Origin: Candidatus Levyibacteriota bacterium
GTDB taxonomy: Bacteria; Patescibacteriota; Microgenomatia; Levybacterales; UBA12049
DNA length: 64,000 bases
Assembly (NCBI GenBank): GCA_016432345.1
Contig: CP066685.1
Coordinates: 624,236-688,235 of the forward strand
Direction: 5' to 3'
Both the position numbers and the translations under genes were made by a program. Shown here one piece after another: positions 1 through 64,000 of the stretch. How positions within the stretch are numbered: the stretch's first letter is position 1; each line of letters begins with the position of its first letter. The notes under the pieces were generated by a model. That model made no database searches. It had not been told where the DNA came from and was given only the letters and a program-made list of their open reading frames with translations.

Positions 1-1544
1 TCGCGATATTCCCTTAATTGGTTTTGTATATCTTCTTCATGATCTATATAACTTTCAAGTGCTTGTCGCATTTTGTGCTCAAGATAGACTCTACAATATC
101 CTAAATAACTCTTTTTATATCCGAAAAATCGAGCTCTTTGCTGTAAAGTATCAGCATTCCCAATACCTGTGCTTCTAGGCATGTAGGTAACTGTTAATCC
201 TTCAACTGTGAATCCTCGATCCATTGCTTGACCACCAACGAGAATATATGAATAACTACCTTTCCAATCTATTAGAGGTGTTTGACCTCTACTAGCATTT
301 ACCTCTTGAACTCGTGTCCTCCTGATTGCTAAAGGAAGATATTCAAGCAAATTTTCAAAGGGAGGAAGACCATCAACTGTTTTTGATAAATCTTTATAAC
401 TCTCTTTAAACTCGCCTATTAAAGCCTGTTTATCGGGTTCGTTATCGGCAAGAGATAATTCGTTTTGAAATCTTTTCTGAATTTCGTATACCCATTGAAT
501 GAATTGACGATGACCAATTGTCGCCTGCGATGGATGAATAAGCATTGAACGATTTCCTTTACGATCTTGCCCAAGAACAATAGCTGTTGCTACCCCTAAG
601 AAAAACACCCTCAAAGATGACACAAGAGTTTCTGGGGGTATAAGATTGTTCAAATCAGGTTTCTCGCTATCCGGAATAGTATGAACAAGATCATTATGAT
701 CTCGAAAGAACTGTTTTCCTCCTACATAATCTGGGCCTGGTGTTAAAATTTCTGCAAAATCAGGAGAAAGGATATCGATTATACTTATAAGTAAGGGTGC
801 TTGAGGTGTAGCAGTATATTGTAAAAAAGTATGATTTGGTAATTGTTTACGAATCCCTAGAATACAGCCGTATGTTGTGCTTGTTTTCCCCTTTTTCACT
901 TGAGTGTTCATGCTAGCTTGATCAGCCTCGTCATCAATAACTAATACAGGTAACTCTGAAATATCCAAATCACCTAAAACTTTTGCTAGATTATTTAGAT
1001 GGGTGTGATTTTTCATAACCGTAATCAAAATAGTTTGGCAATTTTTATTAGCAACGAGAGGATCACGCCAATCTTCAATTACTCTTCTAATTGCATCTTC
1101 ATCGCTCCAACCCTTTGGATTATTAAATGATATCCATGCTCGATCAGAACGCTCATTAAAACGTAAGTCCTCCTGCAAACGTGTTTTTGACTGACCAGAC
1201 AATGGAACAGAAGTACCAGATATTACAATAAGAATTGGATACCCATTATCTCTTGCCATTGCAGACACTCCTGTAAATGACAATGTCTTACCGCTTTGTA
1301 CGTATCCAATTACTAATCCTGTTCCTGCTCCTGAATCAAGTGCTGGAGATACACATTTGCCTAGAATTCTTCGAGTTTCCTCTGTAAGGCTAGCCTTACT
1401 TTCTTCTGGTATATCTTTGAATTTAAGTAAGTCAAGAAATTCATTTCCAACCGTAGGTTCCCAAATTATTTGATTAAAATTTTGCTCAGTAACAATTTCT
1501 ATTGTTTCTGAATTATCTGGTTGTATTAAGTTATCTTTTTTCAT
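1..1544 (-). CDS. Z1-domain NTPase (partial; C-terminus runs off the window start)
   Basis: Absent from the ORF track because it has no stop inside the window. My translation of the minus strand from the ATG at 1544 stays open to position 1. Motifs: GLVIGYVQSGKTLSFTG (Walker A-like), LPVLVIDDEADQASMN (Walker B/DEAD-like), GGQAMDRGFTVEGLTVTYMPR (Z1-like). It starts 7 nt after the stop of the upstream GHKL gene. Confidence 0.7.
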   Translation of the reverse strand, partial: MKKDNLIQPDNSETIEIVTEQNFNQIIWEPTVGNEFLDLLKFKDIPEESKASLTEETRRILGKCVSPALDSGAGTGLVIGYVQSGKTLSFTGVSAMARDNGYPILIVISGTSVPLSGQSKTRLQEDLRFNERSDRAWISFNNPKGWSDEDAIRRVIEDWRDPLVANKNCQTILITVMKNHTHLNNLAKVLGDLDISELPVLVIDDEADQASMNTQVKKGKTSTTYGCILGIRKQLPNHTFLQYTATPQAPLLISIIDILSPDFAEILTPGPDYVGGKQFFRDHNDLVHTIPDSEKPDLNNLIPPETLVSSLRVFFLGVATAIVLGQDRKGNRSMLIHPSQATIGHRQFIQWVYEIQKRFQNELSLADNEPDKQALIGEFKESYKDLSKTVDGLPPFENLLEYLPLAIRRTRVQEVNASRGQTPLIDWKGSYSYILVGGQAMDRGFTVEGLTVTYMPRSTGIGNADTLQQRARFFGYKKSYLGYCRVYLEHKMRQALESYIDHEEDIQNQLREYR

Positions 1545-1550
1545 AATTTC

Positions 1551-3092
1551 TTAAGGTTTGGACAGGGCATCTTTGAGATATTGATTAATATTTCTTCGCA
1601 GGGTACTTAATCCTCTAATTCCACTTTGCGCCGCTGTAACTTCTGCCAAAACAATAGCAGTTGCAACGCGTAGAAGTGCCTCTACTTTTTCTGGGTCTGC
1701 ACCTGAAAATTGCACCATAAATGGATGTACTAGCGACATCCTTATTCCAACTTTCCATACATCTTGATCTAAGCTGGGTTGGTTGGAAATATCTACCCAA
1801 TCATCAATTGAAGGGTCAATAGACAAATCTAATGTTATTTCCCAAGGGGTGTTATTTATCTCAAGTTTAATTATTCGTTTAGATGCTTGAGTTGCTTTAG
1901 ATAATTCAATTGGGGGAGTACTTTCGTCTATGGGTGAATCTAGTTGGGATCCAATAACTTGGGGCATTTCTCTTTCTATAACCTCTGCTGTATGCTTTGT
2001 TGCTGATTCAGCTGCACGACGAAGTTCACCCGGACGAGGATTGACTCTATGACCCTCGGCTTGTTTCAAAAGAGGAATAGGTTCTGCATCTAAGTGTTCC
2101 TCAAGTAGTTCCAAAAACGCCTCTTCGTTATCTTCCCACCTAAAACCATCTTTTGTATGGCTTACATCAAACCCTTCTAAATGCAATTCACCATATAATC
2201 GTTGATAAAGAAAACTATTTGGCTTTTTGAAAATAAATTCTGGTCTATATCCTTCATCACCACTTCCTTGAATCACTCTTGATCGACGAAATAAGGCGAA
2301 TCCGGCTTTTGATATGTTAGCTGTTTCTCTAATTGCAGCAAACCCTGACGCGCTTAGTCCTCCTCCTAGATCAAAATTTATTTCTTTTCTCCACTCAATT
2401 TGTGGTCCAAGTTCATCTTTATAGTAAGAAGCTTTTAATATTTCTGGTTCTGAGTAAGACAGGGGATCACCATCAAAAGTAAGTTCTAATATCCCTTTTC
2501 GAAAAAAATCTCTATAAATACTAGCTAGGTGTTCTTTGATTTTAGATATTGTTTTTCCATGAAGGGGTCTATGCAAACCTGACAATGTAACTCGTGTAAA
2601 ATGGATATCTTTATCTTTAGGAGTTGTTTTAATTGTCAACTCTTCCAACGAATCTTGAATAATTTTATTAACGTCAAAATAGACTTCTCGGGCAACCTCT
2701 TCTCCCAATGCACCTGTTCTTACAGTAAATTTTTCTGCGAACCAGCACGCTGCACTCTTCATTCCCATTCCAAATTCATTAAGACCCGAGGTTTCAGGAG
2801 GGACGGCAGCGGGGCGAAATGCTCTAGCATAGTCACCCCTATAGATACCTGCTGCATTATCACTAATTGTAATTTTTCCATCATCAGTCGGATCGATATC
2901 TATACTAACTATCAATTTGAAATCAGAACCTTCTAGTATCTGAAGTTCTGTTGAATGCTCTAGGTAACTTTGGATAGCATTATCAACAAATTCAGCTAAA
3001 GCAAACCAAGGTTTGTAGTTCAGATGCTTAAGCACAGATAAAATGCTGACACCTGGGCGGATATTTATGCTATCAATCGATGCAGAGTCCAT
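1551..3092 (-). CDS. GHKL/Bergerat-fold ATPase (HATPase_c_3-like), Dcm-associated
   Basis: 513 aa. The N-terminus WFALAEFVDNAIQSY and ISDNAAGI...GMGMKSA resemble the N-box and G-boxes of GHKL ATPases. It lies between dcm and the Z1 gene on the same strand. Confidence 0.7.
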   Translation of the reverse strand: MDSASIDSINIRPGVSILSVLKHLNYKPWFALAEFVDNAIQSYLEHSTELQILEGSDFKLIVSIDIDPTDDGKITISDNAAGIYRGDYARAFRPAAVPPETSGLNEFGMGMKSAACWFAEKFTVRTGALGEEVAREVYFDVNKIIQDSLEELTIKTTPKDKDIHFTRVTLSGLHRPLHGKTISKIKEHLASIYRDFFRKGILELTFDGDPLSYSEPEILKASYYKDELGPQIEWRKEINFDLGGGLSASGFAAIRETANISKAGFALFRRSRVIQGSGDEGYRPEFIFKKPNSFLYQRLYGELHLEGFDVSHTKDGFRWEDNEEAFLELLEEHLDAEPIPLLKQAEGHRVNPRPGELRRAAESATKHTAEVIEREMPQVIGSQLDSPIDESTPPIELSKATQASKRIIKLEINNTPWEITLDLSIDPSIDDWVDISNQPSLDQDVWKVGIRMSLVHPFMVQFSGADPEKVEALLRVATAIVLAEVTAAQSGIRGLSTLRRNINQYLKDALSKP

Positions 3093-3141
3093 ATTTTGCT
3101 TTTGCCAGGATTATTATAGTAAAACCAGATGAAAAATGATA

Positions 3142-4476
3142 CTAGGCTGTCCGATCAATAGAAGCGAAACGAGGGATATAATATTCATCATGGCCGATTC
3201 GTTTATTTGCTAAATCATCATCCTGCAGCAGAGAGCCAGCGATACTTTCTACTATCTTAACATTTACCGCGTTACCTAGCGCCTCAAAGGCTTTAGTTTG
3301 GTTGTCTGGCAAATAAGATAGATCTTGCATACTTTGCAATCTTGAGCATTCTTTAGGTGTCATATATCTCTTTTCCCAACCAATTATTGGGACTTGAGTA
3401 GAAGTCATAGATACAAGGGTTGGAGAAGTTGTTGGTCTTTTAACTCTGACACCAGATGCCCTAAATTGGATTACGTACTTCCAGATATTCCTTTTTCCAT
3501 CTACACAGTTCCACTCCAGTTTCTGCAAGCTGGAGGGAAACCGCAAAATTTCAGGCATCCATTTATCAATCCACTCTTTGTGTTTTTTGTAAAAATCCCT
3601 ATTCTGTCTTATAAAATCAATTTTCCAATCAGGAAATTTCTCCTGTTCGGTTCTCGCATGAGAAGGTAGAGCGCTCATGATCTGGTCATCTGGTAGATTA
3701 CTTAAATCTTGGCCGTGGCTTCCTTTATATTTTTTCAGTTCACTTATTCCCATTACATGGGGTGTTGTATCCTGAAAAGGATAGGTAGCCCCAAATTCCA
3801 TTGACCATAAAGGAGATGGAACTTTTACATCAGTTGGAACCAGATCTAAAAATTTTTGCCAAGTGTTAAGACAATCTTTTACCTGTTTTGACAAGGTTCT
3901 AGCATTCGAAGGTTTGTAATTCAAAATTGATCTGATTGATAATTTTTTGTTAGTTTCTTCTTTAGGCCATGAGAAATGGAGAAGTCCTTTTCTACTGCCC
4001 ACAATAAAAAATCTCTCGCGAATTTGAGGTATGTTAAACCTATGAGGGGATAGTTGCTTAGCGTCTATAATGTAGCCAATATTCTCTAGCTGTTTTTTGA
4101 TTAACTTCCAAGTACTACCATTATTGTGTGTCTGAATGTTTGCAACATTTTCTAGCATTATATAGGATGGCTTATGGTATTTGATAATTTTTAGGACATA
4201 CTCAAAAAGATCACCATTTCTTGGACAATCAAATCCTTGCTGATCTCCAGCTTTAGAAAATGGCTGACAAGGGAAACCAGCACACAAAATGTCGTGTTGA
4301 GGAATACTTTTAATCGCTACGTTCCGTATATCACCCGTAGGTTTAATTCCAAAGTTTTTTTCGTAGAGTTGTATAAGTTGATGATCTATTTCGCTTGCAA
4401 AAACACAAGTATGCCCGAGGTCGTTCAATGCTTGATGAAAACCGCCTAGGCCAGCAAATAGGTCAATAAATTTCAT
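3142..4476 (-). CDS. dcm: DNA (cytosine-5)-methyltransferase
   Basis: 444 aa. Canonical m5C MTase motifs: FIDLFAGLGGF (motif I), GFPCQPFSKAG (motif IV, catalytic PC), MLENV (VI), QIRERFFIVG (VIII), LGNAVNV (X). Confidence 0.95.
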   Translation of the reverse strand: MKFIDLFAGLGGFHQALNDLGHTCVFASEIDHQLIQLYEKNFGIKPTGDIRNVAIKSIPQHDILCAGFPCQPFSKAGDQQGFDCPRNGDLFEYVLKIIKYHKPSYIMLENVANIQTHNNGSTWKLIKKQLENIGYIIDAKQLSPHRFNIPQIRERFFIVGSRKGLLHFSWPKEETNKKLSIRSILNYKPSNARTLSKQVKDCLNTWQKFLDLVPTDVKVPSPLWSMEFGATYPFQDTTPHVMGISELKKYKGSHGQDLSNLPDDQIMSALPSHARTEQEKFPDWKIDFIRQNRDFYKKHKEWIDKWMPEILRFPSSLQKLEWNCVDGKRNIWKYVIQFRASGVRVKRPTTSPTLVSMTSTQVPIIGWEKRYMTPKECSRLQSMQDLSYLPDNQTKAFEALGNAVNVKIVESIAGSLLQDDDLANKRIGHDEYYIPRFASIDRTA

Positions 4477-4708
4477 ATTTTCAAGCTTTCAAAAGAAATG
4501 TATACTTTAATAGTATCAGGTTTATAAGTAAGGAAAGCAACCAACAATATTAAGAATAGAACAATAATACTTTGATACGCAAGATACCAACTTTATATCA
4601 AACTATCCCGAAAAGCTGTATGGTCTTAGGCTTTATTTTTGTTAGCATCTTGAAGGTTATACAAATTTAGCAAAAACATCTGTCAAAAATTATAAATCAA
4701 AATACCAG

Positions 4709-5521
4709 CTAATTCTCAGAATTAAGCTTTTCTATTCTAAAACCAAACCTACGTTTTCTCCCAGATTCACCATTGGTAACAACTGGGATAAGTCCCTCAA
4801 AAGACTTCGATGCCAAAGCTAAAATAATAAATTCCTGTAAAAAACAAAAGATGTTGTCATATACGATGTTGATGAATTCCCTAGCAGACATATTTTCTCC
4901 TACAGTTGGGTATTCTTTTACAGGTTTACCTCTTACAATCGTCACTGATAGCGGAGAGACTGTCGAGACCCCGTGATGTTCGGACTTTGTTCTTTGATCT
5001 CGCAATTTTCTCATCCATGGCTCACTATTTTCAATAAGAGCAATTAATTTTGCTACTCTCGGCTGAGATGGAATAGGAACGTTTCTTAAGGAAGCAGCTA
5101 CATTTTTACCAGCATTTTTATATGTAGGTAAATCAATTCCCCAGAGTGGTCTAAGTATTTTTACGGCTGAATCTAATGCAGCCTTTGAATTGCTTACCAC
5201 TTCTTCTACGGCTCCTTCCAACTCAACAGATTTGTCCTGATGAGTAAGGTGAATACTACTTTTATCTTTCTCTGCTCTTTTTATGAGAGCACTCATCTTT
5301 ACCTCCTCAAGTGACTCATAGCGGTCTACAGCTTCTGCGACTTTACCTAATTTCTTCATTACTGAGATAATAGGTTCAATAATTTCACCTTTTTTGTCTT
5401 CCGGTAATTCAAGAAATTTATTAAATTCATGGCAAAGATATGTGAAGCCTCCACCAATTTCCTTACCTTTTTCACTATCCATTTTAAATAGAGAAGTCAA
5501 TGTTCCCGTGATTTGATTCAT
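4709..5521 (-). CDS. hypothetical protein (no recognisable motif)
   Basis: 270-aa ORF, soluble and charged. It stands alone between the Dcm operon and the T4SS-like operon. Confidence 0.5.
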   Translation of the reverse strand: MNQITGTLTSLFKMDSEKGKEIGGGFTYLCHEFNKFLELPEDKKGEIIEPIISVMKKLGKVAEAVDRYESLEEVKMSALIKRAEKDKSSIHLTHQDKSVELEGAVEEVVSNSKAALDSAVKILRPLWGIDLPTYKNAGKNVAASLRNVPIPSQPRVAKLIALIENSEPWMRKLRDQRTKSEHHGVSTVSPLSVTIVRGKPVKEYPTVGENMSAREFINIVYDNIFCFLQEFIILALASKSFEGLIPVVTNGESGRKRRFGFRIEKLNSEN

Positions 5522-5686
5522 GACACCTAGTATAGCAGAAGAGAGAGGAATCCTTCGACAAGAGCAGCGTCAAAGCAAAAAGTTCTGTTTTTAGATAGCA
5601 CTTCAGTTGGCTGAGCACCATGGTAAAATCCTTACATTTAAGATAGACTTAAGCAAGTTATCTTTTGCACACTATCAAGTGAGCCG

Positions 5687-5715
5687 TTGACTTTTGCATA
5701 TCCCTCTGCTAGATT
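5687..5715 (+). promoter_or_regulatory. sigma70-like promoter candidate upstream of the T4SS-like operon
   Basis: TTGACT (5687-5692), 17-nt spacer, TAGATT (5710-5715). Confidence 0.3.
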
Positions 5716-5728
5716 GCAAGTATAAACT

Positions 5729-5756
5729 GCTGCCCATAAAAAGGCAGCTTTTTTTG
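5729..5756 (+). terminator. intrinsic-terminator-like hairpin between the promoter candidate and the pilin-like gene
   Basis: GCTGCC (5729-5734), 8-nt loop, GGCAGC (5743-5748), followed by a T7 run. Confidence 0.35.
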
Positions 5757-5801
5757 TTGTCTTTATTCCTGCCCAAACCTATATGAAAGGAGGAAGGAAA
5801 C

Positions 5802-6086
5802 ATGGGAAATAATATTCCAGGATACAACTCAGCTCAACCAATACAATTTCAAAATCTTGATGCTCTCCTGTGGGGTGTTGTTAAAACTTTACAGTATTAT
5901 TCACTTCCAGTCATGGCTTTATCAATTGCAGTACTAGGCATTGCACTCATTGCTAGTGGAGATGATACCGAAAGAAAATCCAAGCTTCGTGGTTGGATCT
6001 TTAACATTTTGATTGGTGGTTTGTTGGTATTTGGCGCAACAACGTTGGCATCAATACTCAAACAATTCTTGGGTGGTGCAGCCTAA
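5802..6086 (+). CDS. VirB2/TrbC-like pilin-type small membrane protein
   Basis: 94 aa with a strong RBS (GAAAGGAGGAAGG) upstream. It has two hydrophobic helices separated by a short charged loop (GDDTERKSK), which is the VirB2/TrbC topology. First gene of the operon that contains VirB4. Confidence 0.55.
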   Translation: MGNNIPGYNSAQPIQFQNLDALLWGVVKTLQYYSLPVMALSIAVLGIALIASGDDTERKSKLRGWIFNILIGGLLVFGATTLASILKQFLGGAA

Positions 6087-6119
6087 AACTAACCGTTTTA
6101 ATGACCTTGTTTTCAACTT

Positions 6120-7895
6120 ATGAAAATTGTTGCTTTTGCGGGCTTTATTGTCATATCTTTATTCTTTCCTTCTTTTGCCTATGCCCAAACAGCCAGTCCT
6201 ACTCCTACGCCACAACCAGCTCCTGTTATCCAATGGACAAATGAATTTACTGTCCAAAATGAACCATCCTCTGTTATCTCTTTACTGAAAAATTTTATTG
6301 AAGGCTTTGACTCTTTTTTAGGAGGCTTTATCTTTTATACTCCTGATCCATTGGCTTCGACCATTAAATTAAAAGATGACTCAGAAATACCAGGCGTTGG
6401 TAAATACCGAGATATTTTCTATCAAATAGCAATTCCTATCCTGGCAATCATTATTGCCGGGATTGCGATGGCAAAAATTGGCATGGATAACACTCATGAA
6501 TTAAAGGCCTTTGCCATCAGATTTTTAATTGTTATAGCTTTGTTTTTAACAGTGCCACTCGTTCTTTCCTACAGCATCCAGTTTAATAATCTGCTTGTTG
6601 CTAAAATATCAGATACCCAAAAGTTTACCGTCTTTTTAGATGACTATTTTGATAAATCTCAGGAGAAAATAACAGCGGGTGAGAGTTCTGAAAGCTTTGG
6701 TATTCCCTCATTTGATCTTTCTTTAAAAAGCGGTATTTTTAAATCCCTCGGCACGTTTATTGTCCAAATATTCTTATTTGCCCTCACATTTTTATTCCTC
6801 CTGTGTGGCTTTGTCTATTTAGGATTTCTATTTATTATTCGTTTTGCCACTCTGTTATTTTTAGGCATTATTTACCCTGTGATCTTACCTTTTGCTCTAT
6901 CTGAACGAACGCAACCCATTGTCTACTCCTTCTTTAAAACCTGGTTTACCTTTCTTATTCAACAGCCTGCTTTTGTGTTAGGTTTTGCCATTGCCACAGA
7001 TATTTTTAGCGCCATCCTAAATGCCAAAGGCCCAAGTGTTGGAATGTTATTTTTCTACACAGGATTCTTGTTTTTCTTAGGAGGTGTTAATATGTTGGTT
7101 GCCAGAATTTTTGGCGATGTGTGGACAGCAGCATCAACCAATATGGTAGCAGCTATTTCTGCCAGGACTGTGACACAACCAATTTCATCAACCTTTGGAG
7201 ATTTCAAAAAAGGCTTGCTGGGAGGAAGTGTCTCAAGCTTGGTTGGTAGACAAGTGAGAGGATTTGCCAGTGGAACTAAAAAGAAAGAAGAGGATACTAG
7301 TTCTGGTGGAACAGGTTCTAACCAGCCTTCTTCTATACCTAATTCTTACGTTTCCTCAAACAACAATCAATCAGGCGGTAGTAAATACGCCCATCCAACA
7401 AAAGAGGGATTAAGTGTTCCGGTGTTTTCTCAAAAACTGGCTAACAAAGGATTACGCGTTGAACCAATTAATCAAAAACAAGGAGTTGTCAGTGTAACAG
7501 GTGAAGCATTTAAGTATCAGGATAACAAAACAGGCATGACTTCATATTATCCAACCAGAACAGAGGCAATCCAAGATGGCGTACCAGACAAGAAATTAGA
7601 AAAAGTAAATTTGCAGGATGCCCAGTTTATTGATCTATCCTCTTTTGGCAAGTTTAATCCTAATCCCCATAATTTTAATGCCATGCAGGAATCCAAGAAA
7701 AAAGGCAAAGAATTAAACTATGCCTTTATTAACAAGTCCAGTCCTCCACAAAAAGTAAGAAACTTTTTAGACATGGCAAAGGAAAGAAACTCCGCTTATG
7801 GTATCCAGGGAGTAATTGTAGAACGCCAAGCAGCCAAAGGTTCTGATCCAGTAATTAGGATGTATTCCCAAGATAACAAAGGAGGAAAATCATGA
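6120..7895 (+). CDS. VirB6/TrbL-like polytopic membrane protein with hydrophilic C-terminal extension
   Basis: 591 aa. It has a signal-like N-terminus, at least 6 predicted TM helices, and a ~200-aa Ser/Asn/Gly/Lys-rich tail. The call rests on its operon position between the pilin-like gene and VirB3/B4-like genes; its stop overlaps the next start (ATGA). Confidence 0.55.
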   Translation: MKIVAFAGFIVISLFFPSFAYAQTASPTPTPQPAPVIQWTNEFTVQNEPSSVISLLKNFIEGFDSFLGGFIFYTPDPLASTIKLKDDSEIPGVGKYRDIFYQIAIPILAIIIAGIAMAKIGMDNTHELKAFAIRFLIVIALFLTVPLVLSYSIQFNNLLVAKISDTQKFTVFLDDYFDKSQEKITAGESSESFGIPSFDLSLKSGIFKSLGTFIVQIFLFALTFLFLLCGFVYLGFLFIIRFATLLFLGIIYPVILPFALSERTQPIVYSFFKTWFTFLIQQPAFVLGFAIATDIFSAILNAKGPSVGMLFFYTGFLFFLGGVNMLVARIFGDVWTAASTNMVAAISARTVTQPISSTFGDFKKGLLGGSVSSLVGRQVRGFASGTKKKEEDTSSGGTGSNQPSSIPNSYVSSNNNQSGGSKYAHPTKEGLSVPVFSQKLANKGLRVEPINQKQGVVSVTGEAFKYQDNKTGMTSYYPTRTEAIQDGVPDKKLEKVNLQDAQFIDLSSFGKFNPNPHNFNAMQESKKKGKELNYAFINKSSPPQKVRNFLDMAKERNSAYGIQGVIVERQAAKGSDPVIRMYSQDNKGGKS

Positions 7896-8701
7896 AAAGT
7901 GTGCGAATTTATAAAGATGATATTAGAACCCATATTCTACGAAGTTTGTTTTTTACCGATACAGCATTAGTGGTTATAGGCAGTATTGTGATTGGAGCAC
8001 TACTGTACTTTTTATTCGTCTATGTTTTCCATTCTTTTAATTGGGGCTACTATATTTCCTCGCTATTTTTAGGCGTTCTTTGTTTTATCCTTTTTATTAC
8101 CCAACGAATTGATAATCAGCCAATATTTAAAGTAGTGCCAAGAGCAATCAGGTTTACTACAGGGAAGAAAAATCAACGCTTCGCTGATTTAGAAGATTAT
8201 TTTGTTGATTTTACGATCAAAGATAACTTGATTGTGCGAGACAACACCATTATTGGGGTCTATGAGATAGAACCATTTGATGTAGCTCTTTTGAATGAGC
8301 AAGATAGAGAACATTTTTATGTCAAATTAAAACAGGCTATTCACATTCTGTCTTCCCAGATTCAACTGATTGTTAAAAAAGACCAGGCAAAAACGACAGA
8401 TTACTCAAATCACTTTTTCTCCCTCTATGAAAGTTCCTCCAAGAAGCGGGAGCAACTGATTAATCAATACCTTGAAGACCTAACTACTATTATTGATGAA
8501 AATCACTTTATGATGACACGTCACTTCGCAGTCTTATCAATCCCTTGTGACCCAACAAAGCCAAATAGCTTAGTCCAGGGAGTCAAAAGACTTAATGATC
8601 TTTCACTTCGTTTTGCTCAATCCCTAGCTCTTTGTAATATTTCTATCCAGGCTTTGGAAAATGAGCAGTTAAAACACTTTATGAAGGAGACGCTGCGATG
8701 A
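7892..8701 (+). CDS. VirB3/PrgI-like membrane protein with VirB4-N-terminal-like extension
   Basis: 269 aa with two N-terminal TM helices. The following segment (IGVYEIEPFDVALLNEQDREHFYVKLKQAI) resembles the N-terminal domain usually found in VirB4-family ATPases. Start and stop overlap both neighbours. Confidence 0.5.
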   Translation: MKSVRIYKDDIRTHILRSLFFTDTALVVIGSIVIGALLYFLFVYVFHSFNWGYYISSLFLGVLCFILFITQRIDNQPIFKVVPRAIRFTTGKKNQRFADLEDYFVDFTIKDNLIVRDNTIIGVYEIEPFDVALLNEQDREHFYVKLKQAIHILSSQIQLIVKKDQAKTTDYSNHFFSLYESSSKKREQLINQYLEDLTTIIDENHFMMTRHFAVLSIPCDPTKPNSLVQGVKRLNDLSLRFAQSLALCNISIQALENEQLKHFMKETLR

Positions 8702-10896
8702 GCAAAACACAAACAACAAACCTACCAGTAAAAAGAGGCAGAGGCAGACCACGCAAAACTGACCAACCAGTAACTCAATCTGTTATTCGTAAACGAACAC
8801 CAATTACCAAAGAAGTAGTCGAAAACTTTAATTCTTTTCGGATGACCGGGGTATTAAAAGAACAAGTACAGCTTTTAGAACATCAAAAAAGTTACGAAGA
8901 AAATGAACTCTTAAAACTCAAGCGGGAATATGAGCTGATTAAAAAGAGGAATGAAGGACTAGAAACCATTGAAAAGCACTTCTTCAACGGAGAATCGAAA
9001 ATCCCTCATAATGCCATTACAAATGTCCTAAAACAGGAGATTAAAAGACTGATGGGCATTGTTACTACTCAGGAGGAAATCATTAAAAAAGAGCCGTTTA
9101 TGACTACCAGGGTTCCACTTCTGCAAAAACCCAGTTTTATTAAAACCAGGCATCCTATTAAGTTAGTCAAAAACTTCTTTAAATTCCAGAAAGAATTAAA
9201 AGACTATGAAAAAGCAGTGTTAAATTCTTCCCAAGTACCATTCCATTTAACTTTAGAGAAAAATGGTGAAGGAATACATCTTGATAACGATTCCGGCAAA
9301 TCATACAAAAGCGAATACATTAAAGAACGTAATGCATATATTGAAGTTGGAGAAAAACTCAAGCGGTTTTATTATCTGGCTGACATTCCAGCCTACTTAT
9401 CCCCATATATTTTCTTTCGGCTTTTAACTTCATCCTTGCCTTTTACCTTGAGTATCTTTATCGAGCCATCCCCAAGCAGTGAGCTGCTTAAAAAAGCCAG
9501 ACAAAGGCAATCTGTGTTAGAAGTCCAGCAAAACGAACGGGTGAGGAGTGGCAAAATTAGAGATCAGCAGATTGATAAAAATATTGAGGAAGTCACTGCT
9601 TTTATTGATGAACTCATCCATGAAGCAGAAAAAGGTGTGGTGTATTCGCTCTACTTGCAGCTTGAAGCACAAGATGAAAAAGAATTAGCCAACCTTCATA
9701 AACAACTGCAAAACTTAACCAGTTCAATGGATGTAACTTTTAACCAATACACCTTTGCCCAAAAAAGAGCATTTAAAAACTTTCTGCCCTTTACCCAGGA
9801 TCATTTGCAGGAAAACAGGATTTTACAATCAACAGCAGTTTCCTACATGCTGCCCTTTGTCTCAAAACAGCTTCAAGATCCAAAAGGAATTTTTATGGGA
9901 GTAAATACCTACAATAATTCCTTAGTCTTCCTTGATCCTTTTACCTCTCGGAATAACAACGTTAATATCTTTGGAGTTTCAGGATCTGGAAAAAGTGTCA
10001 CCGCTAAAATACTGATGAACAGATTATATATGCGGGGAGTTCAGATTATTGTGATTGACCCAGAAGGTGAATATGTGTCACTTGCCAAAGCTTTAGGCGG
10101 TGAAGTCATTCAATTCTCCAGAGAGAATGGCATTAATCCATTCTATATCCAATCTTCCAAAGAAAATGATATCTTAGACCATATTTCAACGCTTAAAACC
10201 TTTTTTAAATTCTTTATTCCACCGTCCCATTATGATGGATCGTTGTTGGATGAAAAATTAATTGAACTGTACGACAATGGCACACCGCATTTTGATAATC
10301 TTTTAAAACTTTTAAGGAAAAGCCCAATGAAACAGGATTTAAGCGTGCTCTCAACTGGAAGTTTGCGGGGAGTCTTTAACTCCAATAGAAAATTAGAACT
10401 GGATTCAGACATCATTGTTTTAGATTTACATGATTTGAAAAAAGACGAGAAACGTGATCCGGCCATGTATTTACTCACTTCTTTGATCTGGAACTTAGTC
10501 AACAAAAACAATGACAGAAAACGGATGTTATTTATTGATGAAGCTCACAAACTGTTAGTTGATCCAGAAGTAGCGATATTTTACCGAGAATTAGTAAAGC
10601 AGGCCAGAAAAAGAAATGTGGGAGTTGTATCAGTCACCCAGGATGTGGAAGACTTTTTGCATAATGAATATGGTAAAGCCATTATCACCAACTCCGAAAC
10701 AAAGATACTTTTGAAACAATCTTATGCTGCATTATCTGAAATCGGCACCATTTATCCGATGACTGATGAGGAAAGATCTCAACTAGGACATCTAGAAATA
10801 GGTGAGGTATTTCTATTTCGGGAAGGAGAGCATATTCGGCTCAATGTGTTAGTGCTGCCGTTTGAAAAACCTCTGGTATTTTCTAACCTTGAGTAA
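8698..10896 (+). CDS. virB4: VirB4/TraC/PrgJ-family conjugation ATPase
   Basis: 732 aa. Walker [20 protein letters not shown], Walker B MLFIDEAHKLL, VSVTQDVEDF. The N-terminus carries KRGRGRPRK (AT-hook-like) and a long coiled-coil-like Lys/Glu-rich stretch. Confidence 0.9.
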   Translation: MSKTQTTNLPVKRGRGRPRKTDQPVTQSVIRKRTPITKEVVENFNSFRMTGVLKEQVQLLEHQKSYEENELLKLKREYELIKKRNEGLETIEKHFFNGESKIPHNAITNVLKQEIKRLMGIVTTQEEIIKKEPFMTTRVPLLQKPSFIKTRHPIKLVKNFFKFQKELKDYEKAVLNSSQVPFHLTLEKNGEGIHLDNDSGKSYKSEYIKERNAYIEVGEKLKRFYYLADIPAYLSPYIFFRLLTSSLPFTLSIFIEPSPSSELLKKARQRQSVLEVQQNERVRSGKIRDQQIDKNIEEVTAFIDELIHEAEKGVVYSLYLQLEAQDEKELANLHKQLQNLTSSMDVTFNQYTFAQKRAFKNFLPFTQDHLQENRILQSTAVSYMLPFVSKQLQDPKGIFMGVNTYNNSLVFLDPFTSRNNNVNIFGVSGSGKSVTAKILMNRLYMRGVQIIVIDPEGEYVSLAKALGGEVIQFSRENGINPFYIQSSKENDILDHISTLKTFFKFFIPPSHYDGSLLDEKLIELYDNGTPHFDNLLKLLRKSPMKQDLSVLSTGSLRGVFNSNRKLELDSDIIVLDLHDLKKDEKRDPAMYLLTSLIWNLVNKNNDRKRMLFIDEAHKLLVDPEVAIFYRELVKQARKRNVGVVSVTQDVEDFLHNEYGKAIITNSETKILLKQSYAALSEIGTIYPMTDEERSQLGHLEIGEVFLFREGEHIRLNVLVLPFEKPLVFSNLE

Positions 10897-10901
10897 TATG
10901 T

Positions 10902-11687
10902 ATGAAAGTTCTCTCCGTTGCCAACAAAGCTAGACAACTTAAAAACGACCCCATTGGCTTTATTCTTGATAGCCTTATTGCCATTATTGTTAATTTGTTT
11001 ATCCCTATTCCACTAGCTGGAACGCTTGTTTCTGAATTTATCTCTCAATTCAAAGCACCACTCCTTGGGTTATTAGCATCACTAGTGCTGCTGGCTATTT
11101 TTATGATTACCGTAGTTGGCACTATTGTTACTTTACCCATTATTGCCTCCACTGGATTTTTCTCACAAATCTTTTCACCAAACCTTCCTGGTGATAATCC
11201 TTTACATATCCCACCAGACACCAGTTTTGTAGCAACCAATGTGCCAAAACAAAACCCTTTTGGTGGATCAGGTATGTCATACACTACTACCACAGCCTAT
11301 TTTATGGATCCAGATTACTATCTTAAATTTGGTAAAAATCATATGGGTATTGATTTTATCCCTTCGGATGAATACTTTAAAAGCAGTCAAACTTACAAAA
11401 ATACCCAAAAGGTTGTGATTTTTGCTACCATGAATGGGCGTGTGAGGCATTATGTAGATCAATATGGCGGTGAAACAGTGGAAATTACTAACACTGACAA
11501 TTCAGTTAAGGTGTTATATGTTCACTTTAGTATAGTCTTAGTAGAATCTGGCAGTGTAGTACCCGGAACACCAATTGGCATTATGGGAGAAACAGGCTTT
11601 GCTACAGGTGAACATCTGCATTATGAGATACAAACCAAAGATGGTAATAACTGGATAGCAACAAATCCGTTAAATTATATACAATAA
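10902..11687 (+). CDS. membrane-anchored M23 (LytM-type) peptidoglycan hydrolase
   Basis: 261 aa with N-terminal TM helices. M23 motifs HMGIDF and GETGFATGEHLHYEI. It occupies the place of a VirB1-type cell-wall hydrolase. Confidence 0.85.
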   Translation: MKVLSVANKARQLKNDPIGFILDSLIAIIVNLFIPIPLAGTLVSEFISQFKAPLLGLLASLVLLAIFMITVVGTIVTLPIIASTGFFSQIFSPNLPGDNPLHIPPDTSFVATNVPKQNPFGGSGMSYTTTTAYFMDPDYYLKFGKNHMGIDFIPSDEYFKSSQTYKNTQKVVIFATMNGRVRHYVDQYGGETVEITNTDNSVKVLYVHFSIVLVESGSVVPGTPIGIMGETGFATGEHLHYEIQTKDGNNWIATNPLNYIQ

Positions 11688-11691
11688 ACGT

Positions 11692-12480
11692 ATGGAGAAT
11701 GACAAAAATACACTAACAAAAAAACAAAGACGAGTATTTCAGCTAGGAGTATTTATTCTTCTGGTGCTTTTTATGATTGGCTTTTTCTTCTTTAATCAGA
11801 AAAAAGAAGAGCAACCTACATTAAAAAATACCACCGTGTATTTACAAGATGATAAATTGAAGGTATTTGACGATGCTTATTCCTTTGAGTATCCGGATCG
11901 GATGTCGCTTCATTATCCATACTTTTTAGTGATTAAGCCTGGTATCCAGACAACGTATATTTACAATCTTGAACAAAAGAAAAAGGAAAAAGAGGTCAAA
12001 GAAGTATTACTGGATTATTCAACTATTGGTCAGTTATATACCAAAGGCAAAACAACATTTCTAAATAACCAAGATTTAGGAGTACTTTGTGAGAAAGGCT
12101 TTATTAAAAGCACTGATGATGTGCTTTGCTTAACAAAATATGATGTTAATGCAGTACAAAATATGTTAATTACTATTAATCTCAAAACCTTAAAAAACAG
12201 GGATTTGTATGTTTCCAGAGGCATTCTTTCTGATGTAAAGGTGATTAATGACAAAATATATTTAGGCGAAATTGATACCCATACCCACAAAAACCATATT
12301 TTAGTAGATAAAGAGCCTATTGGCGTTCCTAACATTATATCTACAATCTATGAGATGAATGGAAAACCATATTTTGCCTCCTTTAAAAGCGAATTAAATA
12401 ACAATACAGAAAGTTATTATTTAATTGAAAATGATAAAGTTACAAAACAAAAAGGAAATAGGATTTATTTGTTTAAATAG
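11692..12480 (+). CDS. hypothetical N-terminally anchored protein, last gene of the T4SS-like operon
   Basis: 262 aa with a single N-terminal TM helix (VFQLGVFILLVLFMIGFFFF) and a beta-rich-looking ectodomain. No catalytic motif. Confidence 0.5.
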   Translation: MENDKNTLTKKQRRVFQLGVFILLVLFMIGFFFFNQKKEEQPTLKNTTVYLQDDKLKVFDDAYSFEYPDRMSLHYPYFLVIKPGIQTTYIYNLEQKKKEKEVKEVLLDYSTIGQLYTKGKTTFLNNQDLGVLCEKGFIKSTDDVLCLTKYDVNAVQNMLITINLKTLKNRDLYVSRGILSDVKVINDKIYLGEIDTHTHKNHILVDKEPIGVPNIISTIYEMNGKPYFASFKSELNNNTESYYLIENDKVTKQKGNRIYLFK

Positions 12481-12759
12481 AGAGGATTCTGAATACCAGT
12501 TAATCCACATACATTTTTAGGAGCAGACGATCCACCTATATAACCAAGGTTTAAAAAATATGTAACTTTTGATATGTCTATAGAAAATACTGTTTATAAA
12601 ATCCAGGACATTGATCTCCTGAAAAACATGAGACGCTATGCTTTAAGAATATCCCATCATCCAAAAGAAAACTCTCAATTAGAGAAAATTTTAAATCAAA
12701 TTCTCTCCGCCCTCAAATTCACGCAGTAAATTTTTGGAGAAATTTTTTGTACCTCTTTC

Positions 12760-13602
12760 TTAGCTTACTAATGCAAGAGCTTCTTCCCATCCTGTATAAG
12801 TAGGTGTCTCTGCTGTATCGACTACTTGTTGCATCGGGATATTTCTTGCTCTAAATAAAAACTGTATCAGCTCATCTTCTCTCGGTAAATTAGATTTAAT
12901 AGAAACAATAATAGCATCTCTTCTGTAGGGATCAATACTAATAGAATATACTCTACCGTCATATCTATACCCTCCACCTCCTAAAACAACATCTGTTTTC
13001 TCAATCGAAAGACCACTAGTAACTCCTCTTTCGGGCGGAATAAAAGTGAGACGGACTCTATTATCAAAACTATTAGTTCTTGGGTCAAAATGTGGAAGAC
13101 AATTTATCAAATAGTCCAACCTCCCTAATTCCCCACCTTTACGTTTTCTTACCGCAAACTTCTTAATACGTGTTGGGTCTTTCTCATCATATTCAACTCT
13201 TGTCGCAAATACGAAATCTCCCTTTTGTTTTTGCATGGTAAAAAAGACCGTGCTTTCTTTTCTTTGAGTTCCCAATACAGGCACACTACGAACTTCTAAA
13301 ATTTCCCTTGACAAGAAAGGACTTGAAGCCATCTCTCGCGTAATCTTAACTCTTGTTGGGAAAATATTTTCTTCCGCATATCTCGAAAAATCCCTAAATG
13401 GACCGTTATCGGGTCTTTCTTCTATAATTCTTTCTAAAGTGACATTTTTTGAACCAGGTCTAATAACCCTATCTACTCTTCGATCATGGCTTAGGGGTCT
13501 GACTTGCCAAGAGGATTCAACATTTCCATGTACAACAATAAGTGAAGAAGGGTTATGTTGATCGGCATGGTATAGTCCAAAACCATATTTTCGTCGTTCC
13601 AT
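12760..13602 (-). CDS. hypothetical soluble protein (orphan)
   Basis: 280-aa ORF, Arg/Glu/Pro-rich, with no TM helix or signal peptide and no recognisable motif. Confidence 0.5.
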   Translation of the reverse strand: MERRKYGFGLYHADQHNPSSLIVVHGNVESSWQVRPLSHDRRVDRVIRPGSKNVTLERIIEERPDNGPFRDFSRYAEENIFPTRVKITREMASSPFLSREILEVRSVPVLGTQRKESTVFFTMQKQKGDFVFATRVEYDEKDPTRIKKFAVRKRKGGELGRLDYLINCLPHFDPRTNSFDNRVRLTFIPPERGVTSGLSIEKTDVVLGGGGYRYDGRVYSISIDPYRRDAIIVSIKSNLPREDELIQFLFRARNIPMQQVVDTAETPTYTGWEEALALVS

Positions 13603-13704
13603 GAAAAGAAGTATAGCAAAATAAAATTTAATTTACAACTATAGGGTAGATTCGTAATACGTCAGGAGCTTAGTTTAAATCAGCTTCAAAAGCTAGCTCA
13701 TAAA

Positions 13705-14370
13705 TTAGTGAGTAATCTTTTGATACACCTCTTCCCAATTATTAGCTATCTGTAATTGTGCTTGTTGTAAGATTATTTTTCCAGTACATACTTGGCTACG
13801 TAAATAATTTTCTACTTTATCTTTTTCTCTAGCATTTAAATTAGCATTATATGGTTCTGGCCAAAGATTAGCTTCAGAGGTTGGGCTACCGCCTAGTTCT
13901 AAGGAAATTAAATGATCTTCTTCATAATCTTTAGGATTAGTATCAGAATAACCATATTCCTGAATTTGTTGAATTTTCAAATTGTTAGTGTAAGTTACAG
14001 ATGGCCTAACGGTTTTTGTATAACCAGAAACACAAATTGTTGATTGAATATTATCCTGAGTAACTTTTGGATCAATATCTCCTGGAGTACATGCCTTATC
14101 TGGTAATCCATTAGTAGATATACATCCGGTAGTTTTAATTCTTTTACCAATTGTTAAACTAGGTGTAGCAGATGGTGATGCTCCTTGTTGGTTACTAATT
14201 GGTGTAGGTGTTGGCTGAGTAACTTGAGGGTTAGTTTGTTTATTCTTAGAAACTAGAAATATAACTAAAGTAATTAAAATTAATACTCCAATTACATACA
14301 ATATTCTTCTATCAGATGACTTTCTCATTTCAATTGAAGGATATCTGTATCCTGGCTGATTATTATCCAT
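13705..14370 (-). CDS. membrane-anchored extracytoplasmic HNH-type nuclease
   Basis: 221 aa. N-terminal TM helix (ILYVIGVLILITLVIFLV), a Pro/Thr/Ser linker, then YEEDHLISLELGGSPTSEANLWPEP, a His-Me/HNH-like signature. Confidence 0.65.
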   Translation of the reverse strand: MDNNQPGYRYPSIEMRKSSDRRILYVIGVLILITLVIFLVSKNKQTNPQVTQPTPTPISNQQGASPSATPSLTIGKRIKTTGCISTNGLPDKACTPGDIDPKVTQDNIQSTICVSGYTKTVRPSVTYTNNLKIQQIQEYGYSDTNPKDYEEDHLISLELGGSPTSEANLWPEPYNANLNAREKDKVENYLRSQVCTGKIILQQAQLQIANNWEEVYQKITH

Positions 14371-14519
14371 AAAACCTAGGCAGGTTTATATAAATTTTAT
14401 CAGAAAAATTGTTCAGAAGATACTTAAGTATTTTATTAATGAAATTCTTTAAAAAGCGACAGCGAAGCTGTAAAATTAATAATTTGGCTAAAACAGCTAA
14501 ATTTTTGTATAATGAGGAT

Positions 14520-14729
14520 ATGAATGCACAACAGAGAGTTGGAAAAAAGCTCAAAAAGGTAAGAAAAGAAAAGGGATTAAGACAGGTTGATATGGCTAAA
14601 AAGATAGATTGCTCTTCCAACTGGTACGCTCAGATAGAACAAGGAAAAGTAACTAATCCTGGGTCTTTACTCATGAATAAAATTGCCAATGTGTTAGGTT
14701 TAGATCCTTCAGAAGTAGTTTTTGTTTAA
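14520..14729 (+). CDS. XRE-family helix-turn-helix regulator
   Basis: The tracked ORF starts at 14409. The HTH core (VGKKLKKVRKEKGLRQVDMAKKIDCSSNWYAQIEQGK) begins at the internal ATG at 14520, giving 69 aa. Confidence 0.8.
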   Translation: MNAQQRVGKKLKKVRKEKGLRQVDMAKKIDCSSNWYAQIEQGKVTNPGSLLMNKIANVLGLDPSEVVFV

Positions 14730-14911
14730 TTTGTAAGTTTTTTCTCTGACTCTTCAACCAATTCTTTTAATGCTTTGGCAATATCACCAGAAACTTCCGG
14801 CAGCATATTTAAGATTCTGATTGCTCTTTCTCTGGTTGCCCAGGCAGGATTAATTTTTTTGATCTTTTCAATCATTGCCTGTATTTGTTCTTCCGTATAA
14901 TTTTTATCCAT
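14726..14911 (-). CDS. hypothetical small protein
   Basis: 61-aa ORF directly downstream of the PLD nuclease gene on the same strand. No motif. Confidence 0.35.
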   Translation of the reverse strand: MDKNYTEEQIQAMIEKIKKINPAWATRERAIRILNMLPEVSGDIAKALKELVEESEKKLTN

Positions 14912-14940
14912 AGTAATTCTTCTGCGATTATAGCACTTTT

Positions 14941-15408
14941 TTATAAAATCTTGCCTAGTTTTAAAAAATTGAGCATTTCCAAAGCTAAACTCCTGTCTTC
15001 TATCCTTCTCATTACTTCTAGACTCTTTGTTTGAGACAAAATATTTAAACTGCCCTCGTATAGTATATTTCTGTCAATTATCGCCAGTTTCCTGTGATGA
15101 AATCCTTTTAATAATACCATATTTATGCCTATTTCTTGACAGTTTAGTATTTCATTTGTTGCCTGATGCCTCATATATTCATCTTCATGGTCAATAGGAT
15201 CTCTAGTAATAATCGCTACTTTTACCCCATTTTGGATAAGTTTTTCAAAGATTGGATACAACGATTCCATGCGTGAGGCGGTCAAGTATGGACTTTCAAC
15301 AACAAGCTCTTTCTGGCAATTTTTTAAATCCTTTAGAAAAGCTTGATAAAATCCGTTTTCATCAAAGAGGGTAGAGGAGAAAACTGGAGGTTTCCTGAAG
15401 CTAAACAT
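14941..15408 (-). CDS. PLD-family (single HKD) Nuc-like nuclease
   Basis: HKD motif in GFHHRKLAIIDRNILYEGSLNI (H-x-K-x4-D...GS-N). I prefer the ATG at 15408 (MFSFRKPP), which overlaps the upstream stop as AATGTTTAG, over the tracked start at 15468. Confidence 0.8.
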   Translation of the reverse strand: MFSFRKPPVFSSTLFDENGFYQAFLKDLKNCQKELVVESPYLTASRMESLYPIFEKLIQNGVKVAIITRDPIDHEDEYMRHQATNEILNCQEIGINMVLLKGFHHRKLAIIDRNILYEGSLNILSQTKSLEVMRRIEDRSLALEMLNFLKLGKIL

Positions 15409-15619
15409 TAGATTCCTCCTCAGATACTTCAATAATGACGACTTTTCCGTTATAATAGGTAAAGCCAAGATCAGTGAGCTTGTGGTATGTTTGGATCAAA
15501 GAATCAAAAATTTGTTTCCACCCATCCCCGGTATGGCTCACTAAATGATATTTGTGTTTTTGGAGTCTTTTAGCCTCAAGAAATTGCAGATATTTCTTCA
15601 AAATTAAGCCTATAACCAA
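15401..15619 (-). CDS. hypothetical small protein translationally coupled to the PLD nuclease
   Basis: 72 codons from a TTG start that lies inside the tRNA-like remnant. A degenerate copy of its first ~25 codons occurs at ~19175-19250. Confidence 0.4.
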   Translation of the reverse strand: MVIGLILKKYLQFLEAKRLQKHKYHLVSHTGDGWKQIFDSLIQTYHKLTDLGFTYYNGKVVIIEVSEEESNV

Positions 15620-15640
15620 GAGACCGAGCAGGATTCGAAC
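15616..15640 (-). other. tRNA 3'-end-like remnant (T-loop + acceptor 3' strand), copy A
   Basis: The minus strand reads GTTCGAATCCTGCTCGGTCTCTTGG. No matching acceptor 5' strand or D/anticodon arms lie upstream, so this is not a gene. An identical 25-mer is at 19247-19271. Confidence 0.5.
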
Positions 15641-15659
15641 TGCTGATTAGATTGTTCTA

Positions 15660-15830
15660 TCAACCTTTTTCATTTTCAAAGTACGGATCACCAATATCCC
15701 CTTCCCAGTTATCTCCATAAAAATATTGCATTAACCCACAACATAATTTATAAACAAACACTTGTATTCTCTTTAAATCTTCATCTGACAAGTCAGGATA
15801 ATATTTTCGTATTACATCCAATGGCAGCAT
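15660..15830 (-). CDS. conserved 56-aa ORF, copy A
   Basis: Below the ORF-track cutoff. GGAGGTGA RBS 9 nt before the ATG. Sequence MLPLDVIRKYYPDLSDEDLKRIQVFVYKLCCGLMQYFYGDNWEGDIGDPYFENEKG. A same-length paralog at 19291-19461 differs mostly by conservative changes. Confidence 0.55.
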   Translation of the reverse strand: MLPLDVIRKYYPDLSDEDLKRIQVFVYKLCCGLMQYFYGDNWEGDIGDPYFENEKG

Positions 15831-15901
15831 CGTAAAAAATCACCTCCTTTATTTAAGGATGAAAGGACTATCTACTTAGATAGTAATTAAGAATAATATA
15901 C

Positions 15902-17239
15902 ATGTCCCATAGTTTGACACAAAGTTACAAATATGGTAATATTCTCCTCATGTCTCAAGAACAAAGACCTGAAAAGAACATCTGGGATCAAGCTCTTGAA
16001 GGGGTGGACTTCTCTAAACTTGATAAAGGAAAAGAGGGTGAGTACCCCACTATTTCACCTAGAGAAATTTCCGAAGCGTATGAAACTTATCCATTAAAAG
16101 GAGATTTAATGCGCCTTGCTAATGAAAATCTTAAAGAAGCTAGGGCTCAAGCGGAGGGTGCAAAACCAAGAGAAAGAAAAACTCATGATATGGGTTGGGA
16201 ATTGGCTATAGACACTCCTCAAGGTATGGTTGGACTTTGGAGTTGCTGGTTGGGAAATCAATTCTATCTAGGATTTCCTAAATCAACAAGTCGTGTTATG
16301 GATTCGGTTGACACACAAACTGTTATTAGTCTAGGAAATCATCTTAGAATAAATCAATTATCACCAAACGCCCCTTGGTGGCAACGAAAACTGCTTGATT
16401 ATCAAGGCGCTAGAGGTCAATTAGAAGAAATGTCTGATCCTGAATTAAGAGAGGCTTTAAGATTACATAGAGTTCCATTTCGTGATATTCCATTTATTCC
16501 TGTAACTGATGAATTAGTAATACAAACTTTAGGTGTTGAAAGAGCAAAACCTGTAAAACAGGTTAATGCTACTGCGGTAAATGATCCAAATTATCGTGGT
16601 GAGTTTGCAGACCCAGAAAAGCCATTAGAGCAAAATAGAGCAGGACAAATTGTAGGCTATCAAGATGCCGGAGAGAGACAATGGGCTAAATTTTATGGTC
16701 CAATGGAGCCAACAGGCGGTAGAGTTTGGGTTGATTATTCTGGTTTTCATTCTAATGGTATGCACTTCCCATATATAGATGAGCAAGGGCAACTTCAATC
16801 TTTATATTATGGTCATGATAGATCTAATGGAATTTATACCGAACAATTTAGTTTTTATAACCAGTATGCCCCAGAAGGGCCAACTGCTGATCCCGAAGCA
16901 ATCCAAAAATATAGAGATAGATTTATTAGATTGGCTGCTGAAATAGTTTTTATAATGGGCGGTCCAAAAGCTGTAAACATCGATTATGGTTATTCAATGG
17001 TACCCGAGGATTTATACAAAGAAGGTTATGAAGATATAGCTTGGCTAAAAGGAGATTTGGGAGAAAGAAAAGGATGGGGTAACGAGATAGTGAGAGGAAG
17101 AAAAGGTGATGGTACTGTAATCTTAAAGAGTGCTAATAGCTTAGTTCCTTGGTCTACTACTCTCCGTGCCCCTGTCGGAAGGTTGGCTTCTCCAGCAATG
17201 CTTGCAGATTTTATAAAAGAAGATATACTTTGGTTTTAA
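15902..17239 (+). CDS. hypothetical soluble protein (orphan, 445 aa)
   Basis: Long ORF with no TM helix, signal peptide or motif. It diverges from the copy A module. The true start may be the internal MSQEQ. Confidence 0.55.
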   Translation: MSHSLTQSYKYGNILLMSQEQRPEKNIWDQALEGVDFSKLDKGKEGEYPTISPREISEAYETYPLKGDLMRLANENLKEARAQAEGAKPRERKTHDMGWELAIDTPQGMVGLWSCWLGNQFYLGFPKSTSRVMDSVDTQTVISLGNHLRINQLSPNAPWWQRKLLDYQGARGQLEEMSDPELREALRLHRVPFRDIPFIPVTDELVIQTLGVERAKPVKQVNATAVNDPNYRGEFADPEKPLEQNRAGQIVGYQDAGERQWAKFYGPMEPTGGRVWVDYSGFHSNGMHFPYIDEQGQLQSLYYGHDRSNGIYTEQFSFYNQYAPEGPTADPEAIQKYRDRFIRLAAEIVFIMGGPKAVNIDYGYSMVPEDLYKEGYEDIAWLKGDLGERKGWGNEIVRGRKGDGTVILKSANSLVPWSTTLRAPVGRLASPAMLADFIKEDILWF

Positions 17240-17241
17240 TT

Positions 17242-17586
17242 ATGTCACCCCTAAGAATAGAAGCATACAGAAGCGATTTAAGTAAATGGGTTCAAGTAGG
17301 CGAAGTGAAACCCGGGGATCCTCCTGGTTCAATATCACAAAATAAACCAGATGGCACAAGAGAATTATACTTATTTGAATGTGCTCCTGATAATTCACAA
17401 TCAACAATTTACCGCTCAAAATTTGGTGCAGATGTAGATATGGGACAGCTAAGAGCTGTTATCAGTGATAGAGCTAATTGGGAAACTATTAAAGTTTTGA
17501 GAGAAGGAGAACCTCCTTACAGAATGACCTTAAAAACTGATGTAAGCCCTCAACGCAGAATCATTCGCTTTACACACCATAAATAA
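17242..17586 (+). CDS. hypothetical protein (114 aa)
   Basis: The ATG at 17242 lies 2 nt after the upstream stop. The tracked ORF (17149) extends into the previous gene. Confidence 0.45.
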   Translation: MSPLRIEAYRSDLSKWVQVGEVKPGDPPGSISQNKPDGTRELYLFECAPDNSQSTIYRSKFGADVDMGQLRAVISDRANWETIKVLREGEPPYRMTLKTDVSPQRRIIRFTHHK

Positions 17587-17599
17587 GACTTTGAAAAGG

Positions 17600-18775
17600 C
17601 TAATCACCTGGTACATCAAAAACCAGAACAGTTAAAATTAACTCGCGGTTAGGATCATCTTTGTGATTTAATAAATAACGAAATCCAGTTTCGGATTTAA
17701 ACTCCATGTCTCTTTTATAATTTGGGTGTTCTTTAATTGTTGGTGGAATTTTTTCTAAAACAGCAGATAGATTTTTATTTCGATTAAAAATTATTAGTGC
17801 GGTTTTTGTATCCCTCCATGATGCATAACCCAATAACTGATCTAAGGCTTTGGCTAAATATTCTGGTCCCTCCCAGAATTTACATTCAGCAATAAAGATA
17901 TTTTTCTCTTTGTAGCGGATTAATATATCCGTCTTGCCGTTGTAGTTAAAAGTTTCTCCTGTTGCGCCACCCGGGAAAAGTCCATTCAGAGGCACTAAAA
18001 GTAGGAAGCGCAATGTTTCTTCCTCCATATCCTGAAAAGCTTTAGGGCTTCTCTCAAATACTAATGTCATATGATGAATAGCATCTAGTATCGAATCGTA
18101 ATCACTTTCACTTAAAAAGTATTCCTGATTTTGGGATTTACTGCCAGTAGATTGACTAATATTTAATTGTTTTTTTCTCACAGGTATTTCGTAAAATCTC
18201 TTTGCTACTGAGTCACTCTTTAGGGGGTATCTGAACGACTCAACAAACTGTCTATTTTTTCCAACTTGAGCAGCTCTATTCAAAAATTGACTGTTGATAA
18301 AACTAGAAAGGTGAACATTAAATCCTTTTATATCATAATTTAAATTCTCGATATTAAACTGTAAATCCTCCAGATCCTTTTCAAACATAGATTGTACTGT
18401 CTCGGGGTAATCGGTAGACGATGTATATACATAAGAAATCCCACCATTAACGATACTCATACAATCTTTGGGTAGTCTATAGGTAGATGGGTTGTATTCA
18501 AGTAAGTTAGTATCGCCACTTATTGGCACAAAGAAAGTCGTGCGCATTGCATTTGATCCAAAGCCATCTCTGTTAATTTCTGAGTGTTCTCGATCTATCT
18601 GGTCTTTATTTAGCTCAAATGAGGGAAGCATATAATTCTCAAGAAATTCCTTTTGTAAGCTTGCACCTTGAGAGTCTATAATATGATCAAGATTAGCAAT
18701 GCTTTTTATGATTTCCTCTTTAATTTTTTGAAAGACGTAACTAAGATTGCCTTTTCTAAATGGTATGTTATTCAT
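17600..18775 (-). CDS. protein with C-terminal PD-(D/E)XK-like nuclease motif
   Basis: 391 aa. The C-terminal GKTDILIRYKEKNIFIAECKFWEG fits D...(E)xK. The N-terminal ~250 aa have no motif. Confidence 0.55.
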   Translation of the reverse strand: MNNIPFRKGNLSYVFQKIKEEIIKSIANLDHIIDSQGASLQKEFLENYMLPSFELNKDQIDREHSEINRDGFGSNAMRTTFFVPISGDTNLLEYNPSTYRLPKDCMSIVNGGISYVYTSSTDYPETVQSMFEKDLEDLQFNIENLNYDIKGFNVHLSSFINSQFLNRAAQVGKNRQFVESFRYPLKSDSVAKRFYEIPVRKKQLNISQSTGSKSQNQEYFLSESDYDSILDAIHHMTLVFERSPKAFQDMEEETLRFLLLVPLNGLFPGGATGETFNYNGKTDILIRYKEKNIFIAECKFWEGPEYLAKALDQLLGYASWRDTKTALIIFNRNKNLSAVLEKIPPTIKEHPNYKRDMEFKSETGFRYLLNHKDDPNRELILTVLVFDVPGD

Positions 18776-18793
18776 ATTAGATTTAAATTACTC

Positions 18794-19000
18794 TTAATTT
18801 TCAATTAATAAACTATCTGTCTGCTTTGTTATCAATCTAATAATATCTTCCCTGCGGTATCTTCTTTCCCCAACTCCTTTTTTATTTCCTACACGAATTG
18901 CTTTTAACTTTCCGGATTTATCCCATCTTCTAAGGGTTGGTGGCATAACCCCTAGTATTTTCGCAACTTGGTTAATTGTAAGAAGTTTTGACCGCTCCAT
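18794..19000 (-). CDS. MerR/excisionase-type HTH protein
   Basis: 68 aa. LTINQVAKILGVMPPTLRRWDKSGKLKAIRVG is a typical HTH_17/Xis-like pattern. It lies 18 nt upstream of the 391-aa gene. Confidence 0.75.
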   Translation of the reverse strand: MERSKLLTINQVAKILGVMPPTLRRWDKSGKLKAIRVGNKKGVGERRYRREDIIRLITKQTDSLLIEN

Positions 19001-19119
19001 CTTATCCTAATTAAAAGTAGTTAACAATTGTTATTGTACATGATTTTGCATAAAAAATAGGTTTTTAAGGCTAATTCCGGTTGCAACCACCATATTAAAT
19101 CTGGTAAACTACTCATTGT

Positions 19120-19172
19120 AAGGAATTCTTGCGAGAACTCACGCAGTCTGTGCAATATCTCGTGAGGATCAC
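19120..19172. repeat. ~53-bp direct repeat, copy 1
   Basis: Contains the 23-mer AACTCACGCAGTCTGTGCAATAT (19136-19158), identical to 21259-21281, with similar flanks. Confidence 0.75.
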
Positions 19173-19246
19173 CCAATAATATTTGTGATTTTGTAAGGTT
19201 TTAGCTTCAAGAAATTGTGGAGAATTCCTCAAATTTAAGCCTATAA

Positions 19247-19271
19247 CCAAGAGACCGAGCAGGATTCGAAC
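19247..19271 (-). other. tRNA 3'-end-like remnant, copy B
   Basis: Same 25-mer as 15616-15640. The sequence 5' of the T-loop differs from copy A. Confidence 0.5.
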
Positions 19272-19290
19272 TAATGTTTAGGTTGTTCTA

Positions 19291-19461
19291 TCAACCCTCT
19301 TCATTTTTCCAGTCCCATCCATCACTATCCTTTTCCCAATCAGGTCCATAAAAATACTGCATTAACCCACAGCATAATTGATAAACAAATACTTGTATTT
19401 TCTTTAAATCTTCATCGGATGAATCCGGATAATATTTTCTAATTACATCTAAAGGTAGCAC
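19291..19461 (-). CDS. conserved 56-aa ORF, copy B
   Basis: GTG start 9 nt after GGAGGTGA. Sequence VLPLDVIRKYYPDSSDEDLKKIQVFVYQLCCGLMQYFYGPDWEKDSDGWDWKNEEG. Same length as copy A. Confidence 0.55.
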   Translation of the reverse strand: MLPLDVIRKYYPDSSDEDLKKIQVFVYQLCCGLMQYFYGPDWEKDSDGWDWKNEEG

Positions 19462-19559
19462 CGTTAATAATCACCTCCTTAGACAATCAAAAATTATTAA
19501 CCATAAAACTCAACCTATAGTTTGCTTTGTAGCTTCATTTAAGGTATAATATATATTCT

Positions 19560-21134
19560 ATGGGTGAAAGAATCCAACCAAACGACTTAAGTACATCTCG
19601 AGACCCTCATTTGCAGGGTCTTATAGCGCAGAATATCCAAGCTCTAGGTGAGCAACCTCTAGTTAGAGTTGTTCAAGCACTCCAAAGATTCAATGGTCCC
19701 GTAACAGTTCAAGAGAAGGATGGAACGCAAAGGGTTGATAACAACTGGCATTTAAGACAGGTCTTACAAGAATTACCAGGTTATGCAGAAGCATCGGAAC
19801 ATGCTGGATTAGCACCAGACCAAGCTGAAGGATTACTTACTCACCTACTAAACTCTACTCCATATGACTTCGAACGCAATGAAATTAATGTCTCATTACT
19901 TAAACGTTCACTTAATCAGGAAGCCGAGCTTAATCAGAGACTTACCAAAAGAGATATCGGTAGACTAAGAAGAATGATTACCATAGCAGGTAAATATGGA
20001 GTGCTCCCTCACACAATTTACGGCTATACAACAGCCCGAAGAATTGGGCTTTCTATACAAGATAGCACAGCAATGGTCATGCACCTATCTGATGCAGATG
20101 GTTCATTAGCTGGTTATACTTTTGGTTCATTTAATGAGGCACTCTCATCCTTAGCTATTGCACAAGTTGACCCTGAAGTTGTCAAAGATACTTTTGCTCG
20201 TGTAGGCGGAAGAAGACCATATTTTAGACAGGGTTTATATAGGGCACTCGAAGAAATGATTACATTTGGCTGTCCTTCAAATAGAACAAATCCCCAGGAA
20301 GTATTACAGGGACTACTCGCAAACCTACAAGAGGGTGAAGATATTGAAACGGCTATAGAAAGATATCTTAGTGAAGAACAAAGAAAACTTCCAAACGAGA
20401 ATGAAGTGGTAATTTATGAACTAGGTGAAGAAAGAGATAGCTACTTTATTCCCAAGGCTGGACATCTTGAACTCGCTGCTTTACCATACAGAACCCAGCG
20501 TGGTTTGAATGATGGAGTAAGGGACTTAGAAGAAATTGCTAGAGCTCGAAGTCATAGATGGGAATCTGTTGGTGAGGGCATGTGGATTTTTGACCCCAAT
20601 GGAGACACTTGGTATTCGTTAGGTGGTAAAACAGAAGTCCATCCAGATAGGGTTAGGCATAACTTTATTCCTTATGACGCCTCTCAACTTAGCGAAAAGC
20701 CCTATATGTTTCACACCCATCCTGAAGATTTGGAAGTAATGCTAAGAAATCCTTACGATGATTTCCCATCCAGGGAATATAGAGATCATGTTACTAAGTT
20801 TTTGTCTTCTACACCAAGCAGGGCTGATTATTCTGTGGTTGCAGATACCATTGAAAGAGCTACTTCAGAAATTCATCCTAGATCATTTATCGTTCACTCA
20901 TTAGGAATAACGGAATTCACATACCCAAATGATTTAGAAAAAATAAAAGAAATGGCTACTAAATCAAGAGACATTAGAGATCAGGCTATGTTAAATTTCG
21001 GCTGGGATTACCTTCATTGGAGACGAGATATTATCGATGAACCAACAGTAGCGAGAATGCTAATAGATGATTTGAATAAACTTCTACCCGAAGGATTCTC
21101 AATTAAATTGCATGAGCCTGGAACCAATCTCTAA
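19560..21134 (+). CDS. hypothetical soluble protein with C-terminal JAB/MPN-like metal-site motif
   Basis: 524 aa. MFHTHPED...(~30 aa)...SSTPSRADY resembles the H-x-H...S-x-x-D motif of JAMM/RadC-type domains, but with a long insertion. Confidence 0.55.
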   Translation: MGERIQPNDLSTSRDPHLQGLIAQNIQALGEQPLVRVVQALQRFNGPVTVQEKDGTQRVDNNWHLRQVLQELPGYAEASEHAGLAPDQAEGLLTHLLNSTPYDFERNEINVSLLKRSLNQEAELNQRLTKRDIGRLRRMITIAGKYGVLPHTIYGYTTARRIGLSIQDSTAMVMHLSDADGSLAGYTFGSFNEALSSLAIAQVDPEVVKDTFARVGGRRPYFRQGLYRALEEMITFGCPSNRTNPQEVLQGLLANLQEGEDIETAIERYLSEEQRKLPNENEVVIYELGEERDSYFIPKAGHLELAALPYRTQRGLNDGVRDLEEIARARSHRWESVGEGMWIFDPNGDTWYSLGGKTEVHPDRVRHNFIPYDASQLSEKPYMFHTHPEDLEVMLRNPYDDFPSREYRDHVTKFLSSTPSRADYSVVADTIERATSEIHPRSFIVHSLGITEFTYPNDLEKIKEMATKSRDIRDQAMLNFGWDYLHWRRDIIDEPTVARMLIDDLNKLLPEGFSIKLHEPGTNL

Positions 21135-21242
21135 AAGGGTGCTTAAGAAGTATGATCTACCTGTAATTGAAGAATAAACTATACATACTTATACATTTTT
21201 CAGGCCAAATTGGTAGGCAAACTCAGAGTTTAGACCGTCCTG

Positions 21243-21295
21243 AAGGAATAATTTGAAAAACTCACGCAGTCTGTGCAATATATCGTTGGGATCAC
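21243..21295. repeat. ~53-bp direct repeat, copy 2
   Basis: See 19120-19172. It also reads as TTGAAA-17 nt-CAATAT, which is promoter-like on the + strand. Confidence 0.75.
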
Positions 21296-21299
21296 TGAA

Positions 21300-21520
21300 T
21301 TGGAAATCCCAAAAGAGTCCAAAGGTTGGCTCTGCGCGGGAACGGGCGCGCAGAGCTCTGCAAAGCCCCGTTTGAATTCTGGCACAAGTCGCCGATCAGT
21401 TAAAAAGAAGTTCGAGCCGACAGTTTTTGCTCCGATTGCTAAATCGGAGCATGTATTTTTTGCAAACACAAAAGACAGATGCGCGCGATTTTTTATATTA
21501 TAATCCCGCAAGGCGGGACA
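21300..21520. ncRNA. GC-rich hairpin-dense non-coding island R1 (unknown family; orientation unresolved)
   Basis: Three strong hairpins: 21329-21356 (10 bp), 21429-21450 (9 bp) and 21504-21518 (6 bp). The core GTTCGAGCCGACAGTTTTT at 21410-21428 is shared with 26732-26750. The only ORFs here are mutually overlapping on both strands. Confidence 0.4.
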
Positions 21521-21576
21521 AGACAAAACACAAATGTTTTCTTAGTCAACCCTACTAAAGCTCATTTATATTTAAC

Positions 21577-22533
21577 TTATTGGAGAAACTTAAAGGAGTT
21601 AAGTATTAAATCTACCGTGGCTTTTTCTGTTGGTTCTGTCTTATTTTTAGTATTAACAGCAGCTATCCAAATATAAATTACTTGGTCGCCTAATGGTTGA
21701 AAGTCAGCAAAATAATATACTTTGGAATGTGTTCCATCCTCATATTTAGAAGTCCACACAGCAACATCTTTACCATTTAGAGTTTTTTGTTCTATGGATT
21801 CAGTTTTTGCCCCTTGCTTATCCTCACCATATTTAGCATCATCTTTAACAAAAGCTAGCAGTTCATTCATGTTTGAAACTTTACCGCTATCCTTGTACCA
21901 GAAATATAAATTGGTATCAGTATCTTTATCGGAAGTGATAGTTACTTGCCCTTGCGCAAAAGGATAAGTACTTCTTTTCCAAGACTTTGGATAGTCAAAA
22001 GAGTAACCAAATTTCTTATCTTCATAATGAACCATTTCTCCCTGCTGAATTGTCTTAACATCATTTAGTTTATAAAGAACTACATTTCCTACAACAACAA
22101 GAACCGCAAGTGAAACTAGTCCTAAGAAAATCCAAGTAACAATTTTACCTATTTTTCCAAGAGGTTTGTTTGTACCACTAGCAGCTCTTTTTCCTCCAAA
22201 TCCTCCAATAAGGGTTATTGCTAGTCCTTGCCCAAAAGTAATTTCTTGTGTTAAAAGATAGACAACCACAGCTCCTAGTAAGCTGGCAAATAATGTAATT
22301 GATACTCCCTGCCAGAAAGGAGAGCCTAAAACCTTATTTACTTCTGGTGTTTTAGATAAAGATTTGACTCCGTAATAACCTGCAAGCCATGCAAAAAGTA
22401 GATTAAAAGGGACTTCTATCAAAGGACTACTCCCGCTCCCAAAAAGATAAGCAAAAAATAGGCTAACTGCAATGTTACCAAGAATTAATAATCCACTATA
22501 AATTAGTAAAGTTCGAAGAATTTTTGACCACAT
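21577..22533 (-). CDS. membrane protein with extracytoplasmic C-terminal domain
   Basis: 318 aa with ~5 N-terminal TM helices and a soluble domain (FGYSFDYPKSWK...). No catalytic motif. Confidence 0.6.
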   Translation of the reverse strand: MWSKILRTLLIYSGLLILGNIAVSLFFAYLFGSGSSPLIEVPFNLLFAWLAGYYGVKSLSKTPEVNKVLGSPFWQGVSITLFASLLGAVVVYLLTQEITFGQGLAITLIGGFGGKRAASGTNKPLGKIGKIVTWIFLGLVSLAVLVVVGNVVLYKLNDVKTIQQGEMVHYEDKKFGYSFDYPKSWKRSTYPFAQGQVTITSDKDTDTNLYFWYKDSGKVSNMNELLAFVKDDAKYGEDKQGAKTESIEQKTLNGKDVAVWTSKYEDGTHSKVYYFADFQPLGDQVIYIWIAAVNTKNKTEPTEKATVDLILNSFKFLQ

Positions 22534-22657
22534 ATTATTATTATCAGTATCTCAGAAAAATGGCTCTATTGCAATTAGAATTTTAATTGTTTTTAACTTA
22601 TGCTTTTTGAGGTACTTATCCCTTGACAACAAGGCTTAACTATGCTACACTAGCCTC

Positions 22658-23548
22658 ATGTCAGAAAAATTTAGCCTCCGTTCATTCAAGCAAAAATATG
22701 GTACGCATCAAGACTGCCTCGAAGCTATTAAGCAACTTCGTTTCCCCGATCCTTTTACTTGCCCAAAATGCAATACTATGCAGAAATTTTACCCTGTAAG
22801 TGGTCGTACAGCGTATGCTTGCAACAGTTGTGGAAACCACATCTATCCCCTAGCAGGAACAATCTTTGAGAAATCTACTACTCCCTTAGACTTATGGTTC
22901 TTTGCTATGTATCTTATGACACAAACGAGAAGTGGCACATCGGCTAAACAACTTGAAAGAATGTTAGGAGTAACATACAAGACAGCTTGGAGAATGTTTA
23001 AGCAGATAAGATTGCTTATGGTACAGTCTCCATCACTTTTAGATGGAATTGTGGAGATTGACGAAACATATTTTGGTGGTAAAGGAAAAAACAGAGCCTA
23101 CCAGTGGCATGGTGGGGTAGAGGAAAAAGAAATCATTATGGGCATTGTCAAAAGGAAAGGCACAGCTTACGCAAAACATATTCCTGATACGAAAAAGTGG
23201 ACTTTAATCAATCAAATAAAACAACATGTTGATCCCAAAGCCCATGTCATGACCGATGATCTTGCTTCATACAGACATTTATACGATCATGGATTCTACA
23301 AACACTACAGCGTAAACCATTCAAACAGGGAATACGTTAGACACCACCTTTTCCATACGAATAATGTAGAGGGCTTGTGGTCGCATATAAAACGTGGGGT
23401 TTATGGTGTGTATAGGAAAGTCAGTAAAAAATACTTACAGGCATATATTGACGAATACACCTGGAGATACAATAATAGGAATTATATCGGTGGAATGTTT
23501 GATATCTTGCTAAAACAGGTTACAGAAGTTAAGATAATAAAAGAGTAA
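22658..23548 (+). CDS. IS1595-family (ISXO2-like) DDE transposase
   Basis: 296 aa. N-terminal Zn-ribbon CPKC...CNSC, then VEIDETYFGG and MTDDLASY...NNVEGLWSHIKR, typical of DDE_Tnp_IS1595. Confidence 0.9.
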   Translation: MSEKFSLRSFKQKYGTHQDCLEAIKQLRFPDPFTCPKCNTMQKFYPVSGRTAYACNSCGNHIYPLAGTIFEKSTTPLDLWFFAMYLMTQTRSGTSAKQLERMLGVTYKTAWRMFKQIRLLMVQSPSLLDGIVEIDETYFGGKGKNRAYQWHGGVEEKEIIMGIVKRKGTAYAKHIPDTKKWTLINQIKQHVDPKAHVMTDDLASYRHLYDHGFYKHYSVNHSNREYVRHHLFHTNNVEGLWSHIKRGVYGVYRKVSKKYLQAYIDEYTWRYNNRNYIGGMFDILLKQVTEVKIIKE

Positions 23549-23549
23549 T

Positions 23550-24497
23550 ATGAATGTAGCAGTAAATAATTTCGCAATAGAAATTCGCAATAAATCATGG
23601 GCGAATAATGAGTATATACCCTCCTGGGTCGATATAGATGCTATTGGACTGGATCAGTTTTTCACTCACCCTTCTATTGCAAAAGCATGTTGGGACTCCC
23701 TCTGCAAATACATGCAATTAGATGGTGTCAATATAGCTCATTATAAATTTGTTGAACCAGGAGCAGGGCTTGGAGCGTTTTATGACCTGTTGCCAAAGAA
23801 TCGCTGTATAGGAATTGACGTTGTTCGGTTTCGTCCTGAATATATCCAAAAAGATTTTCTTACATGGTTACCAAGAAAAAATGGTTACAGTTATGCCTGT
23901 GTAGGTAATCCCCCCTTCGGTTACAGAGCATGGCTGGCTTTGGCTTTCCTAAATCACGCTGCTAAGTTTTCCAATTATGTTGGTTTTATTCTTCCTATGG
24001 CATTTCAAAGTAGGGGCAAAAGTAACGTACAAGATAGAGTTAGAGGGCTTCATCTTGCTCATTCGTCGCCACTACCATCTAATAGTTTTGTTGATGCCGA
24101 TGGCAATATCTTGAAGGTGAATGCCTTGTGGCAGATATGGACACGATCAGACAATAAGAAGGTAACCACACCCAAAACATGTAATCAGTATATTGACCTG
24201 TTCACAGTAGACATGAGAAAAGAGCGACTATGTGGGCAAAAACGACTTGATGAGGCAGACTTCTTTTTACAACGCACCTTTTATACCAAACCTCCATCGT
24301 TAGTTACTAACTTTGACCAAGTCAAATACGTGTGTGGCTATGGTATTGTAATCAAGCGTGACAGGAGAAAAGTGCTTAAGGCATTACGAAATGCTGACTG
24401 GAAGCATTACAGTAATCTTGCAAGTCATAATTGCAGACATATAAGCATGGGTCACATCCGTGCAGCATTGACCGATAGAGGATTTATAGATAGATGA
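23550..24497 (+). CDS. N6-adenine DNA methyltransferase
   Basis: 315 aa. Motif I VEPGAGLGAF and motif IV GNPPFGY. Starts 1 nt after the transposase stop. Confidence 0.8.
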   Translation: MNVAVNNFAIEIRNKSWANNEYIPSWVDIDAIGLDQFFTHPSIAKACWDSLCKYMQLDGVNIAHYKFVEPGAGLGAFYDLLPKNRCIGIDVVRFRPEYIQKDFLTWLPRKNGYSYACVGNPPFGYRAWLALAFLNHAAKFSNYVGFILPMAFQSRGKSNVQDRVRGLHLAHSSPLPSNSFVDADGNILKVNALWQIWTRSDNKKVTTPKTCNQYIDLFTVDMRKERLCGQKRLDEADFFLQRTFYTKPPSLVTNFDQVKYVCGYGIVIKRDRRKVLKALRNADWKHYSNLASHNCRHISMGHIRAALTDRGFIDR

Positions 24498-24997
24498 TTG
24501 ATCCATTAGCTTTACTATTAGAAATCGCCAAAGAAAAAACAAAACTAGGTAAATGGAGTGGTCAGCCATTGGAGTTAATTAAGGTCATGCCCAATAGTAC
24601 TAAGGGTGACTTGGTAGAAACCTTTATTATTGAATACAGCAAGGAGTTGGGTTTTGATGTGGTAGATAGAACTAATCGTCTTGGAGATTATGACGCAAAA
24701 ATAAATGGAATGACCTTCGAAATCAAAATGGCAACAGAAGATATTAGTGGAAATTTCCAGTTCAATCACATAAGGTACGATTATACTTACGATTGGATAT
24801 TGTGTGTTGGAATCGCTCCCGCTGATATTATATTTGACATATGGTCCAAAGCCGATCTTGTTACGGGCAAAGCAGGAAAACTTGTGTCAATGGGGCGTGG
24901 ACAAAACTCTAGTTTCAAATTAACAAAACAAAAGAAGTCTTTACACCCAATCAGTGAATTCATGTCGGAAATAAAATCCCTTGCAAAAGAAAAGTAA
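24494..24997 (+). CDS. candidate cognate restriction endonuclease (PD-(D/E)XK-like)
   Basis: 167 aa with a 4-nt ATGA overlap with the MTase gene. GDYDAKINGMTFEIKMA fits D-x(n)-E-x-K. Confidence 0.5.
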   Translation: MIDPLALLLEIAKEKTKLGKWSGQPLELIKVMPNSTKGDLVETFIIEYSKELGFDVVDRTNRLGDYDAKINGMTFEIKMATEDISGNFQFNHIRYDYTYDWILCVGIAPADIIFDIWSKADLVTGKAGKLVSMGRGQNSSFKLTKQKKSLHPISEFMSEIKSLAKEK

Positions 24998-25082
24998 AAA
25001 TATGTACCCCGTAGTTTTATCTATCTAACATGAAGGGATAGTTACCTTATTATTACAACAGAACCCATAAATCCTGTCGTGA

Positions 25083-25307
25083 ATGACTACACCAAGTCCA
25101 TTATACGAAAAAACTGGCGGAATAGAGGTTGCAATTCTTGATTGTTTGGGACTTCTAAGACATTTCCTTCATCTTTTTTATAGACTTAGGGCAAAATTCT
25201 TAGACGAATATCAAGTCGCTTTATTAAAAGAACCCGACAGTGCGGTTAGAGAAGAATTGAAAGAGGCTTTTTTAGCACTTCGAAAGGCCGCTAAAAGTAT
25301 CGGCTAA
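25083..25307 (+). CDS. hypothetical small protein
   Basis: 74-aa ORF only; no RBS or motif recognised. Confidence 0.25.
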   Translation: MTTPSPLYEKTGGIEVAILDCLGLLRHFLHLFYRLRAKFLDEYQVALLKEPDSAVREELKEAFLALRKAAKSIG

Positions 25308-25436
25308 CCTGAAAATTGAATAGCCCGTTTTAGCAGAGTAAGGAAATCCTTTTTAGCTCCTTTACGTCCACCTTGCTTAATGAATGCTTTTAGCTTCTTA
25401 TCGGTTTCTTTCTTTTTCGATTTATTTTTTAGTTTA

Positions 25437-26354
25437 TTATGTTGTTCCATTGACATTGATAGGTATCTCTAGCTGATTGCTATTATCTGCTTGAATAATA
25501 TCTTTTACTTTTAATATTTCATAGTGTGTCCCAATTACTTCGTTATTATAATCATAATTTACCGTTATTTTGACATTTGCTTTTAGTGAATCTCCTGGTC
25601 TAACATTTATTTCTCTTGCTTGGAATTTTCTTAGCCATTCTATGTCAATGATTTTTGCATAAATAGGGATTTTTTCGTGCCGTAACTCCCATTGTGAATC
25701 GCCTAAGTAATCTGGTTTCTTAACTTTAAGTATCATTTCTGTTTTATTTGAAATTGACTCTTTTGTCAGCAAATCCTCTATTGATTCAGGAGAAAAATTA
25801 AATTCTAAATTAAAATCAACTCTTTTTTGCTCAGAAGTAGCAAAAATAACTTTTCCTCCCTCATCTACATATTTTAGAGAATCAGAAATTCTTCTTATCC
25901 CACCAATTAGTTTCGCTGTAGGAATAGGTGAATAGGAAGGGATCCTTTTTACATCTGTTTCTTCCGCCAATTTATATAATCCATCCTCTAATTCTTTAAT
26001 TTGTTCTCGTGAAGAAATCTCAGTTTTTCCATCTAGAAATTTAATTATGGCGTATTTACCTTTTACTAAATAAGATCCAACAGCTTTTTTCCAATCCAAA
26101 TCTTTTAATCCATCATCTGGTATACTTTCTAAAGTATTTTTAAACCACCCCTTAATGGATCCTTTTTTTAAATCTTCCAGTACAGTAATGGGTTTAATTT
26201 TTGAATCAATTGAATTGACCAAATCTTCATCAACAGAATGTAATGCCTCAAGTATTTCCGATAATGTTCTAAAAGCCTTTGAGGGATTTACTTTAGTACT
26301 ATCAAATTGTATTTCTATACCAAAATCAGGTGTAAGATCAGTATTATTTACCAT
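25437..26354 (-). CDS. hypothetical soluble protein (orphan, 305 aa)
   Basis: Long ORF, Lys/Glu/Asp/Ile-rich, with no motif. Confidence 0.5.
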   Translation of the reverse strand: MVNNTDLTPDFGIEIQFDSTKVNPSKAFRTLSEILEALHSVDEDLVNSIDSKIKPITVLEDLKKGSIKGWFKNTLESIPDDGLKDLDWKKAVGSYLVKGKYAIIKFLDGKTEISSREQIKELEDGLYKLAEETDVKRIPSYSPIPTAKLIGGIRRISDSLKYVDEGGKVIFATSEQKRVDFNLEFNFSPESIEDLLTKESISNKTEMILKVKKPDYLGDSQWELRHEKIPIYAKIIDIEWLRKFQAREINVRPGDSLKANVKITVNYDYNNEVIGTHYEILKVKDIIQADNSNQLEIPINVNGTT

Positions 26355-26572
26355 AATTTAACTTTATTTTAAAATCTATATAAATGCAAGGAGTAGTTTT
26401 ATGAAAACTTGCAGTCGCCTTGCTGCAAGTTTAGCAGTAAAACATTAAGAAATCAAGGCATCAAAAATAATCAAACTATTCCTTGTTTTGATGGGATAAG
26501 TGCCCTTTTTGATTTAATTTGCATCAGATAATCAGTCTTGTATTAAGAGCCATTAACTGCTAAATTCTTGAT

Positions 26573-26890
26573 GGACTCAACAATTTACGAAATTGCTTTT
26601 TTTAATGGCGTAATCGGACAACAGAAAGCAATTTCTTGTTGAGTCCACCGGTTACGCCTTTTGAGTTGGAAAACTATAGGGGAAAAGTTCTTTAAAAATT
26701 TTCGCGTTTTTTGGGGTTGCTAAGGCAACCCGTTCGAGACGACAGTTTTTAGAGCTTCGGCCGAAGGCCGAGCGGATAAGAGGCGACGCGAAAAGGCGCG
26801 CGCCGCCTACCTTTGCGATTGGAAACGAGTTCGGATTTTTCGATAAACGCTCACCGTAGCGGGGTCTGATGAATCAGACTTATTGATTAG
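26573..26890. ncRNA. GC-rich hairpin-dense non-coding island R2 (unknown family; orientation unresolved)
   Basis: No ORF of 60 aa or more in any frame. A 22-bp interrupted helix pairs 26573-26599 with 26625-26646, and 11 nt of its loop are complementary to 26648-26658. Further hairpins lie at 26714-26731, 26754-26773 and 26864-26879. The core GTTCGAGACGACAGTTTTT sits at 26732-26750. A possible + strand promoter is TTGTAT-17 nt-TAAATT (26538-26566). Confidence 0.4.
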
Positions 26891-27023
26891 CTCGAAATAC
26901 GGCGCTAAACTAGTGTTTCCAGAAATTCCCCAACGACTGCTAAAACTATTGTCATATCTATATTTTTATCTTCCTGTTTATTCTTATTTTCGTTTAGTAC
27001 TGCTATTTCTTGTACAATTTCTT

Positions 27024-27176
27024 TTAAATTGTCCTCTCACCATTTTCCCCATAACCTGAGTAATTATGCTTGTCATAACCTAATATGGCTGTCCTTTCTC
27101 CCTCCATTAATGATTCCAGCATTAATTTAAACATCTTTTTTAATAATTCATCTTTGTTAATATTTTGGTTATTCAA
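27024..27176 (-). pseudogene. 50-codon ORF resembling the N-terminus of an IS256/Mutator-family transposase (remnant?)
   Basis: GGAGGTGA RBS 5 nt before a TTG start. LLKKMFKLMLESLMEGERTAILGYDKHNYSGYGENG loosely matches the conserved LMEAE...LGY...NGY N-terminal pattern. The frame stops after 50 codons and no catalytic domain follows. Confidence 0.3.
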
Positions 27177-27266
27177 ATTGTTCACCTCCCTTCCTTTTTA
27201 GTATAACTTAATCAGGAGTTTACACAATTTAGTTTACAGTACCGAAAATTGTGATACACTAAAAAA

Positions 27267-27992
27267 GTGGATGTTTTATTCTTTATATCAGCATTTTTGG
27301 CAGAAGTTATTGGTACAATAGCTGGTTTTGGTTCGTCAACTATATTTCTTCCTCTTACATTACTATTTTTTGATTTTCGTACCGCTTTGGTCTTGGTTGC
27401 TTTCTTTCATATCATCGGCAATATCGGAAGAATTAGCTTTTTTAGACATGGCTTAGATAAGAGTTTAATTGTTGAGTTTGGTATTCCAAGTGTTGTCCTT
27501 ACTCTTATAGGAGCACTGCTTGTGTCGTCCATACCCCAAGATGTACTGAAAGGAATTTTAGGTATATTCCTTGTTTCATTTGCAATTTACTCCCTTTGGA
27601 AAGAGGATTTTGTAATACCTGCCTCAACGACCAATGCAGTGATAGGTGGCGGCTTATCAGGCTTTCTTGCCGGGCTTATAGGTACAGGAGGAGCATTGCG
27701 TGGAGCTTTCTTGACTGGCTTTAGATTACCAAAAGAAAAATACATCGCCACGGCTGCTGCAATTGCCTTAGCAGTAGATATTACAAGAATACCAGTTTAT
27801 CTAAACCAAGGGTTTTTAAGTAGTAAATATTACTGGTATCTGCCTGTTTTATTTATTCTGGCTATTGCAGGCTCTTTTACTGGAAGGCAGATTGTTAAAA
27901 GATTTAGATATGAGGTATTTAGAAAGATAGTTCTTATTGCTATTCTTTTAGTCGGGATAAAATTTATATTTGACTGGCTAGTAATAAATTAA
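27267..27992 (+). CDS. TauE/SafE (TSUP) family anion exporter
   Basis: 241 aa, polytopic. The AGFGSSTIFLPL and GTGGALRGAFL repeats are typical of the TSUP family. Confidence 0.75.
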   Translation: MDVLFFISAFLAEVIGTIAGFGSSTIFLPLTLLFFDFRTALVLVAFFHIIGNIGRISFFRHGLDKSLIVEFGIPSVVLTLIGALLVSSIPQDVLKGILGIFLVSFAIYSLWKEDFVIPASTTNAVIGGGLSGFLAGLIGTGGALRGAFLTGFRLPKEKYIATAAAIALAVDITRIPVYLNQGFLSSKYYWYLPVLFILAIAGSFTGRQIVKRFRYEVFRKIVLIAILLVGIKFIFDWLVIN

Positions 27993-28046
27993 TTAGCAGA
28001 AAAGGCAAAGGCAAAGCAACCTATTATGTTTAGGCAGTCAGTCACC

Positions 28047-28751
28047 CTAAGCAAGCTCGTTTTCTTGTGCCAGAGTAAAGAATTCTTTTGTAAATTCGGG
28101 GAGGTTTTTTCTTTTTATATAATTTTTCCAATCTTTTTCCTGTGTTTTGTGGCACTTAAAAGCCTGTAGCTTCGTTTCTGTAGTTTTTAAAATATTAACA
28201 ACTGTTGTTATATCGTTTTCGTGCGTACCCTCTATCTTTCCAAAAGAGGTATATAGCGTTCCAAGCTGCTCAAGTTTGGCAAGCAGGCTTTTGGGAATAT
28301 CCGCATAATAAAGACGAACATGTTCGTCGGTTTTCTTTACATACGATGCAAACGCATGTGTTGCTGCTTTGTTGATTTGCATATGATCGGGGTGACGGGA
28401 ACCTCCTTCTTTATTAAATGTAATAACAATATCCGGTTGTTCTTTAACTATAATCTTTTCTATTTTTTCGCTAAGTTCTGCAACAGAAATTTTATCAAGC
28501 TTTCCATCTTTGTAATCGAGAAAGAAAATTTGTGATATTCCCAAAATTTTTGCAGCGCTGCGAAGCTCTTTTTCTCGCACATTTCCAAGTTCTTCTTGCG
28601 TGCAAAGAGCAGTATCCCCAACAGACCCTGCTTCACCCCGGGTTGCAGTAATAAGCTTTACCGTTGCGCCTTTTTTCGTCAGTTTTGCAATTGTGCCGCC
28701 ACACGAAAAACTCTCGTCGTCTGGATGGGCAAAAACACAAAGTACTTTCAT
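28047..28751 (-). CDS. PIG-L/LmbE-family N-acetylglucosaminyl deacetylase (MshB/BshB-like)
   Basis: 234 aa. VLCVFAHPDDESFSCGG and HPDH are the LmbE metal-site signatures. Confidence 0.85.
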   Translation of the reverse strand: MKVLCVFAHPDDESFSCGGTIAKLTKKGATVKLITATRGEAGSVGDTALCTQEELGNVREKELRSAAKILGISQIFFLDYKDGKLDKISVAELSEKIEKIIVKEQPDIVITFNKEGGSRHPDHMQINKAATHAFASYVKKTDEHVRLYYADIPKSLLAKLEQLGTLYTSFGKIEGTHENDITTVVNILKTTETKLQAFKCHKTQEKDWKNYIKRKNLPEFTKEFFTLAQENELA

Positions 28752-28767
28752 ATTGTATAATTATAGC

Positions 28768-29883
28768 ATGAAGATTTATAATTCCCTCACCAAAAAAAAA
28801 GAACCATTTGTTTCTCTTAGTAAGAGTTTAGTAAAAATATATGTTTGCGGCATTACACCTTACGATACTACTCATCTTGGCCACGCTTTTACCTATGTTT
28901 TTTTTGATGTTGTCTATCGGTACCTTACCTATCAAGGCTACAACGTAACATACACTCAAAATGTTACTGATATAGATGACGACATTTTGAAAAAAGCACA
29001 AGAAGTAGGCAAAAATTGGAAGGAATTGGGTGATTTCTGGACTAATCGCTTTACAACGGATATGAAATCGCTCAATGTCTTGCCCCCAACACATTATATA
29101 AAAGCCACAGATTCAATAACGATGATAATACGTATCATTAAAGCGCTTATGAATAAAGGATTTGCGTATCAAATAGATGAAAATGTATATTTCTCAGTTG
29201 AAAAGGACAAAAAGTACGGAAAACTTTCAAGGCTTTCAAAAAAAGAAATGATAATTCTTTTAAAAGAAAGAGGGGGTGATCCCAATGATCCGCATAAAAA
29301 AAATCCATTAGATTTTTTGCTGTGGCAAAAGTCAAAAGACGACGAGCCTTATTGGAAAAGTCCATTTGGAAAAGGCCGTCCTGGCTGGCATATTGAATGC
29401 AGTGCAATGAATTTTGAGTATTTAGGTAAACAAATAGATATTCATGGTGGCGGATATGATCTTATTTATCCTCATCACGAAAGCGAAACTGCCCAGTCAG
29501 AATCTTTCACTGGTATATCTCCGTTTGTAAGATATTGGCTGCATACAGCCATGCTAAAATATCAAGGCCAAAAAATGTCAAAATCACTTGGAAATCTGGT
29601 ATTGGTTTCTGATTTATTACAAAAGTATTCCCCAAACGCTATCCGCTATCTGTTGCTTTCTCATCATTATCGCTCTTCATGGGAATACAAAGAAAGTGAA
29701 TTAGAAAATGCAGAAAAAAAAGTTCGGAAACTGCTTAATACTGTTAGTAAATCTACTAATAACTCTGATTTATCTAAAATCTCTGCAGCGCTTGATGACG
29801 ATTTTAATACGCCGCTTGCGCTTGCATTATTGCAAAAGTATCCAACATACGATTTAATGTCGCTTTTAGGCTTTATATTATGA
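28768..29883 (+). CDS. class-I CysRS-fold enzyme lacking an anticodon-binding domain; MshC-like cysteine ligase or truncated cysteinyl-tRNA synthetase
   Basis: I use the ATG at 28768 (MKIYNSL), giving 371 aa. The tracked 28600 start overlaps the divergent gene. Motifs: CGITPYDTTHLGHA (HIGH), GRPGWHIECSAM, HGGGYDLIYPHHE, KMSKSLGNLVLVS, and ERGGDPNDP, which I recall from MshC rather than CysRS. Confidence 0.85.
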   Translation: MKIYNSLTKKKEPFVSLSKSLVKIYVCGITPYDTTHLGHAFTYVFFDVVYRYLTYQGYNVTYTQNVTDIDDDILKKAQEVGKNWKELGDFWTNRFTTDMKSLNVLPPTHYIKATDSITMIIRIIKALMNKGFAYQIDENVYFSVEKDKKYGKLSRLSKKEMIILLKERGGDPNDPHKKNPLDFLLWQKSKDDEPYWKSPFGKGRPGWHIECSAMNFEYLGKQIDIHGGGYDLIYPHHESETAQSESFTGISPFVRYWLHTAMLKYQGQKMSKSLGNLVLVSDLLQKYSPNAIRYLLLSHHYRSSWEYKESELENAEKKVRKLLNTVSKSTNNSDLSKISAALDDDFNTPLALALLQKYPTYDLMSLLGFIL

Positions 29884-31031
29884 AAATGAAACTGATATTC
29901 CTTATGTTTCTAGCTATTCAACACTTGGTGTTAGCTGTTGGCGTGGCGGCTGCTGTAGAAAATCCACTCTCTACTCCAAACAATAAATACGGCATTCATA
30001 TACTTTTTCCAGAAGAAGTTGAACAGGCGGCAAATCTTATTAATTCAAGCGGGGGAGACTATGGCTACGTTACAATTCCTATCCAAGCGGGAGACAAAGA
30101 CTTGCAAAAATGGCAAACATTTATGAATAAAGCCAGAGATTTGCATGTAATTCCGCTTATTCGTTTGGCCACAGAAGGGGACTATTTTAATACCAAATTA
30201 TGGAGAAAACCAACGGCAGAAGATGTATTGGACTTTGCAAATTTTTTATCATCTCTTTCCTGGCCGACAAAAAATAAATATATTATCGTTTTTAACGAAG
30301 TAAATAGGGGAGATGAGTGGGGCGGTTCTCCAAACGCGGCAGAGTACGCGGATTTATTGTTATATGCTTCAACTGTTTTTAAAAATAAAAGTGCGGATTT
30401 TTTTATTATCTCGTCAGGTCTTGATAATGCCGCGCCAAACGAGAGAGGTGTTTTTATCAACGAATACGATTATTTACAACAAATGCGCCAGGCTCAACCA
30501 ACCTTGTTTAACAGCATTGATGGTTTAGGAAGCCATTCCTATCCAAACCCAGGTTTCTCGCAGTCTCCGACAAACAATGGCTTAACAGGTGTCGCCAGCT
30601 TTAGGTACGAACGAAATCTTGTTAAAACACTTTCTGGCAGGCAGCTGCCTATCTTTATTACAGAAACAGGTTGGAGCCGCGATAGTGTGCCAGAGCCTAA
30701 AATTGAAAATTACTACCAAGAAGCGTTTTCTTCAATATGGAATGATTCTGCAATCGTCGCCATTACTCCCTTTTTATTAAGGGCGGGAACTCCGCCATTT
30801 GACAAATTTTCTTTTATATCCGAAAACGGCGGCAATCAAATATATAATGTTGTTGAAAAACTGCCAAAAGTAAAAGGTGAGCCTATTCTTGAGGATAAGC
30901 AGCAAGAAAGCACACCGTCGGCAAAAGTTTTAGGAGCAAAAGATTTTTCTAAAAAAACATACCAAGAAACTATGATTTTTGAACTTCCCCAGTCGGTCAA
31001 AATCCTAACCCGTTGGCTGCTGAAAATATAG
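29880..31031 (+). CDS. secreted TIM-barrel glycoside-hydrolase-like protein
   Basis: 383 aa with a signal peptide. NEVN and IFITETGWS resemble the clan GH-A acid/base and nucleophile strands. Confidence 0.5.
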   Translation: MKMKLIFLMFLAIQHLVLAVGVAAAVENPLSTPNNKYGIHILFPEEVEQAANLINSSGGDYGYVTIPIQAGDKDLQKWQTFMNKARDLHVIPLIRLATEGDYFNTKLWRKPTAEDVLDFANFLSSLSWPTKNKYIIVFNEVNRGDEWGGSPNAAEYADLLLYASTVFKNKSADFFIISSGLDNAAPNERGVFINEYDYLQQMRQAQPTLFNSIDGLGSHSYPNPGFSQSPTNNGLTGVASFRYERNLVKTLSGRQLPIFITETGWSRDSVPEPKIENYYQEAFSSIWNDSAIVAITPFLLRAGTPPFDKFSFISENGGNQIYNVVEKLPKVKGEPILEDKQQESTPSAKVLGAKDFSKKTYQETMIFELPQSVKILTRWLLKI

Positions 31032-31063
31032 TCTTTTTGTGGTAAAATAGAGGTTAGAAATGT

Positions 31064-31573
31064 ATGGATTTATCCTATAGTGAATTTCAGAGCTTATCGC
31101 ACGGGGTGCTGCGGCTGGAAGATGTTATCAAGGAAATAAAATATTTTCTGGAAGAAAATCCAGATGCGCAATATAGTTTAGTTATCGGATCGGATTCTCA
31201 AGAGAAAACAGAAAGTCTAAAAAATGGTTCTTTAACTGTTGTTACTGCAGTGGTGGTGCACCGAAAAGGGTTTGGCGGAAAGTATTTTTGGCAGAAAAAA
31301 ATACTGCCAAAAACAAAAACATTGCGGGAAAAAATTTATACCGAAACCCTGACATCTCTTTCTTTTGCCACCTTTTTTGTGCCAATGCTTAAAAAATCGC
31401 TTAATGGCAAAAGCCCAAACTATAATTTGGAAATTCATGTTGATGTTGGCGAACATGGCGAAACACGGAACATGATTAAAGAAGTTGTTGGGATGGTAGT
31501 GGGCAATGGTTTTGTCGCCAAAATAAAACCCCTTGCTTTTGGAGCATCGTATGTGGCCGATAAACACACCTAA
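31064..31573 (+). CDS. YkuK/DUF458-like RNase H-fold protein
   Basis: 169 aa. The YSLVIGSDSQ pattern and the protein size fit DUF458. Confidence 0.55.
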   Translation: MDLSYSEFQSLSHGVLRLEDVIKEIKYFLEENPDAQYSLVIGSDSQEKTESLKNGSLTVVTAVVVHRKGFGGKYFWQKKILPKTKTLREKIYTETLTSLSFATFFVPMLKKSLNGKSPNYNLEIHVDVGEHGETRNMIKEVVGMVVGNGFVAKIKPLAFGASYVADKHT

Positions 31574-31991
31574 AAAAAAATCAAAAGTTAAAAATCAAAA
31601 GTTAAAAGTTAAGAAGTTGGAGTGGGAAGAGGCAACAGATGTTAAAAAAGACATTAGGCATTTGCTGGAAACAATTGATTTTTACCATATCAATCCCACC
31701 AGAATTTTTTGTTACCGAACGAACGGGTCAAAATCGCGGTCTTACGCCCGCATTTGGTCTTTTCCCAAAATCTTCCAGCATGCCTTAAAAATTGAAGCGT
31801 CGTATGTTATCGAAGTATTGTCAAAATACTACGATAAGCTAAATACTGACGAGCAGAAAAAAGTATTAATTCACGAGCTGCTGCATATTCCCAAAAATTT
31901 CTCCGGCGCGCTTTTACCCCACCGCACCAAAAGCCGAAGCATAGGAAAAATGGTTAATGAATTGTTTAAAAAATACAAAAGTAAGATATGA
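31551..31991 (+). CDS. putative HExxH zinc metallopeptidase (SprT-like)
   Basis: VLIHELLHIP motif. The start is uncertain; the internal ATG at 31551 was chosen. Confidence 0.45.
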   Translation: MWPINTPKKKSKVKNQKLKVKKLEWEEATDVKKDIRHLLETIDFYHINPTRIFCYRTNGSKSRSYARIWSFPKIFQHALKIEASYVIEVLSKYYDKLNTDEQKKVLIHELLHIPKNFSGALLPHRTKSRSIGKMVNELFKKYKSKI

Positions 31992-32680
31992 TAACTATTT
32001 TTCACGGCGACGACATTGTAACTTCTAGAAAATATTTTTTGCGGGAGAAAGAAAAATCTAATAATCCTTTTTCTTTCGATGGAGAAAAAATAACCCTAAC
32101 CGATCTTGTAGAGATTACAGAAGGAAGTATGCTTTTTGTTGAAGAAAAAAATATATTTATAGAAGAATTTTTTGGCAAAAATAAAAAAAATAAAGAGGTA
32201 GAGCAGATTATTTCTTATTTGCAGAAGAAGCAAAAACATATCCGTGCTTCTATCTGGGAGGGGAATATGCTTACAAAGAAACAACTTGGTTTATTTATAG
32301 ACGCAATAGTAAATCTTTATAAATTACCTCAAACAATGTTTGTTTTTCTCGACGCTATAAAGCCCAATTCAGGAGAAAAACTGATCGAACTTTTTAATGA
32401 AACAGTAAAAAACACCGAATTAGAACTCATTTTTTTTATGTTAATACGTCAATTTCGGCTTCTTTTGGCGCTTTCAGACACCAAATCAGATTCAATTGAC
32501 GAAATAAAACGGCTTGCTCCTTGGCAAAAAAGCAAACTTCAAAAACAAGCAAGTTATTTTTCTAAAGAAGAGCTACTTGCCATATATAAAAAGCTTTATG
32601 AAATTGATTTAGGAATAAAAACAGGAAGCCTCTCTTTACCTTTACGACACGCGGTTGACTTTTTTTTACTTGAAATATAA
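31988..32680 (+). CDS. possible DNA polymerase III delta subunit (HolA-like)
   Basis: 230 aa. The N-terminal IFHGDD pattern and the size resemble compact HolA; the evidence is weak. Confidence 0.35.
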   Translation: MITIFHGDDIVTSRKYFLREKEKSNNPFSFDGEKITLTDLVEITEGSMLFVEEKNIFIEEFFGKNKKNKEVEQIISYLQKKQKHIRASIWEGNMLTKKQLGLFIDAIVNLYKLPQTMFVFLDAIKPNSGEKLIELFNETVKNTELELIFFMLIRQFRLLLALSDTKSDSIDEIKRLAPWQKSKLQKQASYFSKEELLAIYKKLYEIDLGIKTGSLSLPLRHAVDFFLLEI

Positions 32681-32689
32681 GATAAATCA

Positions 32690-34051
32690 ATGACAATTAA
32701 TCCCGCTATTTTTAAGGGTTATGATATTCGCGGCATTTACCCTAACGAACTTAACGAAAAAAATATTGTTTTAGTGATAAAAGCAATATATACGCATCTT
32801 GGCCCCCAAACTATTGTTATTGGAACAGATATGCGGATTTCTTCTCCAAGTCTTACAAAAGCCGCAATAGAAACATTAGTCGGTCTTGGCGCAAAAGTTA
32901 TTGATATTGGTATGGTTTCGACCCCAACATTTTACTTTGCCGTATATCACTATGGCTATGATGCCGGTATTCAAATAACAGCTTCCCATAATCCCAAAGA
33001 ATGGAATGGGATAAAAATAGTCAAAAAAGGAAAATCCGGACTCATTAAAATCGGCAAAACAACAGGACTTGAAGAAATTAAACAACTGGCAATCGCGGGA
33101 GAATCAGCAACTTCTATGCCTGGCGGAACTGTAACCAAAAAATCTGGAATTTTAGAGGATGAAGTAGAAAATGCTCTAAAAATAGTTGGATATCCCGAAA
33201 TTAAGAAATTTAAAATTGTGGCCGATGCTGCCAATGCCATGGGTTCTCAATATATAGATGCCTTATTTAAAATAATACCTGGAAATCTTGTTAGAATGAA
33301 CTTTACATTAGATGGTGCTTTTCCTATCCATCAGCCCGATCCTTTGCAAAAAGAAACCCTTGTTGATTTGCAAAAAAAAGTAGTCGAAGAAAAAGCGGAT
33401 TTAGGTTTGGCGCCAGATGGCGATGGCGATAGATTATTTTTTATCGATGAAAAAGGTTCTATTATTCCGCCAACAATTATTACCTCAATTGTCGCAAAAG
33501 AAATTCTAAAGAAACACCCCAACGAAACAATATGTGTTGACATCCGCTATATTTTTACTCCACAGAAAATCATAGAAGAAAATGGCGGTAAAGTCGTTTT
33601 AACAAAAGTGGGGCATGCCTATATTACAAAGACTCTAAATGAAACTGGCGGTATTTTTGCTGGAGAATCATCGGCTCACTATTATTTTAAAGATACTGGT
33701 AATGCCGAATCGCAAATGCCTGTTATTTTAACAATTCTCAAAGTATTAACCGACAAAAATAAACCAATTTCCAAAGTTGTGGAAGAATATCGCCGAAGTT
33801 ATGAATCTGGTGAGATTAATTTCAAAACACCACATGCCCAAAGCATACTAGAAGCTGCAAAAACGAAATATAACGATGGAGTCATAAATACCATGGATGG
33901 CATCGCCATAAATTACAAAAATTGGAGATTTTCGCTTCGAATTTCAAACACAGAAAACCTACTTAGATTAAATGTGGAAAGCTACGACAAAAATATAATG
34001 GAACAAAAGCGCAGCGAACTAATCAATTTTATTAACTTGTTAACAGGTTAA
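32690..34051 (+). CDS. phosphomannomutase/phosphoglucomutase
   Basis: 453 aa. Active-site loop TASHNPKEWNG and metal loop APDGDGDR. Confidence 0.9.
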   Translation: MTINPAIFKGYDIRGIYPNELNEKNIVLVIKAIYTHLGPQTIVIGTDMRISSPSLTKAAIETLVGLGAKVIDIGMVSTPTFYFAVYHYGYDAGIQITASHNPKEWNGIKIVKKGKSGLIKIGKTTGLEEIKQLAIAGESATSMPGGTVTKKSGILEDEVENALKIVGYPEIKKFKIVADAANAMGSQYIDALFKIIPGNLVRMNFTLDGAFPIHQPDPLQKETLVDLQKKVVEEKADLGLAPDGDGDRLFFIDEKGSIIPPTIITSIVAKEILKKHPNETICVDIRYIFTPQKIIEENGGKVVLTKVGHAYITKTLNETGGIFAGESSAHYYFKDTGNAESQMPVILTILKVLTDKNKPISKVVEEYRRSYESGEINFKTPHAQSILEAAKTKYNDGVINTMDGIAINYKNWRFSLRISNTENLLRLNVESYDKNIMEQKRSELINFINLLTG

Positions 34052-34072
34052 TTACACTGGTATAATAATCTC

Positions 34073-34498
34073 GTGTCAAAAAATGTTAACCGTTTGATCT
34101 TTGTATTAAGTATTTTAGGCCTGATAATATCTGCCTTTTTAGCCTATGAATACCTGCAGCCTGCTTCAGTTGTCTGTCCAATAACGGGAAGTGGTTGCGA
34201 AACTGTTAGAAACAGCCAGTATTCAAGTATTTTAGGTATCTCCATACCTCATTTAGGCATACTCTATTACCTTATCACAGCTATATCTTCTATTTATCTA
34301 ATCCATAATTATCACAAAATGCTTGACAAATTTAGGTTTCTTATCAACATTTTAGCGCTGGTCTTTGGCATCTATCTAACTTACTTGGAAGCATTTATCA
34401 TCAAAGCTTATTGCTTTTGGTGTGTATCCTCGTTTATAATTTCTATACTAATTACAGTATTAAGCTGGAAAAGCATTTTAAGCAAAGATGAAAACTGA
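34073..34498 (+). CDS. vitamin K epoxide reductase (VKOR) family protein
   Basis: 141 aa with 4 TM helices, a loop Cys pair (CPITGSGC) and a CFWC redox motif. Confidence 0.8.
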   Translation: MSKNVNRLIFVLSILGLIISAFLAYEYLQPASVVCPITGSGCETVRNSQYSSILGISIPHLGILYYLITAISSIYLIHNYHKMLDKFRFLINILALVFGIYLTYLEAFIIKAYCFWCVSSFIISILITVLSWKSILSKDEN

Positions 34499-35132
34499 AA
34501 CAAAAATAATGGCCTCCATTTTAATATTCATTGCGATCCTTTTAGCAGGGGCAGTGTTTTTTTTAAGCGGAGACCAGAAAACAATGTCTCAAGGTGAAGG
34601 TAACCAGCTAACTTATAAAATAGATTACTCAAACGGACAAAAAATAGGTTCGGATTCTGCCAAAATCAAGCTGGTGGAGTTTTCTGATTTTCAATGCCCG
34701 GCCTGCAAAGGATTTGAACCCTTCTTAAAACAGGCTCTGACGGATTATAAAAATGACATTTTATTTGTTTACAAACACTTTCCGCTGCCGCAACATCTTA
34801 ATGCTAAAACCGCTGCCAATATGGCCGAATACGCTGCCACTGAAGGCAAGTTTTGGCAGATGCATGATAAACTGTTTGAAACGCAGGAGCAATGGTCTGC
34901 TTTAAAGGACCCCACTGAATTTTTTATCAAATTGGGGAAAGAGATTGGACTTGATGAAACAAAAAGCAGAGAAGCCATAGAAAAATCCTTATATAATAAC
35001 TTAATCAGCCGCCACAAAGATGAGGGGATAAATCTGGAAGTATCAGCCACACCCACTGTTTTTTTAAACGGAGTTAAACTAAAACTGCAAAAATTTTCGG
35101 ATTTAACACAGGAAATTCAAAAACAACTGTAA
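34488..35132 (+). CDS. DsbA-like thiol:disulfide oxidoreductase
   Basis: 214 aa with a membrane anchor and FSDFQCPACK (CxxC thioredoxin fold). Overlaps the VKOR gene. Confidence 0.85.
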   Translation: MKTETKIMASILIFIAILLAGAVFFLSGDQKTMSQGEGNQLTYKIDYSNGQKIGSDSAKIKLVEFSDFQCPACKGFEPFLKQALTDYKNDILFVYKHFPLPQHLNAKTAANMAEYAATEGKFWQMHDKLFETQEQWSALKDPTEFFIKLGKEIGLDETKSREAIEKSLYNNLISRHKDEGINLEVSATPTVFLNGVKLKLQKFSDLTQEIQKQL

Positions 35133-35133
35133 A

Positions 35134-35568
35134 ATGATTTTCAAAAGTCTGCTTTTAATATTTTTATCAGTTGGCCTAATCTGGGCTAGAAGCAGTTATG
35201 ATAAAATTACGAGAGGCAACTTTGCTGATAATTTAGGTGATGTTTTAGTCAAAGCCTCCCAAAACAATCCGTATCCCGCCTTTGGCAACTTTCTGCAAAC
35301 AGTAGCAATTCCCAACTCCTATCTATTTGGGCAAATGGTTATGTGGGGAGAATTATTGACGGCTGTATCCATTATTTCTTCCTGCCTCTATCTTTTGTGG
35401 AAAAATTCCAAACAAAAAATCGCGCTTTTGGCTTTAAAATTAGGACTGATGGGAGGAGCTTTTTTAAATATTAACTTCTGGCTTACTTTTGCTCATACTA
35501 ACTCCGCAGTTGACAGTTTAAATTTGCTAATGATTATCATCCAACTAGTGGGAATTATTACTCTATGA
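35134..35568 (+). CDS. hypothetical membrane protein
   Basis: 144 aa with ~4 TM helices. Stop and start overlap the neighbours. Confidence 0.45.
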   Translation: MIFKSLLLIFLSVGLIWARSSYDKITRGNFADNLGDVLVKASQNNPYPAFGNFLQTVAIPNSYLFGQMVMWGELLTAVSIISSCLYLLWKNSKQKIALLALKLGLMGGAFLNINFWLTFAHTNSAVDSLNLLMIIIQLVGIITL

Positions 35569-36608
35569 TTGATCTAAATAACAAAGAGGCAATTTCGGCG
35601 ATTGACAAATCAGATTCATATTTTTCTATTTCTAATTTAGCTAAACAGTGTAAGCAAGCTTGGACAGATACCCAAACATTAGAGTTGCCAAACGAGTATA
35701 AAACCGCGCAGAACATATGTCTTTGCGGCATGGGCGGCTCTGCTTATGCTGCTTATTTTATCAAGGCACTTTTTAGTAGTTCTTTAAACGTTCCTTTTGA
35801 ATTAGTTAATGGTTACGATATTCCGGCATATATAAATAATAAGTCTCTGGTATTACTTTCAAGTTATTCGGGTTCAACCGAAGAAACTTTGTCTTGCGCT
35901 AAACAAGCTCTATCAAAACAAACTAAAGTTACGGCAGTAACCAGTGGTCTAAGACTTGCTGATTTTGTAAAACAAAACAACTTGCCGGCATATATATTTA
36001 ATCCTCTGTATAACCCATCATCGCAACCACGACTTGGGCAGGGATATATGATATTTGGTCATCTGGGACTGTTGGCCAAACTTGGTTTTATTCCCTTATC
36101 AACAGAAAAAGTAAACGAGGCAATTGGATTTTTAGAATCAAAAAATAGTGAAATTGATGATTTAGGAAAAGAAATATCACAAAAATTGGTAGAAAAAATC
36201 CCGGTAATAGTGGCTGCCGAACATTTAAGCGCCAATGCCCATACCATTCGTAATCAATTCAACGAAACCAGTAAAAACTTTTCGACATATTCACTTGTAT
36301 CAGAATTAAATCATCATCTTATGGAAGGACTGGTGCATCCTACAAAAAGAATCTTATCTTTTTTAGTTTTTAGATCATTCCTTTATTCTTCAGTGATTCA
36401 AAAAAGAATCTCCTTAACAGAAGAAGTTTTACACAAAAATAATGTCGATGTTTTAAGCGCTACAATTCAAGGCAACAATAAACTGCAACAGGTATTATAT
36501 GCTCTTTCTTTAGGCGGGTATATTACATTTTATTTGGCTATTCTTTATAAACAAGACCCCAGTCTTGTCCCCTGGGTAGATTACTTCAAAGAAAAACTAG
36601 CAAGGTAA
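35565..36608 (+). CDS. bifunctional phosphoglucose/phosphomannose isomerase (SIS domain)
   Basis: 347 aa. CGMGGSAYAA and LSSYSGSTEET are SIS signatures. Confidence 0.8.
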   Translation: MIDLNNKEAISAIDKSDSYFSISNLAKQCKQAWTDTQTLELPNEYKTAQNICLCGMGGSAYAAYFIKALFSSSLNVPFELVNGYDIPAYINNKSLVLLSSYSGSTEETLSCAKQALSKQTKVTAVTSGLRLADFVKQNNLPAYIFNPLYNPSSQPRLGQGYMIFGHLGLLAKLGFIPLSTEKVNEAIGFLESKNSEIDDLGKEISQKLVEKIPVIVAAEHLSANAHTIRNQFNETSKNFSTYSLVSELNHHLMEGLVHPTKRILSFLVFRSFLYSSVIQKRISLTEEVLHKNNVDVLSATIQGNNKLQQVLYALSLGGYITFYLAILYKQDPSLVPWVDYFKEKLAR

Positions 36609-36653
36609 TTTTACCTATTGATCATACATGATTTTTTGTTATACACTAAATAT

Positions 36654-36893
36654 ATGAATACATCAGCGCTTAAAGAAATAGAAAAGATTCTTCAGAATAT
36701 TCTGAAAACTATGGCCACCAAAGATGATCTTAAAACCGAATTAGCAAAGTATGCCACCAAAGATGATCTTACTGCAATGAAAAAAGAACTCATTGATTAT
36801 ATTTCAGAAGGGGAAGTGGCAATTATAAATGGGGTCGAAAAACATGTTATTGGCAGGATTGAGGCAATAGAACACCAACTTCAGCAAACATAA
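36654..36893 (+). CDS. hypothetical coiled-coil protein
   Basis: 79 aa from the ATG at 36654. Repeated KDDL(K/T) segments. Confidence 0.35.
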   Translation: MNTSALKEIEKILQNILKTMATKDDLKTELAKYATKDDLTAMKKELIDYISEGEVAIINGVEKHVIGRIEAIEHQLQQT

Positions 36894-36904
36894 TTTTTGG
36901 CTAA

Positions 36905-38107
36905 TTAGAGATGTTTGTTGATATATTTGACGAAGCGATGCAAGCCCTCTCGGAGGGTGTCTTCTGCATAACAGTAGGTAATGCGGACATGATTTTCTCC
37001 TCTCTTTCCGAATGCGCTGCCCGGAACAAGCGCAACACCTGCTTTTTCCACCATTTCAAAGCAAAATTTAAAGTCATCGATTGGTTTTTTGAATTTTGGA
37101 AAAATATAGTATGCGCCTTCTGGAGCAGAAAATTCTAATTTATCAGTCTTACTTAATTCTTCTATACAAATTTGCCTTCTCTTTTCGTATTCCTTTTTGA
37201 AGCGCAATATCTCATTCTTTGGGCCGTTGATAGCCGCAATCGCTCCATATTGAGAAGCGGCAGTGGGGCACGTTACCAGCGAATCGTGAATTTTAAAGAT
37301 TTGGGAAGCAAGTGTTTTATTGGCAACCAAATATCCAATTCTCCATCCTGTCATCGAATAGGATTTTGATACGCCAAAAACAGAAATTGTCCGATCTGCA
37401 ACTTCCGGAAAACTGGCAGTGCTAAAATGTTCCCGTCCATCGTAGAGAAAATATTCATATATTTCATCACTTATAATATACAAATTATGTTTTAGGGCAA
37501 TACGGACAATCTCTTTAAGCTCGGCCTTGGTAAACACTTTTCCGGTTGGATTGCAGGGGTTGCAAAAAAGAATCGCTTTGGTGTGTCTATTTATTGCTTT
37601 TTCTATGCGTGCAGGATCGAGCACCCAGCCTTTTGATGTTTCTTGTAATGGAACAAAAGTTGGTGATTTTCCGCCCAGCGCAATTTTTACTTGGGTAATA
37701 TGCGAAGCGTAATCTGGGGTTAAAACAATCATTTCATCATCTGGATCCAATAACGTCATAAAAACTGCCATAAGCCCCTCTATGCCACCATGCGTAACAA
37801 TTATTTGCTCTTTCTCGACCACGATGCCATTATCTTTTTTGAGTTTATTAACAATTGCAGCGCGCAGTGGATCAATGCCAAACCCAATGGTATATTTATC
37901 GGTGAGGTTTTTATCCATTGCATCTTTGATAGCGTTTTTAATGTAATCTGGGGTAAAAAAAGAAGGTGTGCCTTGAGCAAGAGAAACAACGTCTTTTAAG
38001 GAGCTTGCCAAATTCTGCACTCGTTTGATAGCCGAAACCTCGATTGAAGAAACCACAGAGGAAACTCCTTTTAAACCATGCGTCTTTTTTTTGTCTGTTT
38101 GTTTCAT
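36905..38107 (-). CDS. class I/II pyridoxal-phosphate aminotransferase (aspartate aminotransferase-like)
   Basis: 400 aa. PLP-lysine motif GVSKSYSMTGWRIGY and NPCNPTG. Confidence 0.9.
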   Translation of the reverse strand: MKQTDKKKTHGLKGVSSVVSSIEVSAIKRVQNLASSLKDVVSLAQGTPSFFTPDYIKNAIKDAMDKNLTDKYTIGFGIDPLRAAIVNKLKKDNGIVVEKEQIIVTHGGIEGLMAVFMTLLDPDDEMIVLTPDYASHITQVKIALGGKSPTFVPLQETSKGWVLDPARIEKAINRHTKAILFCNPCNPTGKVFTKAELKEIVRIALKHNLYIISDEIYEYFLYDGREHFSTASFPEVADRTISVFGVSKSYSMTGWRIGYLVANKTLASQIFKIHDSLVTCPTAASQYGAIAAINGPKNEILRFKKEYEKRRQICIEELSKTDKLEFSAPEGAYYIFPKFKKPIDDFKFCFEMVEKAGVALVPGSAFGKRGENHVRITYCYAEDTLREGLHRFVKYINKHL

Positions 38108-38233
38108 GTTACTTGTACTTCTGCTGTTTGTTATTCGTAATTAGATACTATCAATAATTGTGAATTTTGACAAGCCCTTTTTTATAAGGTGAACGGCGCT
38201 ATTTTTTCGTAAATCGCCAGAGCTCTCATTAGA

Positions 38234-38458
38234 TTATGTTTCTTTCATTTTTTTTAGCTCCTTTCCGATTAGCAACCATAATTTTTTAAGTTCATCGCTA
38301 GTTGCTGTTGTTAAACTATATAAACCTGTTATGGAATCGTCAATCTTAATAAGATAACCATTCTTCTTTGATTTTGTCAATGTAACATACGACGATACCT
38401 TACTCATATTTTTGCTTCTTCTATTTAATTTTAGATCAATCACAACACCAATTCCCAT
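38234..38458 (-). CDS. hypothetical small protein (start uncertain)
   Basis: ORF only. An internal start was chosen to avoid overlap with the upstream racemase gene. Confidence 0.3.
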   Translation of the reverse strand: MGIGVVIDLKLNRRSKNMSKVSSYVTLTKSKKNGYLIKIDDSITGLYSLTTATSDELKKLWLLIGKELKKMKET

Positions 38459-38489
38459 GACAGCTTTGTTAGAAAATGGGTTTTTGAAG

Positions 38490-39329
38490 CTAAAAAGTTT
38501 TAGGATCAACATTTTTATTCATTGCAAGTTTTAGTACCGCTTGTGCTAAAGAATCAACAGGATCAATAAAAGGAACTGTCTTGTAACGACCTTTTAACGC
38601 AGGTGGAATTTCGGTGCAGCCTCCAATAATTACCTCTGCTCCTCTTGCTGAAACAAGATAATCCGCAGCTTCTGTTAGCAGATGTATTGATGTATTAGAA
38701 ACAGTTGTGCCAGTTGCCTTAACCCCAAAGCCAGTGTCGTATATTGCCGACATTACAGCATTTTGTTCTGGTGATCCTAAATCAAGATTTATTGGGAAAA
38801 TCCCAGCATCTGTTACTGCTTTTGTGTACAAACCTGTCATCATTGTACCATCGGTCCCCAAAATGCCAACACGTTCTGCATTCGGATGTTTTTCCTTTAT
38901 TTCCGCGACGGCAGATCCCATAAGCGGCACCCATGGGATTGGCAAATAAGGCTCTAAATCCTCCCGCCATGCATGAGCGGTATTGCAAATGACAACAAAA
39001 AAATCAAAACCCTCTTTATCTGCTTGTTGCGCAATTGCCAATATTCTTCCGCCTACTTCGTAATAGCTGTTTGGGTTGCCAGCTGCCTGTTTTTTTAGGG
39101 CGTCTGTTCTATCGGTAATTGATGTCGCGCTTACAAGCCCATAACCTGGATGATCCTGATCTTTTGTTGCAGATGGGTTTGCTGTAAGCAGCGCCTCGAG
39201 AAGCGGGATATGGGCTAATGGCCCAAGACCACCAACAACAAGAGGAACACGCACCTGCCTTGGTATACGAATGGTTTCTGCTAACCCTTTATTTGCAGAT
39301 TCTAAAAACTTTTCGTGAACACCTCCCAT
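38490..39329 (-). CDS. Asp/Glu racemase-family protein (aspartate racemase-like)
   Basis: 279 aa with two catalytic-Cys motifs, VVICNTAH and IGGCTEIP. Confidence 0.8.
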   Translation of the reverse strand: MGGVHEKFLESANKGLAETIRIPRQVRVPLVVGGLGPLAHIPLLEALLTANPSATKDQDHPGYGLVSATSITDRTDALKKQAAGNPNSYYEVGGRILAIAQQADKEGFDFFVVICNTAHAWREDLEPYLPIPWVPLMGSAVAEIKEKHPNAERVGILGTDGTMMTGLYTKAVTDAGIFPINLDLGSPEQNAVMSAIYDTGFGVKATGTTVSNTSIHLLTEAADYLVSARGAEVIIGGCTEIPPALKGRYKTVPFIDPVDSLAQAVLKLAMNKNVDPKTF

Positions 39330-39426
39330 AATGCAAAATACAACTTCTACACTAATATTCAGGTCTTAATATGTCGATGACAATTCTGTCAGGAAAGCTG
39401 ACAAAAGCTGTGATAGAATCATTTCA

Positions 39427-41457
39427 GTGATTAGAGAAACCAACCAGTTTCCAACACTGTTTAAGAAATACCGGCTGCGCGCGGAGTTTGCCACTTTTTC
39501 TGAATTGGGAATGGCGCTTGCAGAGAAAGGTTTAATCTACGAAAACAGCATCTTTTCCCACTGGCAAAAGGGGGATAGGTCTCCAAATAGACCCACGATT
39601 ATTAAGCTCATTGAAATTTTTGTAGAAAGGCAGAGTATAAATACACTTGGTGAAGCCAACGGTTTTTTAGAATCAGTTGGAGAGGGCTACCTTACCGAAA
39701 AAGAAAGAGAAAAAATACAATTTAGCGCATCGGGAAATGTTCCATTTCAAGTGCCAAGTCAAATAGATAACTTTACCGGCAGAGAAGTTCTCATTAAGAG
39801 AATAACAAAAGAAATTGACCTAGGAAACATTCTTTTAATTCACGGTGCTGCGGGAGTAGGAAAGAGCGCATTGGCAATAAAACTAGGACATTTACTTAAG
39901 GATAGATACAAAGACGGGGTTTTATGGTACAAAATTGAAAAAGACAATATCATGGATATTTTTCTCTCAATTGCCCGAATATTTGGAGAAGATATAAGTA
40001 GCATTAATGATAAACAAGTCAGAGCAACTGTTGTCAGATCAATACTTACAAGTAAAAATGTATTATTATTTTTAGATAGCGCAGAATTGTCTAATGACAT
40101 TCATTTATTAGTACCTAATTCTCAATTTTGTACAATGATTATTACTTCACAAAAAAATTCCCTTAAAACTCCAATACGCTATATTGATATTAGGCTTGAA
40201 GCTTTTACAGATAAGGAGATATTATTTCTCTTTAAAGAAGTCTTAAAAGATAAATATCCTCGAAATAACCAAGAAAGTATTTTAAAAATTGCAAAAACAT
40301 TTGGAAATCTTCCCTTGGCTTTGCATATTCTTGCAAGACAACTTCTACATTCGAAAGTACCCCTGGCTCAACTATCAAAAGCTCTCCATCAAGAAACTAA
40401 CAAAAATCTCTATTCTGCTATTGCCATGAGCTACAAAAAACTAGATAACAAGATGCAATCTATACTTCTCTCTATATCTATATTTAAAGGGAAAGATTTT
40501 TCAATAAAATCAATTGCGTATATTAATGGTCTTGCAATATCTGCGACAACAGAGATATTACAAAATCTTACCGATTTTTCTCTTATCGAACATTCAACGA
40601 AAGGTAAATACAGAATACATCCTGCAATACGGGATTTTGTTAGAGATAAATTAGATTATCCTCGATCATCGTATCTTGTATTGATTGCTACCATCATTTT
40701 TATTTTTTTTACTATTTGGTGGATTTATTTACAGCTATTTGTAGATAAACCCAACATCATGTATCAAATTTTTGCAACTACTTATTGTATGATGGCAATT
40801 TATGGTGGGATTTATGGCATACATACATCTTTTAAATGGGGAGGTTTAAAAACTCTGTTGGGCAAAGCTACTTTTATGTTTTCCATGGGATTGTTTATGC
40901 AGGTTTTTGGACAGGTGGCTTACGCATATTACGCTATTTTCAAACATATTGTGGTTCCTTATCCGTCTGTTGGAGATTTGGGATTTTTTGGAACAATTCC
41001 TTTTTATACGTATGGAGTATTCCTGCTTGCAAAATCTTCCGGGATAAAATTAGGTATCCAATCTTTTCGAAAAAAAATAATAGCTTTAATCATTCCTGGC
41101 CTGGTACTTATACTTTACTATTTAAGTTTTTTTCAAAATTATCAATATGATTTCAGTAACCCAATAAAAATGTTTTTTGATATTGCTCAACCATTAGGTA
41201 ATGCAGTTTATGTTTCAGCAGCAATAATCACATTTATTTTTTCAAGGACGGTGTTAGATGGAATTATGCAGTCCAAAGCGTTTTTACTATTGGTTGCCCT
41301 TATTATACAGTCTATTGCAGATTATATATTTTTATATAAATCAAGCACATATTATTCAGGAAACTATATGGATTTTATCTATTTAATATCTTATTTTGTT
41401 ATGACACTGGCACTTTTACATCTAAAATCACTCCAGGTAAAAATAAAGAATATATAG
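39427..41457 (+). CDS. HTH + NB-ARC STAND NTPase fused to a C-terminal multi-TM domain
   Basis: 676 aa. N-terminal XRE-like HTH, Walker A HGAAGVGKSALA, Walker B VLLFLDSAE and the NB-ARC GxP motif FGNLPLALHILA. A ~270-aa polytopic domain follows, paralogous to 44279-45094. Confidence 0.8.
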   Translation: MIRETNQFPTLFKKYRLRAEFATFSELGMALAEKGLIYENSIFSHWQKGDRSPNRPTIIKLIEIFVERQSINTLGEANGFLESVGEGYLTEKEREKIQFSASGNVPFQVPSQIDNFTGREVLIKRITKEIDLGNILLIHGAAGVGKSALAIKLGHLLKDRYKDGVLWYKIEKDNIMDIFLSIARIFGEDISSINDKQVRATVVRSILTSKNVLLFLDSAELSNDIHLLVPNSQFCTMIITSQKNSLKTPIRYIDIRLEAFTDKEILFLFKEVLKDKYPRNNQESILKIAKTFGNLPLALHILARQLLHSKVPLAQLSKALHQETNKNLYSAIAMSYKKLDNKMQSILLSISIFKGKDFSIKSIAYINGLAISATTEILQNLTDFSLIEHSTKGKYRIHPAIRDFVRDKLDYPRSSYLVLIATIIFIFFTIWWIYLQLFVDKPNIMYQIFATTYCMMAIYGGIYGIHTSFKWGGLKTLLGKATFMFSMGLFMQVFGQVAYAYYAIFKHIVVPYPSVGDLGFFGTIPFYTYGVFLLAKSSGIKLGIQSFRKKIIALIIPGLVLILYYLSFFQNYQYDFSNPIKMFFDIAQPLGNAVYVSAAIITFIFSRTVLDGIMQSKAFLLLVALIIQSIADYIFLYKSSTYYSGNYMDFIYLISYFVMTLALLHLKSLQVKIKNI

Positions 41458-41528
41458 TTTATTCATGTGATAAATTAGTCAGAAAACTTGACAGAAAAGC
41501 AGTTTTATGTGATGCTAAATATATACAA

Positions 41529-42017
41529 ATGGAAATTATCATAACAACTGGCACTGGATACGGTAGAACCCCACTTTCTGCATTTGATGCCGCGTTAAAA
41601 GACGCAGGAGTATACAATTTTAATTTGGTCACACTTTCTTCAATAATCCCCATCGGTTCAACAATAAAAGTTAAAAAATTTGAATCAAATCCACAAGAAT
41701 ATGGATACAGGCTTTATGTGGTAAAAGCCGAAATGCGAAGCCGTGAATCAGGAAAATTCATTGGCGCAGCAGTCGGTTGGGTACAACTCCCAGATGGCAG
41801 AGGAGTATTTGTAGAACACGAAGAAATCGGCGAAACAAAAAATGCTGTCGAGTCTAACTTGACAAAAGAGGTAAAAATGTCTTTAAGCGACCTTTGTAAA
41901 TTCCGCAATTTTCACACCACCGAACAAGATATGAAAATGAAAATAAATGTGATAAAAGTTACCGATTCACCGGCATCTTGCCTAGTTCTTGCCGTCTATA
42001 AATCAGAATCATGGTAA
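41529..42017 (+). CDS. pdaD: pyruvoyl-dependent arginine decarboxylase
   Basis: 162 aa. TGTGYGRTPLSAFDAALKDAGVYNFNLVTLSSIIP includes the self-cleaving Ser-Ser site. Confidence 0.85.
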   Translation: MEIIITTGTGYGRTPLSAFDAALKDAGVYNFNLVTLSSIIPIGSTIKVKKFESNPQEYGYRLYVVKAEMRSRESGKFIGAAVGWVQLPDGRGVFVEHEEIGETKNAVESNLTKEVKMSLSDLCKFRNFHTTEQDMKMKINVIKVTDSPASCLVLAVYKSESW

Positions 42018-42904
42018 ATGATTGGTTTTATATTGCGCTTATTGCACCTGCAATTTGGGCATTAGTGAATATCATCGATGATAATCTTATTCGAGGGGTT
42101 TATAGAAACCCATACTTTGGTACAATAATTTCTGGTTTTTTTGCTCTCTTGCCTGTTTTAAGCGTATTTTTTATCCCCATCTCTATTCCCTCTTTGCCTG
42201 TTATTATTTTTTCTTTTCTTGCCGGGTTCCTGGTTGTTTCTGCCTACTGGTTTTATTTTAAAGCGCTTATGAGCGATTCTCCTTCTATCATTGTTGCTTT
42301 GTGGACTCTAACCGCAGCAATGCTTCCATTTTTAGCTTTTGTATTTTTACAAGAAACTTTACAATTTAAGCAATACGTAGGTTTTGTGATCATTCTTGTA
42401 GCCTCAATGATACTTTCTGTAGTAAATATTAAAAAACTTACTTTTTCAAAAACATTCTTTTTTATGATTATAGCTTCTATATTTATTGCGATAACTTCTA
42501 TTCTAGAGAAATATATTTATACACATATTGATTTTTGGAGCGGGTTTATTTTTATATCGATTGGTATGGGGTTGGGGGCGCTCTTTTTCAGTATCTCTTT
42601 TAAAGCTGGTAGAATGTTTTTTAAGGAATTTCAAGGAAAATTTAGAAAATACATCTGGATATTTCTCTTTTCGGAGCTTTTGAATATTCTAGCAGTATTT
42701 TTTTCAAATTTGGCGATAAGTAAAGGACCAGTCTCTCTCGTCAAAGTTGTTGAAGGAATGCAGCCATTTTATGTATTATTATATGCGATAGTATTCTATC
42801 CATTCTTTCCAAACTATTTTCGAGAAGCAACTCAAGAGAATAAATTAAAAAAAGTACTGTGTATGATGATAATAATACTGGGACTTTATTTTATTTATAA
42901 CTAA
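42011..42904 (+). CDS. EamA/DMT-superfamily transporter
   Basis: 297 aa with ~10 TM helices in two halves. Overlaps the pdaD stop. Confidence 0.7.
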   Translation: MVNDWFYIALIAPAIWALVNIIDDNLIRGVYRNPYFGTIISGFFALLPVLSVFFIPISIPSLPVIIFSFLAGFLVVSAYWFYFKALMSDSPSIIVALWTLTAAMLPFLAFVFLQETLQFKQYVGFVIILVASMILSVVNIKKLTFSKTFFFMIIASIFIAITSILEKYIYTHIDFWSGFIFISIGMGLGALFFSISFKAGRMFFKEFQGKFRKYIWIFLFSELLNILAVFFSNLAISKGPVSLVKVVEGMQPFYVLLYAIVFYPFFPNYFREATQENKLKKVLCMMIIILGLYFIYN

Positions 42905-42931
42905 TTTAGTCCATATTGTGATAAACATCGT

Positions 42932-44233
42932 ATGAAAAAAAATCCTATTTCGATGGAAAAATATTTTACCCCAGGTTTAAAAACAAAACCCGGAGTTCAC
43001 ATCGGCTCCCAAACGCACCCTCTCTTTCATGGGATTGCCAAAGAACAAGCTTATGAAGGATATTATTTAGGTGCTGCAGGTGAAGGAGATGTTGCCATCG
43101 TTCGTAATTTCGAACAGACATATATTGATTACTGGAAGAATCTTATAGGTGATCACCATATTATAAACTTAACACATACAGATCCTGGAGCGTATCTAAC
43201 GCAGTCGATTTTGGATGATCCAAAAGTTATCGAAGATATAAAGCATCATATGGATCCTAAATCCCGATTACATGTTTTTTCTCCCACACGCCTGGAGCAA
43301 AAGTTGGCAGACAAACTTGGGATTCCTCTACATGGCAAGCCGGAAATCGGTGAGCGGTTTGGCACAAAAAGCGGAACGCGGCGACTTGCTAAAAAATACG
43401 GGATCCCTATGGCTCCAGGTTTTGTTTGCAAAAGTGTAAGAGACGTCGAAAAAGCTTTTAATGAACTCAAAAAATACTTTAGGGGAATCGTTATCAAATA
43501 TGATTATTCACTTGGAGGTTATTTCAGTAAACGAGTAGAAACATCCAATAAAATAAAAATAAAAGAATTATTAGATGAAATAATCGGCAGAAAGTTCCGC
43601 GAGGGCAAAGACACTGTTGTTGTTGAGGGTTGGCTAAAAAGCAAAGCTACACCCTGCGCCCATATTGAGATACTTGAAGGTCAGGATCCTGTTATATGCA
43701 CAGGCTGGCAGCAAATAGTTGACGTGGATGGTATTTCGCGTATAGGCGCCGGTCCCCTTACGCTTTCTGATAGAGCAATGAAGTCCTTTTTATCTGCTGT
43801 TAACAAGCTAGCATGGGCGTTGAAAGACAAAGGCGCTTGCGGTTCTTTCGGTCCTGATTTTCTTATCACAGCCGATGATGAAACGCAAATGCCGCCAGAT
43901 ACAGCTGTCTTACTTGAATTAAATGGACGAATCCCAATGACAGCAATTGCATTTGAAATTATCCAAAATGTTCGAGGTAAAATTGGATCAGGCTTTTGGG
44001 CGCAGCACCTCACGCTTAAATCTCCCCTAACATTTGAAGAGTTGGCTGAAAAATTATCCAAAGAAGGCATTTTAATACAAAAAAAAGATAAAAGAGCAAG
44101 AGGAATAGTTCCTTTCAATACTGGTCTTTTACCTTGGAAAATGCTCGATCTAGTCGTCATGGCAGATACGTGGGATGAAACCGTAGTAGTTATGCGGAAA
44201 GCACAACAAGTTTTACGTGCTTTAGATGCTTGA
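42932..44233 (+). CDS. ATP-grasp-like ligase (pre-ATP-grasp + ATP-grasp)
   Basis: 433 aa. GTKSGTRRLAKKYGIPMAPG, VIKYDYSLGG and VLLELNGRIP resemble the ATP-grasp lid and Mg-site strands. Confidence 0.5.
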   Translation: MKKNPISMEKYFTPGLKTKPGVHIGSQTHPLFHGIAKEQAYEGYYLGAAGEGDVAIVRNFEQTYIDYWKNLIGDHHIINLTHTDPGAYLTQSILDDPKVIEDIKHHMDPKSRLHVFSPTRLEQKLADKLGIPLHGKPEIGERFGTKSGTRRLAKKYGIPMAPGFVCKSVRDVEKAFNELKKYFRGIVIKYDYSLGGYFSKRVETSNKIKIKELLDEIIGRKFREGKDTVVVEGWLKSKATPCAHIEILEGQDPVICTGWQQIVDVDGISRIGAGPLTLSDRAMKSFLSAVNKLAWALKDKGACGSFGPDFLITADDETQMPPDTAVLLELNGRIPMTAIAFEIIQNVRGKIGSGFWAQHLTLKSPLTFEELAEKLSKEGILIQKKDKRARGIVPFNTGLLPWKMLDLVVMADTWDETVVVMRKAQQVLRALDA

Positions 44234-44278
44234 CTTTATTTTCATAATGCTCTACCGTAAGATATAGACCATAAAAAT

Positions 44279-45094
44279 ATGTGGGAAACAATTAAAAATG
44301 AGTGGCAGGCAAAAGTCACAATTGTTCTCTACCTCCTCCTTACTCTCTGGTGGATTCTTGATCCAATCGTCCTGGGCCAGAAGCATGAACGAATCATTGG
44401 TGATTTTGCGAATATCTACTTTATTATGCCTCTTTGGGGTGGCATATGGGGAATTGCAGTATCTAGAAAATGGGGTGGCCATAAAAGCCTAATGGGAAAA
44501 GCAATTTTAATGTTTTCACTAGGATTACTTGCACAAGTGTTTGGAGAGAATGCTTATGCATATTATTCGTTCATTTTGAAAATTGCAATTCCTTATCCAT
44601 CTTTAGGCGATCTGGGTTATTTTGGCAGCATTCCATGTTACATTTATGGTACTTACCTTCTTGCAAAAGCTTCAGGCACAAGTATAAAACTTAAGAGTTT
44701 AGGGAATAAGCTGCAAGCTATTATCATTCCGCTCGTAATGTTGACTATAGGTTATGTTCTATTTTTGCGAGGATATGAATTCGACTGGTCAAATCCCTTG
44801 AGAGTATTTCTTGATTTTGGCTATCCTCTAACTCAAGCAATTTATATCTCTCTTGCTCTTCTAACATATCTTCTTTCAAAAGAAGTTCTGGGCGGAATTA
44901 TGAAAAGCAAGATATTGTTTATTCTTTTTGCATTACTTATTCAATTTTTATCCGACTATAATTTTCTTTATCAGGTAAGCAGAGAAACGTGGGTAACAGG
45001 AGGATATGGAAACATGTTGTACTTAAGTGCTTATTTTACTATGACGCTTGCTTTGATTCAGTTAGGAACTGTGTTGAAAAAACTAAAGGAGTAA
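44279..45094 (+). CDS. polytopic membrane protein, paralog of the STAND C-terminal domain
   Basis: 271 aa. It aligns by eye with residues ~400-676 of the 39427 gene. Example: WGGHKSLMGKAILMFSLGLLAQVFGENAYAYY...PYPSLGDLGYFGSIP against WGGLKTLLGKATFMFSMGLFMQVFGQVAYAYY...PYPSVGDLGFFGTIP. Confidence 0.65.
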   Translation: MWETIKNEWQAKVTIVLYLLLTLWWILDPIVLGQKHERIIGDFANIYFIMPLWGGIWGIAVSRKWGGHKSLMGKAILMFSLGLLAQVFGENAYAYYSFILKIAIPYPSLGDLGYFGSIPCYIYGTYLLAKASGTSIKLKSLGNKLQAIIIPLVMLTIGYVLFLRGYEFDWSNPLRVFLDFGYPLTQAIYISLALLTYLLSKEVLGGIMKSKILFILFALLIQFLSDYNFLYQVSRETWVTGGYGNMLYLSAYFTMTLALIQLGTVLKKLKE

Positions 45095-45101
45095 ATTCAT
45101 T

Positions 45102-45380
45102 ATGGATATTTTTGGGCAAATGGCGGAAAAGATTATTGAGCAGCAGGAGAGTATTATTGGGCCTGTAGCTTTGGAACAGGCTCGTAAAGTTCATGGGCTT
45201 AATGTAGATTGGCAAAAGCATGAGGTGGCTTTTGATGGTAACAAGACAGACATTGTCGAACATCTGGTTGAGCAGTATCAAGGGCTTTTTGGGCAAGCAT
45301 CGGTTGAAGCCTGCAAAGAGGCAGTACGGGGAATTATTTCTGAAGTTCCTCAAAACCAAATTCCCGCTTTACTCCGCTAA
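45102..45380 (+). CDS. hypothetical small protein
   Basis: 92-aa ORF between the membrane paralog and the histidine kinase. Confidence 0.4.
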   Translation: MDIFGQMAEKIIEQQESIIGPVALEQARKVHGLNVDWQKHEVAFDGNKTDIVEHLVEQYQGLFGQASVEACKEAVRGIISEVPQNQIPALLR

Positions 45381-45405
45381 CATAAACATACTATAATTAA
45401 TAACA

Positions 45406-46815
45406 ATGGATATTTCCGATACTGCCCAAGGTTTTACAGATGTTCCAACTATTCCCCCTCCTACAAACACAGCATTGGCTGTTGAATTGGCCCACGTTAC
45501 CCAGGAAATGTATAAAAAAAATTTCGAACTGGTAGAACGTAATAAAGCGCTTTCCATCCTTCGAAAAATCCACGAGATTATTTTAAGTTCTGTTACCGAT
45601 ACCAAACAAATTGCCGAACAAGTTGCCAACACTGTTGCCACTGAGGCAGAGTTTAAGGCTGTGATTATTTTAATGATTGATAAAGATAAGAATGTCTTAA
45701 CCCGCCTGGCAATGTCGCAAACACAGCCGCTGGCCAAATCGGAAGTCGTGCTTGGCAGGCCTTTTTTTCCAGAAAATATTTCGTTAATCGAAGAAGAAAA
45801 TCTGGTTATTAAAGCAATAAAAGGAAAAAACATTGAAATAACACACGATCTTTTGGAAGTACTAAAGCCTTATGCCTTCCAAAATCAAATAGATCAGCTT
45901 CAAACTGTTTTACAAATAAAGTCTTCTCTTATTTACCCCTTTATTGTGAGAGACGAAGTTATTGGGGCAATGATTATTTGTATCGGCGAAAGCGAGGCGC
46001 TTTTGTTTCAGTATCAGCAGGATCTTATCGAACGATTATCGGGTGTAGTTGGCATTGCCATAGATAATGCTCTTTTATACAAAGAACTGCAGCAGGCAAA
46101 TGAAATGCTGCAGCAGCTTGATAAATTAAAAGACGAATTTGTGTCTTTGGCATCGCATGAACTTCGGACCCCGATGACAGCTATCAAATCATATCTGTGG
46201 ATGGCCCTTTCTGGCAAAGGCGGAGTGTTGCCGGAAAAATTAAAATTTTATTTGGACAGAGCGTATAAATCAACCGATCGGCTTATAAAGTTGGTCAATG
46301 ACATGCTTAATGTTTCACGGATCGAATCGGGAAGAATAATCTTATCTTTAAAAGAGGTAAAATATAATGATTTAATAAACGAGGTGATAGCAGAGATTAC
46401 GCCCCGGGCGCAGGAACTGGGTATTCATATTGCTTTTTCGCCTGTTAATTTATCGGATGTTTCTGCCGATCCTGATAAATTAAAAGAGGTGCTTATTAAT
46501 CTCATTGGCAATTCTCTTAAATTTACGCCACAGGGAGGAATTATTACTATTTCCGCTTTGCCGCAAAACGGCATGATATTAACCTCTGTTAAAGATACAG
46601 GCAAAGGAATTGCCAAAGAAGATGTGCCTAAGCTTTTTCAAAAATTTGCCATGCTTGGCAATAATTATTTAGTGAAACAAGATACTCAAGGAACGGGTTT
46701 AGGACTTTATATATCCAAATCACTTATCGAACTTCATGGAGGAAAAATTTGGGTAGATTCAGAGGGGATAGATAAAGGAACAACGTTTTACTTTACCTTA
46801 AAATATGCTACTTAG
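45406..46815 (+). CDS. cytoplasmic sensor histidine kinase (GAF-like + HisKA + HATPase_c)
   Basis: 469 aa. H-box SHELRTPMTAI, N-box NLIGNSLKFT, G-boxes DTGKGI and GTGLGLYISK. No TM helix. Confidence 0.9.
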   Translation: MDISDTAQGFTDVPTIPPPTNTALAVELAHVTQEMYKKNFELVERNKALSILRKIHEIILSSVTDTKQIAEQVANTVATEAEFKAVIILMIDKDKNVLTRLAMSQTQPLAKSEVVLGRPFFPENISLIEEENLVIKAIKGKNIEITHDLLEVLKPYAFQNQIDQLQTVLQIKSSLIYPFIVRDEVIGAMIICIGESEALLFQYQQDLIERLSGVVGIAIDNALLYKELQQANEMLQQLDKLKDEFVSLASHELRTPMTAIKSYLWMALSGKGGVLPEKLKFYLDRAYKSTDRLIKLVNDMLNVSRIESGRIILSLKEVKYNDLINEVIAEITPRAQELGIHIAFSPVNLSDVSADPDKLKEVLINLIGNSLKFTPQGGIITISALPQNGMILTSVKDTGKGIAKEDVPKLFQKFAMLGNNYLVKQDTQGTGLGLYISKSLIELHGGKIWVDSEGIDKGTTFYFTLKYAT

Positions 46816-47182
46816 ACAAATAAACTTCTACTTCTTTAATTAAATCACCAGGAGTTAATTGACTTTTAATAAGGTATCCATCGCCTAATTCAAGCGCTTG
46901 TTTTATTTCTTCATCCTTGTCTAAATTTGTTAAAAAAATTAATCTTTTATTAGGAGTCATTGTTCCTTCTGTTTTAATTTTTTTCATTATAGAAAGACCA
47001 TCATTTTTGGGTAAAATAATATCTAATAGAACCAAATCATACCCGCCCTGTTTTATTTTTTGATACGCTTCCTCTCCATCTACAGCTATATCTATATTGT
47101 ACCCTTCGGAGGTTAAAGTTTCTACATATACTTCCCGCAAAAATTCATCGTCCTCCACCACCAAAATTTTAGCCTTATCCAT
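46808..47182 (-). CDS. single-domain (CheY-like) response regulator
   Basis: 124 aa from the ATG at 47182 (MDKAKILVVEDDEF...DLVLLDIILP...). The tracked longer start adds a non-homologous extension. Confidence 0.9.
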   Translation of the reverse strand: MDKAKILVVEDDEFLREVYVETLTSEGYNIDIAVDGEEAYQKIKQGGYDLVLLDIILPKNDGLSIMKKIKTEGTMTPNKRLIFLTNLDKDEEIKQALELGDGYLIKSQLTPGDLIKEVEVYLSK

Positions 47183-47254
47183 TATGCCTTGAGAGTAACA
47201 CTGCTTTTTGCAAAAGTCAAGAGGAATGATATAATAAAAGATCGCAAAAATTAT

Positions 47255-50134
47255 ATGGATAAAATAATTATTAAAGGCGCTCGGGAACACAACCTAAAAA
47301 ACATTGATTTGGAAATTCCCAAAAACAAGTTTGTGGTTTTTACCGGGCTTTCCGGCAGTGGAAAATCATCGCTTGCTTTTGACACCATTTACGCCGAAGG
47401 ACAACGCCGTTATGTCGAATCCCTTTCTTCTTATGCTCGGCAGTTTTTGGGAATGATGAAAAAGCCCGATGTAGATGTGATTGACGGTTTGTCTCCGGCA
47501 ATCTCGATAGATCAAAAAAGCACCTCTCACAATCCGCGGTCTACTGTTGGCACAATTACCGAAATTTACGATTACTTGCGGCTTTTGTTTGCCAGAGTGG
47601 GACACCCGCATTGTTCCAACTGCGGTCGGGAAATTTCCAAATTTTCAAAAGAGCAAATAACAGAAAACATTTTTGATTTAGCAAAAAACGCTGCCAGTAA
47701 AGCTGGTATTCGATTACTGCTTCTTGCTCCTCTGGTTAAAGATCGAAAAGGTGAATACACCCAACTCTTTTTGGATTTACGCAAACAAGGATATAAAAAA
47801 GTTAGGATTGATAAAGTAATTTACAATATCAATGAAAAATTTACTCTTATTAAAACCAATAAACATACTATAGAACTTGTTGTTGATGCAGTTGTTTTAA
47901 GTAAACTTACCGATAGAGATAGAATAGCAAGCGGCGTTGAACAAGCCCTTCGATATGGAAACGGCGAAATGATTGTGGGGAAAATACAAGATAAAGGATT
48001 TTCCATACCAGAAATACCAACAAAAATAGAAGACATACTATTTTCCGAAAAATTTGCCTGTCCTGTTTGCAACATTTCCATCCCAGAAATAACACCCAGA
48101 ATTTTTTCCTTTAATACTCCGCACGGCGCGTGTCCAACTTGTAATGGACTGGGAACAATTCTGACCGTGGATAAAGATTTGGTTTTTAATAATAACCTTT
48201 CTATCAACGAAGGGGGCATACTCCCTTTTCAAAATATAGACGAACAGGACACTTGGTTTTCCAGAACATTTAAAACGTTTTGCCAGGATAATGGCATTTC
48301 TTTGTCTGTTAGTCTTTCTTTGTTACCCAAAGAAAAAAAAGAGTTAGTTTTTAATGGAACAGGAGAAAAAGAATATGCGGTTATGGGAAAAAATAGACAT
48401 GGGCATGACACAGTTATTCACGAACCATTCCGAGGAATACTTTTTGAATTAAAACAAAGGCACCACGAGACAGAATCGGTATTTTTAAGATCACAGATTG
48501 AAAAATTTATGCGTTATGAATTATGTGGTGAATGCCACGGACATAGACTAAAAAAAGAAGCGCTTGGTGTTGCGATCAATGGTAAATCAATTGTTCAAGT
48601 ATGTGATATGCCAATTGATGAAGCCTTTATTTTTATTGATAATCTTACCAATCTGCTTTCTACAAAAGAGCAGGAAATCGGCAAAATTGTTATTAAAGAA
48701 ATTAAAACGAGACTTAAATTTTTAAGAGATGTTGGCTTGTCTTATTTAACTCTTTCCCGCGGCGCGCAAACACTTTCCGGCGGAGAAGCTCAACGCATAC
48801 GGCTTGCCTCGCAAATTGGCAGCGGATTAACAGGAGTGTTGTATGTATTAGACGAGCCATCAATTGGACTTCATCAAAAAGATAACGAAAAGCTTATCCA
48901 GACACTTAAAAAGTTGCGGGATCTAGGAAATACAGTTATTGTGGTCGAACACGACGAAGAAACAATGCAATCTTGCGATATGATTGTGGATTTTGGTCCT
49001 GGCGCTGGCGAAGGCGGCGGATTTGTTGTTGCGCAAGGAACACCAGAGGAAATAATGAAAAATGAAAAGTCTTTGACTGGCAAATATCTATCCAAAAAGA
49101 AAAAGATAGAAGTTAAAAATTCTATGAAGGATAAATCAACCAACCAATTAACCATCTATGGCGCCAAAGAACATAATCTAAAAAACATTGACGTCTCATT
49201 TCCACTTGGTAAATTTATTGTGATAACAGGTGTTTCGGGCAGTGGTAAATCAACGTTAATTCATGACATTTTGTATCACGCGCTGATGCAAAAAATAAAT
49301 CCATATCACAGGCAAAAACCAGGAGCATTTGCAAAAATGCAAGGTGATGAATATATTAGAAATGTTTTTTTAATTGACCAATCGCCAATTGGCAGAACGC
49401 CCAGAAGCAATCCAACAACATATACAGGCTGTTTCTCGTATATTCGAGACTTGTTTGCTAGCACCAAAGAAGCAAAATTAAAAGGATACGAACCTGGAAG
49501 ATTTTCTTTTAATGTTAAAGGTGGCAGATGCGAGGCTTGCGAGGGAGAAGGTCAAATTAAAATAGAGATGCAGTTTCTACCAGATGTCTATATCACCTGC
49601 GAGGTTTGCAATGGCAAACAATACACCAAAGAAGCATTAAGCGTTTTGTTTAATGGCAAAAGTATTGCCGATGTGTTAGCAATGAGCGTACAGGAAGCAT
49701 TATCCTTTTTCTCTTTTGTGCCAAACCTTTCTCATAAATTACAAATTCTAAACGATGTTGGTTTGTCCTACATTAAACTTGGTCAACCGGCGCCAACCCT
49801 ATCTGGCGGAGAAGCGCAACGGGTAAAACTGGCATCAGAATTGGCAAAAAGAGGAAAAGATGCCATATATCTTTTAGATGAACCAACCACTGGTCTTCAT
49901 TTTGCCGATTTAGAAAAACTTCTCCAAGTACTGCGCCGTCTGGTTGATATTGGCAATACTGTCATAGTTATTGAGCATAATTTAGATATGATTAGAAACG
50001 CAGATTATATTATTGACCTAGGTCCCGAAGGCGGGGACAGCGGCGGAAACATTGTTGGCGTTGGCAAACCTTCTGCTATTATGAATATTAAAACTTCTTA
50101 TACAGGACAATTTCTTAAAAAAACTCTACAATAA
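47255..50134 (+). CDS. uvrA: excinuclease ABC subunit A
   Basis: 959 aa from the ATG at 47255 ([22 protein letters not shown]). It has two ABC modules ([18 protein letters not shown]), Zn-finger Cys pairs and LSGGEAQR signatures. Confidence 0.97.
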
Positions 50135-50138
50135 AAAA

Positions 50139-51704
50139 GTGAACAAAATTCTTCTAATTATTATCTTTTTTTTTATTTTTCAATTCTTAACTTTTAACTC
50201 TCAACTTGCATCCGCTTTGGAACTGTATAAGATATCTTACGACACAACATATACAGTAAAAGAGGATGGACTGACCCATGTTTTATTTCAAATTGTTTTA
50301 ACTAACACCACCAGTCAAAACTACCCTACTTCTTATAAAGTAAAAGTTGAGTTTTCTTCGATAGACAACATCTCTGCTTTTGATCCAGATGGAATTATAA
50401 AACCTCATATTACAAAGACCCAAGACGGACAAACAATAGAACTTATCTTTAATAAAAAAGTTGTTGGAAAAGATAAAAAACTCCCTTTTTCGCTGTCGTT
50501 TACAACATCCGATGTTGCCAAAAAACATGGGCGTAAATGGGAAGTCAACATACCGCCAATTTCTCATCAAAACAATTTTGAGGATTATAATGTGCGAATA
50601 AAAGTCCCGTCAAGTTTTGGCACGCCTGCTTATATAAAGCCAAATAATTATTTGGAGGATTTATATTTTACAAAAGAACTTTTGGGAAAGTCTGGTATTT
50701 CCATAAGTTTTGGGGATAAACAATACTACAGTTATAAACTGACATATCATTTGCAAAACAAGTTTCTTTTTCCAACCTATTCAGAAATTGCCATACCGCC
50801 AACAACTAATTATCAACGTGTCATCATAGATGATATCGCCCCAAAACCAATAAATGTAAGAGAAGATTTAGACGGCAATTGGCTGGCGCAATATTTGCTT
50901 ACCCCCGGTAAAAAAATAGACGTTGTTGTGCAGGGTAGAGCAGAGGTATCTTTTTCTCCAAGTCCATCAAAACTCAACCAAGAGTTAAAAGCTTTATATC
51001 TTGTGGAAAAACCTTATTGGGAAATAGATTGGAAAATGAAAGATAAGGCAATAAAACTTAAAACTCCCAAAAACATTTATAATTACGTTGTAAATAATTT
51101 AACTTACGATTTTTCCAGAGTCAGTGATAATTTAAAGCGATTGGGCGCAAAAGAAGTTTTCTATAATGGCACATCTGCTGTGTGTCTTGAATTTACCGAT
51201 CTTTTTGTCGCTCTTTCCCGCGCCGCCGGCATACCAGCAAGAGAAATTGATGGTTTTGCCTATACCCAAAACCAAAAACAGCGGCCGTTATCGAAAATAA
51301 AAGATATCCTGCATGCCTGGCCAGAGTATTACGATGAAGAAAGACAAATGTGGATTATGGTTGATCCAACCTGGGGAAATACCACATCTGGCATTGATTA
51401 TTTCCATACGCTTGATTTTGATCATTTAGCATTTGTAATTAAAGGCGCAAACAGTCAATATCCCATTCCCGCAGGCGGCTACAAAATAAAAGGGCTGGAA
51501 AATATAAAAGATGTGCAGGTTTCGTTTGCATCAAAGTTTTTGACAAATGAAAAGTCAGCGATTACAATTCAACTTAAAGAAAAAGAAAGCAGTATTGGTA
51601 TTTTTTTAATAATGGGAGGTATATTTGGCGCAATTTTTACGATCATCATATTATTTATTACCCCAAGTTTCTGGCATTTACCTTTTTTTAGACGAAAACG
51701 GTAA
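50139..51704 (+). CDS. transglutaminase-like domain protein, N-terminal signal and C-terminal TM anchor
   Basis: 521 aa. Cys-His-Asp core: AVCLEFTDLFVALSRAAGIPAR, HAWPEYY, MVDPT. Confidence 0.7.
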   Translation: MNKILLIIIFFFIFQFLTFNSQLASALELYKISYDTTYTVKEDGLTHVLFQIVLTNTTSQNYPTSYKVKVEFSSIDNISAFDPDGIIKPHITKTQDGQTIELIFNKKVVGKDKKLPFSLSFTTSDVAKKHGRKWEVNIPPISHQNNFEDYNVRIKVPSSFGTPAYIKPNNYLEDLYFTKELLGKSGISISFGDKQYYSYKLTYHLQNKFLFPTYSEIAIPPTTNYQRVIIDDIAPKPINVREDLDGNWLAQYLLTPGKKIDVVVQGRAEVSFSPSPSKLNQELKALYLVEKPYWEIDWKMKDKAIKLKTPKNIYNYVVNNLTYDFSRVSDNLKRLGAKEVFYNGTSAVCLEFTDLFVALSRAAGIPAREIDGFAYTQNQKQRPLSKIKDILHAWPEYYDEERQMWIMVDPTWGNTTSGIDYFHTLDFDHLAFVIKGANSQYPIPAGGYKIKGLENIKDVQVSFASKFLTNEKSAITIQLKEKESSIGIFLIMGGIFGAIFTIIILFITPSFWHLPFFRRKR

Positions 51705-52890
51705 CGCACTCTACGTGGGAAAGGCCAAAAACCTTAAAAATAGAGTTTCTTCTTATTTCTCCAAACAAGTAAGTGGCGAAAAAACAAAAGCGCTGGTGGC
51801 AAAAATCGACAAAATCAAAATTATCAAAGTATCTTCCGAACTTGAATCACTGCTTCTGGAAGCATATTATATTAAAAAATATCATCCGCCATATAATATT
51901 ATCTTAACCGATGATAAAAACTATTTGCTTATTAAAATAACAAAGAATCAACGTCCCAAAGTATTGTTGGCTCGACAAGCGGACGACCCCAAATCTATTT
52001 ATTTTGGTCCTTTCCCAAGCTCTAAAACAGTAAAGATGGTTTTGCGACGCTTGCGAAAAATCTTTCCTTTTCAATCTGTTATAAACCATCCAAAACGAAT
52101 TTGTCTTTTTAATCATCTTGGATTATGTCCTTGTCCGCCGGTTTTTAATTCACCAGAACACAAAAAAACATATAGAAAAAACATAAATAATCTGGTGCGA
52201 TTTTTGCAAGGAAAGACGCAGCAAGTTATTAATAATCTCAAAAAAGAAAGAGGCATGTTTTCTAAAAAAGAACAATTCGAACAAGCGAATGCAGTTCAAA
52301 AACAAATTGACGCCATTATCTATATCACAAGTCCCATTCGTAAACCAATAGAATACGAGATAAATCCTAACTTGTCGGAAGATTTAAGGCAAAAAGAACT
52401 TCAAGACCTGTCGGTACATTTAAAAATCGGAAATATTCAAAAAATTGAGTGTTTTGATATTTCCAATACCTCTGGCACAAACGCAACTGGTTCAATGGCA
52501 GTTTTCAACAATGGCGAAAAAGATCCGAGCAGCTATCGAAGGTTTAAAATTAGATTGACAAGCGGCCCAAATGATTTTGTCATGATGCAAGAAGTTATAC
52601 AAAGAAGACTCAAACATGCAGAATGGCAATTTCCAGATTTAATTATTGTTGATGGGGGAAAAGGACAAATTTCCTCTGCTCTCAAAGCACTTAAAGATGC
52701 CAACATAATAATTCCAGTTATCGGACTTGCTAAAAGAGAGGAAGTTATTATTACACAGGATTTTAGAGAAATACGACTGCCAAAAAGTTCAAAAGCTCTT
52801 CATCTTGTGATGCGGATTCGAGACGAAGCCCACCGCTTTGCCATTACCTACCACCGCAAACTCAGATCAAAATTCACATTACTTTCTTAA
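51625..52890 (+). CDS. uvrC: excinuclease ABC subunit C, compact form without a C-terminal (HhH)2 region
   Basis: 421 aa. GIY-YIG (SGIYLFLDENGNALYVGKAKNLKNRVSSYF), a UVR-like helix pair, and an RNase H-like domain ending RDEAHRFAITYHRKLR. Confidence 0.85.
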   Translation: MAQFLRSSYYLLPQVSGIYLFLDENGNALYVGKAKNLKNRVSSYFSKQVSGEKTKALVAKIDKIKIIKVSSELESLLLEAYYIKKYHPPYNIILTDDKNYLLIKITKNQRPKVLLARQADDPKSIYFGPFPSSKTVKMVLRRLRKIFPFQSVINHPKRICLFNHLGLCPCPPVFNSPEHKKTYRKNINNLVRFLQGKTQQVINNLKKERGMFSKKEQFEQANAVQKQIDAIIYITSPIRKPIEYEINPNLSEDLRQKELQDLSVHLKIGNIQKIECFDISNTSGTNATGSMAVFNNGEKDPSSYRRFKIRLTSGPNDFVMMQEVIQRRLKHAEWQFPDLIIVDGGKGQISSALKALKDANIIIPVIGLAKREEVIITQDFREIRLPKSSKALHLVMRIRDEAHRFAITYHRKLRSKFTLLS

Positions 52891-54234
52891 TAGTTCATAT
52901 TCATAAGGGAAATAGAGAAATGTGGCAGGGGAGTCGGCGAGCAGGTATTTTTGAAAGTCAGCATATATTTTTCCCCTTTCTTCTATATTGCCTAATTTTC
53001 TACCATCTTCCAATAGCTTATCAATTCTTTTATTTTCGAAGTGTGTAATATTATTTGTTTGATTAGAATGCCAAAGCGTATATTGATCAGGATCTTTTGG
53101 TAAATAAAAGTTACCCAGAAATATTTGAAACTTTGACGGAATAGAATCAACCACTACTATTTTTGACTCAATACCTATTTTTTTCCAAGCACTTAAAACA
53201 TCTTTTGCCGTCTGTTCGTATCTTGGCAGAGTTTTTATTTCCAGCTTAAAATCAGCGCTTTTTGTACCAATATCAGAGGAAGAAAGTAAAATTTTTGCCT
53301 GCTCTATATCATAAGATAAAGTAAAATTTTCCGAAAACGCCCATGATTTTGGGGAAATTGGTCCATATGCCCGCTCTCCTTGAGAAAAAACATCGGGTAT
53401 TGCATAACTTAGCGCGCTACGTAAGCGTTTATCCGAAAGCACTGAATCTTTTGTATTATAAAATAAAGTAACAAGCTGCTCATAATTAGTAGTTTTTGTC
53501 GCTTTTGTATTTGGAAAACGATCAAGCTGCATATCTTTATACGAAACATTAGGCAATCCCCGTATTTGAGAAACCTCGCCTAGCATATAGGCTATTTTTA
53601 AAGCGTCAAGAGTAGGATAAAATTGATATGTCTTTGTTTTGTAAGGATTGTTTTTGACAGCCAAAATAATTGTTTGAATAAAGTTTCCATTAACTTTTAC
53701 ATCTTTAACAATATAAGGTCCTATTCCAATAAAACCTTTTTTAAAAATTGGCCGTGAAACGCTTACTAAAAACGGACTATAGGCATCTTTTAACTCGAAA
53801 ATAACCGTTTGTTTGCTTGGCCTTGATACTTTTACATCTGAAAAGCGATATGAGATAGCATCCGAACTTACCCTTGTACCATCACTAAAGAGTGTGTTAT
53901 CTTTTAGAAAAAAAGTATACTTTTTACCATCGTTGTCAATCTTCCACTGTTTAGCAATAGCGGGAATGGGTTTTTTGTCCTGCGATATTTCTGTTAGTCC
54001 TTTTGAAATATCGGCCAAAATATACGAAGGCAAAGACTCCAGGGTGTACGCGCCTGTTATCCCGATAGACTCGTTTCGCCCAATCGGGATTTTTGGTATG
54101 AGGTATTTCAAAAACGTCAAAAGAACAAAAAATGCCAGCAGTCCAACAACAAATGATACAATAATGGTTTTTCCCCATTTTCTAATGTATTCACGAATAA
54201 GCCAATATAGCAATCGCCTTCTAAATACGATCAT
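52879..54234 (-). CDS. ABC-transporter family-5 (peptide/nickel-type) substrate-binding protein, membrane anchored
   Basis: 451 aa. WKIDNDGKKYTFFLKDNTLFSDGTRVSSDAI is the typical SBP_bac_5 N-terminal pattern. Confidence 0.7.
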   Translation of the reverse strand: MIVFRRRLLYWLIREYIRKWGKTIIVSFVVGLLAFFVLLTFLKYLIPKIPIGRNESIGITGAYTLESLPSYILADISKGLTEISQDKKPIPAIAKQWKIDNDGKKYTFFLKDNTLFSDGTRVSSDAISYRFSDVKVSRPSKQTVIFELKDAYSPFLVSVSRPIFKKGFIGIGPYIVKDVKVNGNFIQTIILAVKNNPYKTKTYQFYPTLDALKIAYMLGEVSQIRGLPNVSYKDMQLDRFPNTKATKTTNYEQLVTLFYNTKDSVLSDKRLRSALSYAIPDVFSQGERAYGPISPKSWAFSENFTLSYDIEQAKILLSSSDIGTKSADFKLEIKTLPRYEQTAKDVLSAWKKIGIESKIVVVDSIPSKFQIFLGNFYLPKDPDQYTLWHSNQTNNITHFENKRIDKLLEDGRKLGNIEERGKIYADFQKYLLADSPATFLYFPYEYELLRK

Positions 54235-54243
54235 AGTATTACT

Positions 54244-54456
54244 TTATCGAGGGATAAGAAGCGCAATTGACAAAATACAAAACAAGACAGCAAGCGCGAT
54301 GGTTATCCAAAGAAGTATTTTTTCCGCGCTTCGTCTGCTTCTGTAAAATTCTCCGCCGCCGCCAAAAGCAGTTGACAATCCACTTCCCTGCGCCTGAAGA
54401 AGTATTACGGCAATAAGCATAACCGCAATAATAATTTGAAATCCAACTATAAGCAT
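54244..54456 (-). CDS. secG: preprotein translocase subunit SecG
   Basis: 70 aa from the ATG at 54456. Two TM helices with a LLQAQGSGLSTAFGGGG loop. Confidence 0.8.
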   Translation of the reverse strand: MLIVGFQIIIAVMLIAVILLQAQGSGLSTAFGGGGEFYRSRRSAEKILLWITIALAVLFCILSIALLIPR

Positions 54457-54469
54457 AAACACATTATAA

Positions 54470-55420
54470 CTACTCAAGCAGGGCCTTTGCAAGTTTAACC
54501 GAATCGTGATATAGAGGAAAATGCTTATCAATTAAATCGCCTACTACTGTCTGTATTTTTCTATCTACCTTAACATACGTATAGTTATATTTCCGTGGAA
54601 TGACAGGAGCGTAATTAGTGTTAGCGATAACTTTTGTAAATGGGAAAAAACCCATATTTTTTTCGACTGCGCGTATATAGTCTGATACTTTGTAGTTTCT
54701 CGTCTCATATGGCTTATTGGTTATATTGACAACAAAAATTTTTGTGGCCGTGCTTTCTGTTAATGCTTTTCTAATCTCGGGAATAATTAATACCGGAAGC
54801 GTAGTTGTGTATAAATCTCCAGGGCCTGCGACAATAACATCTGCTTGATGCAATTTTTCAATAAGTTTTGAATTAGCTTTACAATTTTTTGGATAAAGAG
54901 CAACTTTATCTATTCCGTCATTCCAATCATATTTACCTAAATCTATATTTTCTTCGCCTGTAATCTCCTGGCCGTTATGAGTAGTGATAGAAATTCTAAC
55001 CTGGCCTTCTGTGGCTGGTAAAAATACCCCTGGTATATCAAATGTTTTTTGAAGCAGCTCAATTGCTTTTTCAAAGTCTCCAGTAATATCACGCATGGCA
55101 ACTAAAATAAGACTGCCCAATTTATGCCCAGAAAGCTCTTTATCGTTTGCATATCTATCGCCTGGAAATCTATAAGTAAGAAGCTTTGAAACTTCGGGGT
55201 TGGTTTTACTGCCAATTGCCGCCATGCATGAAACCAGGTCTCCCGGCGGAGGTATGTTGTAAAGCCGTCTCAAGCGTCCTGCAGATCCTCCTTCATCAGC
55301 CATCGAAACTGCCACAGTAATATCGGTAAAATAATCTTTAATTCCCTTTATTAAATTTACCGTTCCTATCCCGCCGCCCAAACAGACAATTTTCTTATTT
55401 TTTATTTTATTATCCACCAT
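54470..55420 (-). CDS. YvcK/CofD-family (UPF0052) protein
   Basis: 316 aa from the ATG at 55420. KIVCLGGGIGT, GGSAGRLRR, GPGDLYTT. Confidence 0.85.
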   Translation of the reverse strand: MVDNKIKNKKIVCLGGGIGTVNLIKGIKDYFTDITVAVSMADEGGSAGRLRRLYNIPPPGDLVSCMAAIGSKTNPEVSKLLTYRFPGDRYANDKELSGHKLGSLILVAMRDITGDFEKAIELLQKTFDIPGVFLPATEGQVRISITTHNGQEITGEENIDLGKYDWNDGIDKVALYPKNCKANSKLIEKLHQADVIVAGPGDLYTTTLPVLIIPEIRKALTESTATKIFVVNITNKPYETRNYKVSDYIRAVEKNMGFFPFTKVIANTNYAPVIPRKYNYTYVKVDRKIQTVVGDLIDKHFPLYHDSVKLAKALLE

Positions 55421-55803
55421 ATTGCCGATGTAATAAAAGATAAAACAAAAGCGCAAACAACATAGGAAAAAAATAGATTAAAAGCAATTTCTGGAATAAT
55501 AAAACCGGCAAAAGAAAAACCTTGGAAAACAAATGGCACAACCGTAATTTGGGTAACAATAATTGTTAAAAGATACAAAAGCAAAGCATTTGTTAAAAAC
55601 GAAAACATGCCTAAAGTAGCAAGGTTAAAAGGAAGCGTCAGAAGAGAAAGTATCGGTTTTACGAAAAAAGATATAACAGAAAGAATCAAACCGCCAAAAA
55701 GGTAGGTTTCTATACCACCGGAAATTTTGAGACCAGGCACAAGTATAGATGTCGCAAAAAGACCGCCTCCTTGAATAACCACATTTCTTAATACTGATTT
55801 CAT
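55402..55803 (-). CDS. DUF360/holin-4-family small membrane protein
   Basis: 133 aa with 4 TM helices. The FVKPILSLLTLPFNLATLGMF pattern fits the family. Confidence 0.55.
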   Translation of the reverse strand: MKSVLRNVVIQGGGLFATSILVPGLKISGGIETYLFGGLILSVISFFVKPILSLLTLPFNLATLGMFSFLTNALLLYLLTIIVTQITVVPFVFQGFSFAGFIIPEIAFNLFFSYVVCAFVLSFITSAIWWIIK

Positions 55804-55876
55804 ACAAAGTTATTTGATGCTAGCAGATATTTATATCTTGTGTCAAACCACCATTTAAAGTAAAATGATATGCGTT

Positions 55877-57022
55877 ATGAACCAAATTATTTGTCCTCAT
55901 TGCAAAAAATCATTTGAAATAACACAGGCTATTGCTCACGAGATAGAAGAAAAAATACTCCAAGAAGAACGGATAAAGTTTAATAAAGAGCTTGAAAAGG
56001 TAAAGTTGGAAAGCCAGGAGCAAGCTGCCAAAAAACTGCAGGAACAATTTGCCATGCAGTTAAAACAAATTAAAGAAGATAGTCAAGAAAAAGATCAGCG
56101 TATTAAGGAGCTTTTAGAGCAGGTAACAAACATTACGCGAGACTTACGCCAAACAAAAAGAGAAAAAGAAGAAGCAGGACTAGAGATGCAAAAAAAACTG
56201 GCAGAGGAAGAAGATAAAATCCGCCTTGATGCCCGAAAAAAAGTAGAGGAAGAACAAATGCTCAAAATGCGCGAGAAAGACAAGCAAATTCAAGATGCCA
56301 TGAAAGAGGTGGAAGAAATGAAGAGTAAATTACAGCAAGGCTCACAGCAAATGCAGGGCGAGGTTTTTGAACTGCACTTTCAGGAAATACTGGAAAAAGA
56401 ATTTCCCAACGACAAAATAGCAGAGGTGGCAAAAGGCGTTAGGGGAGGAGATATTGTGCAGGAAGTTTGGGATCGAAACGGCAACATCTGCGGAACAATT
56501 CTTTGGGAGCTTAAAAATAGCAAAACATGGAGAGAAGAATGGATAAATAAGTTAAAAACCGATCAACGGGCAATGAAAGCCGATTACGCTGTTATTACTA
56601 CCGATATTGCGCCAAGTGAAGTTGATACGGCCAAATATTACAAAAATTTGTGGGTGACAAAGCGGAATTTTGCTATTAGCTTGGCCTATGCTCTGCGTTT
56701 AAATCTTATTCAAATTGCCATGGCCAAACGGGCATCAGAAGGGCAGAAAGAAAAAAAAGATGTTTTATACACTTACGTTTCCAGCACAGAATTTAGATTG
56801 CGGATCGAGGCAATTGTGGAAGCGTTTACCAATATGCAGACAGAAATAGAAAAAGAGAAAAGATACTTTTCGAATAAATGGGCGAGGGATGAAAAAAACA
56901 TTAGACAGGTTATTGACAATACCTATGGCATGCATGGAGATTTAAAAGGGATACTAGGGAATTTGCTGCCGCAAATAAAGGGGCTTGAAGCATTAGAATT
57001 AGGGGATGGTAAAGAAAAATAA
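55877..57022 (+). CDS. DUF2130-like protein (Zn-ribbon, long coiled coil, C-terminal nuclease-like domain)
   Basis: N-terminal ICPHCKKSF, then ~150 aa of Glu/Lys coiled coil, then GGDIVQEV...WELKNSKTW. Confidence 0.6.
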   Translation: MNQIICPHCKKSFEITQAIAHEIEEKILQEERIKFNKELEKVKLESQEQAAKKLQEQFAMQLKQIKEDSQEKDQRIKELLEQVTNITRDLRQTKREKEEAGLEMQKKLAEEEDKIRLDARKKVEEEQMLKMREKDKQIQDAMKEVEEMKSKLQQGSQQMQGEVFELHFQEILEKEFPNDKIAEVAKGVRGGDIVQEVWDRNGNICGTILWELKNSKTWREEWINKLKTDQRAMKADYAVITTDIAPSEVDTAKYYKNLWVTKRNFAISLAYALRLNLIQIAMAKRASEGQKEKKDVLYTYVSSTEFRLRIEAIVEAFTNMQTEIEKEKRYFSNKWARDEKNIRQVIDNTYGMHGDLKGILGNLLPQIKGLEALELGDGKEK

Positions 57023-57046
57023 AGTGTGTTATGATATAATATAATT

Positions 57047-57712
57047 ATGGCTGTTAAAAAAACTACCAAAAAAATGTCCCCTCCAAAACTCATTGAGGTT
57101 GAAAAACAAAATAATTCTATATCTACTATTAAAAAATCAAAACTGCCATTATTTATAGGTATTGCTGTTGTCTTAGGTCTTTTTATATATTTTTTTAAAG
57201 GTTTTTTTGTAGCCGCTACAGTAAATGGCCAACCAATATTTAGATTTTCTCTTATTCAAGAGTTGGAAAAACAAGGTGGAAAACGCACATTGGATTCATT
57301 AATTACCAAAACACTTATTTTGCAGGAAGCAAAAAAACAAAATATAACGGTTGATAAAAAGGAGGTAGATAACGAAATCGCCAAAGCCGAAGACAGCGTT
57401 AAAAAGCAGGGCCAGCAACTTGATGCTATTTTAGCAATGCAAGGAATATCCAGAGAAAATTTAAAAGAGCAAATTCGACTGGAAAAAACTATCGAAAAAC
57501 TTATCGCCAAAGACATACAAATCACCGATAAAGAAATAAACGATTTTATAGAAAAAAATAAAGACAATCTGTCAGAGGCTTCTGATTCTGCAAAACTTAA
57601 AGAAACTGTAAAAGATCAATTAAAACGGCAAAAGGTCAGCGAGAAGTTTCAAGCATGGATTGCGGATATCCAAAAACAGGCAAAAATAAACTACTTGGTG
57701 CAGTACCCCTAA
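57047..57712 (+). CDS. membrane-anchored SurA-N/PrsA-like chaperone domain protein (no PPIase domain seen)
   Basis: 221 aa with one TM helix. The pattern VNGQPIFRFSLIQELEKQGGKRTLDSLITKTLILQEAKK fits the domain. Confidence 0.5.
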   Translation: MAVKKTTKKMSPPKLIEVEKQNNSISTIKKSKLPLFIGIAVVLGLFIYFFKGFFVAATVNGQPIFRFSLIQELEKQGGKRTLDSLITKTLILQEAKKQNITVDKKEVDNEIAKAEDSVKKQGQQLDAILAMQGISRENLKEQIRLEKTIEKLIAKDIQITDKEINDFIEKNKDNLSEASDSAKLKETVKDQLKRQKVSEKFQAWIADIQKQAKINYLVQYP

Positions 57713-57771
57713 AAAATTCTTTTTCTTGCCTCCAATGACATTTGTATAGTATACTAAATAATAAATTTTTT

Positions 57772-57844
57772 GGGCCGCTAGCTCAATTGGCAGAGCAATT
57801 CCCTCTTAAGGAATAGGTTCTCGGTCCGACTCCGAGGCGGCTCA
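57772..57844 (+). tRNA. tRNA-Lys (anticodon CUU)
   Basis: Hand-folded cloverleaf. Acceptor GGGCCGC/GCGGCTC, D-arm GCTC-AATTGGCA-GAGC, anticodon arm ATTCC-CTCTTAA-GGAAT, T-arm CTCGG-TCCGACT-CCGAG, discriminator A. No encoded CCA. Confidence 0.9.
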
Positions 57845-57901
57845 CAGAAAGTTCTACTTGATAAATATTTTTAATCATGCTTATACTAAATTAGATAGAA
57901 A

Positions 57902-58012
57902 ATGAAGAATAAAAAGCTATTTCTTGATATTCTCGCTATAATTATTCTTACTATTTTGGGAATTATTCTAGTTAAAACTCAAGTTCTTCCCCGTTTGAGC
58001 GGATTCCGATGA
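57902..58012 (+). CDS. 36-aa single-TM micro-protein coupled to the next gene
   Basis: MKNKKLFLDILAIIILTILGIILVKTQVLPRLSGFR. Its stop overlaps the ATG at 58009 (ATGA). Below the ORF-track cutoff. Confidence 0.3.
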   Translation: MKNKKLFLDILAIIILTILGIILVKTQVLPRLSGFR

Positions 58013-58644
58013 AAGCAATTGCTTACTATTCAGGGAAAATCGAAACAAGGAATAGAGAATGTTTCGTTGGGAATCAAAAAGTTGATTGTCCACAGGGTAA
58101 TAAAGCATTTACTTCTACGGGCGATAAACTCGATCTTTTACCACAGATTCCTTCCTTGGAGAAACGCAGCGATCCAATTTTCTTCTCCATTCTTTTGGTA
58201 ATAATTATCTTTTTTTCCGTCTTAATTATATTTAGAATTAAAATTTTTGGCAAAACTTTAGGAGAATACGTTAGACCTATCTGGTATCTTATTCTTATTT
58301 CCATTACGGCTGTAGCCTGGCAGTACCTATTTGGCCTCAAGATTGATGATAACTTTATGTCAATAAGAATCAGCCAATGGATTTGGGAAATTTGTATTAC
58401 CGTTTCAGCTTATATGTTAATTAAAAAATCAAATTTCGGTTATGGCAATCTATTTTTCTTGGGGATTATATATAGTTTGATCATTCATGGTTTAAAGATA
58501 ACTATCAGACATATCTTTTACGAAAAGACATTTTTATATTTGATTGATAGATTTCTATATGGGAGTTTATTGGTTATAGCACTTGTCTTTATCGGTGGGT
58601 CATTGCTTGTCTTCTTTAGACGAAGGGGGATTCTTAAATTTTAG
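58009..58644 (+). CDS. hypothetical polytopic membrane protein
   Basis: 211 aa with ~5 TM helices. Confidence 0.5.
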   Translation: MKAIAYYSGKIETRNRECFVGNQKVDCPQGNKAFTSTGDKLDLLPQIPSLEKRSDPIFFSILLVIIIFFSVLIIFRIKIFGKTLGEYVRPIWYLILISITAVAWQYLFGLKIDDNFMSIRISQWIWEICITVSAYMLIKKSNFGYGNLFFLGIIYSLIIHGLKITIRHIFYEKTFLYLIDRFLYGSLLVIALVFIGGSLLVFFRRRGILKF

Positions 58645-60440
58645 TCTCCTGCTGAACAATCTTTAGGACAATTTTGCCTTGTTTCACCAAGTCCTGGTTC
58701 GCAAAGATCATTGCCGCAAGCAGATTTACCAGAGGAGACTTCAATTTTTGACTTAAATATATTCCTGATAAAATCCAAAATCATTTCTAATAAATTTAAC
58801 TGTCCAACACTACCTTGTTTTACTGTCTCAAATTGTGTTCTCATTTCGCTTTCCGAAACAGGTTCGGCAACAGATGAGCAATCAAAAACTTTTTCTCTAT
58901 CTTGGGAAAGATATGTTTCAAAAAAGTAAACTGATCCGCCGGTTCCTGCCGCTATATACTTTCCATTGGCTGAAATGTCAATCTCTTCAAGATATTCATT
59001 GAAGGGAATTTCTGTTTTGGATTTTGAGGTTTTATCCAAAATATAAAGTTTTTTATCTGTTCCGCCAACTGCCATAAAGCTCCCGTCATCTGCAATATCC
59101 GCTCCCCCTAAAGAGGCATTTACTTTCCAAGAAGCAATCGGGCTATTTTTACCTTCATCAAAAATATAGGCATCGCCTCCAAAAGTTGCCGCCCCGATAT
59201 ATTTACCATTAGGTGTAAAATTTAAAGCCCTGACAGAACTATTGTTTGGGGTAGAAAATTTCCACACAGGACTTTTTGATTTTTTATCAAACATAAATAC
59301 TGCTCCCGAATCGGATTCGCTACCAACTGCGATAGTTGAGCCGTCCGAAGAAATTTTGGCTCGATGTACAGGAGAATCACGGGTTAGAGGATCGCTTTGG
59401 ATAATCGGTTTATTGGAGTCGCGGGAAAATAAATAAAATCTTCTATCGGGACAGCCAGTTGAACCGGAAATAAACTGTCCGTCTTGTGAAAGCGATACAT
59501 CATGGAAATTGCCTAAAGCATGGTATTGCCATAAGGGTTTTTCGCTTTGAGCCTGCCATAAAATTATCAGGTTGGAATTAGTATCTTCCTCGTTTCCTGC
59601 TGTGGCTGCCGCCATATATCTTCCGTCTTTGGAGATAGCCACATTATAGGAATTACCTGCTTTTTCGTATATCCAGATAGGTTTATTGGAAGACTTGTCA
59701 AATAAAGCTACTCTTTCTCCAAAAGCTGCGATGATTTTTGAACCATCGCCGGAGATAGCTGCTCCGCCTTTAACGTCATCACCAATCCGGCATTGCTCAC
59801 AATTAAATTGCCACAAAGGTTTGTTAGGTTTCTCTGTATCAAATAAATAAACATGCTGTGAAGTCTTAACTGCTAAATACTGTCCATTATCAGACAACGC
59901 TACTCCTCCTATCCATTCCTTTCCTGTCGGGAAGTTTAAAATTTTTTGCCCTGTGCTTTTATCTACTACAGAAACCTCATTTTTATCAAAAGGGGTCGTA
60001 AAAAGAACAGGACCATTGTCAGGGGAATCAATAATCGAAGCTCTGGCTCGGCCTTTACCATTCGAAGCTTCGAAATAATAGAAGTTTGAGTCTATCTTGT
60101 TAGGAACATACTTATAGGTGTATTTAACTCCTTGTTTGTAATTATTGTCAGTTGAGTTTTCTTTCTGCATATCAATCATCTGTCCATTGAAGTAAATTTT
60201 CATATACTGCGGCTCCCTGCCTTCTTTGTCGCGGTAAATTACAGAGTAAGTATATCTTTGACATGGTGGTCCCCAATTAGGATAGACGTGTCCTTCGAAA
60301 AGCTCGGGGTCATCGACAGTCTTGGGAAGTTTGGGAATGATTCCTCCCGGGGTATTTTTATCTTCTGCAAAAACTAATTGGAAAAGACTAAGAGATAAAA
60401 ACAAAACTAAACCAAAAACAAAGAGCGCTTTTAGTTTCAT
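58641..60440 (-). CDS. secreted beta-propeller repeat protein with Cys-rich C-terminal tail
   Basis: Start reset to the ATG at 60440 (MKLKALFVFGLVLFLSLSLFQLVFA, a signal peptide), because the tracked start at 60611 runs through tRNA-Arg. Repeated S.DG.YIA.G modules. C-terminal CGNDLCEPGLGETRQNCPKDC. Confidence 0.7.
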   Translation of the reverse strand: MKLKALFVFGLVLFLSLSLFQLVFAEDKNTPGGIIPKLPKTVDDPELFEGHVYPNWGPPCQRYTYSVIYRDKEGREPQYMKIYFNGQMIDMQKENSTDNNYKQGVKYTYKYVPNKIDSNFYYFEASNGKGRARASIIDSPDNGPVLFTTPFDKNEVSVVDKSTGQKILNFPTGKEWIGGVALSDNGQYLAVKTSQHVYLFDTEKPNKPLWQFNCEQCRIGDDVKGGAAISGDGSKIIAAFGERVALFDKSSNKPIWIYEKAGNSYNVAISKDGRYMAAATAGNEEDTNSNLIILWQAQSEKPLWQYHALGNFHDVSLSQDGQFISGSTGCPDRRFYLFSRDSNKPIIQSDPLTRDSPVHRAKISSDGSTIAVGSESDSGAVFMFDKKSKSPVWKFSTPNNSSVRALNFTPNGKYIGAATFGGDAYIFDEGKNSPIASWKVNASLGGADIADDGSFMAVGGTDKKLYILDKTSKSKTEIPFNEYLEEIDISANGKYIAAGTGGSVYFFETYLSQDREKVFDCSSVAEPVSESEMRTQFETVKQGSVGQLNLLEMILDFIRNIFKSKIEVSSGKSACGNDLCEPGLGETRQNCPKDCSAGD

Positions 60441-60526
60441 AAACAAATCTACTTTCATTAAATCAGAAAGGGTGTATAAAAGCAACTTAAGCTGTAAAAC
60501 TTCAAATTCTGTTATAATATAGACAA

Positions 60527-60599
60527 GCGTCTGTAGCTCAACGGATAGAGCAAGTGGCTTCGAACCACTAGGTTGCGGGTTCAATTCCTGCCAGACGCG
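60527..60599 (+). tRNA. tRNA-Arg (anticodon UCG)
   Basis: Hand-folded. Acceptor GCGTCTG/CAGACGC, D-arm GCTC-AACGGATA-GAGC, anticodon arm AGTGG-CTTCGAA-CCACT, T-arm GCGGG-TTCAATT-CCTGC, discriminator G. Confidence 0.9.
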
Positions 60600-60609
60600 C
60601 TTAGCCCAC

Positions 60610-62880
60610 ATGAAAGATAAACTACTTATTTTGTTTAAACTTTTTTTAGGCTGGCCGATAACTATTTTATCTTTCTTTTTTATCTACCGCATTTTTTCTG
60701 AAAAAACAAATACTCTCTCATTTTCTTTTTCAGATATTAATTTTATTTTACTTGCAACAAGCATATTTTGTTTCTTTTTATATTTTTCATTAAGAGTTAT
60801 TTTGTGGCAGCGCTTACTATCGTTAAAAAATCACCACGCGCCTTTTCTTGCCACTGCTTTTTATTGGTCGTCTTCAGAAATAAAACGATTTGTACCGGGA
60901 AATATATGGTCGTCAATTGCCCGCATCCATCACTTTTCCAAAAAAGAAATTGGCAAAAAAGAAATTTTCTTTTCCATTATTGAAGAGGCAAAAATTGTAG
61001 TTATAAGCAGCCTTATTATCTCTATTTTTTCTTTTTCATTTGTTTTTTCAACACTTTTACCTCTTTTTCCAACAGTAATAATAGCTGGTTTTTATCTTTA
61101 TCGTAATCCAAAAAATTGGGTACTCCTTGGATATGGCATCTTGGCATTTTTTTGCTTTGGTCTTGGCACCTACCTTTCTATTGCATCAATAATTTCTCTT
61201 TCACCTTATTATATAACTACTTTTGTATCGTTTTTTTCCTTTTGTTATATAGTTGGTTACCTTTCGTTTGTTGTCCCCATGGGTCTGGGAGTAAGAGAAA
61301 CAGTAATGACTATCGGCCTTTCCCGCTTTATTACAGAATCTTCTGCCGCAATTGCTTCTGTTTATACACGAGTAATTCTAATTTTTGCCGAAGTGCTCTT
61401 TTTTGGTTTCTCTTTTTTTCTCTATAAAACAAAAGATGACTACACAAAAAAGATAATTAATAGCATACAGAAACACTGGCATATTATCGTTTTAATCATA
61501 GGAATTTTTTTCTATATTTTATATTTCTCATCCGCCAGTATTGCCAGATATGACAATTTTTATACCGGCCGTTTCGATCTGGGAAATATGGATCAAACAG
61601 TTTGGAATACGTCACGGGGCAGAATATTCCAGTTAACCGACCCTGATGGCACACAAATTGTTTCCCGTCTGGCATACCATGCGGATTTTATTCTTATTTT
61701 TCTAGCCCCTTTCTACAAAATATGGTCAGACCCCAGGCTTTTACTTGTTATGCAAACGGCTGTGCTTGCCTGCGGCGCAATATTAATTTATTTAATCGCG
61801 GCCCAAATTTTTTCTAAAAAATCGTTTGGGCTTCTTTTTGCCTTTCTTTATTTATTTAATCCCCACATCCAGCATGCAAATCTTTATGACTTTCATGCAG
61901 TAACACTTGCCACAACCTTAATACTTTCAGCATTCTATTTTTTGCAAAAAAAGAAATTGGTATTTTTTGTTTTATCTTCTATCCTGGCCGGATTAACAAA
62001 AGAAAATGTTTGGCTTGTTATTAGTCTGCTTGGAGGATATCTTTTTATACGAGCAAATAAAAATAGAGAACGTTATCTAGGCGCAACAATTTTTGTTGTT
62101 TCAATGATGCTTTTTTACTATCTCGTCTCAACTGCAATTCCCAATGCCAGGGGAACACAACACTTCGCCATTTCCTACTATGCCGATTTTGGCAACAGTC
62201 CATCTTCTATTATCACAAACATTCTTTTTTCTCCCTTAAAAACAATTCTGACAATTCTGCAACCGGACAGAGTGATATACATATTCCAGTTATTTTTTTC
62301 TACAGGATTTCTGGCTTTTTTTTCTCCTTTGCTTCTTCTTTTTGCTGCGCCGGATTTTGCAATAAATTTATTAAGCAACAACAGTCAACTAAGACAAATT
62401 TACTACCATTATAGCGCCCTTATCACCCCATTTATTTTTATCTCATCCATCTATGGAGTAAAAAATATCCAGACACGTTTTCCAAAGATCGCTCGGTTTA
62501 TTCCTTTTTATCTTGTGGCCGCAACTATTTATGCCGCTTACCAGTTGGGGCCTTTCCCTGGATCAAACAACCCAAATATCGCCATGTTTACAACTCCTCT
62601 GCAAGATAGGGAAATTATTACCTCGTATCTAGCTCGTATTAAAAAACGCTACAGCGTTGCCGCCACCAATAATCTTGGTTCGCACCTTTCCCGCCGACAA
62701 CTAGTCTACACCATACCAATGGGTATTGACCGCGCCGACATACTGGTATTTCTTCTCAATGATCCATTTGCGCAACCATCTCTTGCCGCTCAGAAAAAAA
62801 TGGTTGATGATTTAAAAAAGAATAAACATTATATCCTGCTTTTTGAAAAAGGAGATTTTGTTGCATTCCAAAAAAAGTAG
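60610..62880 (+). CDS. large polytopic membrane protein: UPF0104 (MprF-flippase-like) N-terminal region + DUF2079-like C-terminal region
   Basis: 756 aa with more than 15 TM helices. RFVPGNIWS and PMGLGVRE are UPF0104-like; YDNFYTGRFDLGNMDQTVWNT is DUF2079-like. Confidence 0.65.
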   Translation: MKDKLLILFKLFLGWPITILSFFFIYRIFSEKTNTLSFSFSDINFILLATSIFCFFLYFSLRVILWQRLLSLKNHHAPFLATAFYWSSSEIKRFVPGNIWSSIARIHHFSKKEIGKKEIFFSIIEEAKIVVISSLIISIFSFSFVFSTLLPLFPTVIIAGFYLYRNPKNWVLLGYGILAFFCFGLGTYLSIASIISLSPYYITTFVSFFSFCYIVGYLSFVVPMGLGVRETVMTIGLSRFITESSAAIASVYTRVILIFAEVLFFGFSFFLYKTKDDYTKKIINSIQKHWHIIVLIIGIFFYILYFSSASIARYDNFYTGRFDLGNMDQTVWNTSRGRIFQLTDPDGTQIVSRLAYHADFILIFLAPFYKIWSDPRLLLVMQTAVLACGAILIYLIAAQIFSKKSFGLLFAFLYLFNPHIQHANLYDFHAVTLATTLILSAFYFLQKKKLVFFVLSSILAGLTKENVWLVISLLGGYLFIRANKNRERYLGATIFVVSMMLFYYLVSTAIPNARGTQHFAISYYADFGNSPSSIITNILFSPLKTILTILQPDRVIYIFQLFFSTGFLAFFSPLLLLFAAPDFAINLLSNNSQLRQIYYHYSALITPFIFISSIYGVKNIQTRFPKIARFIPFYLVAATIYAAYQLGPFPGSNNPNIAMFTTPLQDREIITSYLARIKKRYSVAATNNLGSHLSRRQLVYTIPMGIDRADILVFLLNDPFAQPSLAAQKKMVDDLKKNKHYILLFEKGDFVAFQKK

Positions 62881-62892
62881 TATGATAAAAGT

Positions 62893-63714
62893 ATGATTAA
62901 TGTTGTTAAGGCAGATGGCAGCAAGCAGGAATTTAACGAAGAAAAAGTGCGACAATCAATAAAACGCGCCGGTATTCCAAACGACTTACAAAATCAAGTT
63001 CTTGAGCATGTTAAAAGTAAACTCTACGAAAATATCAAAACAGCGCAAATCTATAAACATATTATAGAATTTTTAGGAAAAACTAATCCTCATGCAAAAG
63101 CAAAATACAGTTTAAAACAGGCAATTATGCGGCTTGGCCCAACAGGATACCCTTTTGAAGATTTTGTGGCAGAAATTATGAGAACCCAGGGATATACCAC
63201 ATATGTGCGAACTATACTACAAGGAACCTGTATCACGCATGAAATTGATGTAATTGCCACAAAAAATCCGCCAGCTGGCGGAGAAAAAATAATGGTCGAG
63301 GCAAAATTTCATAACATGCCTGGTATAAAAACAAATGTCCATGTTGCGCTCTATACAAAAGCTAGATTTGATGATATAGCAATGAAAAATAATTTTACCA
63401 ATGCCTGGATTGTAACCAATACAAAAGTCACAACCGATGCAATCGCTTACTCGGAATGCCAAAACATCACAATTATAAGTTGGGAATATCCGCAAAAGGG
63501 TAATTTACGCGATCTAATTGAGCAATCCGGCCTTGCCCCAATTACCAGTATTACCGAATTTTCCACAAACGACATCCAAAAACTTCTTGAAAACGGCATA
63601 GTGCTCTGCCGCGATATTTGCAAAAAGCCAGAGATTCTAAATCTTCTTGATATGCCCGAGGACAAAAAGAAACATATTCTAGACCAAGCCGCCTTCGTCT
63701 GCAATTTATCATGA
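62893..63714 (+). CDS. ATP-cone domain fused to a restriction-endonuclease-like (PD-(D/E)XK/Mrr-cat-like) domain
   Basis: 273 aa. The N-terminal VVKADGSKQEFNEEKVRQSIKRAGI is an ATP-cone. FEDFVAEIMRTQGY...HEIDVIA...IMVEAKFH fits D...E-x-K. Confidence 0.6.
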   Translation: MINVVKADGSKQEFNEEKVRQSIKRAGIPNDLQNQVLEHVKSKLYENIKTAQIYKHIIEFLGKTNPHAKAKYSLKQAIMRLGPTGYPFEDFVAEIMRTQGYTTYVRTILQGTCITHEIDVIATKNPPAGGEKIMVEAKFHNMPGIKTNVHVALYTKARFDDIAMKNNFTNAWIVTNTKVTTDAIAYSECQNITIISWEYPQKGNLRDLIEQSGLAPITSITEFSTNDIQKLLENGIVLCRDICKKPEILNLLDMPEDKKKHILDQAAFVCNLS

Positions 63715-63776
63715 ACTGGCAAAAAAACTGTCAAAATCAATATGAAAAATCATCCGCTGCATATAATTATAAGTCA

Positions 63777-63805
63777 TTGACAAAGAAAAAAATATCTGGT
63801 ATTTT
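63777..63805 (+). promoter_or_regulatory. sigma70-like promoter for the T-box leader
   Basis: TTGACA (63777-63782), 17-nt spacer, TATTTT (63800-63805). Confidence 0.4.
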
Positions 63806-63811
63806 AGTAAA

Positions 63812-63999
63812 TGCGTTGATGGAGAAACCCGCCAACTGGCGAGGCTAGAGCTCCGGAGCAAGTTTCCGAAAAAATCGAAAGAAAAGTAGGAAACATACAT
63901 AAGGTACATTCAGGTTTATGGATGTACAAAAAAGCGTGGCACCACGGATAATCCCGTCGCTTTAATAGTCTAAAGACTATTGAAGGAGGGGATTTTTTT
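63812..63999 (+). promoter_or_regulatory. T-box leader (tRNA-sensing riboswitch); regulated gene lies beyond the window end
   Basis: T-box sequence AGCGUGGCACCACGG at ~63934-63948. It folds as a textbook antiterminator: GCG[UGGCACC]ACGG-AUAAUC-CCGU-CGC, with a 7-nt bulge. A competing long helix AAUCCC...GGGAUU includes the GAAGGAGG Shine-Dalgarno and is followed by U7 at 63993-63999. A Stem III-like hairpin GUACAU...AUGUAC lies just upstream. Confidence 0.7.
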
Positions 64000-64000
64000 A

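Follow-up and report, generated by a model that had tools for sequence, protein, structure and literature searches.

Six co-directional genes in the window (the whole 64-kb stretch of DNA that was analysed) quite probably encode a chromosomal, vertically inherited type IV secretion system (T4SS) of the Patescibacteria clade, arranged in the layout of Microgenomatia. As such, the machine would be a derivative of monoderm (MPF-FATA) systems that has gained a VirB2-type pilin, is untied from a relaxase, and serves an epibiotic lifestyle rather than conjugation. The operon adds one member to a class already described in 2023–2025. Two of its products, the 591-aa and 262-aa proteins, match NCBI entries HYV37_03300 and HYV37_03320 with 100% identity; both entries belong to a MAG assigned to Candidatus Levyibacteriota (class Microgenomatia, Patescibacteria).

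Gene content of the operon

Table 1. Genes of the T4SS-like operon and two neighbouring genes downstream.
Feature	Position in window	Strand	Length (aa)	Basis
VirB2/TrbC-type T4SS pilin	5802–6086	+	94	PF04956, E = 1.6e-7, 31.9 bits (above the 27.9-bit cut-off); PF18895 (T4SS_pilin), E = 8e-4
Extended VirB6/TrbL-like polytopic membrane protein	6120–7895	+	591	TrbL, family-level matches
VirB3(PrgI)-like TM hairpin with TrsD/VirB4-N-terminal-like cytoplasmic domain	7892–8701	+	269	NCBIfam and family-level matches
VirB4 ATPase, monoderm/MPF-FATA-related Patescibacteria type	8698–10896	+	732	NCBIfam/Pfam matches
Membrane-anchored M23 metallopeptidase	10902–11687	+	261	PF01551, E = 4e-13
N-terminal TM anchor with predicted compact six-bladed β-propeller	11692–12480	+	262	AF2/Foldseek model
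Xre-type HTH protein	14409–14729	+		HTH_19/HTH_3, E ~1e-10
Single-HKD PLD-family nuclease-like protein	14941–15468	−		PLDc_2, E = 2e-12

The ORF listing of the window contains six genes between 5802 and 12480, all on the + strand and spaced, in order, by 33, −4, −4, 5 and 4 nt. These gaps leave no space for the seventh gene that the first-pass annotation had counted. Stops and starts overlap, as it had stated, at two of the five junctions (ATGA at 7892–7895 and 8698–8701) but not at the other three. Its central claim of a T4SS-like operon in this region is borne out by the ORF listing, the family matches and the conserved gene order.

The pilin contains two hydrophobic helices and lacks an obvious cleavable signal peptide; a strong SD sequence, GGAGGA, lies 7 nt 5' of its gene. 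It is the most conserved gene of the cassette (median 74% amino acid identity between species), and an HMM built from 29 orthologues found no second copy in the window.

The 591-aa protein has a signal-peptide-like N-terminus, about six TM helices, an S/G/N low-complexity linker (~340–430) and a conserved α/β C-terminal domain (431–588). On its own it matches TrbL/VirB6 (PF04610) with E = 1.2e-3 and 19.1 bits, below the 25.9-bit cut-off, and TrbL is matched by 28 of the 36 members of its family, at best with 1.8e-7, over residues 108–306. NCBI lists one orthologue as 'type IV secretion system protein', and others carry precomputed PF04610/PF19590 matches. These data point to VirB6/TrbL membership of the family, which is borderline for the window sequence alone. 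Structure prediction, which had been proposed for this and the 262-aa protein, gave a propeller for the latter and a confident domain only at the C-terminus of the former (pLDDT >90; TM region of low confidence), and a Foldseek search of the 591-aa model against the PDB returned no significant match.

The 269-aa gene shares its first 4 nt with the end of the preceding gene and adjoins virB4. Its product, previously annotated as VirB3-like, does include a TM hairpin (residues ~24–72) that is putatively VirB3-like, but the hairpin is fused to a TrsD/VirB4-N-terminal-like domain, which accounts for the length of the protein. In NCBIfam it matched the mycoplasma-ICE VirB4 model (VirB4_plasma, positions 12–220, E = 1.2e-10) and TrsD/TraD (8.8e-4); in Pfam the window protein had no match, and a weak precomputed PF26593 TraC-like match is attached to identical copies. 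Among 18 family members, PrgI was matched by four (E ~1e-3) and TraC_F_IV by five. The full ORF, including the N-terminus MKxVRIYKDDIR, is kept in 32 loci.

Walker A (GVSGSGKS) and Walker B (LFIDEAH) motifs are present in the VirB4 translation. Its NCBIfam matches are CD1110 (3.3e-74), Mbov_0397 (1.6e-73), TraC-F (2.4e-51), VirB4_CagE (1.5e-36) and TrbE (3e-11), with P-loop_TraG at 1.4e-25, and its best solved relative is the VirB4-like protein 4AG5 (1.3e-33, as compared with 1.4e-4 for TrwK). The nearest plasmid VirB4s come from Firmicutes and Actinobacteria, all monoderm, are 25–30% identical, and never span the N-terminal 150–200 aa, a region of ~150–200 aa that forms a lineage-specific coiled coil. 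Homologues at E ≤1e-10 number 933, with top matches from Roizman- and Shapirobacteria at 70–90% identity; the near relatives are all from Microgenomatia MAGs (Roizman-, Shapiro-, Levyibacteria and WWE3; 51–90% identity), hundreds of them at 65–90%. Model scores and nearest neighbours, both proxies, agree in suggesting that this VirB4 belongs to the Patescibacteria clade nested in MPF-FATA.

In the M23 peptidase the HxxxD (HMGID) and HxH (HLH) motifs are intact, and its gene lies immediately 3' of virB4 in 33 loci, one of them in Saccharibacteria. It probably opens the cell wall for the machine and, as such, would be a functional analogue of VirB1.

The 262-aa protein matched no family in Pfam, NCBIfam or PADLOC. 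Its AF2 model (mean pLDDT 91.6) shows a helix at 10–35 followed by 23 strands, and the top Foldseek matches in the PDB are all β-propellers (Lp49, WIPI3, YVTN, the designed 6-blade SAKe and BamB; E ~1e-5 to 1e-4, TM 0.3–0.5). Among 1.84 billion proteins, just 74 cluster representatives reach E ≤1e-3. Basic residues before the TM helix and the invariant Cys133 and Cys146 fit a location outside the cell. Thus, an extracellular β-propeller is predicted, which would be a cassette accessory restricted to Microgenomatia. As the sole candidate in the window for a VirB8/NTF2 protein, it was considered and rejected on the basis of the propeller model.

Genomic setting and conservation

The identical order and orientation of the six genes recurs in ~30 other species-level Microgenomatia genomes, with VirB4 identities of 51–84%; retention in that many independent genomes is not due to chance. 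The operon is a core gene set and not cargo: its order is kept while the flanks vary among these species, its GC content of 36–38% is that of the remainder of the window, no att-like repeats flanking it were found, and housekeeping genes (CysRS, PGM, PGI, UvrA, UvrC and tRNAs) are present in the window.

All non-shadow ORFs in the window that reach 110 aa were compared with Pfam, and the ten without a Pfam match also with NCBIfam. The scan revealed neither a relaxase, T4CP, VirB11 or VirB8/9/10 nor a tyrosine/serine recombinase in the 64 kb, and no VirB7–10 family match, in agreement with the first-pass annotation as regards relaxase, coupling protein, VirB11 and VirB8/9/10. The sole transposase in the window is IS1595 at 22658–23548. 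A relaxase and T4CP just outside the window had been named as the finding that would speak against its view; no relaxase, coupling protein, VirB11, VirB8/9/10 or integrase was found in ~5 kb before its start or ~2 kb past its end. The locus is thus chromosomal, with no associated relaxase in the window or the sequence just outside it. Given these results, it is highly improbable that an ICE or plasmid uses the operon as its mating-pair-formation module, with relaxase, coupling protein and integrase beyond the window and a role in ordinary conjugation. Against this also stand the unremarkable composition, the lack of flanking repeats, and the distribution of the cassette, which is near-universal in the lineage and follows taxonomy; for 99.3% of VirB4s the nearest neighbour lies within their own class, and relaxases were detected in only 103 of 3,035 genomes (PMC12102498).

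The reported lack of a coupling protein holds for the window but not for the lineage, as TrwB-like ATPases are located ≤10 kb from the cassette in four related loci. A coupling protein may therefore lie elsewhere in this genome, and the lineage may possess a coupling-protein-dependent mode of export or DNA transfer. VirD4 homologues were reported in 2,918 Patescibacteria genomes, mostly distant from virB4 (PMC12102498).

Downstream, the Xre-type HTH protein resembles restriction-modification 'controller' proteins (PADLOC), and a homologous small HTH gene adjoins the PLD gene in 17 loci. The motif HxK(x4)D(x6)GSxN can be read in the PLD protein, which is similar to PLD domains of MkoC/DrmC (PADLOC); its true start is likely Met21 at 15408, giving 155 aa and no signal peptide. 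PLD homologues are found on the opposite strand 3' of the cassette in 20 loci, convergent and 0.5–5 kb away. Judged by synteny, the HTH and PLD genes appear to be recurrent paired neighbours of the cassette. The slot between cassette and pair is hypervariable among related loci: it contains a MafB19-like deaminase in locus L001, a membrane-anchored HNH-like nuclease (13705–14370) and a 280-aa protein in the window, and elsewhere clearly unrelated genes, including serine recombinases.

Comparison with known T4SSs

The chromosomal T4SSs of Patescibacteria comprise 2,425 VirB4s in 2,407 of 3,035 genomes, forming one clade nested in MPF-FATA, and their loci include TrsD, VirB2-like pilins, VirB3 and VirB6 (PMC12102498, Quinonero-Coronel et al. 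2025). Like these systems, among them that of Southlakia epibionticum (SEML1_0006–0019; PMC10633639, Wang et al. 2023), the operon is chromosomal, has an MPF-FATA-related VirB4 and no relaxase, and combines a VirB2-like pilin and a VirB6-like protein with virB4, the TrsD-like gene lying directly upstream and the peptidase directly downstream of the latter; the host lineage is Microgenomatia, in which VirB4 is near-universal. A single, extremely conserved pilin is present here, whereas variable pilin arrays are reported in other Patescibacteria, and the role of the pilus may therefore differ. The fused VirB3-like hairpin also contrasts with PMC12102498, which separates VirB3 and TrsD and reports that, in Microgenomatia, linkage of VirB3 to virB4 is rare. 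The same paper calls VirB6 'scarce' in this class, whereas the 591-aa family is recognisably VirB6/TrbL, and it mentions neither the membrane-anchored β-propeller nor the recurrent PLD/HTH pair. A further difference is that the operon does not adjoin dnaA/dnaN within the window. The propeller, the VirB3–TrsD fusion, the VirB6 assignment and the recurrent PLD-nuclease/HTH neighbour are small additions to the class.

The normal core of a monoderm (MPF-FATA) T4SS consists of a VirB1-like hydrolase, VirB3, VirB4 and VirB6, and to our knowledge such systems never have VirB7/9/10. The earlier description of the operon as minimal or stripped-down is correct in that the DNA-processing genes of conjugation are missing from the window, but it overstates the oddity of a gene set that includes the normal monoderm core; the unusual part is the added VirB2-like pilin. 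With the monoderm systems (pCF10 Prg/Pcf, pIP501 Tra, pGO1 Trs, the CTn2 CD1110 family and pCW3 Tcp), to which its best VirB4 models (CD1110 and mycoplasma ICE) and best PDB relative relate it, the operon shares TrsD and PrgI-like elements, a VirB6-like channel protein, a dedicated wall hydrolase and the lack of VirB7/9/10. It differs from them in its VirB2-type pilin, which monoderm conjugation systems do not have, in the low identity and unique N-terminal coiled coil of VirB4, in an M23 hydrolase instead of SLT/CHAP, in having no relaxase, T4CP or surface adhesin in the locus, and in being chromosomal and lineage-wide rather than part of mobile elements. As compared with conjugative MPF-FATA systems, the VirB8-like NTF2-fold protein (PrgL/TraM/TcpC) is absent from the window, and the linked relaxase and VirD4/TcpA-type coupling protein from the 64 kb and its immediate surroundings.

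Helicobacter ComB and archaeal Ced (DNA import) and Bordetella Ptl and Brucella VirB (protein export) likewise have no VirD4 coupling protein in the locus, and ComB and Ptl have VirB2-like pilins, as does the operon. As these examples illustrate, a T4SS without a T4CP can import, or can export substrates that Sec delivers. However, ComB, Ptl and Brucella VirB belong to diderms, are built around VirB7–10 core complexes and have no close sequence relationship to the operon, and VirB4 matches Ced models only weakly.

Proposed role of the machine

By homology, the VirB3-like hairpin/TrsD protein would, together with the VirB6-like protein, form a membrane platform on which VirB4 hexamers dock. As VirB4 does in R388/F-type systems, the ATPase would pull the pilin from the membrane and polymerise a VirB2-type pilus or tube. 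The M23 peptidase, given its intact catalytic motifs and fixed position after virB4, would open the peptidoglycan locally, and the anchored β-propeller on the outer face might, speculatively, aid pilus assembly or host binding. The pilus would contact or penetrate a host bacterium and support the epibiotic lifestyle, not conjugation.

All functional data behind this role come from Saccharimonadia and one preprint. In Southlakia, T4SS genes including pilins are essential for epibiotic growth, and that T4SS has no recognisable relaxase or coupling protein (PMC10633639). In a cultivated member that lives on RNA of its host, microscopy has revealed tubes that extend into the host cell and may be T4SS pili (bioRxiv 10.64898/2026.06.21.733656). 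The present results and the literature (PMC12102498, PMC10633639, PMC12857230) agree with the first-pass annotation that classical conjugation is unlikely and that host interaction or uptake is the probable role; as it also stated, T4SS-like loci are known in CPR bacteria and their substrates are not established.

Within the T4SS frame, T4CP-independent access to host cell contents (nucleic acids, cytoplasm) is a plausible if tentative reading, effector export is somewhat doubtful, and a function in adhesion only is rather unlikely.

More specifically, the operon could encode a contact-dependent exporter that injects the host bacterium with toxins or enzymes, its cargo being the products of the variable genes that directly follow the cassette. 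The toxin-like domains found in the slot in some genomes (the deaminase of L001) and the nuclease and 280-aa protein of the window are consistent with this, and Wang et al. suggested that the T4SS 'may instead export proteins' (PMC10633639). Such a role is nevertheless unlikely: the coupling protein, the usual effector receptor, is absent from the window; a Southlakia t4cp homologue is reported as non-essential, whereas the T4SS is essential (PMC12102498); the unrelated genes also found in the slot are as expected of an integration hot-spot; and no shared secretion signal was identified.

A competence machine like ComB or Ced, which would take up DNA from the environment or the host as a source of nucleotides or for recombination, is very unlikely. 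T4CP-less T4SSs with pilins can import DNA, as in these two systems, and VirB4 gives weak matches to the CedB and CedD models (6e-13 and 5e-15). The PLD-family nuclease gene recurring beside the cassette and the HNH-like nuclease nearby in this genome would suit DNA uptake, as would the basic AT-hook-like tail (RGRGRPRK) of the window VirB4, and class ABY1 loci co-localise with comF/recG/radA (PMC12102498). However, ComB requires homologues of VirB7–10, and those of ComB7–10 (VirB7, VirB8, VirB9, VirB10) are absent from the window; the PLD protein has no signal peptide and is therefore cytoplasmic; and an AT-hook occurs in just 5 of 120 VirB4 homologues. Transformation of Southlakia needs ComEC together with type IV pili. 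A comEC mutant stays viable, so competence does not explain why the T4SS is essential (PMC12857230).

The T4SS of epibiotic life favoured here could, in its boldest and a distinctly improbable form, act as a feeding tube, i.e. a T4CP-independent T4SS working in reverse, through which the epibiont takes in nucleic acid or cytoplasm of its host. The conduit would consist of the invariant pilin, the β-propeller would dock on the host, and the linked PLD nuclease, with the membrane-anchored nuclease in this genome, would process the intake. If this were true, the operon would be the central organ of nutrition in a very large radiation of bacteria.

The six genes and their products

The type IV secretion (T4SS)-like operon described in the first-pass annotation is present at window positions 5802-12480, which are filled by six co-directional plus-strand ORFs with almost no spacing. 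Seven genes had been counted there; however, the ORF listing leaves no space for a seventh, and six products had been named. Adjacent ORFs overlap by 4 nt at two junctions (7892-7895 and 8698-8701), the remaining junctions are spaced by 4-33 nt, and a strong Shine-Dalgarno (SD) sequence precedes the first gene, which encodes the pilin. The source MAG belongs to the class Microgenomatia (Patescibacteria/CPR), and its NCBI proteins HYV37_03300 and HYV37_03320 are 100% identical to the 591-aa and 262-aa products, respectively.

The pilin leader (5687-5748) contains a promoter-like site, TTGACT-17-TAGATT, followed by a terminator-like hairpin, GCTGCCCATAAAAAGGCAGC, and a T7 run. The hairpin (5729-5748) was rejected as a conserved attenuator, as 29 related loci do not have it ahead of their pilin gene. 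Several of these leaders apparently lack an SD and have a -10-like box near the ATG.

Features of the cassette and its surroundings. Positions refer to the window, or to a related cassette locus where an L number is given; identities are median amino acid values from tblastn against related loci.
Feature	Position	Strand	Remark	Identity
VirB2/TrbC pilin, 94 aa	5802-6086	+	TrbC/VirB2 Pfam match above cut-off, E=1.6e-7	74%
VirB6/TrbL-like, 591 aa	6120-7895	+	TrbL/VirB6 weak alone (1.2e-3); family-level match	62%
VirB3-like hairpin + TrsD-like domain (putative), 269 aa	7892-8701	+	mycoplasma-ICE VirB4 model, 1.2e-10; TrsD/TraD, 9e-4	54%
VirB4 ATPase, 732 aa	8698-10896	+	profile matches; Walker A and B readable	71%
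M23 peptidase, 261 aa	10902-11687	+	M23 domain, 4e-13; HxxxD and HxH motifs	52%
Anchored beta-propeller (predicted), 262 aa	11692-12480	+	AF2 model; no family match	47%
280-aa protein without assignment	12760-13602	-	variable slot	
Membrane-anchored nuclease-like protein	13705-14370	-	weak Endonuclea_NS_2 match; variable slot	
Small Xre-type HTH	14409-14729	+		
Single-HKD PLD nuclease-like	14941-15468	-		
300-nt direct repeat	15535-15834; 19166-19465		82% identity between copies	
Large gene	15902-17239		no assignment	
58-nt repeat	19120-19177; 21243-21300			
Large gene	19560-21134		no assignment	
IS1595 transposase	22658-23548	+		
LAPAL-motif putative phage structural protein	25437-26354	-	NCBIfam, 7e-29	
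Phage-type metallopeptidase	31533-31991	+		
NB-ARC/STAND NTPase, 676 aa	39427-41457	+		
WD40/beta-propeller protein, 656 aa	58641-60611	-		
tRNA-Arg	60527-60600			
TrwB/DotL-like ATPase	L006:30-1895			
TrwB/DotL-like ATPase, partial	L004:8-985			
TrwB/DotL-like ATPase	L030:1524-4070		another Levyibacteriota MAG	
TrwB/DotL-like ATPase	L035:4262-6655			

By its sequence, the 732-aa protein is unambiguously VirB4. A search at E<=1e-10 gave 933 homologues, of which the 120 best are 69-90% identical to it, the named ones being from Roizman- and Shapirobacteria. The monoderm CD1110 and mycoplasma-ICE families were the best-ranked VirB4 models, ahead of TraC-F, VirB4/CagE and TrbE, and the closest solved structure was 4AG5 (1.3e-33), as compared with only 1.4e-4 for TrwK. 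Plasmid-borne relatives are all from Firmicutes/Actinobacteria, are 25-30% identical, and never cover the N-terminal 150-200 aa. As proxies for clade membership, these results agree with the survey of Quinonero-Coronel et al. (2025, PMC12102498), in which 2,425 Patescibacteria VirB4s fall into a single clade within MPF-FATA, 99.3% having a nearest neighbour of the same class. A basic AT-hook-like tail, KRGRGRPRK (window 8698-8760, residues 1-40), occurs in 5 of the 120 closest homologues, and was therefore rejected as a general DNA-binding substitute for a VirD4-type coupling protein (T4CP). Family members retain the coiled-coil that follows it (to about residue 150-200), which plasmid VirB4s lack.

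TrbL/VirB6 was matched by 28 of 36 orthologues of the 591-aa protein (best 1.8e-7). On these profile matches the family is VirB6/TrbL at family level, and would supply the "missing" VirB6 of Microgenomatia, in which VirB6 has been called "scarce" (PMC12102498). Modelling of this and the 262-aa protein had been proposed in the first-pass annotation. In the AF2 model of the former, the TM region was poor (pLDDT 50-75) and only the conserved C-terminal domain (431-588) was confident (above 90); this domain gave no significant PDB match.

The 269-aa protein aligns to the N-terminal 220 positions of the mycoplasma-ICE VirB4 model in NCBIfam, and its orthologues match PrgI (4/18) and TraC_F_IV (5/18). 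PrgI is the VirB3 of pCF10. The protein is read here as a probable VirB3-like TM hairpin at the N-terminus fused to a TrsD/VirB4-N-terminal-like domain. The full ORF is kept in 32 loci, and comparison of the TrsD family profile with the PDB gave nothing informative. VirB3 is seldom linked to virB4 in Microgenomatia (PMC12102498).

The pilin gene is the best conserved of the cassette and is present as a single copy, no further paralogues being found in the window. Variable pilin arrays have been reported in other Patescibacteria, whereas the cassette here has one, highly conserved pilin.

The AF2 model of the 262-aa protein, built from a 45-sequence alignment, was confident (mean pLDDT 91.6) and showed an N-terminal TM helix at 10-35, after which come 23 beta-strands. 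The top Foldseek matches in the PDB were all beta-propellers (Lp49, WIPI3, archaeal YVTN, the designed six-bladed SAKe, BamB and SMP30). With TM-scores of 0.3-0.5 and E values of about 1e-5 to 1e-4, these matches indicate a generic propeller fold and no specific relative. Basic residues ahead of the TM helix, two invariant cysteines, and DsbA/VKOR encoded in the same window are consistent with an extracellular location; the last cassette gene thus fits a predicted surface beta-propeller. No family match was obtained in Pfam, NCBIfam or PADLOC, a profile search of the PDB found nothing related, and among 1.84 billion proteins this narrow family numbers 74 cluster representatives (E<=1e-3). A hidden VirB8 (NTF2 fold) was rejected on the strength of the propeller model, the empty PDB profile search and the narrow family.

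Conservation and chromosomal setting

A scan of GTDB species representatives yielded 38 related loci from Roizman-, Shapiro- and Levyibacteria, WWE3 and one Saccharibacteria. Gene order and orientation of the six-gene cassette are kept in about 30 species (tblastn of the window proteins); the propeller gene is missing from the Saccharibacteria locus. Some genomes carry two divergent cassette copies (L010 and L016 in CALRDH010000002.1; L008 and L025 in CAZTFB010000001.1; about 65-76% nucleotide identity). The L025 copy begins inside virB4, without genes for the pilin, VirB6 or TrsD.

The window is chromosomal and encodes CysRS, phosphoglucomutase, PGI, DsbA/VKOR, UvrA, UvrC, a pol III delta subunit and two tRNAs. 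A repeat-bounded mobile island was rejected, as the flanks of the operon show no att-like direct repeats and the GC content is uniform (33-39%). Within the scanned span (1551-26354), no conserved neighbours were found outside the cassette except a convergent pair of HTH and PLD nuclease-like genes. A conserved cassette, unconserved flanks and a lack of att-like repeats are together characteristic of a lineage core operon amid fluid surroundings, not of a recently acquired island.

The PLD gene recurs in 20 related loci and the HTH gene in 17, 0.5-5 kb downstream of the cassette; PLD, nucleases and HTH proteins are not mentioned in the 2025 survey (PMC12102498). The PLD domain is similar to those of Mokosh MkoC and DISARM DrmC, the HTH to R-M controller proteins. 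The slot separating this pair from the cassette (12481-14408 in the window) is hypervariable; at other loci it is occupied by a MafB19-like deaminase (L001), by large serine recombinases (L008, L025, L027, L031, L033) or by other genes. It may be a hot-spot for integration or a place for effectors.

Further downstream, the 300-nt repeat copies lie upstream of two unrelated large genes, the second of which is flanked by the 58-nt repeat. The 300-nt repeat was considered as a regulatory RNA; read on the minus strand, it resembles a duplicated gene for a small protein, with an SD and an ATG. The LAPAL protein, IS1595 (the sole transposase in the window) and the phage-type metallopeptidase are scattered, and a coherent prophage is not established. 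An NTPase and a WD40 protein are also encoded; the 3' end of the listed WD40 ORF overlaps tRNA-Arg, and the gene probably starts further inside the ORF than listed.

Missing conjugation genes and the likely role of the system

All non-shadow window ORFs of at least 110 aa were compared with Pfam, and the ten without a match also with NCBIfam. No relaxase, VirD4/TcpA-type T4CP, VirB11, VirB8/9/10 or tyrosine/serine recombinase was found among them, which bears out the first-pass annotation. A relaxase or T4CP hidden among the Pfam-unmatched ORFs was rejected, since NCBIfam gave none.

Flanks of related loci are less bare. TraG-D_C was detected by Pfam in two of 116 flanking ORFs, and in four loci TrwB/DotL-like ATPases, which match TrwB at E of about 1e-8, are encoded no more than 10 kb from the cassette. 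Hence, a coupling-type ATPase is within the lineage repertoire, and a gene for one may be located elsewhere in the source genome. These four have no counterpart in the window, where tblastn with the TrwB-like proteins matched VirB4's own P-loop alone. Two recurrent large flanking ORFs were rejected as T4CP candidates, since one is a copper P-type ATPase and the other a serine recombinase.

That T4SS-like loci were already known in CPR, as stated in the first-pass annotation, is correct: the cassette belongs to a described system class, to which the additions made here are minor and anatomical. VirB4 is found in 2,417 of 3,035 Patescibacteria genomes, and the T4SS loci are chromosomal, with TrsD (the commonest partner), VirB2-like pilins, VirB3, VirB6 and, in some cases, M23-containing hydrolases; just 103 genomes have relaxases, and 2,918 have VirD4 homologues, which seldom lie near virB4 (148 cases) (PMC12102498). 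In Southlakia, recognisable coupling and relaxase proteins were noted as absent from the T4SS, and Tn-seq showed T4SS genes, including pilins, to be essential for epibiotic growth (Wang et al. 2023, PMC10633639). The t4cp homologue was reported dispensable (PMC12102498).

The reading put forward earlier, that the stripped-down set is hard to reconcile with conjugation and suits DNA uptake or host interaction, is supported in that host-interaction modes are favoured. A conjugation machine is very unlikely. Competence-type DNA uptake is possible, at a low probability; against it stand the missing VirB7-10 and the viability of a comEC mutant of Southlakia, from which it follows that competence does not explain T4SS essentiality (2025 review, PMC12857230).

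In the host-interaction reading, as homology and topology suggest, VirB3-TrsD and VirB6 would form a membrane platform powered by VirB4, M23 would open the cell wall locally, a VirB2-type pilus would be polymerised and contact the host bacterium, and the propeller would sit on the outer face. Between such modes, T4CP-independent access to host contents is favoured over effector export, as an unproven leaning, because the locus lacks a substrate receptor, the t4cp homologue is reportedly dispensable in Southlakia, and a 2026 preprint (bioRxiv 10.64898/2026.06.21.733656) describes tubular structures, possibly T4SS pili, that penetrate the host of a cultivated member living on host RNA.

About 80% of Patescibacteria genomes carry this T4SS class, which has proved essential to epibiotic growth where examined. 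The locus contributes Microgenomatia anatomy: a clean six-gene cassette definition, the VirB6 assignment, the putative VirB3-TrsD fusion, a propeller model excluding a hidden VirB8, an unusually conserved single pilin and a recurrent PLD-nuclease/HTH neighbour. These features are concrete targets once a member of Microgenomatia is cultured.

What the first reader, a model, noticed from the sequence alone, without database searches (positions are those of the whole stretch)
15545..15850. Duplicated ~300-bp module (second copy ~19175-19480), each heading a different large orphan gene
The two segments align by eye over their whole length, with most positions identical. Each contains, on the minus strand, a strong GGAGGTGA RBS and a 56-codon ORF of identical length. 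Differences between the two ORFs are largely conservative. Each then has the identical 25-mer GTTCGAATCCTGCTCGGTCTCTTGG (tRNA T-loop plus acceptor 3' strand), and then the start of the 72-aa ORF. That start is intact in copy A and truncated or chimeric in copy B. On the other side each module faces a unique large + strand gene (15902 and 19560). This looks like a reusable cassette head or the scars of serial integration at a tRNA gene. It does not look like a simple IS.
Basis: seen in the sequence. Interest (0 to 1): 0.6.

Follow-up and report, generated by a model that had tools for sequence, protein, structure and literature searches.

The report
Gene cassettes stacked behind tRNA genes
The 300-base repeat is the conserved end-piece of small, recombinase-less gene cassettes that pile up one behind another at the 3' end of tRNA genes in Microgenomates (CPR) bacteria and carry defence and toxin genes; the window holds two complete cassettes of such a stack.

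Summary
The duplication is real. Positions 15535-15842 and 19166-19473 align without gaps at 82% identity. Each copy carries the RBS, a 56-codon ORF and an identical 38-nt block.

It is not a local duplication. The 56-aa gene plus about 118 nt of conserved non-coding DNA recurs in about 100 Microgenomates loci. In 27 of 70 copies it ends about 112-125 nt before a convergent tRNA gene (Lys-UUU, Lys-CUU, Glu, Ile-UAU or Gly). In 15 of 70 it ends at a 6-7-nt copy of the tRNA's 3' end, followed by a second conserved 130-nt element I call "D5". D5 is the far end of the next cassette, so each unit reads core | module | cargo | D5 | core.

The window holds cassette A (15542-19165; cargo includes a PDC-S54 defence gene) and cassette B (19173-21288; a single 524-aa gene). 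It also holds the start of a PLD-nuclease cassette, but no tRNA.

No integrase or transposase lies in or near any cassette. One syntenic pair of genomes shows a tRNA-Ile site occupied in one and empty in the other.

The junction shared with tRNAs is GGCTCAC/GGATCAC at the other end of the module.

Best reading: serial site-specific insertion by an enzyme acting in trans. This resembles tycheposons or cis-mobilizable elements (CIMEs).

The parts
15535..15541 (+). Core 1, GGCTCAC: a copy of the last 6 nt of tRNA-Lys plus 1 nt. It marks the boundary between the PLD cassette and cassette A.
   Evidence: The reverse complement, GTGAGCC, is the only sequence shared by the module-tRNA and module-D5 junctions.
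15542..15659 (-). 'cons' A: 118 nt of conserved non-coding DNA forming the right end of cassette A. It contains direct motifs (AGGCTTAA and GAGGCTAAAA) and a small variable hairpin.
   Evidence: The nhmmer profile hit covers 15651-15535 at E 1.5e-27. RNAalifold finds no consensus structure.
15604..15641 (-). The 38-nt block that is identical in both copies.
15660..15830 (-). 56-aa gene, copy A (RBS at 15840-15847). It belongs to an orphan helical protein family restricted to Microgenomates.
   Evidence: The family comprises 124 clusters, all about 56 aa long. A search of 1.8 billion protein representatives gives only 19 hits at E <= 0.001, none showing a credible fusion to a larger protein. 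The AF2 model has pLDDT 83.5 and Foldseek finds no match. pN/pS is 0.06 over codons 2-39.
15902..17239 (+). Cargo of cassette A: a 445-aa protein of unknown function.
   Evidence: No Pfam, NCBIfam or PADLOC hit. An 87%-identical copy, with its module, directly abuts tRNA-Lys(CUU) in L019.
17600..18775 (-). Cargo of cassette A: a homologue of the candidate defence protein PDC-S54.
   Evidence: PADLOC PDC-S54 at E 1.9e-119, full length.
18794..19000 (-). Cargo of cassette A: a 68-aa HTH_17/MerR-type DNA-binding protein.
   Evidence: Pfam HTH_17 at E 8e-13.
19040..19165 (-). D5, the left end of cassette A (variant 2). It encodes the C-terminal fragment of the small protein X (..DPHEILHRLREFSQEFL..).
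   Evidence: nhmmer hit at 19179-19060, E 1.6e-20. The peptide is shown.
19166..19172 (+). Core 2, GGATCAC: the boundary between cassettes A and B.
19173..19290 (-). 'cons' B, the right end of cassette B, including the 25-mer at 19247-19271.
   Evidence: nhmmer hit at 19282-19166, E 2e-28.
19291..19461 (-). 56-aa gene, copy B (GTG start; RBS at 19471-19478).
19560..21134 (+). The sole cargo of cassette B: a 524-aa protein of unknown function.
   Evidence: No hit in Pfam, NCBIfam, PADLOC or PDB.
21164..21288 (-). D5, the left end of cassette B (variant 1). It encodes the X C-terminal fragment ..DPNDILHRLREFFKLFLQDGLNSEFAYQFGLKNV*.
   Evidence: nhmmer hit at 21300-21174, E 9e-31. The substitution pattern is codon-like.
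21289..21295 (+). Core 3, GGATCAC: the distal boundary of cassette B.
14944..15541 (-). The start of a third cassette on the tRNA-proximal side. It holds a 46-aa ORF whose GTG start lies in core 1, and a PLD-family nuclease.
   Evidence: Pfam PLDc_2. PADLOC MkoC- and DrmC-like hits. The same gene pair sits after a module in L031, and PLD sits after a module in L035.

Best explanation
The repeat is the conserved tRNA-proximal terminus of a family of small gene cassettes in Microgenomates (CPR/Patescibacteria). These cassettes carry no recombinase of their own. They accumulate head-to-tail directly downstream of tRNA genes.

Read along the strand that carries the tRNA gene, each cassette is: a 6-7-bp core identical to the extreme 3' end of the tRNA gene; then about 118 nt of conserved non-coding DNA; then the 56-aa gene, which points back toward the tRNA; then variable cargo (defence, toxin-antitoxin, Fic, nuclease or orphan genes); then a 130-nt 'D5' end; then the next core. 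D5 encodes the C-terminal 35 aa of a 63-aa protein, X, and the reading frame of X runs across the core.

Shown:
- the anatomy of the cassette;
- the association with seven tRNA species;
- same-orientation arrays;
- sharp 6-7-bp junctions;
- one occupied/empty site pair;
- absence of a cis recombinase;
- purifying selection on both small ORFs.

Inferred:
- A circular or linear cassette is inserted by conservative site-specific recombination at the last 6-7 bp of the tRNA gene. A tyrosine recombinase with a 6-8-bp overlap region fits best. It would be supplied in trans, by the host Xer-like enzyme or by a rarer autonomous relative.
- The cassette's own core regenerates the tRNA end.
- Each new arrival pushes older cassettes outward.
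- Homologous exchange between the conserved ends later reshuffles the cargo.
- The 56-aa protein is a cassette-encoded accessory factor for recombination or maintenance.

In the window the stack (PLD cassette, A, B) has been separated from its tRNA, or that tRNA lies outside the 64 kb.
For: Module position. Of 70 module copies, 27 end 97-148 nt before a convergent tRNA. The tRNAs are Lys-UUU, Lys-CUU, Glu-UUC, Ile-UAU and Gly-UCC/CCC/GCC. Another 15 are followed at about 112 nt by D5. A further 10 have a small inserted gene and then a tRNA or D5.

D5 copies. About 70 copies occur in the genome loci and about 50 more in 37 metagenome loci. All have the same orientation as the 56-aa gene, and there are up to 5 per locus.

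Junctions. The junction consensus shows that only GTGA[G/T]CC or TGGAGC is shared between tRNA and D5 junctions. The subgroup of module tracks the tRNA type.

Order of arrival.
- L010 has a cassette next to tRNA-Lys. Its relatives L012 and L018 have extra cassettes inserted between that cassette and the tRNA.
- The L019 copy of window cassette A abuts tRNA-Lys(CUU).
- L094 has one cassette that exactly fills the gap from the tRNA-Lys 3' end to the next gene.

Occupied versus empty site. L005 reads DivIC / XerD-like / 2,144-nt cassette / tRNA-Ile / DUF8128. L108, L110 and L111 show the same synteny without the cassette.

No recombinase.
- No recombinase family appears among the cargo clusters.
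- tblastn with the L005 integrase finds nothing.
- Pfam scans of the window find none.

Selection. The 56-aa gene has pN/pS 0.06 over codons 2-39. D5 differences by codon position are 0.20/0.16/0.34, against 0.555 in the DNA downstream.

Literature analogue. In tycheposons, tandem elements are separated by partial tRNAs, with newer elements pushing older ones outward.
Against: - No recombinase has been tied to the cassettes, so the enzymology is entirely inferred.
- The shared core of 6-7 bp is much shorter than the 15-45-bp tRNA repeats typical of integrase-borne islands. It is equally the size of a transposition target duplication.
- No circular or excised form was seen, and no attB-attP pair could be aligned base by base. 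The empty and occupied flanks are too diverged.
- The window itself has no tRNA next to the stack.
- The conserved inverted tRNA fossil and the 56-aa protein have no demonstrated role.
Confidence: 0.7

Rival explanations
1. Cassette swapping by homologous recombination only. The conserved module and D5 act merely as homology anchors, for example after natural DNA uptake. The tRNA adjacency is an ancestral accident that spread by recombination, and no site-specific enzyme is involved.
For: - No recombinase is found in or near about 100 loci.
- Cassettes are mosaic. The Fic unit shares about 82% identity from the core to just past the gene in six contexts.
- Truncated modules occur (L012).
- The identical 38-nt block could be a gene-conversion tract.
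Against: - The same architecture sits at seven different tRNA species. A matching switch of core (GTGAGCC versus TGGAGC) and co-diverged module subfamilies accompany the change of tRNA.
- Junctions are sharp to the base at the tRNA 3' end, and the tRNA end is regenerated.
- Right ends of three unrelated kinds (a, b and c) all stop at the same core.
Confidence: 0.15
2. Site-specific transposition. The cassettes would be non-autonomous transposon derivatives, like miniature Tn7-type elements. A trans-acting transposase inserts them downstream of tRNA genes and duplicates a 6-7-bp target.
For: - The elements are flanked by 6-7-bp direct repeats.
- They have two conserved but different ends carrying internal repeated motifs (AGTTCGAT twice, AGGCTWAAA twice).
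- No cis enzyme is present.
- An IS1595 transposase lies 1.4 kb from core 3 in the window.
Against: - No transposase family recurs near the arrays.
- No clear terminal inverted repeats exist. Only a weak ATGATAT symmetry appears in some variants, judged by eye.
- The 'duplication' always equals the tRNA's own 3' end and keeps the tRNA intact, as in integrase systems.
Confidence: 0.1
3. The 25-mer is the displaced 3' end of the tRNA gene into which the elements integrated, so it is the att scar.
For: The 25-mer matches tRNA-Lys(UUU) 3' ends best, for example L067 GGTTCGAATCCTGCACGGGTCAC. Its counterpart in the Gly subgroup matches tRNA-Glu. It is more conserved than synonymous sites.
Against: - It lies on the strand opposite to every neighbouring target tRNA, about 95 nt inside the element.
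- It is retained unchanged whether the module abuts a tRNA, a D5 or a GIY-YIG insert.
- It is not at any boundary of homology between cassettes, apart from the GIY-YIG replacements.
- No tRNA is called there by ARAGORN, or by Rfam at E<=10.
Confidence: 0.03
4. A simple local segmental duplication within this genome, followed by divergence. The two copies would then be paralogues with no mobility.
For: There are two copies 3.6 kb apart in the same orientation.
Against: - Homology stops exactly at the RBS on one side and at the 7-nt core on the other, with unrelated DNA beyond.
- The same module appears in at least 65 loci of other genomes, with other cargo.
- Copy A is closer to L019 (87%) than to copy B (82%).
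Confidence: 0.02

Closest known systems
Tycheposons of Prochlorococcus (Hackl et al., bioRxiv 10.1101/2020.12.28.424599)
   Same: - They insert at the 3' ends of several tRNA genes.
- Tandem elements are separated only by a partial tRNA, and newer arrivals push older ones into the island.
- Degenerate remnants occur.
- They carry cargo of adaptive or defence genes in streamlined genomes that lack classical mobile elements.
   Different: - Tycheposons are defined by their own tyrosine recombinase, and their partial tRNA repeats are tens of nt long.
- Here no cassette carries a recombinase, and the repeat is 6-7 nt.
- The conserved ends here (56-aa gene plus inverted tRNA fossil; split gene X) have no tycheposon counterpart.
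Cis-mobilizable elements (CIMEs) and tandem accretion of ICEs/IMEs (reviewed in PMC5704250), and tandem ssrA islands of Dehalococcoides (PMC3146451)
   Same: - These are non-autonomous elements bounded by att sites but lacking integrase.
- They stack in tandem at one attachment site.
- They are thought to be moved by an integrase provided in trans.
   Different: - CIMEs are decay products of recognisable ICEs or IMEs in the same species.
- Here no autonomous parent was found in about 100 loci or in IMG/VR.
- Here the ends carry their own conserved small genes.
Integron gene-cassette arrays
   Same: - They form same-orientation arrays of 1-4-kb units, each with one or a few genes.
- The units are delimited by a conserved recombination element.
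- No recombinase lies inside the cassettes.
- The first ORF starts at the junction.
   Different: - No IntI gene or attI platform is present here.
- The anchor is a tRNA 3' end.
- The delimiter is a 250-nt composite (cons + core + D5) with coding content, not a 60-120-nt attC hairpin. RNAalifold finds no consensus fold.
SSV-type archaeal integrases, whose att site lies inside their own ORF (PMC7253208, PMC8371274)
   Same: The recombination core lies inside a reading frame (protein X..G-[E/D/A]-P..). Integration therefore leaves a C-terminal gene fragment at one end of the element.
   Different: - The split gene here is a 63-aa protein of unknown function, not the integrase.
- The N-terminal part was never seen next to a tRNA.
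IMEX elements (integrative elements exploiting host Xer recombinases); comparison from my own knowledge, not tested here
   Same: - They have no recombinase of their own.
- They have short core sites.
- They integrate serially in tandem.
- Some encode a small activating factor.
   Different: IMEXs target dif, not tRNA genes. Nothing here shows that the conserved chromosomal XerD-like gene acts on these sites.

Membership tests
tRNA-integrated genomic island (Islander-type definition, PMC4383910) | An intact tRNA or tmRNA gene at one end of the island | tested here: not met
   In the window, ARAGORN and Rfam find only tRNA-Lys(CUU) at 57772 and tRNA-Arg at 60527, far from the stack. The feature is met in related loci: 27 of 70 modules abut a tRNA.
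tRNA-integrated genomic island (Islander-type definition, PMC4383910) | A displaced fragment of the tRNA 3' end as a direct repeat at the other end | tested here: inconclusive
   A direct repeat is present but covers only 6-7 nt (GGCTCAC/GGATCAC; TGGAGC in the Gly group), with weak similarity for about 6 more nt.
tRNA-integrated genomic island (Islander-type definition, PMC4383910) | A tyrosine integrase gene inside the island | tested here: not met
   Pfam scans of 50 window ORFs find none. No integrase cluster or tblastn hit appears in about 100 loci. The one neighbouring XerD-like gene (L005) is a conserved chromosomal gene that is also present at empty sites.
Tycheposon | An element-encoded tyrosine recombinase of the tycheposon clade, plus a replication module | tested here: not met
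   No recombinase, primase or helicase module occurs in cassettes A or B, or in recurrent cargo.
Integron | An intI integrase gene with an adjacent attI site and Pc promoter at the head of the array | tested here: not met
   No tyrosine recombinase lies next to the arrays. The arrays are anchored on tRNA 3' ends.
Integron | attC sites: imperfect palindromes that fold as a hairpin with R''/L''-L'/R' boxes | tested here: not met
   RNAalifold on 42 cons sequences gives no consensus structure on either strand. The delimiter contains coding sequence.
Insertion sequence or transposon | A transposase gene and terminal inverted repeats | tested here: not met
   There is no transposase in A or B. The repeat finder reports no inverted repeat pairing the cassette ends. 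The IS1595 copy at 22658-23548 lies outside the cassettes.
tRNA gene or tRNA-like element (for the 25-mer) | A cloverleaf, or at least a T-arm plus acceptor helix, recognisable by covariance models | tested here: not met
   ARAGORN makes no call. Rfam gives no tRNA hit at E<=10 over 14900-21700. The 5' T-stem partner is not conserved across the family.

The most novel reading that the evidence does not exclude
Microgenomates carry an integron-like but integrase-free gene-capture system anchored on tRNA 3' ends. Cassettes that bear only two tiny conserved genes would recruit the cell's single housekeeping Xer-type recombinase, or an undiscovered enzyme, to a 7-bp site at the tRNA terminus. The two genes are the 56-aa protein and the split 63-aa protein X. 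The 56-aa protein and the inverted tRNA-fossil DNA would act as the targeting or activating module, and the splitting of X would act as a switch that records the integrated state. That would be a new class of host-recombinase-exploiting element, and the main route of defence-gene exchange in CPR bacteria.
Probability: 0.2. Interest if true: 0.85.

Novelty: new variant of a known kind. Interest (0 to 1): 0.62.

Why it matters
CPR/Patescibacteria have tiny genomes, and few recognisable mobile elements have been described for them, so how they exchange defence and toxin genes is poorly understood. This finding exposes a widespread and highly stereotyped cassette system:
- about 120 D5 ends and about 80 modules in about 100 loci;
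- seven tRNA targets;
- six candidate phyla of Microgenomates.

The system concentrates Fic, HigBA-like, NYN, PLD, PDC-S54, GIY-YIG and orphan genes behind tRNA genes, and none of the cassettes encodes its own recombinase.

It offers three things:
- precise, testable recombination sites;
- two uncharacterised conserved micro-proteins;
- a ready way to mine cargo, such as the 445-aa and 524-aa orphans here, as candidate defence genes.

If the enzyme proves to be the host Xer recombinase, it would extend the IMEX principle from dif to tRNA genes.

Tried and rejected
- **Covariance and tRNA scans of the 25-mer region.** They found nothing.
- **RNA structure for the 118-nt conserved stretch.** RNAalifold gives no consensus on either strand. 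A small hairpin shows some compensatory changes by eye, but I did not count them formally.
- **Function of the 56-aa protein.**
  - Pfam, NCBIfam and PADLOC give no hit.
  - The AF2 model is confident, but Foldseek against PDB is empty.
  - An exhaustive profile search finds only 19 representatives, nearly all small.
  - IMG/VR holds no relative.
- **Function of protein X.**
  - No family hit.
  - No fusion to a larger protein.
  - The AF2 model has pLDDT 63, too poor for a fold search.
- **Search for a recombinase.**
  - I clustered cargo ORFs.
  - I ran tblastn and phmmer with the one nearby integrase.
  - I ran four Pfam scans of the window.
  - The one candidate, the L005 XerD-like gene, is a conserved chromosomal gene that is also present at empty sites.
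- **445-aa versus 524-aa cargo.** They are unrelated, so I rejected the idea that they are a shared novel recombinase.
- **Type-b right end in the window.** Not present.
- **Base-by-base attB/attP reconstruction from L005 versus L108.** The flanks are too diverged.
- **Primer-binding-site or retroelement reading of the tRNA-complementary core.** I considered and dropped it. The complementarity is just the tRNA gene's own end, with an element-supplied CCA in one allele.
Full report
**1. The observation**

The two segments are a genuine repeat. The repeat finder reports 15535-15834 against 19166-19465, 300 nt ungapped at 82% identity. My base-by-base alignment extends it to 308 nt at 81.8%. It runs from the RBS GGAGGTGA (15840-15847 and 19471-19478 on the minus strand) to a 7-nt motif (GGCTCAC at 15535-15541, GGATCAC at 19166-19172).

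Homology stops abruptly on both sides. Only 327 of 20,000 shuffles of the match string give a run that long. The 21-mer core of the 25-mer is expected 0 times by chance in the window.

Both 56-codon ORFs are present. Between the two copies pS is 0.49 and pN is 0.14. For codons 2-39 the values are pS 0.545 and pN 0.033. The acidic tail evolves freely. The two large + strand genes are unrelated to each other.

**2. The module is a family-wide feature that sits at tRNA 3' ends**

The 56-aa protein has 124 clusters of homologues, nearly all 54-60 aa. Every named source is Microgenomates: Daviesbacteria, Levybacteria and 'Patescibacteria group'.

A scan of one genome per species returned 65 loci. 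I ran ARAGORN on them. The gene's stop codon is typically followed after 112-125 nt by a tRNA gene on the opposite strand. The tRNAs are Lys-UUU, Lys-CUU, Glu-UUC, Ile-UAU and Gly-UCC/CCC/GCC.

The 70 non-redundant module copies break down as follows:

| Category | Copies |
|---|---|
| Abut a tRNA within 200 nt | 27 |
| Followed at about 112 nt by a second conserved element (D5) | 15 |
| Small inserted gene, then a tRNA or D5 | 10 |
| Truncated | 6 |
| Run off the contig | 1 |
| Other | 11 |

Ten loci besides the window hold two modules in the same orientation, 1.7-5 kb apart. Only the tRNA-proximal one touches the tRNA.

**3. The other end of the unit: D5 and the core**

The window's own secondary repeat (19120-19177 against 21243-21300) led to D5. 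D5 is a 130-nt element that begins with GTGA[G/T/A/C]CC in the Lys/Glu/Ile group, or with TGGAGCTCCTGACG in the Gly group.

A profile search finds about 70 D5 copies in the genome loci and about 50 in 37 further metagenome loci. All are oriented like the 56-aa gene, and there are up to five per locus.

I aligned all junctions on this motif. The only sequence common to module|tRNA junctions and module|D5 junctions is GTGA[G/T]CC (7 nt) or TGGAGC (6 nt). This is the reverse complement of the last bases of the tRNA gene.

To the left of the core three unrelated right ends occur:
- **Type a:** the 56-aa gene plus 118 nt of 'cons'. This is the repeat in question.
- **Type b:** a 45-nt GTTAAC-rich sequence.
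- **Type c:** the N-terminal half of a small gene, X.

The repeating unit is therefore core | right end | cargo | D5 | core. The window maps as follows:

| Feature | Coordinates | Content |
|---|---|---|
| Cassette A | 15542-19165 | module A, 445-aa gene, a 145-aa ORF, a PDC-S54 homologue, an HTH_17 gene, D5 variant 2 |
| Cassette B | 19173-21288 | module B, 524-aa gene, D5 variant 1 |
| Third cassette, below core 1 | ends at 15541 | a 46-aa ORF whose GTG lies in the core, and a PLD nuclease; the same pair occurs in L031 |

**4. D5 is coding**

D5 encodes ..[G/C/S]-[E/D/A]-P-x3-L-x-R-L-x-E-F-x2-L-F-L-x-D-G-L-N-S-E-F-A-Y-x-F-G-L-K-x-x-stop. Substitutions among 28 copies are codon-like. Pairwise differences are 0.20, 0.16 and 0.34 at codon positions 1, 2 and 3, against 0.555 in the 40 nt downstream.

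Full-length versions of about 63 aa carry an N-terminal motif, ISPLYQxI. They exist as called proteins and in four loci. The core lies inside this reading frame, so most cassettes keep only the C-terminal fragment. This recalls SSV-type integrases, whose att site lies within the ORF (PMC7253208). Here, though, the gene is tiny and of unknown function.

**5. The 25-mer**

Across the family the sequence GAGTTCGAATCC-N5-GG(T/G)(C/T)TCTT is always 15-20 nt after the 56-aa stop codon, on the same strand as that gene. It is therefore inverted relative to every target tRNA and about 95 nt from the junction.

It best matches the 3' ends of tRNA-Lys(UUU), for example GGTTCGAATCCTGCACGGGTCAC in L067. 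Its counterpart in the Gly subgroup best matches tRNA-Glu. It lacks a conserved 5' T-stem partner, and neither ARAGORN nor Rfam calls it.

In about ten loci the DNA between it and the tRNA is replaced by a 90-aa GIY-YIG gene. I read the 25-mer as a fossil tRNA 3' end retained inside the element's arm. It may serve as a protein-binding site, since the related motif AGTTCGAT recurs next to the core in one allele. It is not the present integration scar.

**6. Evidence for insertion at the tRNA end**

- L010 has a given cassette directly against tRNA-Lys. Its relatives L012 and L018 have one more cassette (3.25 kb and 1.0 kb) between that cassette and the tRNA.
- The right part of window cassette A recurs at 87% identity directly against tRNA-Lys(CUU) in L019.
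- L094 has a single cassette that exactly fills the space from the tRNA-Lys 3' end to the next gene.
- L005 reads DivIC / XerD-like / 2,144-nt cassette (cores at 6145 and 8289) / tRNA-Ile / DUF8128. L108, L110 and L111 have the same synteny with no cassette, D5 or cons.
- In L005 the tRNA-Ile acceptor end carries the cassette-type ...GCTCA instead of the native ...GCCCA seen at the empty site. This is what one expects if the last few bases were supplied by the element.

**7. No enzyme in cis**

- Pfam scans of 50 window ORFs show no integrase. The only transposase is an IS1595 copy outside the cassettes.
- Clustering of all ORFs in about 100 loci gives these recurrent cargo families: Fic in 18 loci, Bro-N, HigBA-like pairs, NYN, GIY-YIG, YraN-like and PLD. 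No recombinase family appears.
- The single tyrosine recombinase next to a D5 (L005) has 75-88% identical orthologues in many genomes, at the same chromosomal position. It is a housekeeping Xer-type gene.
- IMG/VR holds no relative of the module.

**8. Interpretation**

The anatomy fits serial, conservative site-specific insertion at the extreme 3' end of tRNA genes. Under this reading the newest cassette lies next to the tRNA, and later homologous exchange between the conserved ends reshuffles cargo.

The closest described systems differ in these ways:
- **Tycheposons** carry their own integrase and have longer tRNA repeats.
- **CIME-type non-autonomous elements** (PMC5704250) derive from recognisable parents.
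- **Integrons** need IntI, attI and attC.

The 6-7-bp core fits a tyrosine-recombinase overlap region, but it equally fits a transposition target duplication. I rank the alternatives at about 0.7 for the general model, 0.15 for homologous exchange only and 0.1 for transposition.

The role of the 56-aa protein is unknown. It is helical, acidic and restricted to this lineage. I infer an accessory role in recombination or maintenance only from its invariant position and orientation at the att-proximal end.

**9. Verdict**

It is wrong about which sequence is the scar.

I found no description of this system in the literature searches. I classify it as a new variant of tRNA-targeting integrative cassettes. 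It is notable for the absence of any cis recombinase and for its two conserved micro-genes.

Noticed in passing
window 21296-21580: A G+C-rich stretch with three strong local hairpins lies directly beyond core 3. It has no convincing ORF and no Rfam hit at E<=10. Its minimum free energy has z = -2.8 or -3.0 depending on the strand. Pieces 77-83% similar occur in L044 (6582-6683) and L036 (4429-4526). It could be an unknown small RNA or a miniature mobile element.
   Followed up: partly
window 17600-19000 (minus strand): The 391-aa cargo gene is a full-length match to the PADLOC candidate defence family PDC-S54 (E 1.9e-119). A 68-aa HTH_17/MerR-type gene precedes it.
   Followed up: partly
window 22658-24997: An IS1595-family transposase (22658-23548) is immediately followed by a type II methyltransferase (23550-24497) and a restriction endonuclease (24494-24997). 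The whole 12.7-27 kb region looks like a defence island.
   Followed up: no
L007, L013, L014, L015, L036, L041, L047, L056, L060, L068 (just downstream of the 25-mer): A GIY-YIG gene of about 90 aa on the tRNA strand replaces the DNA between the 25-mer and the tRNA. It is flanked by palindromes that incorporate the tRNA 3' end (for example CACCAAGCTGAGCTTGGTGAG). It looks like a second, nested kind of tRNA-end-targeting selfish element.
   Followed up: partly
window 14944-15541 (minus strand); L031 6288-6858: A 46-aa ORF has its GTG start codon inside the 7-nt core and overlaps the start of a PLD-family nuclease (MkoC/DrmC-like). The pair is conserved in L031. PLD alone follows modules in L035 and a D5 in L096.
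   Followed up: partly
L005 5260-6129; L108-L112 6001-6867: A XerD-like recombinase gene is very highly conserved (75-88% identity in over 100 clusters). It sits in fixed synteny, DivIC / Xer / tRNA-Ile(UAU) / DUF8128-TrwB-like. Many of its contigs are only 1-3 kb long, which suggests that assemblies often break next to it.
   Followed up: partly
window 19560-21134: The 524-aa orphan cargo protein has HTHPED...TPSRADYS near its C-terminus. By eye this resembles a JAMM/MPN metalloprotease motif. No profile or PDB sequence hit supports it.
   Followed up: no
loci L007-L009, L012, L013, L016, L017, L019 and others: Many MAG records that carry the module are titled 'uncultured Gammaproteobacteria', although their gene content and closest relatives are Microgenomates. 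The taxonomy labels are probably wrong.
   Followed up: no
window 57772-57845 and 60527-60600: The window's two tRNA genes, Lys-CUU and Arg-UCG, do not encode CCA and carry no cassette behind them. In other genomes the same tRNA-Lys(CUU) is a frequent cassette target. One allele of the module supplies a CCA to the tRNA it abuts.
   Followed up: partly
window 1551-12480: This stretch holds an HATPase_c_3 protein, a Dcm-type methyltransferase, and a block of VirB6/TrbL-like, VirB4/TraG-like and M23-peptidase genes. That is a type IV secretion or DNA-transfer module next to the cassette stack. I did not establish whether it is linked to the stack.
   Followed up: no

Follow-up and report, generated by a model that had tools for sequence, protein, structure and literature searches.

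The two GC-rich islands R1 and R2 of the analysed window, by which we mean the whole stretch of 64,000 nucleotides, very probably are the terminal modules of one integrative element that has lost the gene for its large serine recombinase (LSR); intact members of the family to which it belongs encode this enzyme. Judged from sequence comparisons, the copy in the window is in all likelihood a recombinase-less relic interrupted by an insertion sequence (IS), in which an attL-like R1 is followed by one cargo gene, an IS1595 element and an attR-like R2. Elements of this type appear to be widespread in the Patescibacteria (CPR) and abundant in the Microgenomates, and the family is apparently undescribed. 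For the window, an annotation as an IS-interrupted mobile-element relic would replace that of a candidate new CPR RNA.

Composition of the islands and map of the window element

The initial annotation had described R1 and R2 as GC-rich islands that share a 19-nt core with a hairpin close behind it, and these descriptive points were borne out. At 21250-21474 the GC content reaches ~0.50, at 26650-26874 it amounts to 0.49-0.56, and the surroundings have ~0.30-0.40. With an extent of ~21292-21555 (R1) and ~26573-26854 (R2), both islands are larger than stated earlier. The 19-mer GTTCGAG[C/A]CGACAGTTTTT is located at 21410-21428 and 26732-26750, both times on the + strand and with 18/19 positions identical. 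Given a chance expectation of 0.02, this repeat is far beyond chance, and no third copy was found in the 64 kb when up to three mismatches were allowed. The hairpins reported for R1 were recovered as a 10-bp stem at 21329-21338/21347-21356, GCTCCGATT/AATCGGAGC at 21429-21450 (P2) and ATCCCGC/GCGGGAC at 21503-21519, and that of R2 as GCTTCGGCC/GGCCGAGC at 26754-26773 (hpA). P2 follows the 19-mer directly and hpA 3 nt later, and the stem sequences of P2 and hpA differ, as had been noted.

The earlier statement that R1 contains no credible coding frame proved partly right. No gene is left, but the 98-codon ORF at 21230-21526 on the − strand carries the C-terminal remnant of an LSR, with 80% identity over 46 aa to LSR residues 466-511 (tblastn, E = 4e-18). 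Apart from this 46-codon remnant, no LSR gene was present anywhere in the 64 kb. The features of the element, which extends from ~21292 to 26852, are as follows.

21285-21295, + strand: tRNA 3′-end remnant GTTGGGATCAC; the tRNA end of the relatives, 114 nt before the 19-mer, maps to 21295
21292-21393, + strand: module X, the left arm, with P′-type half-site and covarying hairpin P1 (21329-21356), from the alignment and junction comparisons
21326-21463, − strand: LSR pseudogene remnant, last ~46 conserved codons (..KNTCSDLAIGAKTVGSNFFLTDRRLVPEFKRGFAEL..), inside ORF 21230-21526
21410-21428, + strand: c box copy 1 GTTCGAGCCGACAGTTTTT, T-loop-like; its reverse complement encodes K-T-V-G-S-N
21428-21461, + strand (tRNA-sense): palindrome P2 (21429-21450) with T-run, terminator-like, from the terminator scan and covariation
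21451-21495, + strand: t module ATGTATTTTTTGC ... GCGCGCGATTTTTT with a 17-nt insert; it encodes KIARAKN in intact genes
21496-21555, no strand assigned: module Y, two covarying hairpins, 12 distinct copies across 12 loci
21577-22533, − strand: cargo gene for a 318-aa PsbP_2-like protein (Pfam PF18933, E = 3e-7)
22603-26512, + strand: secondary IS1595-family insertion including its target duplication, with four passenger ORFs (Pfam DDE_Tnp_IS1595)
26573-26731, + strand: outer part of R2, with stem-loops, box a and a small hairpin
26732-26750, + strand: c box copy 2 GTTCGAGACGACAGTTTTT, from the 19-mer repeat and the R2 model
26754-26826, + strand: hairpin hpA (26754-26773) and arm m, including a hairpin at ~26782-26807, from comparison with relatives
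26827-26854, + strand: ptE, a pseudo tRNA 3′ end GAGTTCGGATTTTTCGATAAACGCTCAC read as P-type half-site, from junction comparisons and the half-site rule

R1 can be read as X, 16 nt, c box, P2 and t module, fused to module Y, and R2 as outer stems, box a, small hairpin, c box, hpA, arm m and ptE. ARAGORN detected no tRNA at 21285-21295, the rest of the tRNA gene being absent, and the tRNA-like sequence left of the attL-like end (~21292) comprises only ~11 nt. The putative crossover dinucleotide of this end is TC at 21292-21293. Because the tRNA body is missing, attL of the window is assigned by homology. At the right end, the crossover presumably occurred at TC at 26851-26852, which is followed by ACC and unrelated DNA and thus gives an attR-like junction. 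With R1 as attL-side arm and R2 as attR-side arm, the earlier notion of a recombination site is supported in substance, and so is the idea that the two copies delimit a mobile segment, the DNA between them being cargo plus IS. R1 and R2 could, however, also be remnants of two different elements.

For the count of module Y copies, the window was not counted separately from L099, which is a contig of the same population. In all 12 distinct copies the sequence TATAA(T/A) is invariant, and a promoter scan of the window revealed a promoter-like TTGTCT-18-TATAAT on the − strand (21526..21497) that is directed towards the t module and the hairpin. L024 and L037, which among the relatives come closest to R1 plus Y, have module Y in common with the window; within the examined range, neither contained an R2. 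The position of the cargo gene is occupied by unrelated genes in other recombinase-less copies (L010, L038, L055, L062, L063, L089).

The IS1595-family element proper spans 22611-26504, has inverted repeats of 24 nt (22611-22634 and 26481-26504) and is directly flanked by the 8-bp target duplication CTTTTTGA (22603-22610 and 26505-26512). Its transposase gene (22658-23548) lies between the islands, as would be the case if R1 and R2 were the ends or by-products of this transposon. However, the IS has its own inverted repeats and duplication, and the islands lie beyond them, R1 1.1 kb and R2 70 nt outside the IS ends. A homologue of the transposase was, moreover, found in none of ~170 related loci. 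An origin of R1 and R2 as IS1595 ends was therefore rejected as extremely improbable.

The outer part of R2 contains the stem-loops GGACTCAAC../..GTTGAGTCC and GGCGTAA..TTACGCC, the latter followed by TTTT, as well as box a at 26683-26712 and the small covarying hairpin at 26713-26731. An nhmmer model built from four R2-type sequences matched the window at 26569-26874 (E = 2e-91). In relatives, the stretch 26754-26826 forms the start of an inverted repeat that flanks the cargo segment.

Related loci, their recombinase and the adjoining tRNA genes

An exact scan for the 19-mer in one genome per GTDB species yielded 98 loci, 92 of them with long homologous flanks (R1, or in three cases R2 instead) and six being unrelated chance matches. 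Nearly all titles of these loci refer to Microgenomates or Patescibacteria, the groups being Levy-, Davies-, Roizman-, Woese-, Gottesman-, Shapiro-, Collier-, Ames- and Beckwithbacteria, WWE3 and others. Several loci with the same element are entitled 'uncultured Gammaproteobacteria' and are probably mislabelled. The proteins encoded next to the islands in the window had no homologue adjoining any related locus.

ORF clustering showed that in ~50 of the 92 loci the R1 homologue forms the 3′ end of an ORF of 480-600 codons on the opposite strand. R1 corresponds to the antisense of the last ~90 codons of this gene, which encodes an LSR of ~500 aa with the domains Resolvase (PF00239), Recombinase (PF07508) and Zn_ribbon_recom (PF13408) and a distant, weak similarity to CcrB and XisF. 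Read in the direction of the LSR gene, the 19-mer contains the codons AAA ACT GTC GGC TCG AAC for K-T-V-G-S-N. To remove the bias of searching by the 19-mer, metagenome contigs were searched with an alignment of six LSRs, which gave at least 592 relatives; 80 loci with 45-70% identity were kept. The family is very common in Microgenomates, and some genomes contain several copies of the element. Many elements are only ~2-4 kb in size and lack phage genes. A phage or plasmid origin was rejected, as the 19-mer was missing in viral contigs and BLASTN of phage and plasmid collections gave no match. No candidate for a recombination directionality factor was identified in the family, and a literature search on serine recombinases with tRNA targets in Patescibacteria/CPR retrieved nothing relevant.

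In most R1-type loci, a tRNA gene on the strand of the 19-mer ends ~114 nt (112-116) before it. At least nine tRNA identities are represented (Gln, Pro, Lys, Glu, Gly, Leu, Thr, Arg, Tyr). Among the metagenome loci, a convergent tRNA gene directly follows the LSR gene in 26 of the 30 with enough downstream sequence (13 identities there, more overall), and a tRNA gene upstream of the LSR gene was found in 0/36. In all 48 genome loci uncut by a contig end, the stop-to-stop frame of the LSR extends beyond the junction and continues antisense to the tRNA. The LSR gene converges on the tRNA gene, with its frame running through X on the way. A similar arrangement is known from the integration-dependent immunity of the mycobacteriophages BPs and Brujita, where the attachment site lies inside a reading frame and the C-terminus depends on integration (PMC9262239). 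Likewise, the tail of the LSR is here encoded by X plus tRNA antisense. In contrast, the split gene of these phages encodes the repressor and their integrase is a tyrosine recombinase, and a regulatory use of the LSR tail is hypothetical.

In most intact loci, the R2 model found an inverted match just upstream of the LSR start, ~+1585 to +1874 relative to the 19-mer. This leader module is conserved over ~290 nt. In LSR sense it consists of outer stems, box a, a small covarying hairpin, c box, hpA, arm m and, at its end, ptE, which mimics a T-loop; the sequence upstream of the outer stems is unrelated between loci. After ptE (GAGTTCGAATTTTTCGATAAACG..) follow a copy of X (~100 nt), the leader and the ATG. 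The X copy upstream of the LSR start and the X copy at the tRNA are inverted repeats of 103-110 nt which are 99-100% identical within ~25 loci and differ between sub-families. Intact elements consequently contain an internal, inverted ptE/X junction of the attP type, and this was counted against an explanation as LSR element. To our knowledge, ordinary prophages have no such internal junction.

Junctions and putative attachment sites

When the tRNA/X and ptE/X junctions of the same locus were compared, identity started sharply 4-6 nt before the tRNA 3′ end, at nt 71/72. This suggests that the element starts at this position and that the final few nucleotides of the tRNA come from it. Sub-families carry a matching tRNA tail (TCACCA, CAGCCA, CGACC or GCAC), and with an element extending from X to ptE, tRNA nt 71-76 would be rebuilt by the element. 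A GGTTCGAAT box is present in both left flanks and, on the tRNA side, represents the T-loop. On the tRNA side, the G of the GTTCGA box precedes the first shared base by 18 nt in 15/16 distinct loci; on the ptE side, the spacing is 22-23 nt in 16/16. In serine integrases, the motif bound by the zinc-ribbon domain (ZD motif) occupies half-site positions 16-24 in attP and 11-19 in attB, corresponding to a 5-bp shift (PMC3783163). As the GTTCGA box lies 4-5 bp further out in ptE, tRNA/X would be attL (B-P′) and ptE/X an attP-type site (P-P′). The T-loop box may well be the ZD motif of the target. Since the T-loop is universal, this would explain the existence of sub-families adapted to nearly every tRNA species. 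The right half-site, i.e., the start of X, contains no clear inverted T-loop box.

At the right ends of ~15 loci, ptE and the crossover pair are followed by 1-4 tRNA-tail-like bases (G, GC, GCC or GCCA; ACCA in L081) and then by unrelated DNA, which points to attR (P-B′). In L010, L015 and L055, 11-15 nt resembling the start of X precede the divergence. Tests for tRNA-derived direct repeats as marks of the far end were negative: 16-mers taken from the tRNA 3′ end are not found again downstream, and the far end is not marked by any repeat of ≥11 nt derived from the tRNA. This lack of long direct repeats is as expected for a serine recombinase with its 2-bp crossover. The LSR would catalyse attP x attB recombination at the tRNA and ptE sites.

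Several of these properties agree with those of LSR elements (A118/LI, Bxb1, phiC31, SPbeta, and also CcrAB of SCCmec and XisF). The recombinase has the same composition of Resolvase, Recombinase and zinc-ribbon domains, although this three-domain protein is encoded by the relatives and not by the window copy, and its gene is likewise located at one end of the element. The core is very short (~2 bp), the junctions lack long direct repeats, and the box, if taken as the ZD motif, is ~5 bp further out in attP than in attB, the 4-5-bp offset being on the element side as in the known systems. Unlike LSR elements, the family targets the 3′ ends of tRNA genes of nearly all identities, whereas the serine integrases of mycobacteriophages do not use tRNA genes (PMC9262239). 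Further differences are a recombinase ORF that reads across attL, a perfect inverted copy of the left arm (~105 nt) that creates the internal attP-type junction, additional T-loop-like boxes, and the frequent small size without phage genes, no member being found in viral, phage or plasmid collections. From these sequence features, the family seems to differ from known serine-integrase systems in its target, in the internal attP-type junction and in the repeated T-loop-like boxes.

Targeting of tRNA genes is usually the preserve of tyrosine integrases. As in tyrosine-integrase islands and prophages, the elements are located at tRNA 3′ ends and supply the displaced 3′ nucleotides, the integrase gene adjoins the tRNA gene, and decayed remnants without integrase are common. 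In contrast to these islands, the recombinase is of the serine type, only ~4-6 nt of the tRNA are replaced, and a common core or direct repeat of 15-45 bp is missing. The family would represent a systematic case of serine integrases that target tRNA genes. If the T-loop is indeed the zinc-ribbon motif, it would offer a natural series of integrases in which one element of the half-site is fixed and the other varies with tRNA identity; such a series would be useful for understanding and engineering LSR specificity.

c boxes, palindromes and structural variants

Each element contains two matching copies of the c box, one in the C-terminal codons of the LSR and one in the leader. Within a locus the copies co-vary, with 6.85 of 9 positions identical; shuffled partners agreed at 5.62 positions and, in 5000 shuffles, at no more than 6.15. 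The variable 7-9 nt occur as ACAGTTT, ATATTTT, ACTTTTT, ATACGTT, ACGGTTT, GCATTTT or ATTGTTT, in agreement between leader and coding copy of a locus. Despite an AT-rich background, GTTCGAGCCGA is nearly invariant in 28 homologues whose LSRs share 45-70% identity, and its invariance extends to the third positions of the GGC, TCG and AAC codons, which are synonymous sites. Furthermore, GGCTCGAAC recurs ~105 nt away in another reading frame, as W-L-E-P. Dyad symmetry is absent within the 19-mer. These data argue for a real shared core under selection at the nucleotide level.

The initial annotation had taken the combination of a shared core with a stem conserved in structure only as a sign of a functional RNA. 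The core stands, but the combination is not by itself evidence for RNA here. The bases concerned belong to a palindrome and a terminator and are at the same time under coding constraint. In the P2 stem, 349 of 405 cells are Watson-Crick across 45 variants, seven of the nine pairs predicted by RNAalifold show compensatory changes, and other hairpins covary as well. P2 covaries even though it encodes SDLAIG, HDLSIM or EELAFF in different sub-families. The terminator scan recognised 21428-21451 plus TGTATTTTTT on the + strand as a putative intrinsic terminator; LSR sub-families with 53-70% identity retain the T-run, which more distant sub-families lack. Such a terminator might stop read-through from the tRNA gene, which would otherwise run antisense into the LSR gene.

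All this would also fit a structured non-coding RNA family, either an sRNA or a cis-regulator, with the 19-mer as core and the stems as RNA helices. In intact elements, the co-varying c boxes are complementary within the LSR mRNA (5′ leader versus 3′ end of the coding region), an RNA ending at P2 after tRNA read-through would be antisense to the LSR 3′ end, and the folding z-scores of the islands, although modest, range from −2.7 to −4.2 on either strand. Nevertheless, we consider such an RNA quite unlikely. R1 is coding sequence on the other strand in relatives, RNAalifold kept a single helix across the 28 homologues, the c boxes of the window are direct repeats and not complementary, and the boundaries of the islands coincide with att-type junctions. 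The mismatches in P2 are G-T in nine and A-C in nine cases, without strand asymmetry. Since these numbers are equal, G-U asymmetry does not separate an RNA helix from a DNA dyad. The reading as an RNA gene is not supported, and the earlier failure to assign R1 and R2 to an RNA family was confirmed: at gathering thresholds, Rfam matched only two tRNAs in the window, and even at E ≤ 10 a search over 20500-27500 gave nothing credible for either island. Models for HEARO and omega RNA gave no match in the window. A guide RNA of the TnpB/IscB/Cas-like type (omega RNA) was rejected, as the 524-aa and 391-aa neighbours have no Pfam match; the 524-aa upstream ORF is not a conserved neighbour of related loci.

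Returning to the interpretation as terminal modules of an LSR element, the c box could serve as a recombinase-binding box or as an RNA pairing site. Our preferred guess is that the LSR binds this additional box in autoregulation or synapsis. The idea of a crossover dinucleotide located behind the c box at P-type spacing was rejected, since it agrees with the Gln-type (CA) and with the window type (TC) but does not hold for the other sub-families.

The order of the modules varies between loci. In twelve loci the modules are arranged as c+ t+ (LSR) c- ... t-, with the distal copy of hpA-m-ptE joined to 't-Y' and not to the c box. In one clear locus, L087, the intervening segment has the opposite orientation (c+ t+ t+ c+). 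Arrangements without LSR gene like that in the window recur in L010, L024, L037, L038, L055, L062, L063 and L089. The order tRNA/X, 16 nt, c, P2, t, hairpin or Y, an unrelated gene on the − strand, R2 (+) and ptE/host, without LSR gene, was found in at least eight loci. The window copy itself breaks at the t module, where the recombinase gene is missing, and might have arisen from an order of the L087 type by deletion between the two direct t repeats. L029 is a miniature that consists only of the two ends. In L017 and L088, which lack the LSR gene, R2 abuts the tRNA via a palindrome of 15-22 nt; these loci would also fit a narrower mobile unit X..LSR..X that inserts between tRNA and R2.

The variants raise the question whether the 19-mer plus hairpin is a second type of recombination site for internal rearrangements, i.e., inversion of the cargo or excision and insertion of the recombinase cassette. 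In that case, the direct copies of the window could excise 21.43-26.75 kb as a circle. A hairpin occupies the same position in three junctions, c-hairpin-t (R1), c-hairpin-m (R2) and m′-hairpin-t, and the order in L087 differs from that in the twelve loci as if by inversion between hairpin copies. Four loci (L072, L081, L087 and L093) show how the hairpin is divided: its left arm stays linked to the inner flank, GCTTCGGCC (variant GTTTGGGCC in L093) accompanying c and GCGAGGCC accompanying t, and its right arm is part of the inverted repeat together with what lies beyond. The repeat copies are identical in L087 and in L093; for L072 and L081 the identity is ~85-88%. This partition of the arms places the breakpoint near the hairpin loop, and all recombinase-less copies break at the t module. 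On the other hand, the inverted state is represented by L087 as the one clear locus, and the variants are equally well explained by homologous recombination, with the inverted repeats of ~100 nt and the t repeats of 13-26 nt as substrates. The repeat boundary of the Gln-type family does not coincide with a hairpin centre, the P2 and hpA sequences differ, and the identity of the two c boxes ends after 17 nt, the next 2 nt being different. We know of no serine integrase that uses two unrelated site types. A second site type therefore appears doubtful to us, if somewhat conceivable.

The internal repeats resemble the organisation of the yeast 2-micron plasmid and of the Hin/Gin segments, in which long inverted repeats likewise separate unique segments, the recombinase gene lies between the repeats and two relative orientations exist, seen here only between genomes. 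The recombinase classes and sites differ from those systems, the element described here is integrated, and a circular form is hypothetical. As a tentative proposal, which we hold to be possible rather than probable, the observations can be combined as follows. The family would be a very abundant, undescribed group of small LSR elements of Patescibacteria whose zinc-ribbon domain was re-targeted onto the universal T-loop, so that any tRNA 3′ end could be colonised. In a 2-micron-like manner, two inverted repeats of ~230 nt, each with an attP, would separate the recombinase segment from the cargo segment, and owing to these attP-bearing repeats, integration would leave an internal attP and an invertible cargo module that carries a promoter. 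The c boxes, including the 19-mer, would be accessory LSR-binding sites by which LSR expression or synapsis is made dependent on integration. The window copy would then be a non-autonomous satellite that an LSR acting in trans could mobilise.

At tRNA loci, assemblies of CPR genomes from short reads are fragmented by the repeats of the element. Short-read contigs of the population to which the window belongs break at c box/P2 and in R2, as expected for repeats.

Coding constraints on the left arm and the recombinase gene

In relatives of the window, the gene for the large serine recombinase (LSR) is convergent on the tRNA gene and its reading frame crosses X, the left arm of the element of about 100 nt. 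In all intact loci, the stop codon of this frame was never found inside X and occurred only within the tRNA antisense sequence. The last 3–70 residues of LSR therefore vary with the integration site, and would be different in an excised form.

A second GGTTCGAGCC box is present about 105 nt from the c box, the 19-mer shared by the GC-rich islands R1 and R2, and lies deeper in the LSR gene (e.g., L007, L012). It is often included in the perfect palindrome GGTTCGAGCCAACTCGAACC. The second box codes for W-L-E-P in a reading frame that differs from that of the c box, and its Leu codon is invariantly CTC; thus, one 9-mer is conserved in two frames.

Unusual derivatives of the element

Locus L029 carries, at +19 to +200 past the 19-mer, a miniature, MITE-like derivative lacking both recombinase and cargo, in which the left arm (X, c box, and the palindrome P2) is joined directly to the a box and outer stems of R2. 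At L088 (−1900 to +220 around its R2) and also at L017, R2-type arms (hairpin, the following arm m, and the pseudo tRNA 3′ end ptE) form terminal inverted repeats of about 130 nt. A perfect palindrome of 15–22 nt separates ptE from the tRNA 3′ end at these two loci, the usual place of X..LSR..X. Such an arrangement is either a target that is empty or a cassette that has collapsed.

Surroundings of R1 and R2 in the window

Two large ORFs are located directly upstream of R1, and a complete IS1595-family element is also present:

17600–18775, minus strand, large ORF of 391 aa
19560–21134, plus strand, large ORF of 524 aa
22603–26512, complete IS1595-family element (3,894 bp); inverted repeats of 24 nt; target duplication of 8 bp, CTTTTTGA

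Pfam searches with the two ORFs gave no match, and neither was found beside any related locus. Besides the transposase, the IS1595-family element contains four passenger ORFs (315, 167, 74, and 305 aa), none with a Pfam match. The short-read Logan contigs L099–L104 come from the same population and contain genes of the window; they break off at the c box/P2 (~21419–21434) and inside R2 (~26712). Assemblies of this organism are fragmented by these repeats.

Host labels of element-bearing records

The same Patescibacteria-type element also adjoins tRNAs in records with other host names: numerous TPA_asm co-assembly bins bear the title 'uncultured Gammaproteobacteria', and one record each is titled 'Woesearchaeota', 'Bathyarchaeia', and 'Actinomycetota'. 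Loci in such non-Patescibacteria-titled records include L001–L004, L012, L017, L033, and others of the 19-mer genome scan. Mis-binning or mislabelling is the likely cause of these titles.
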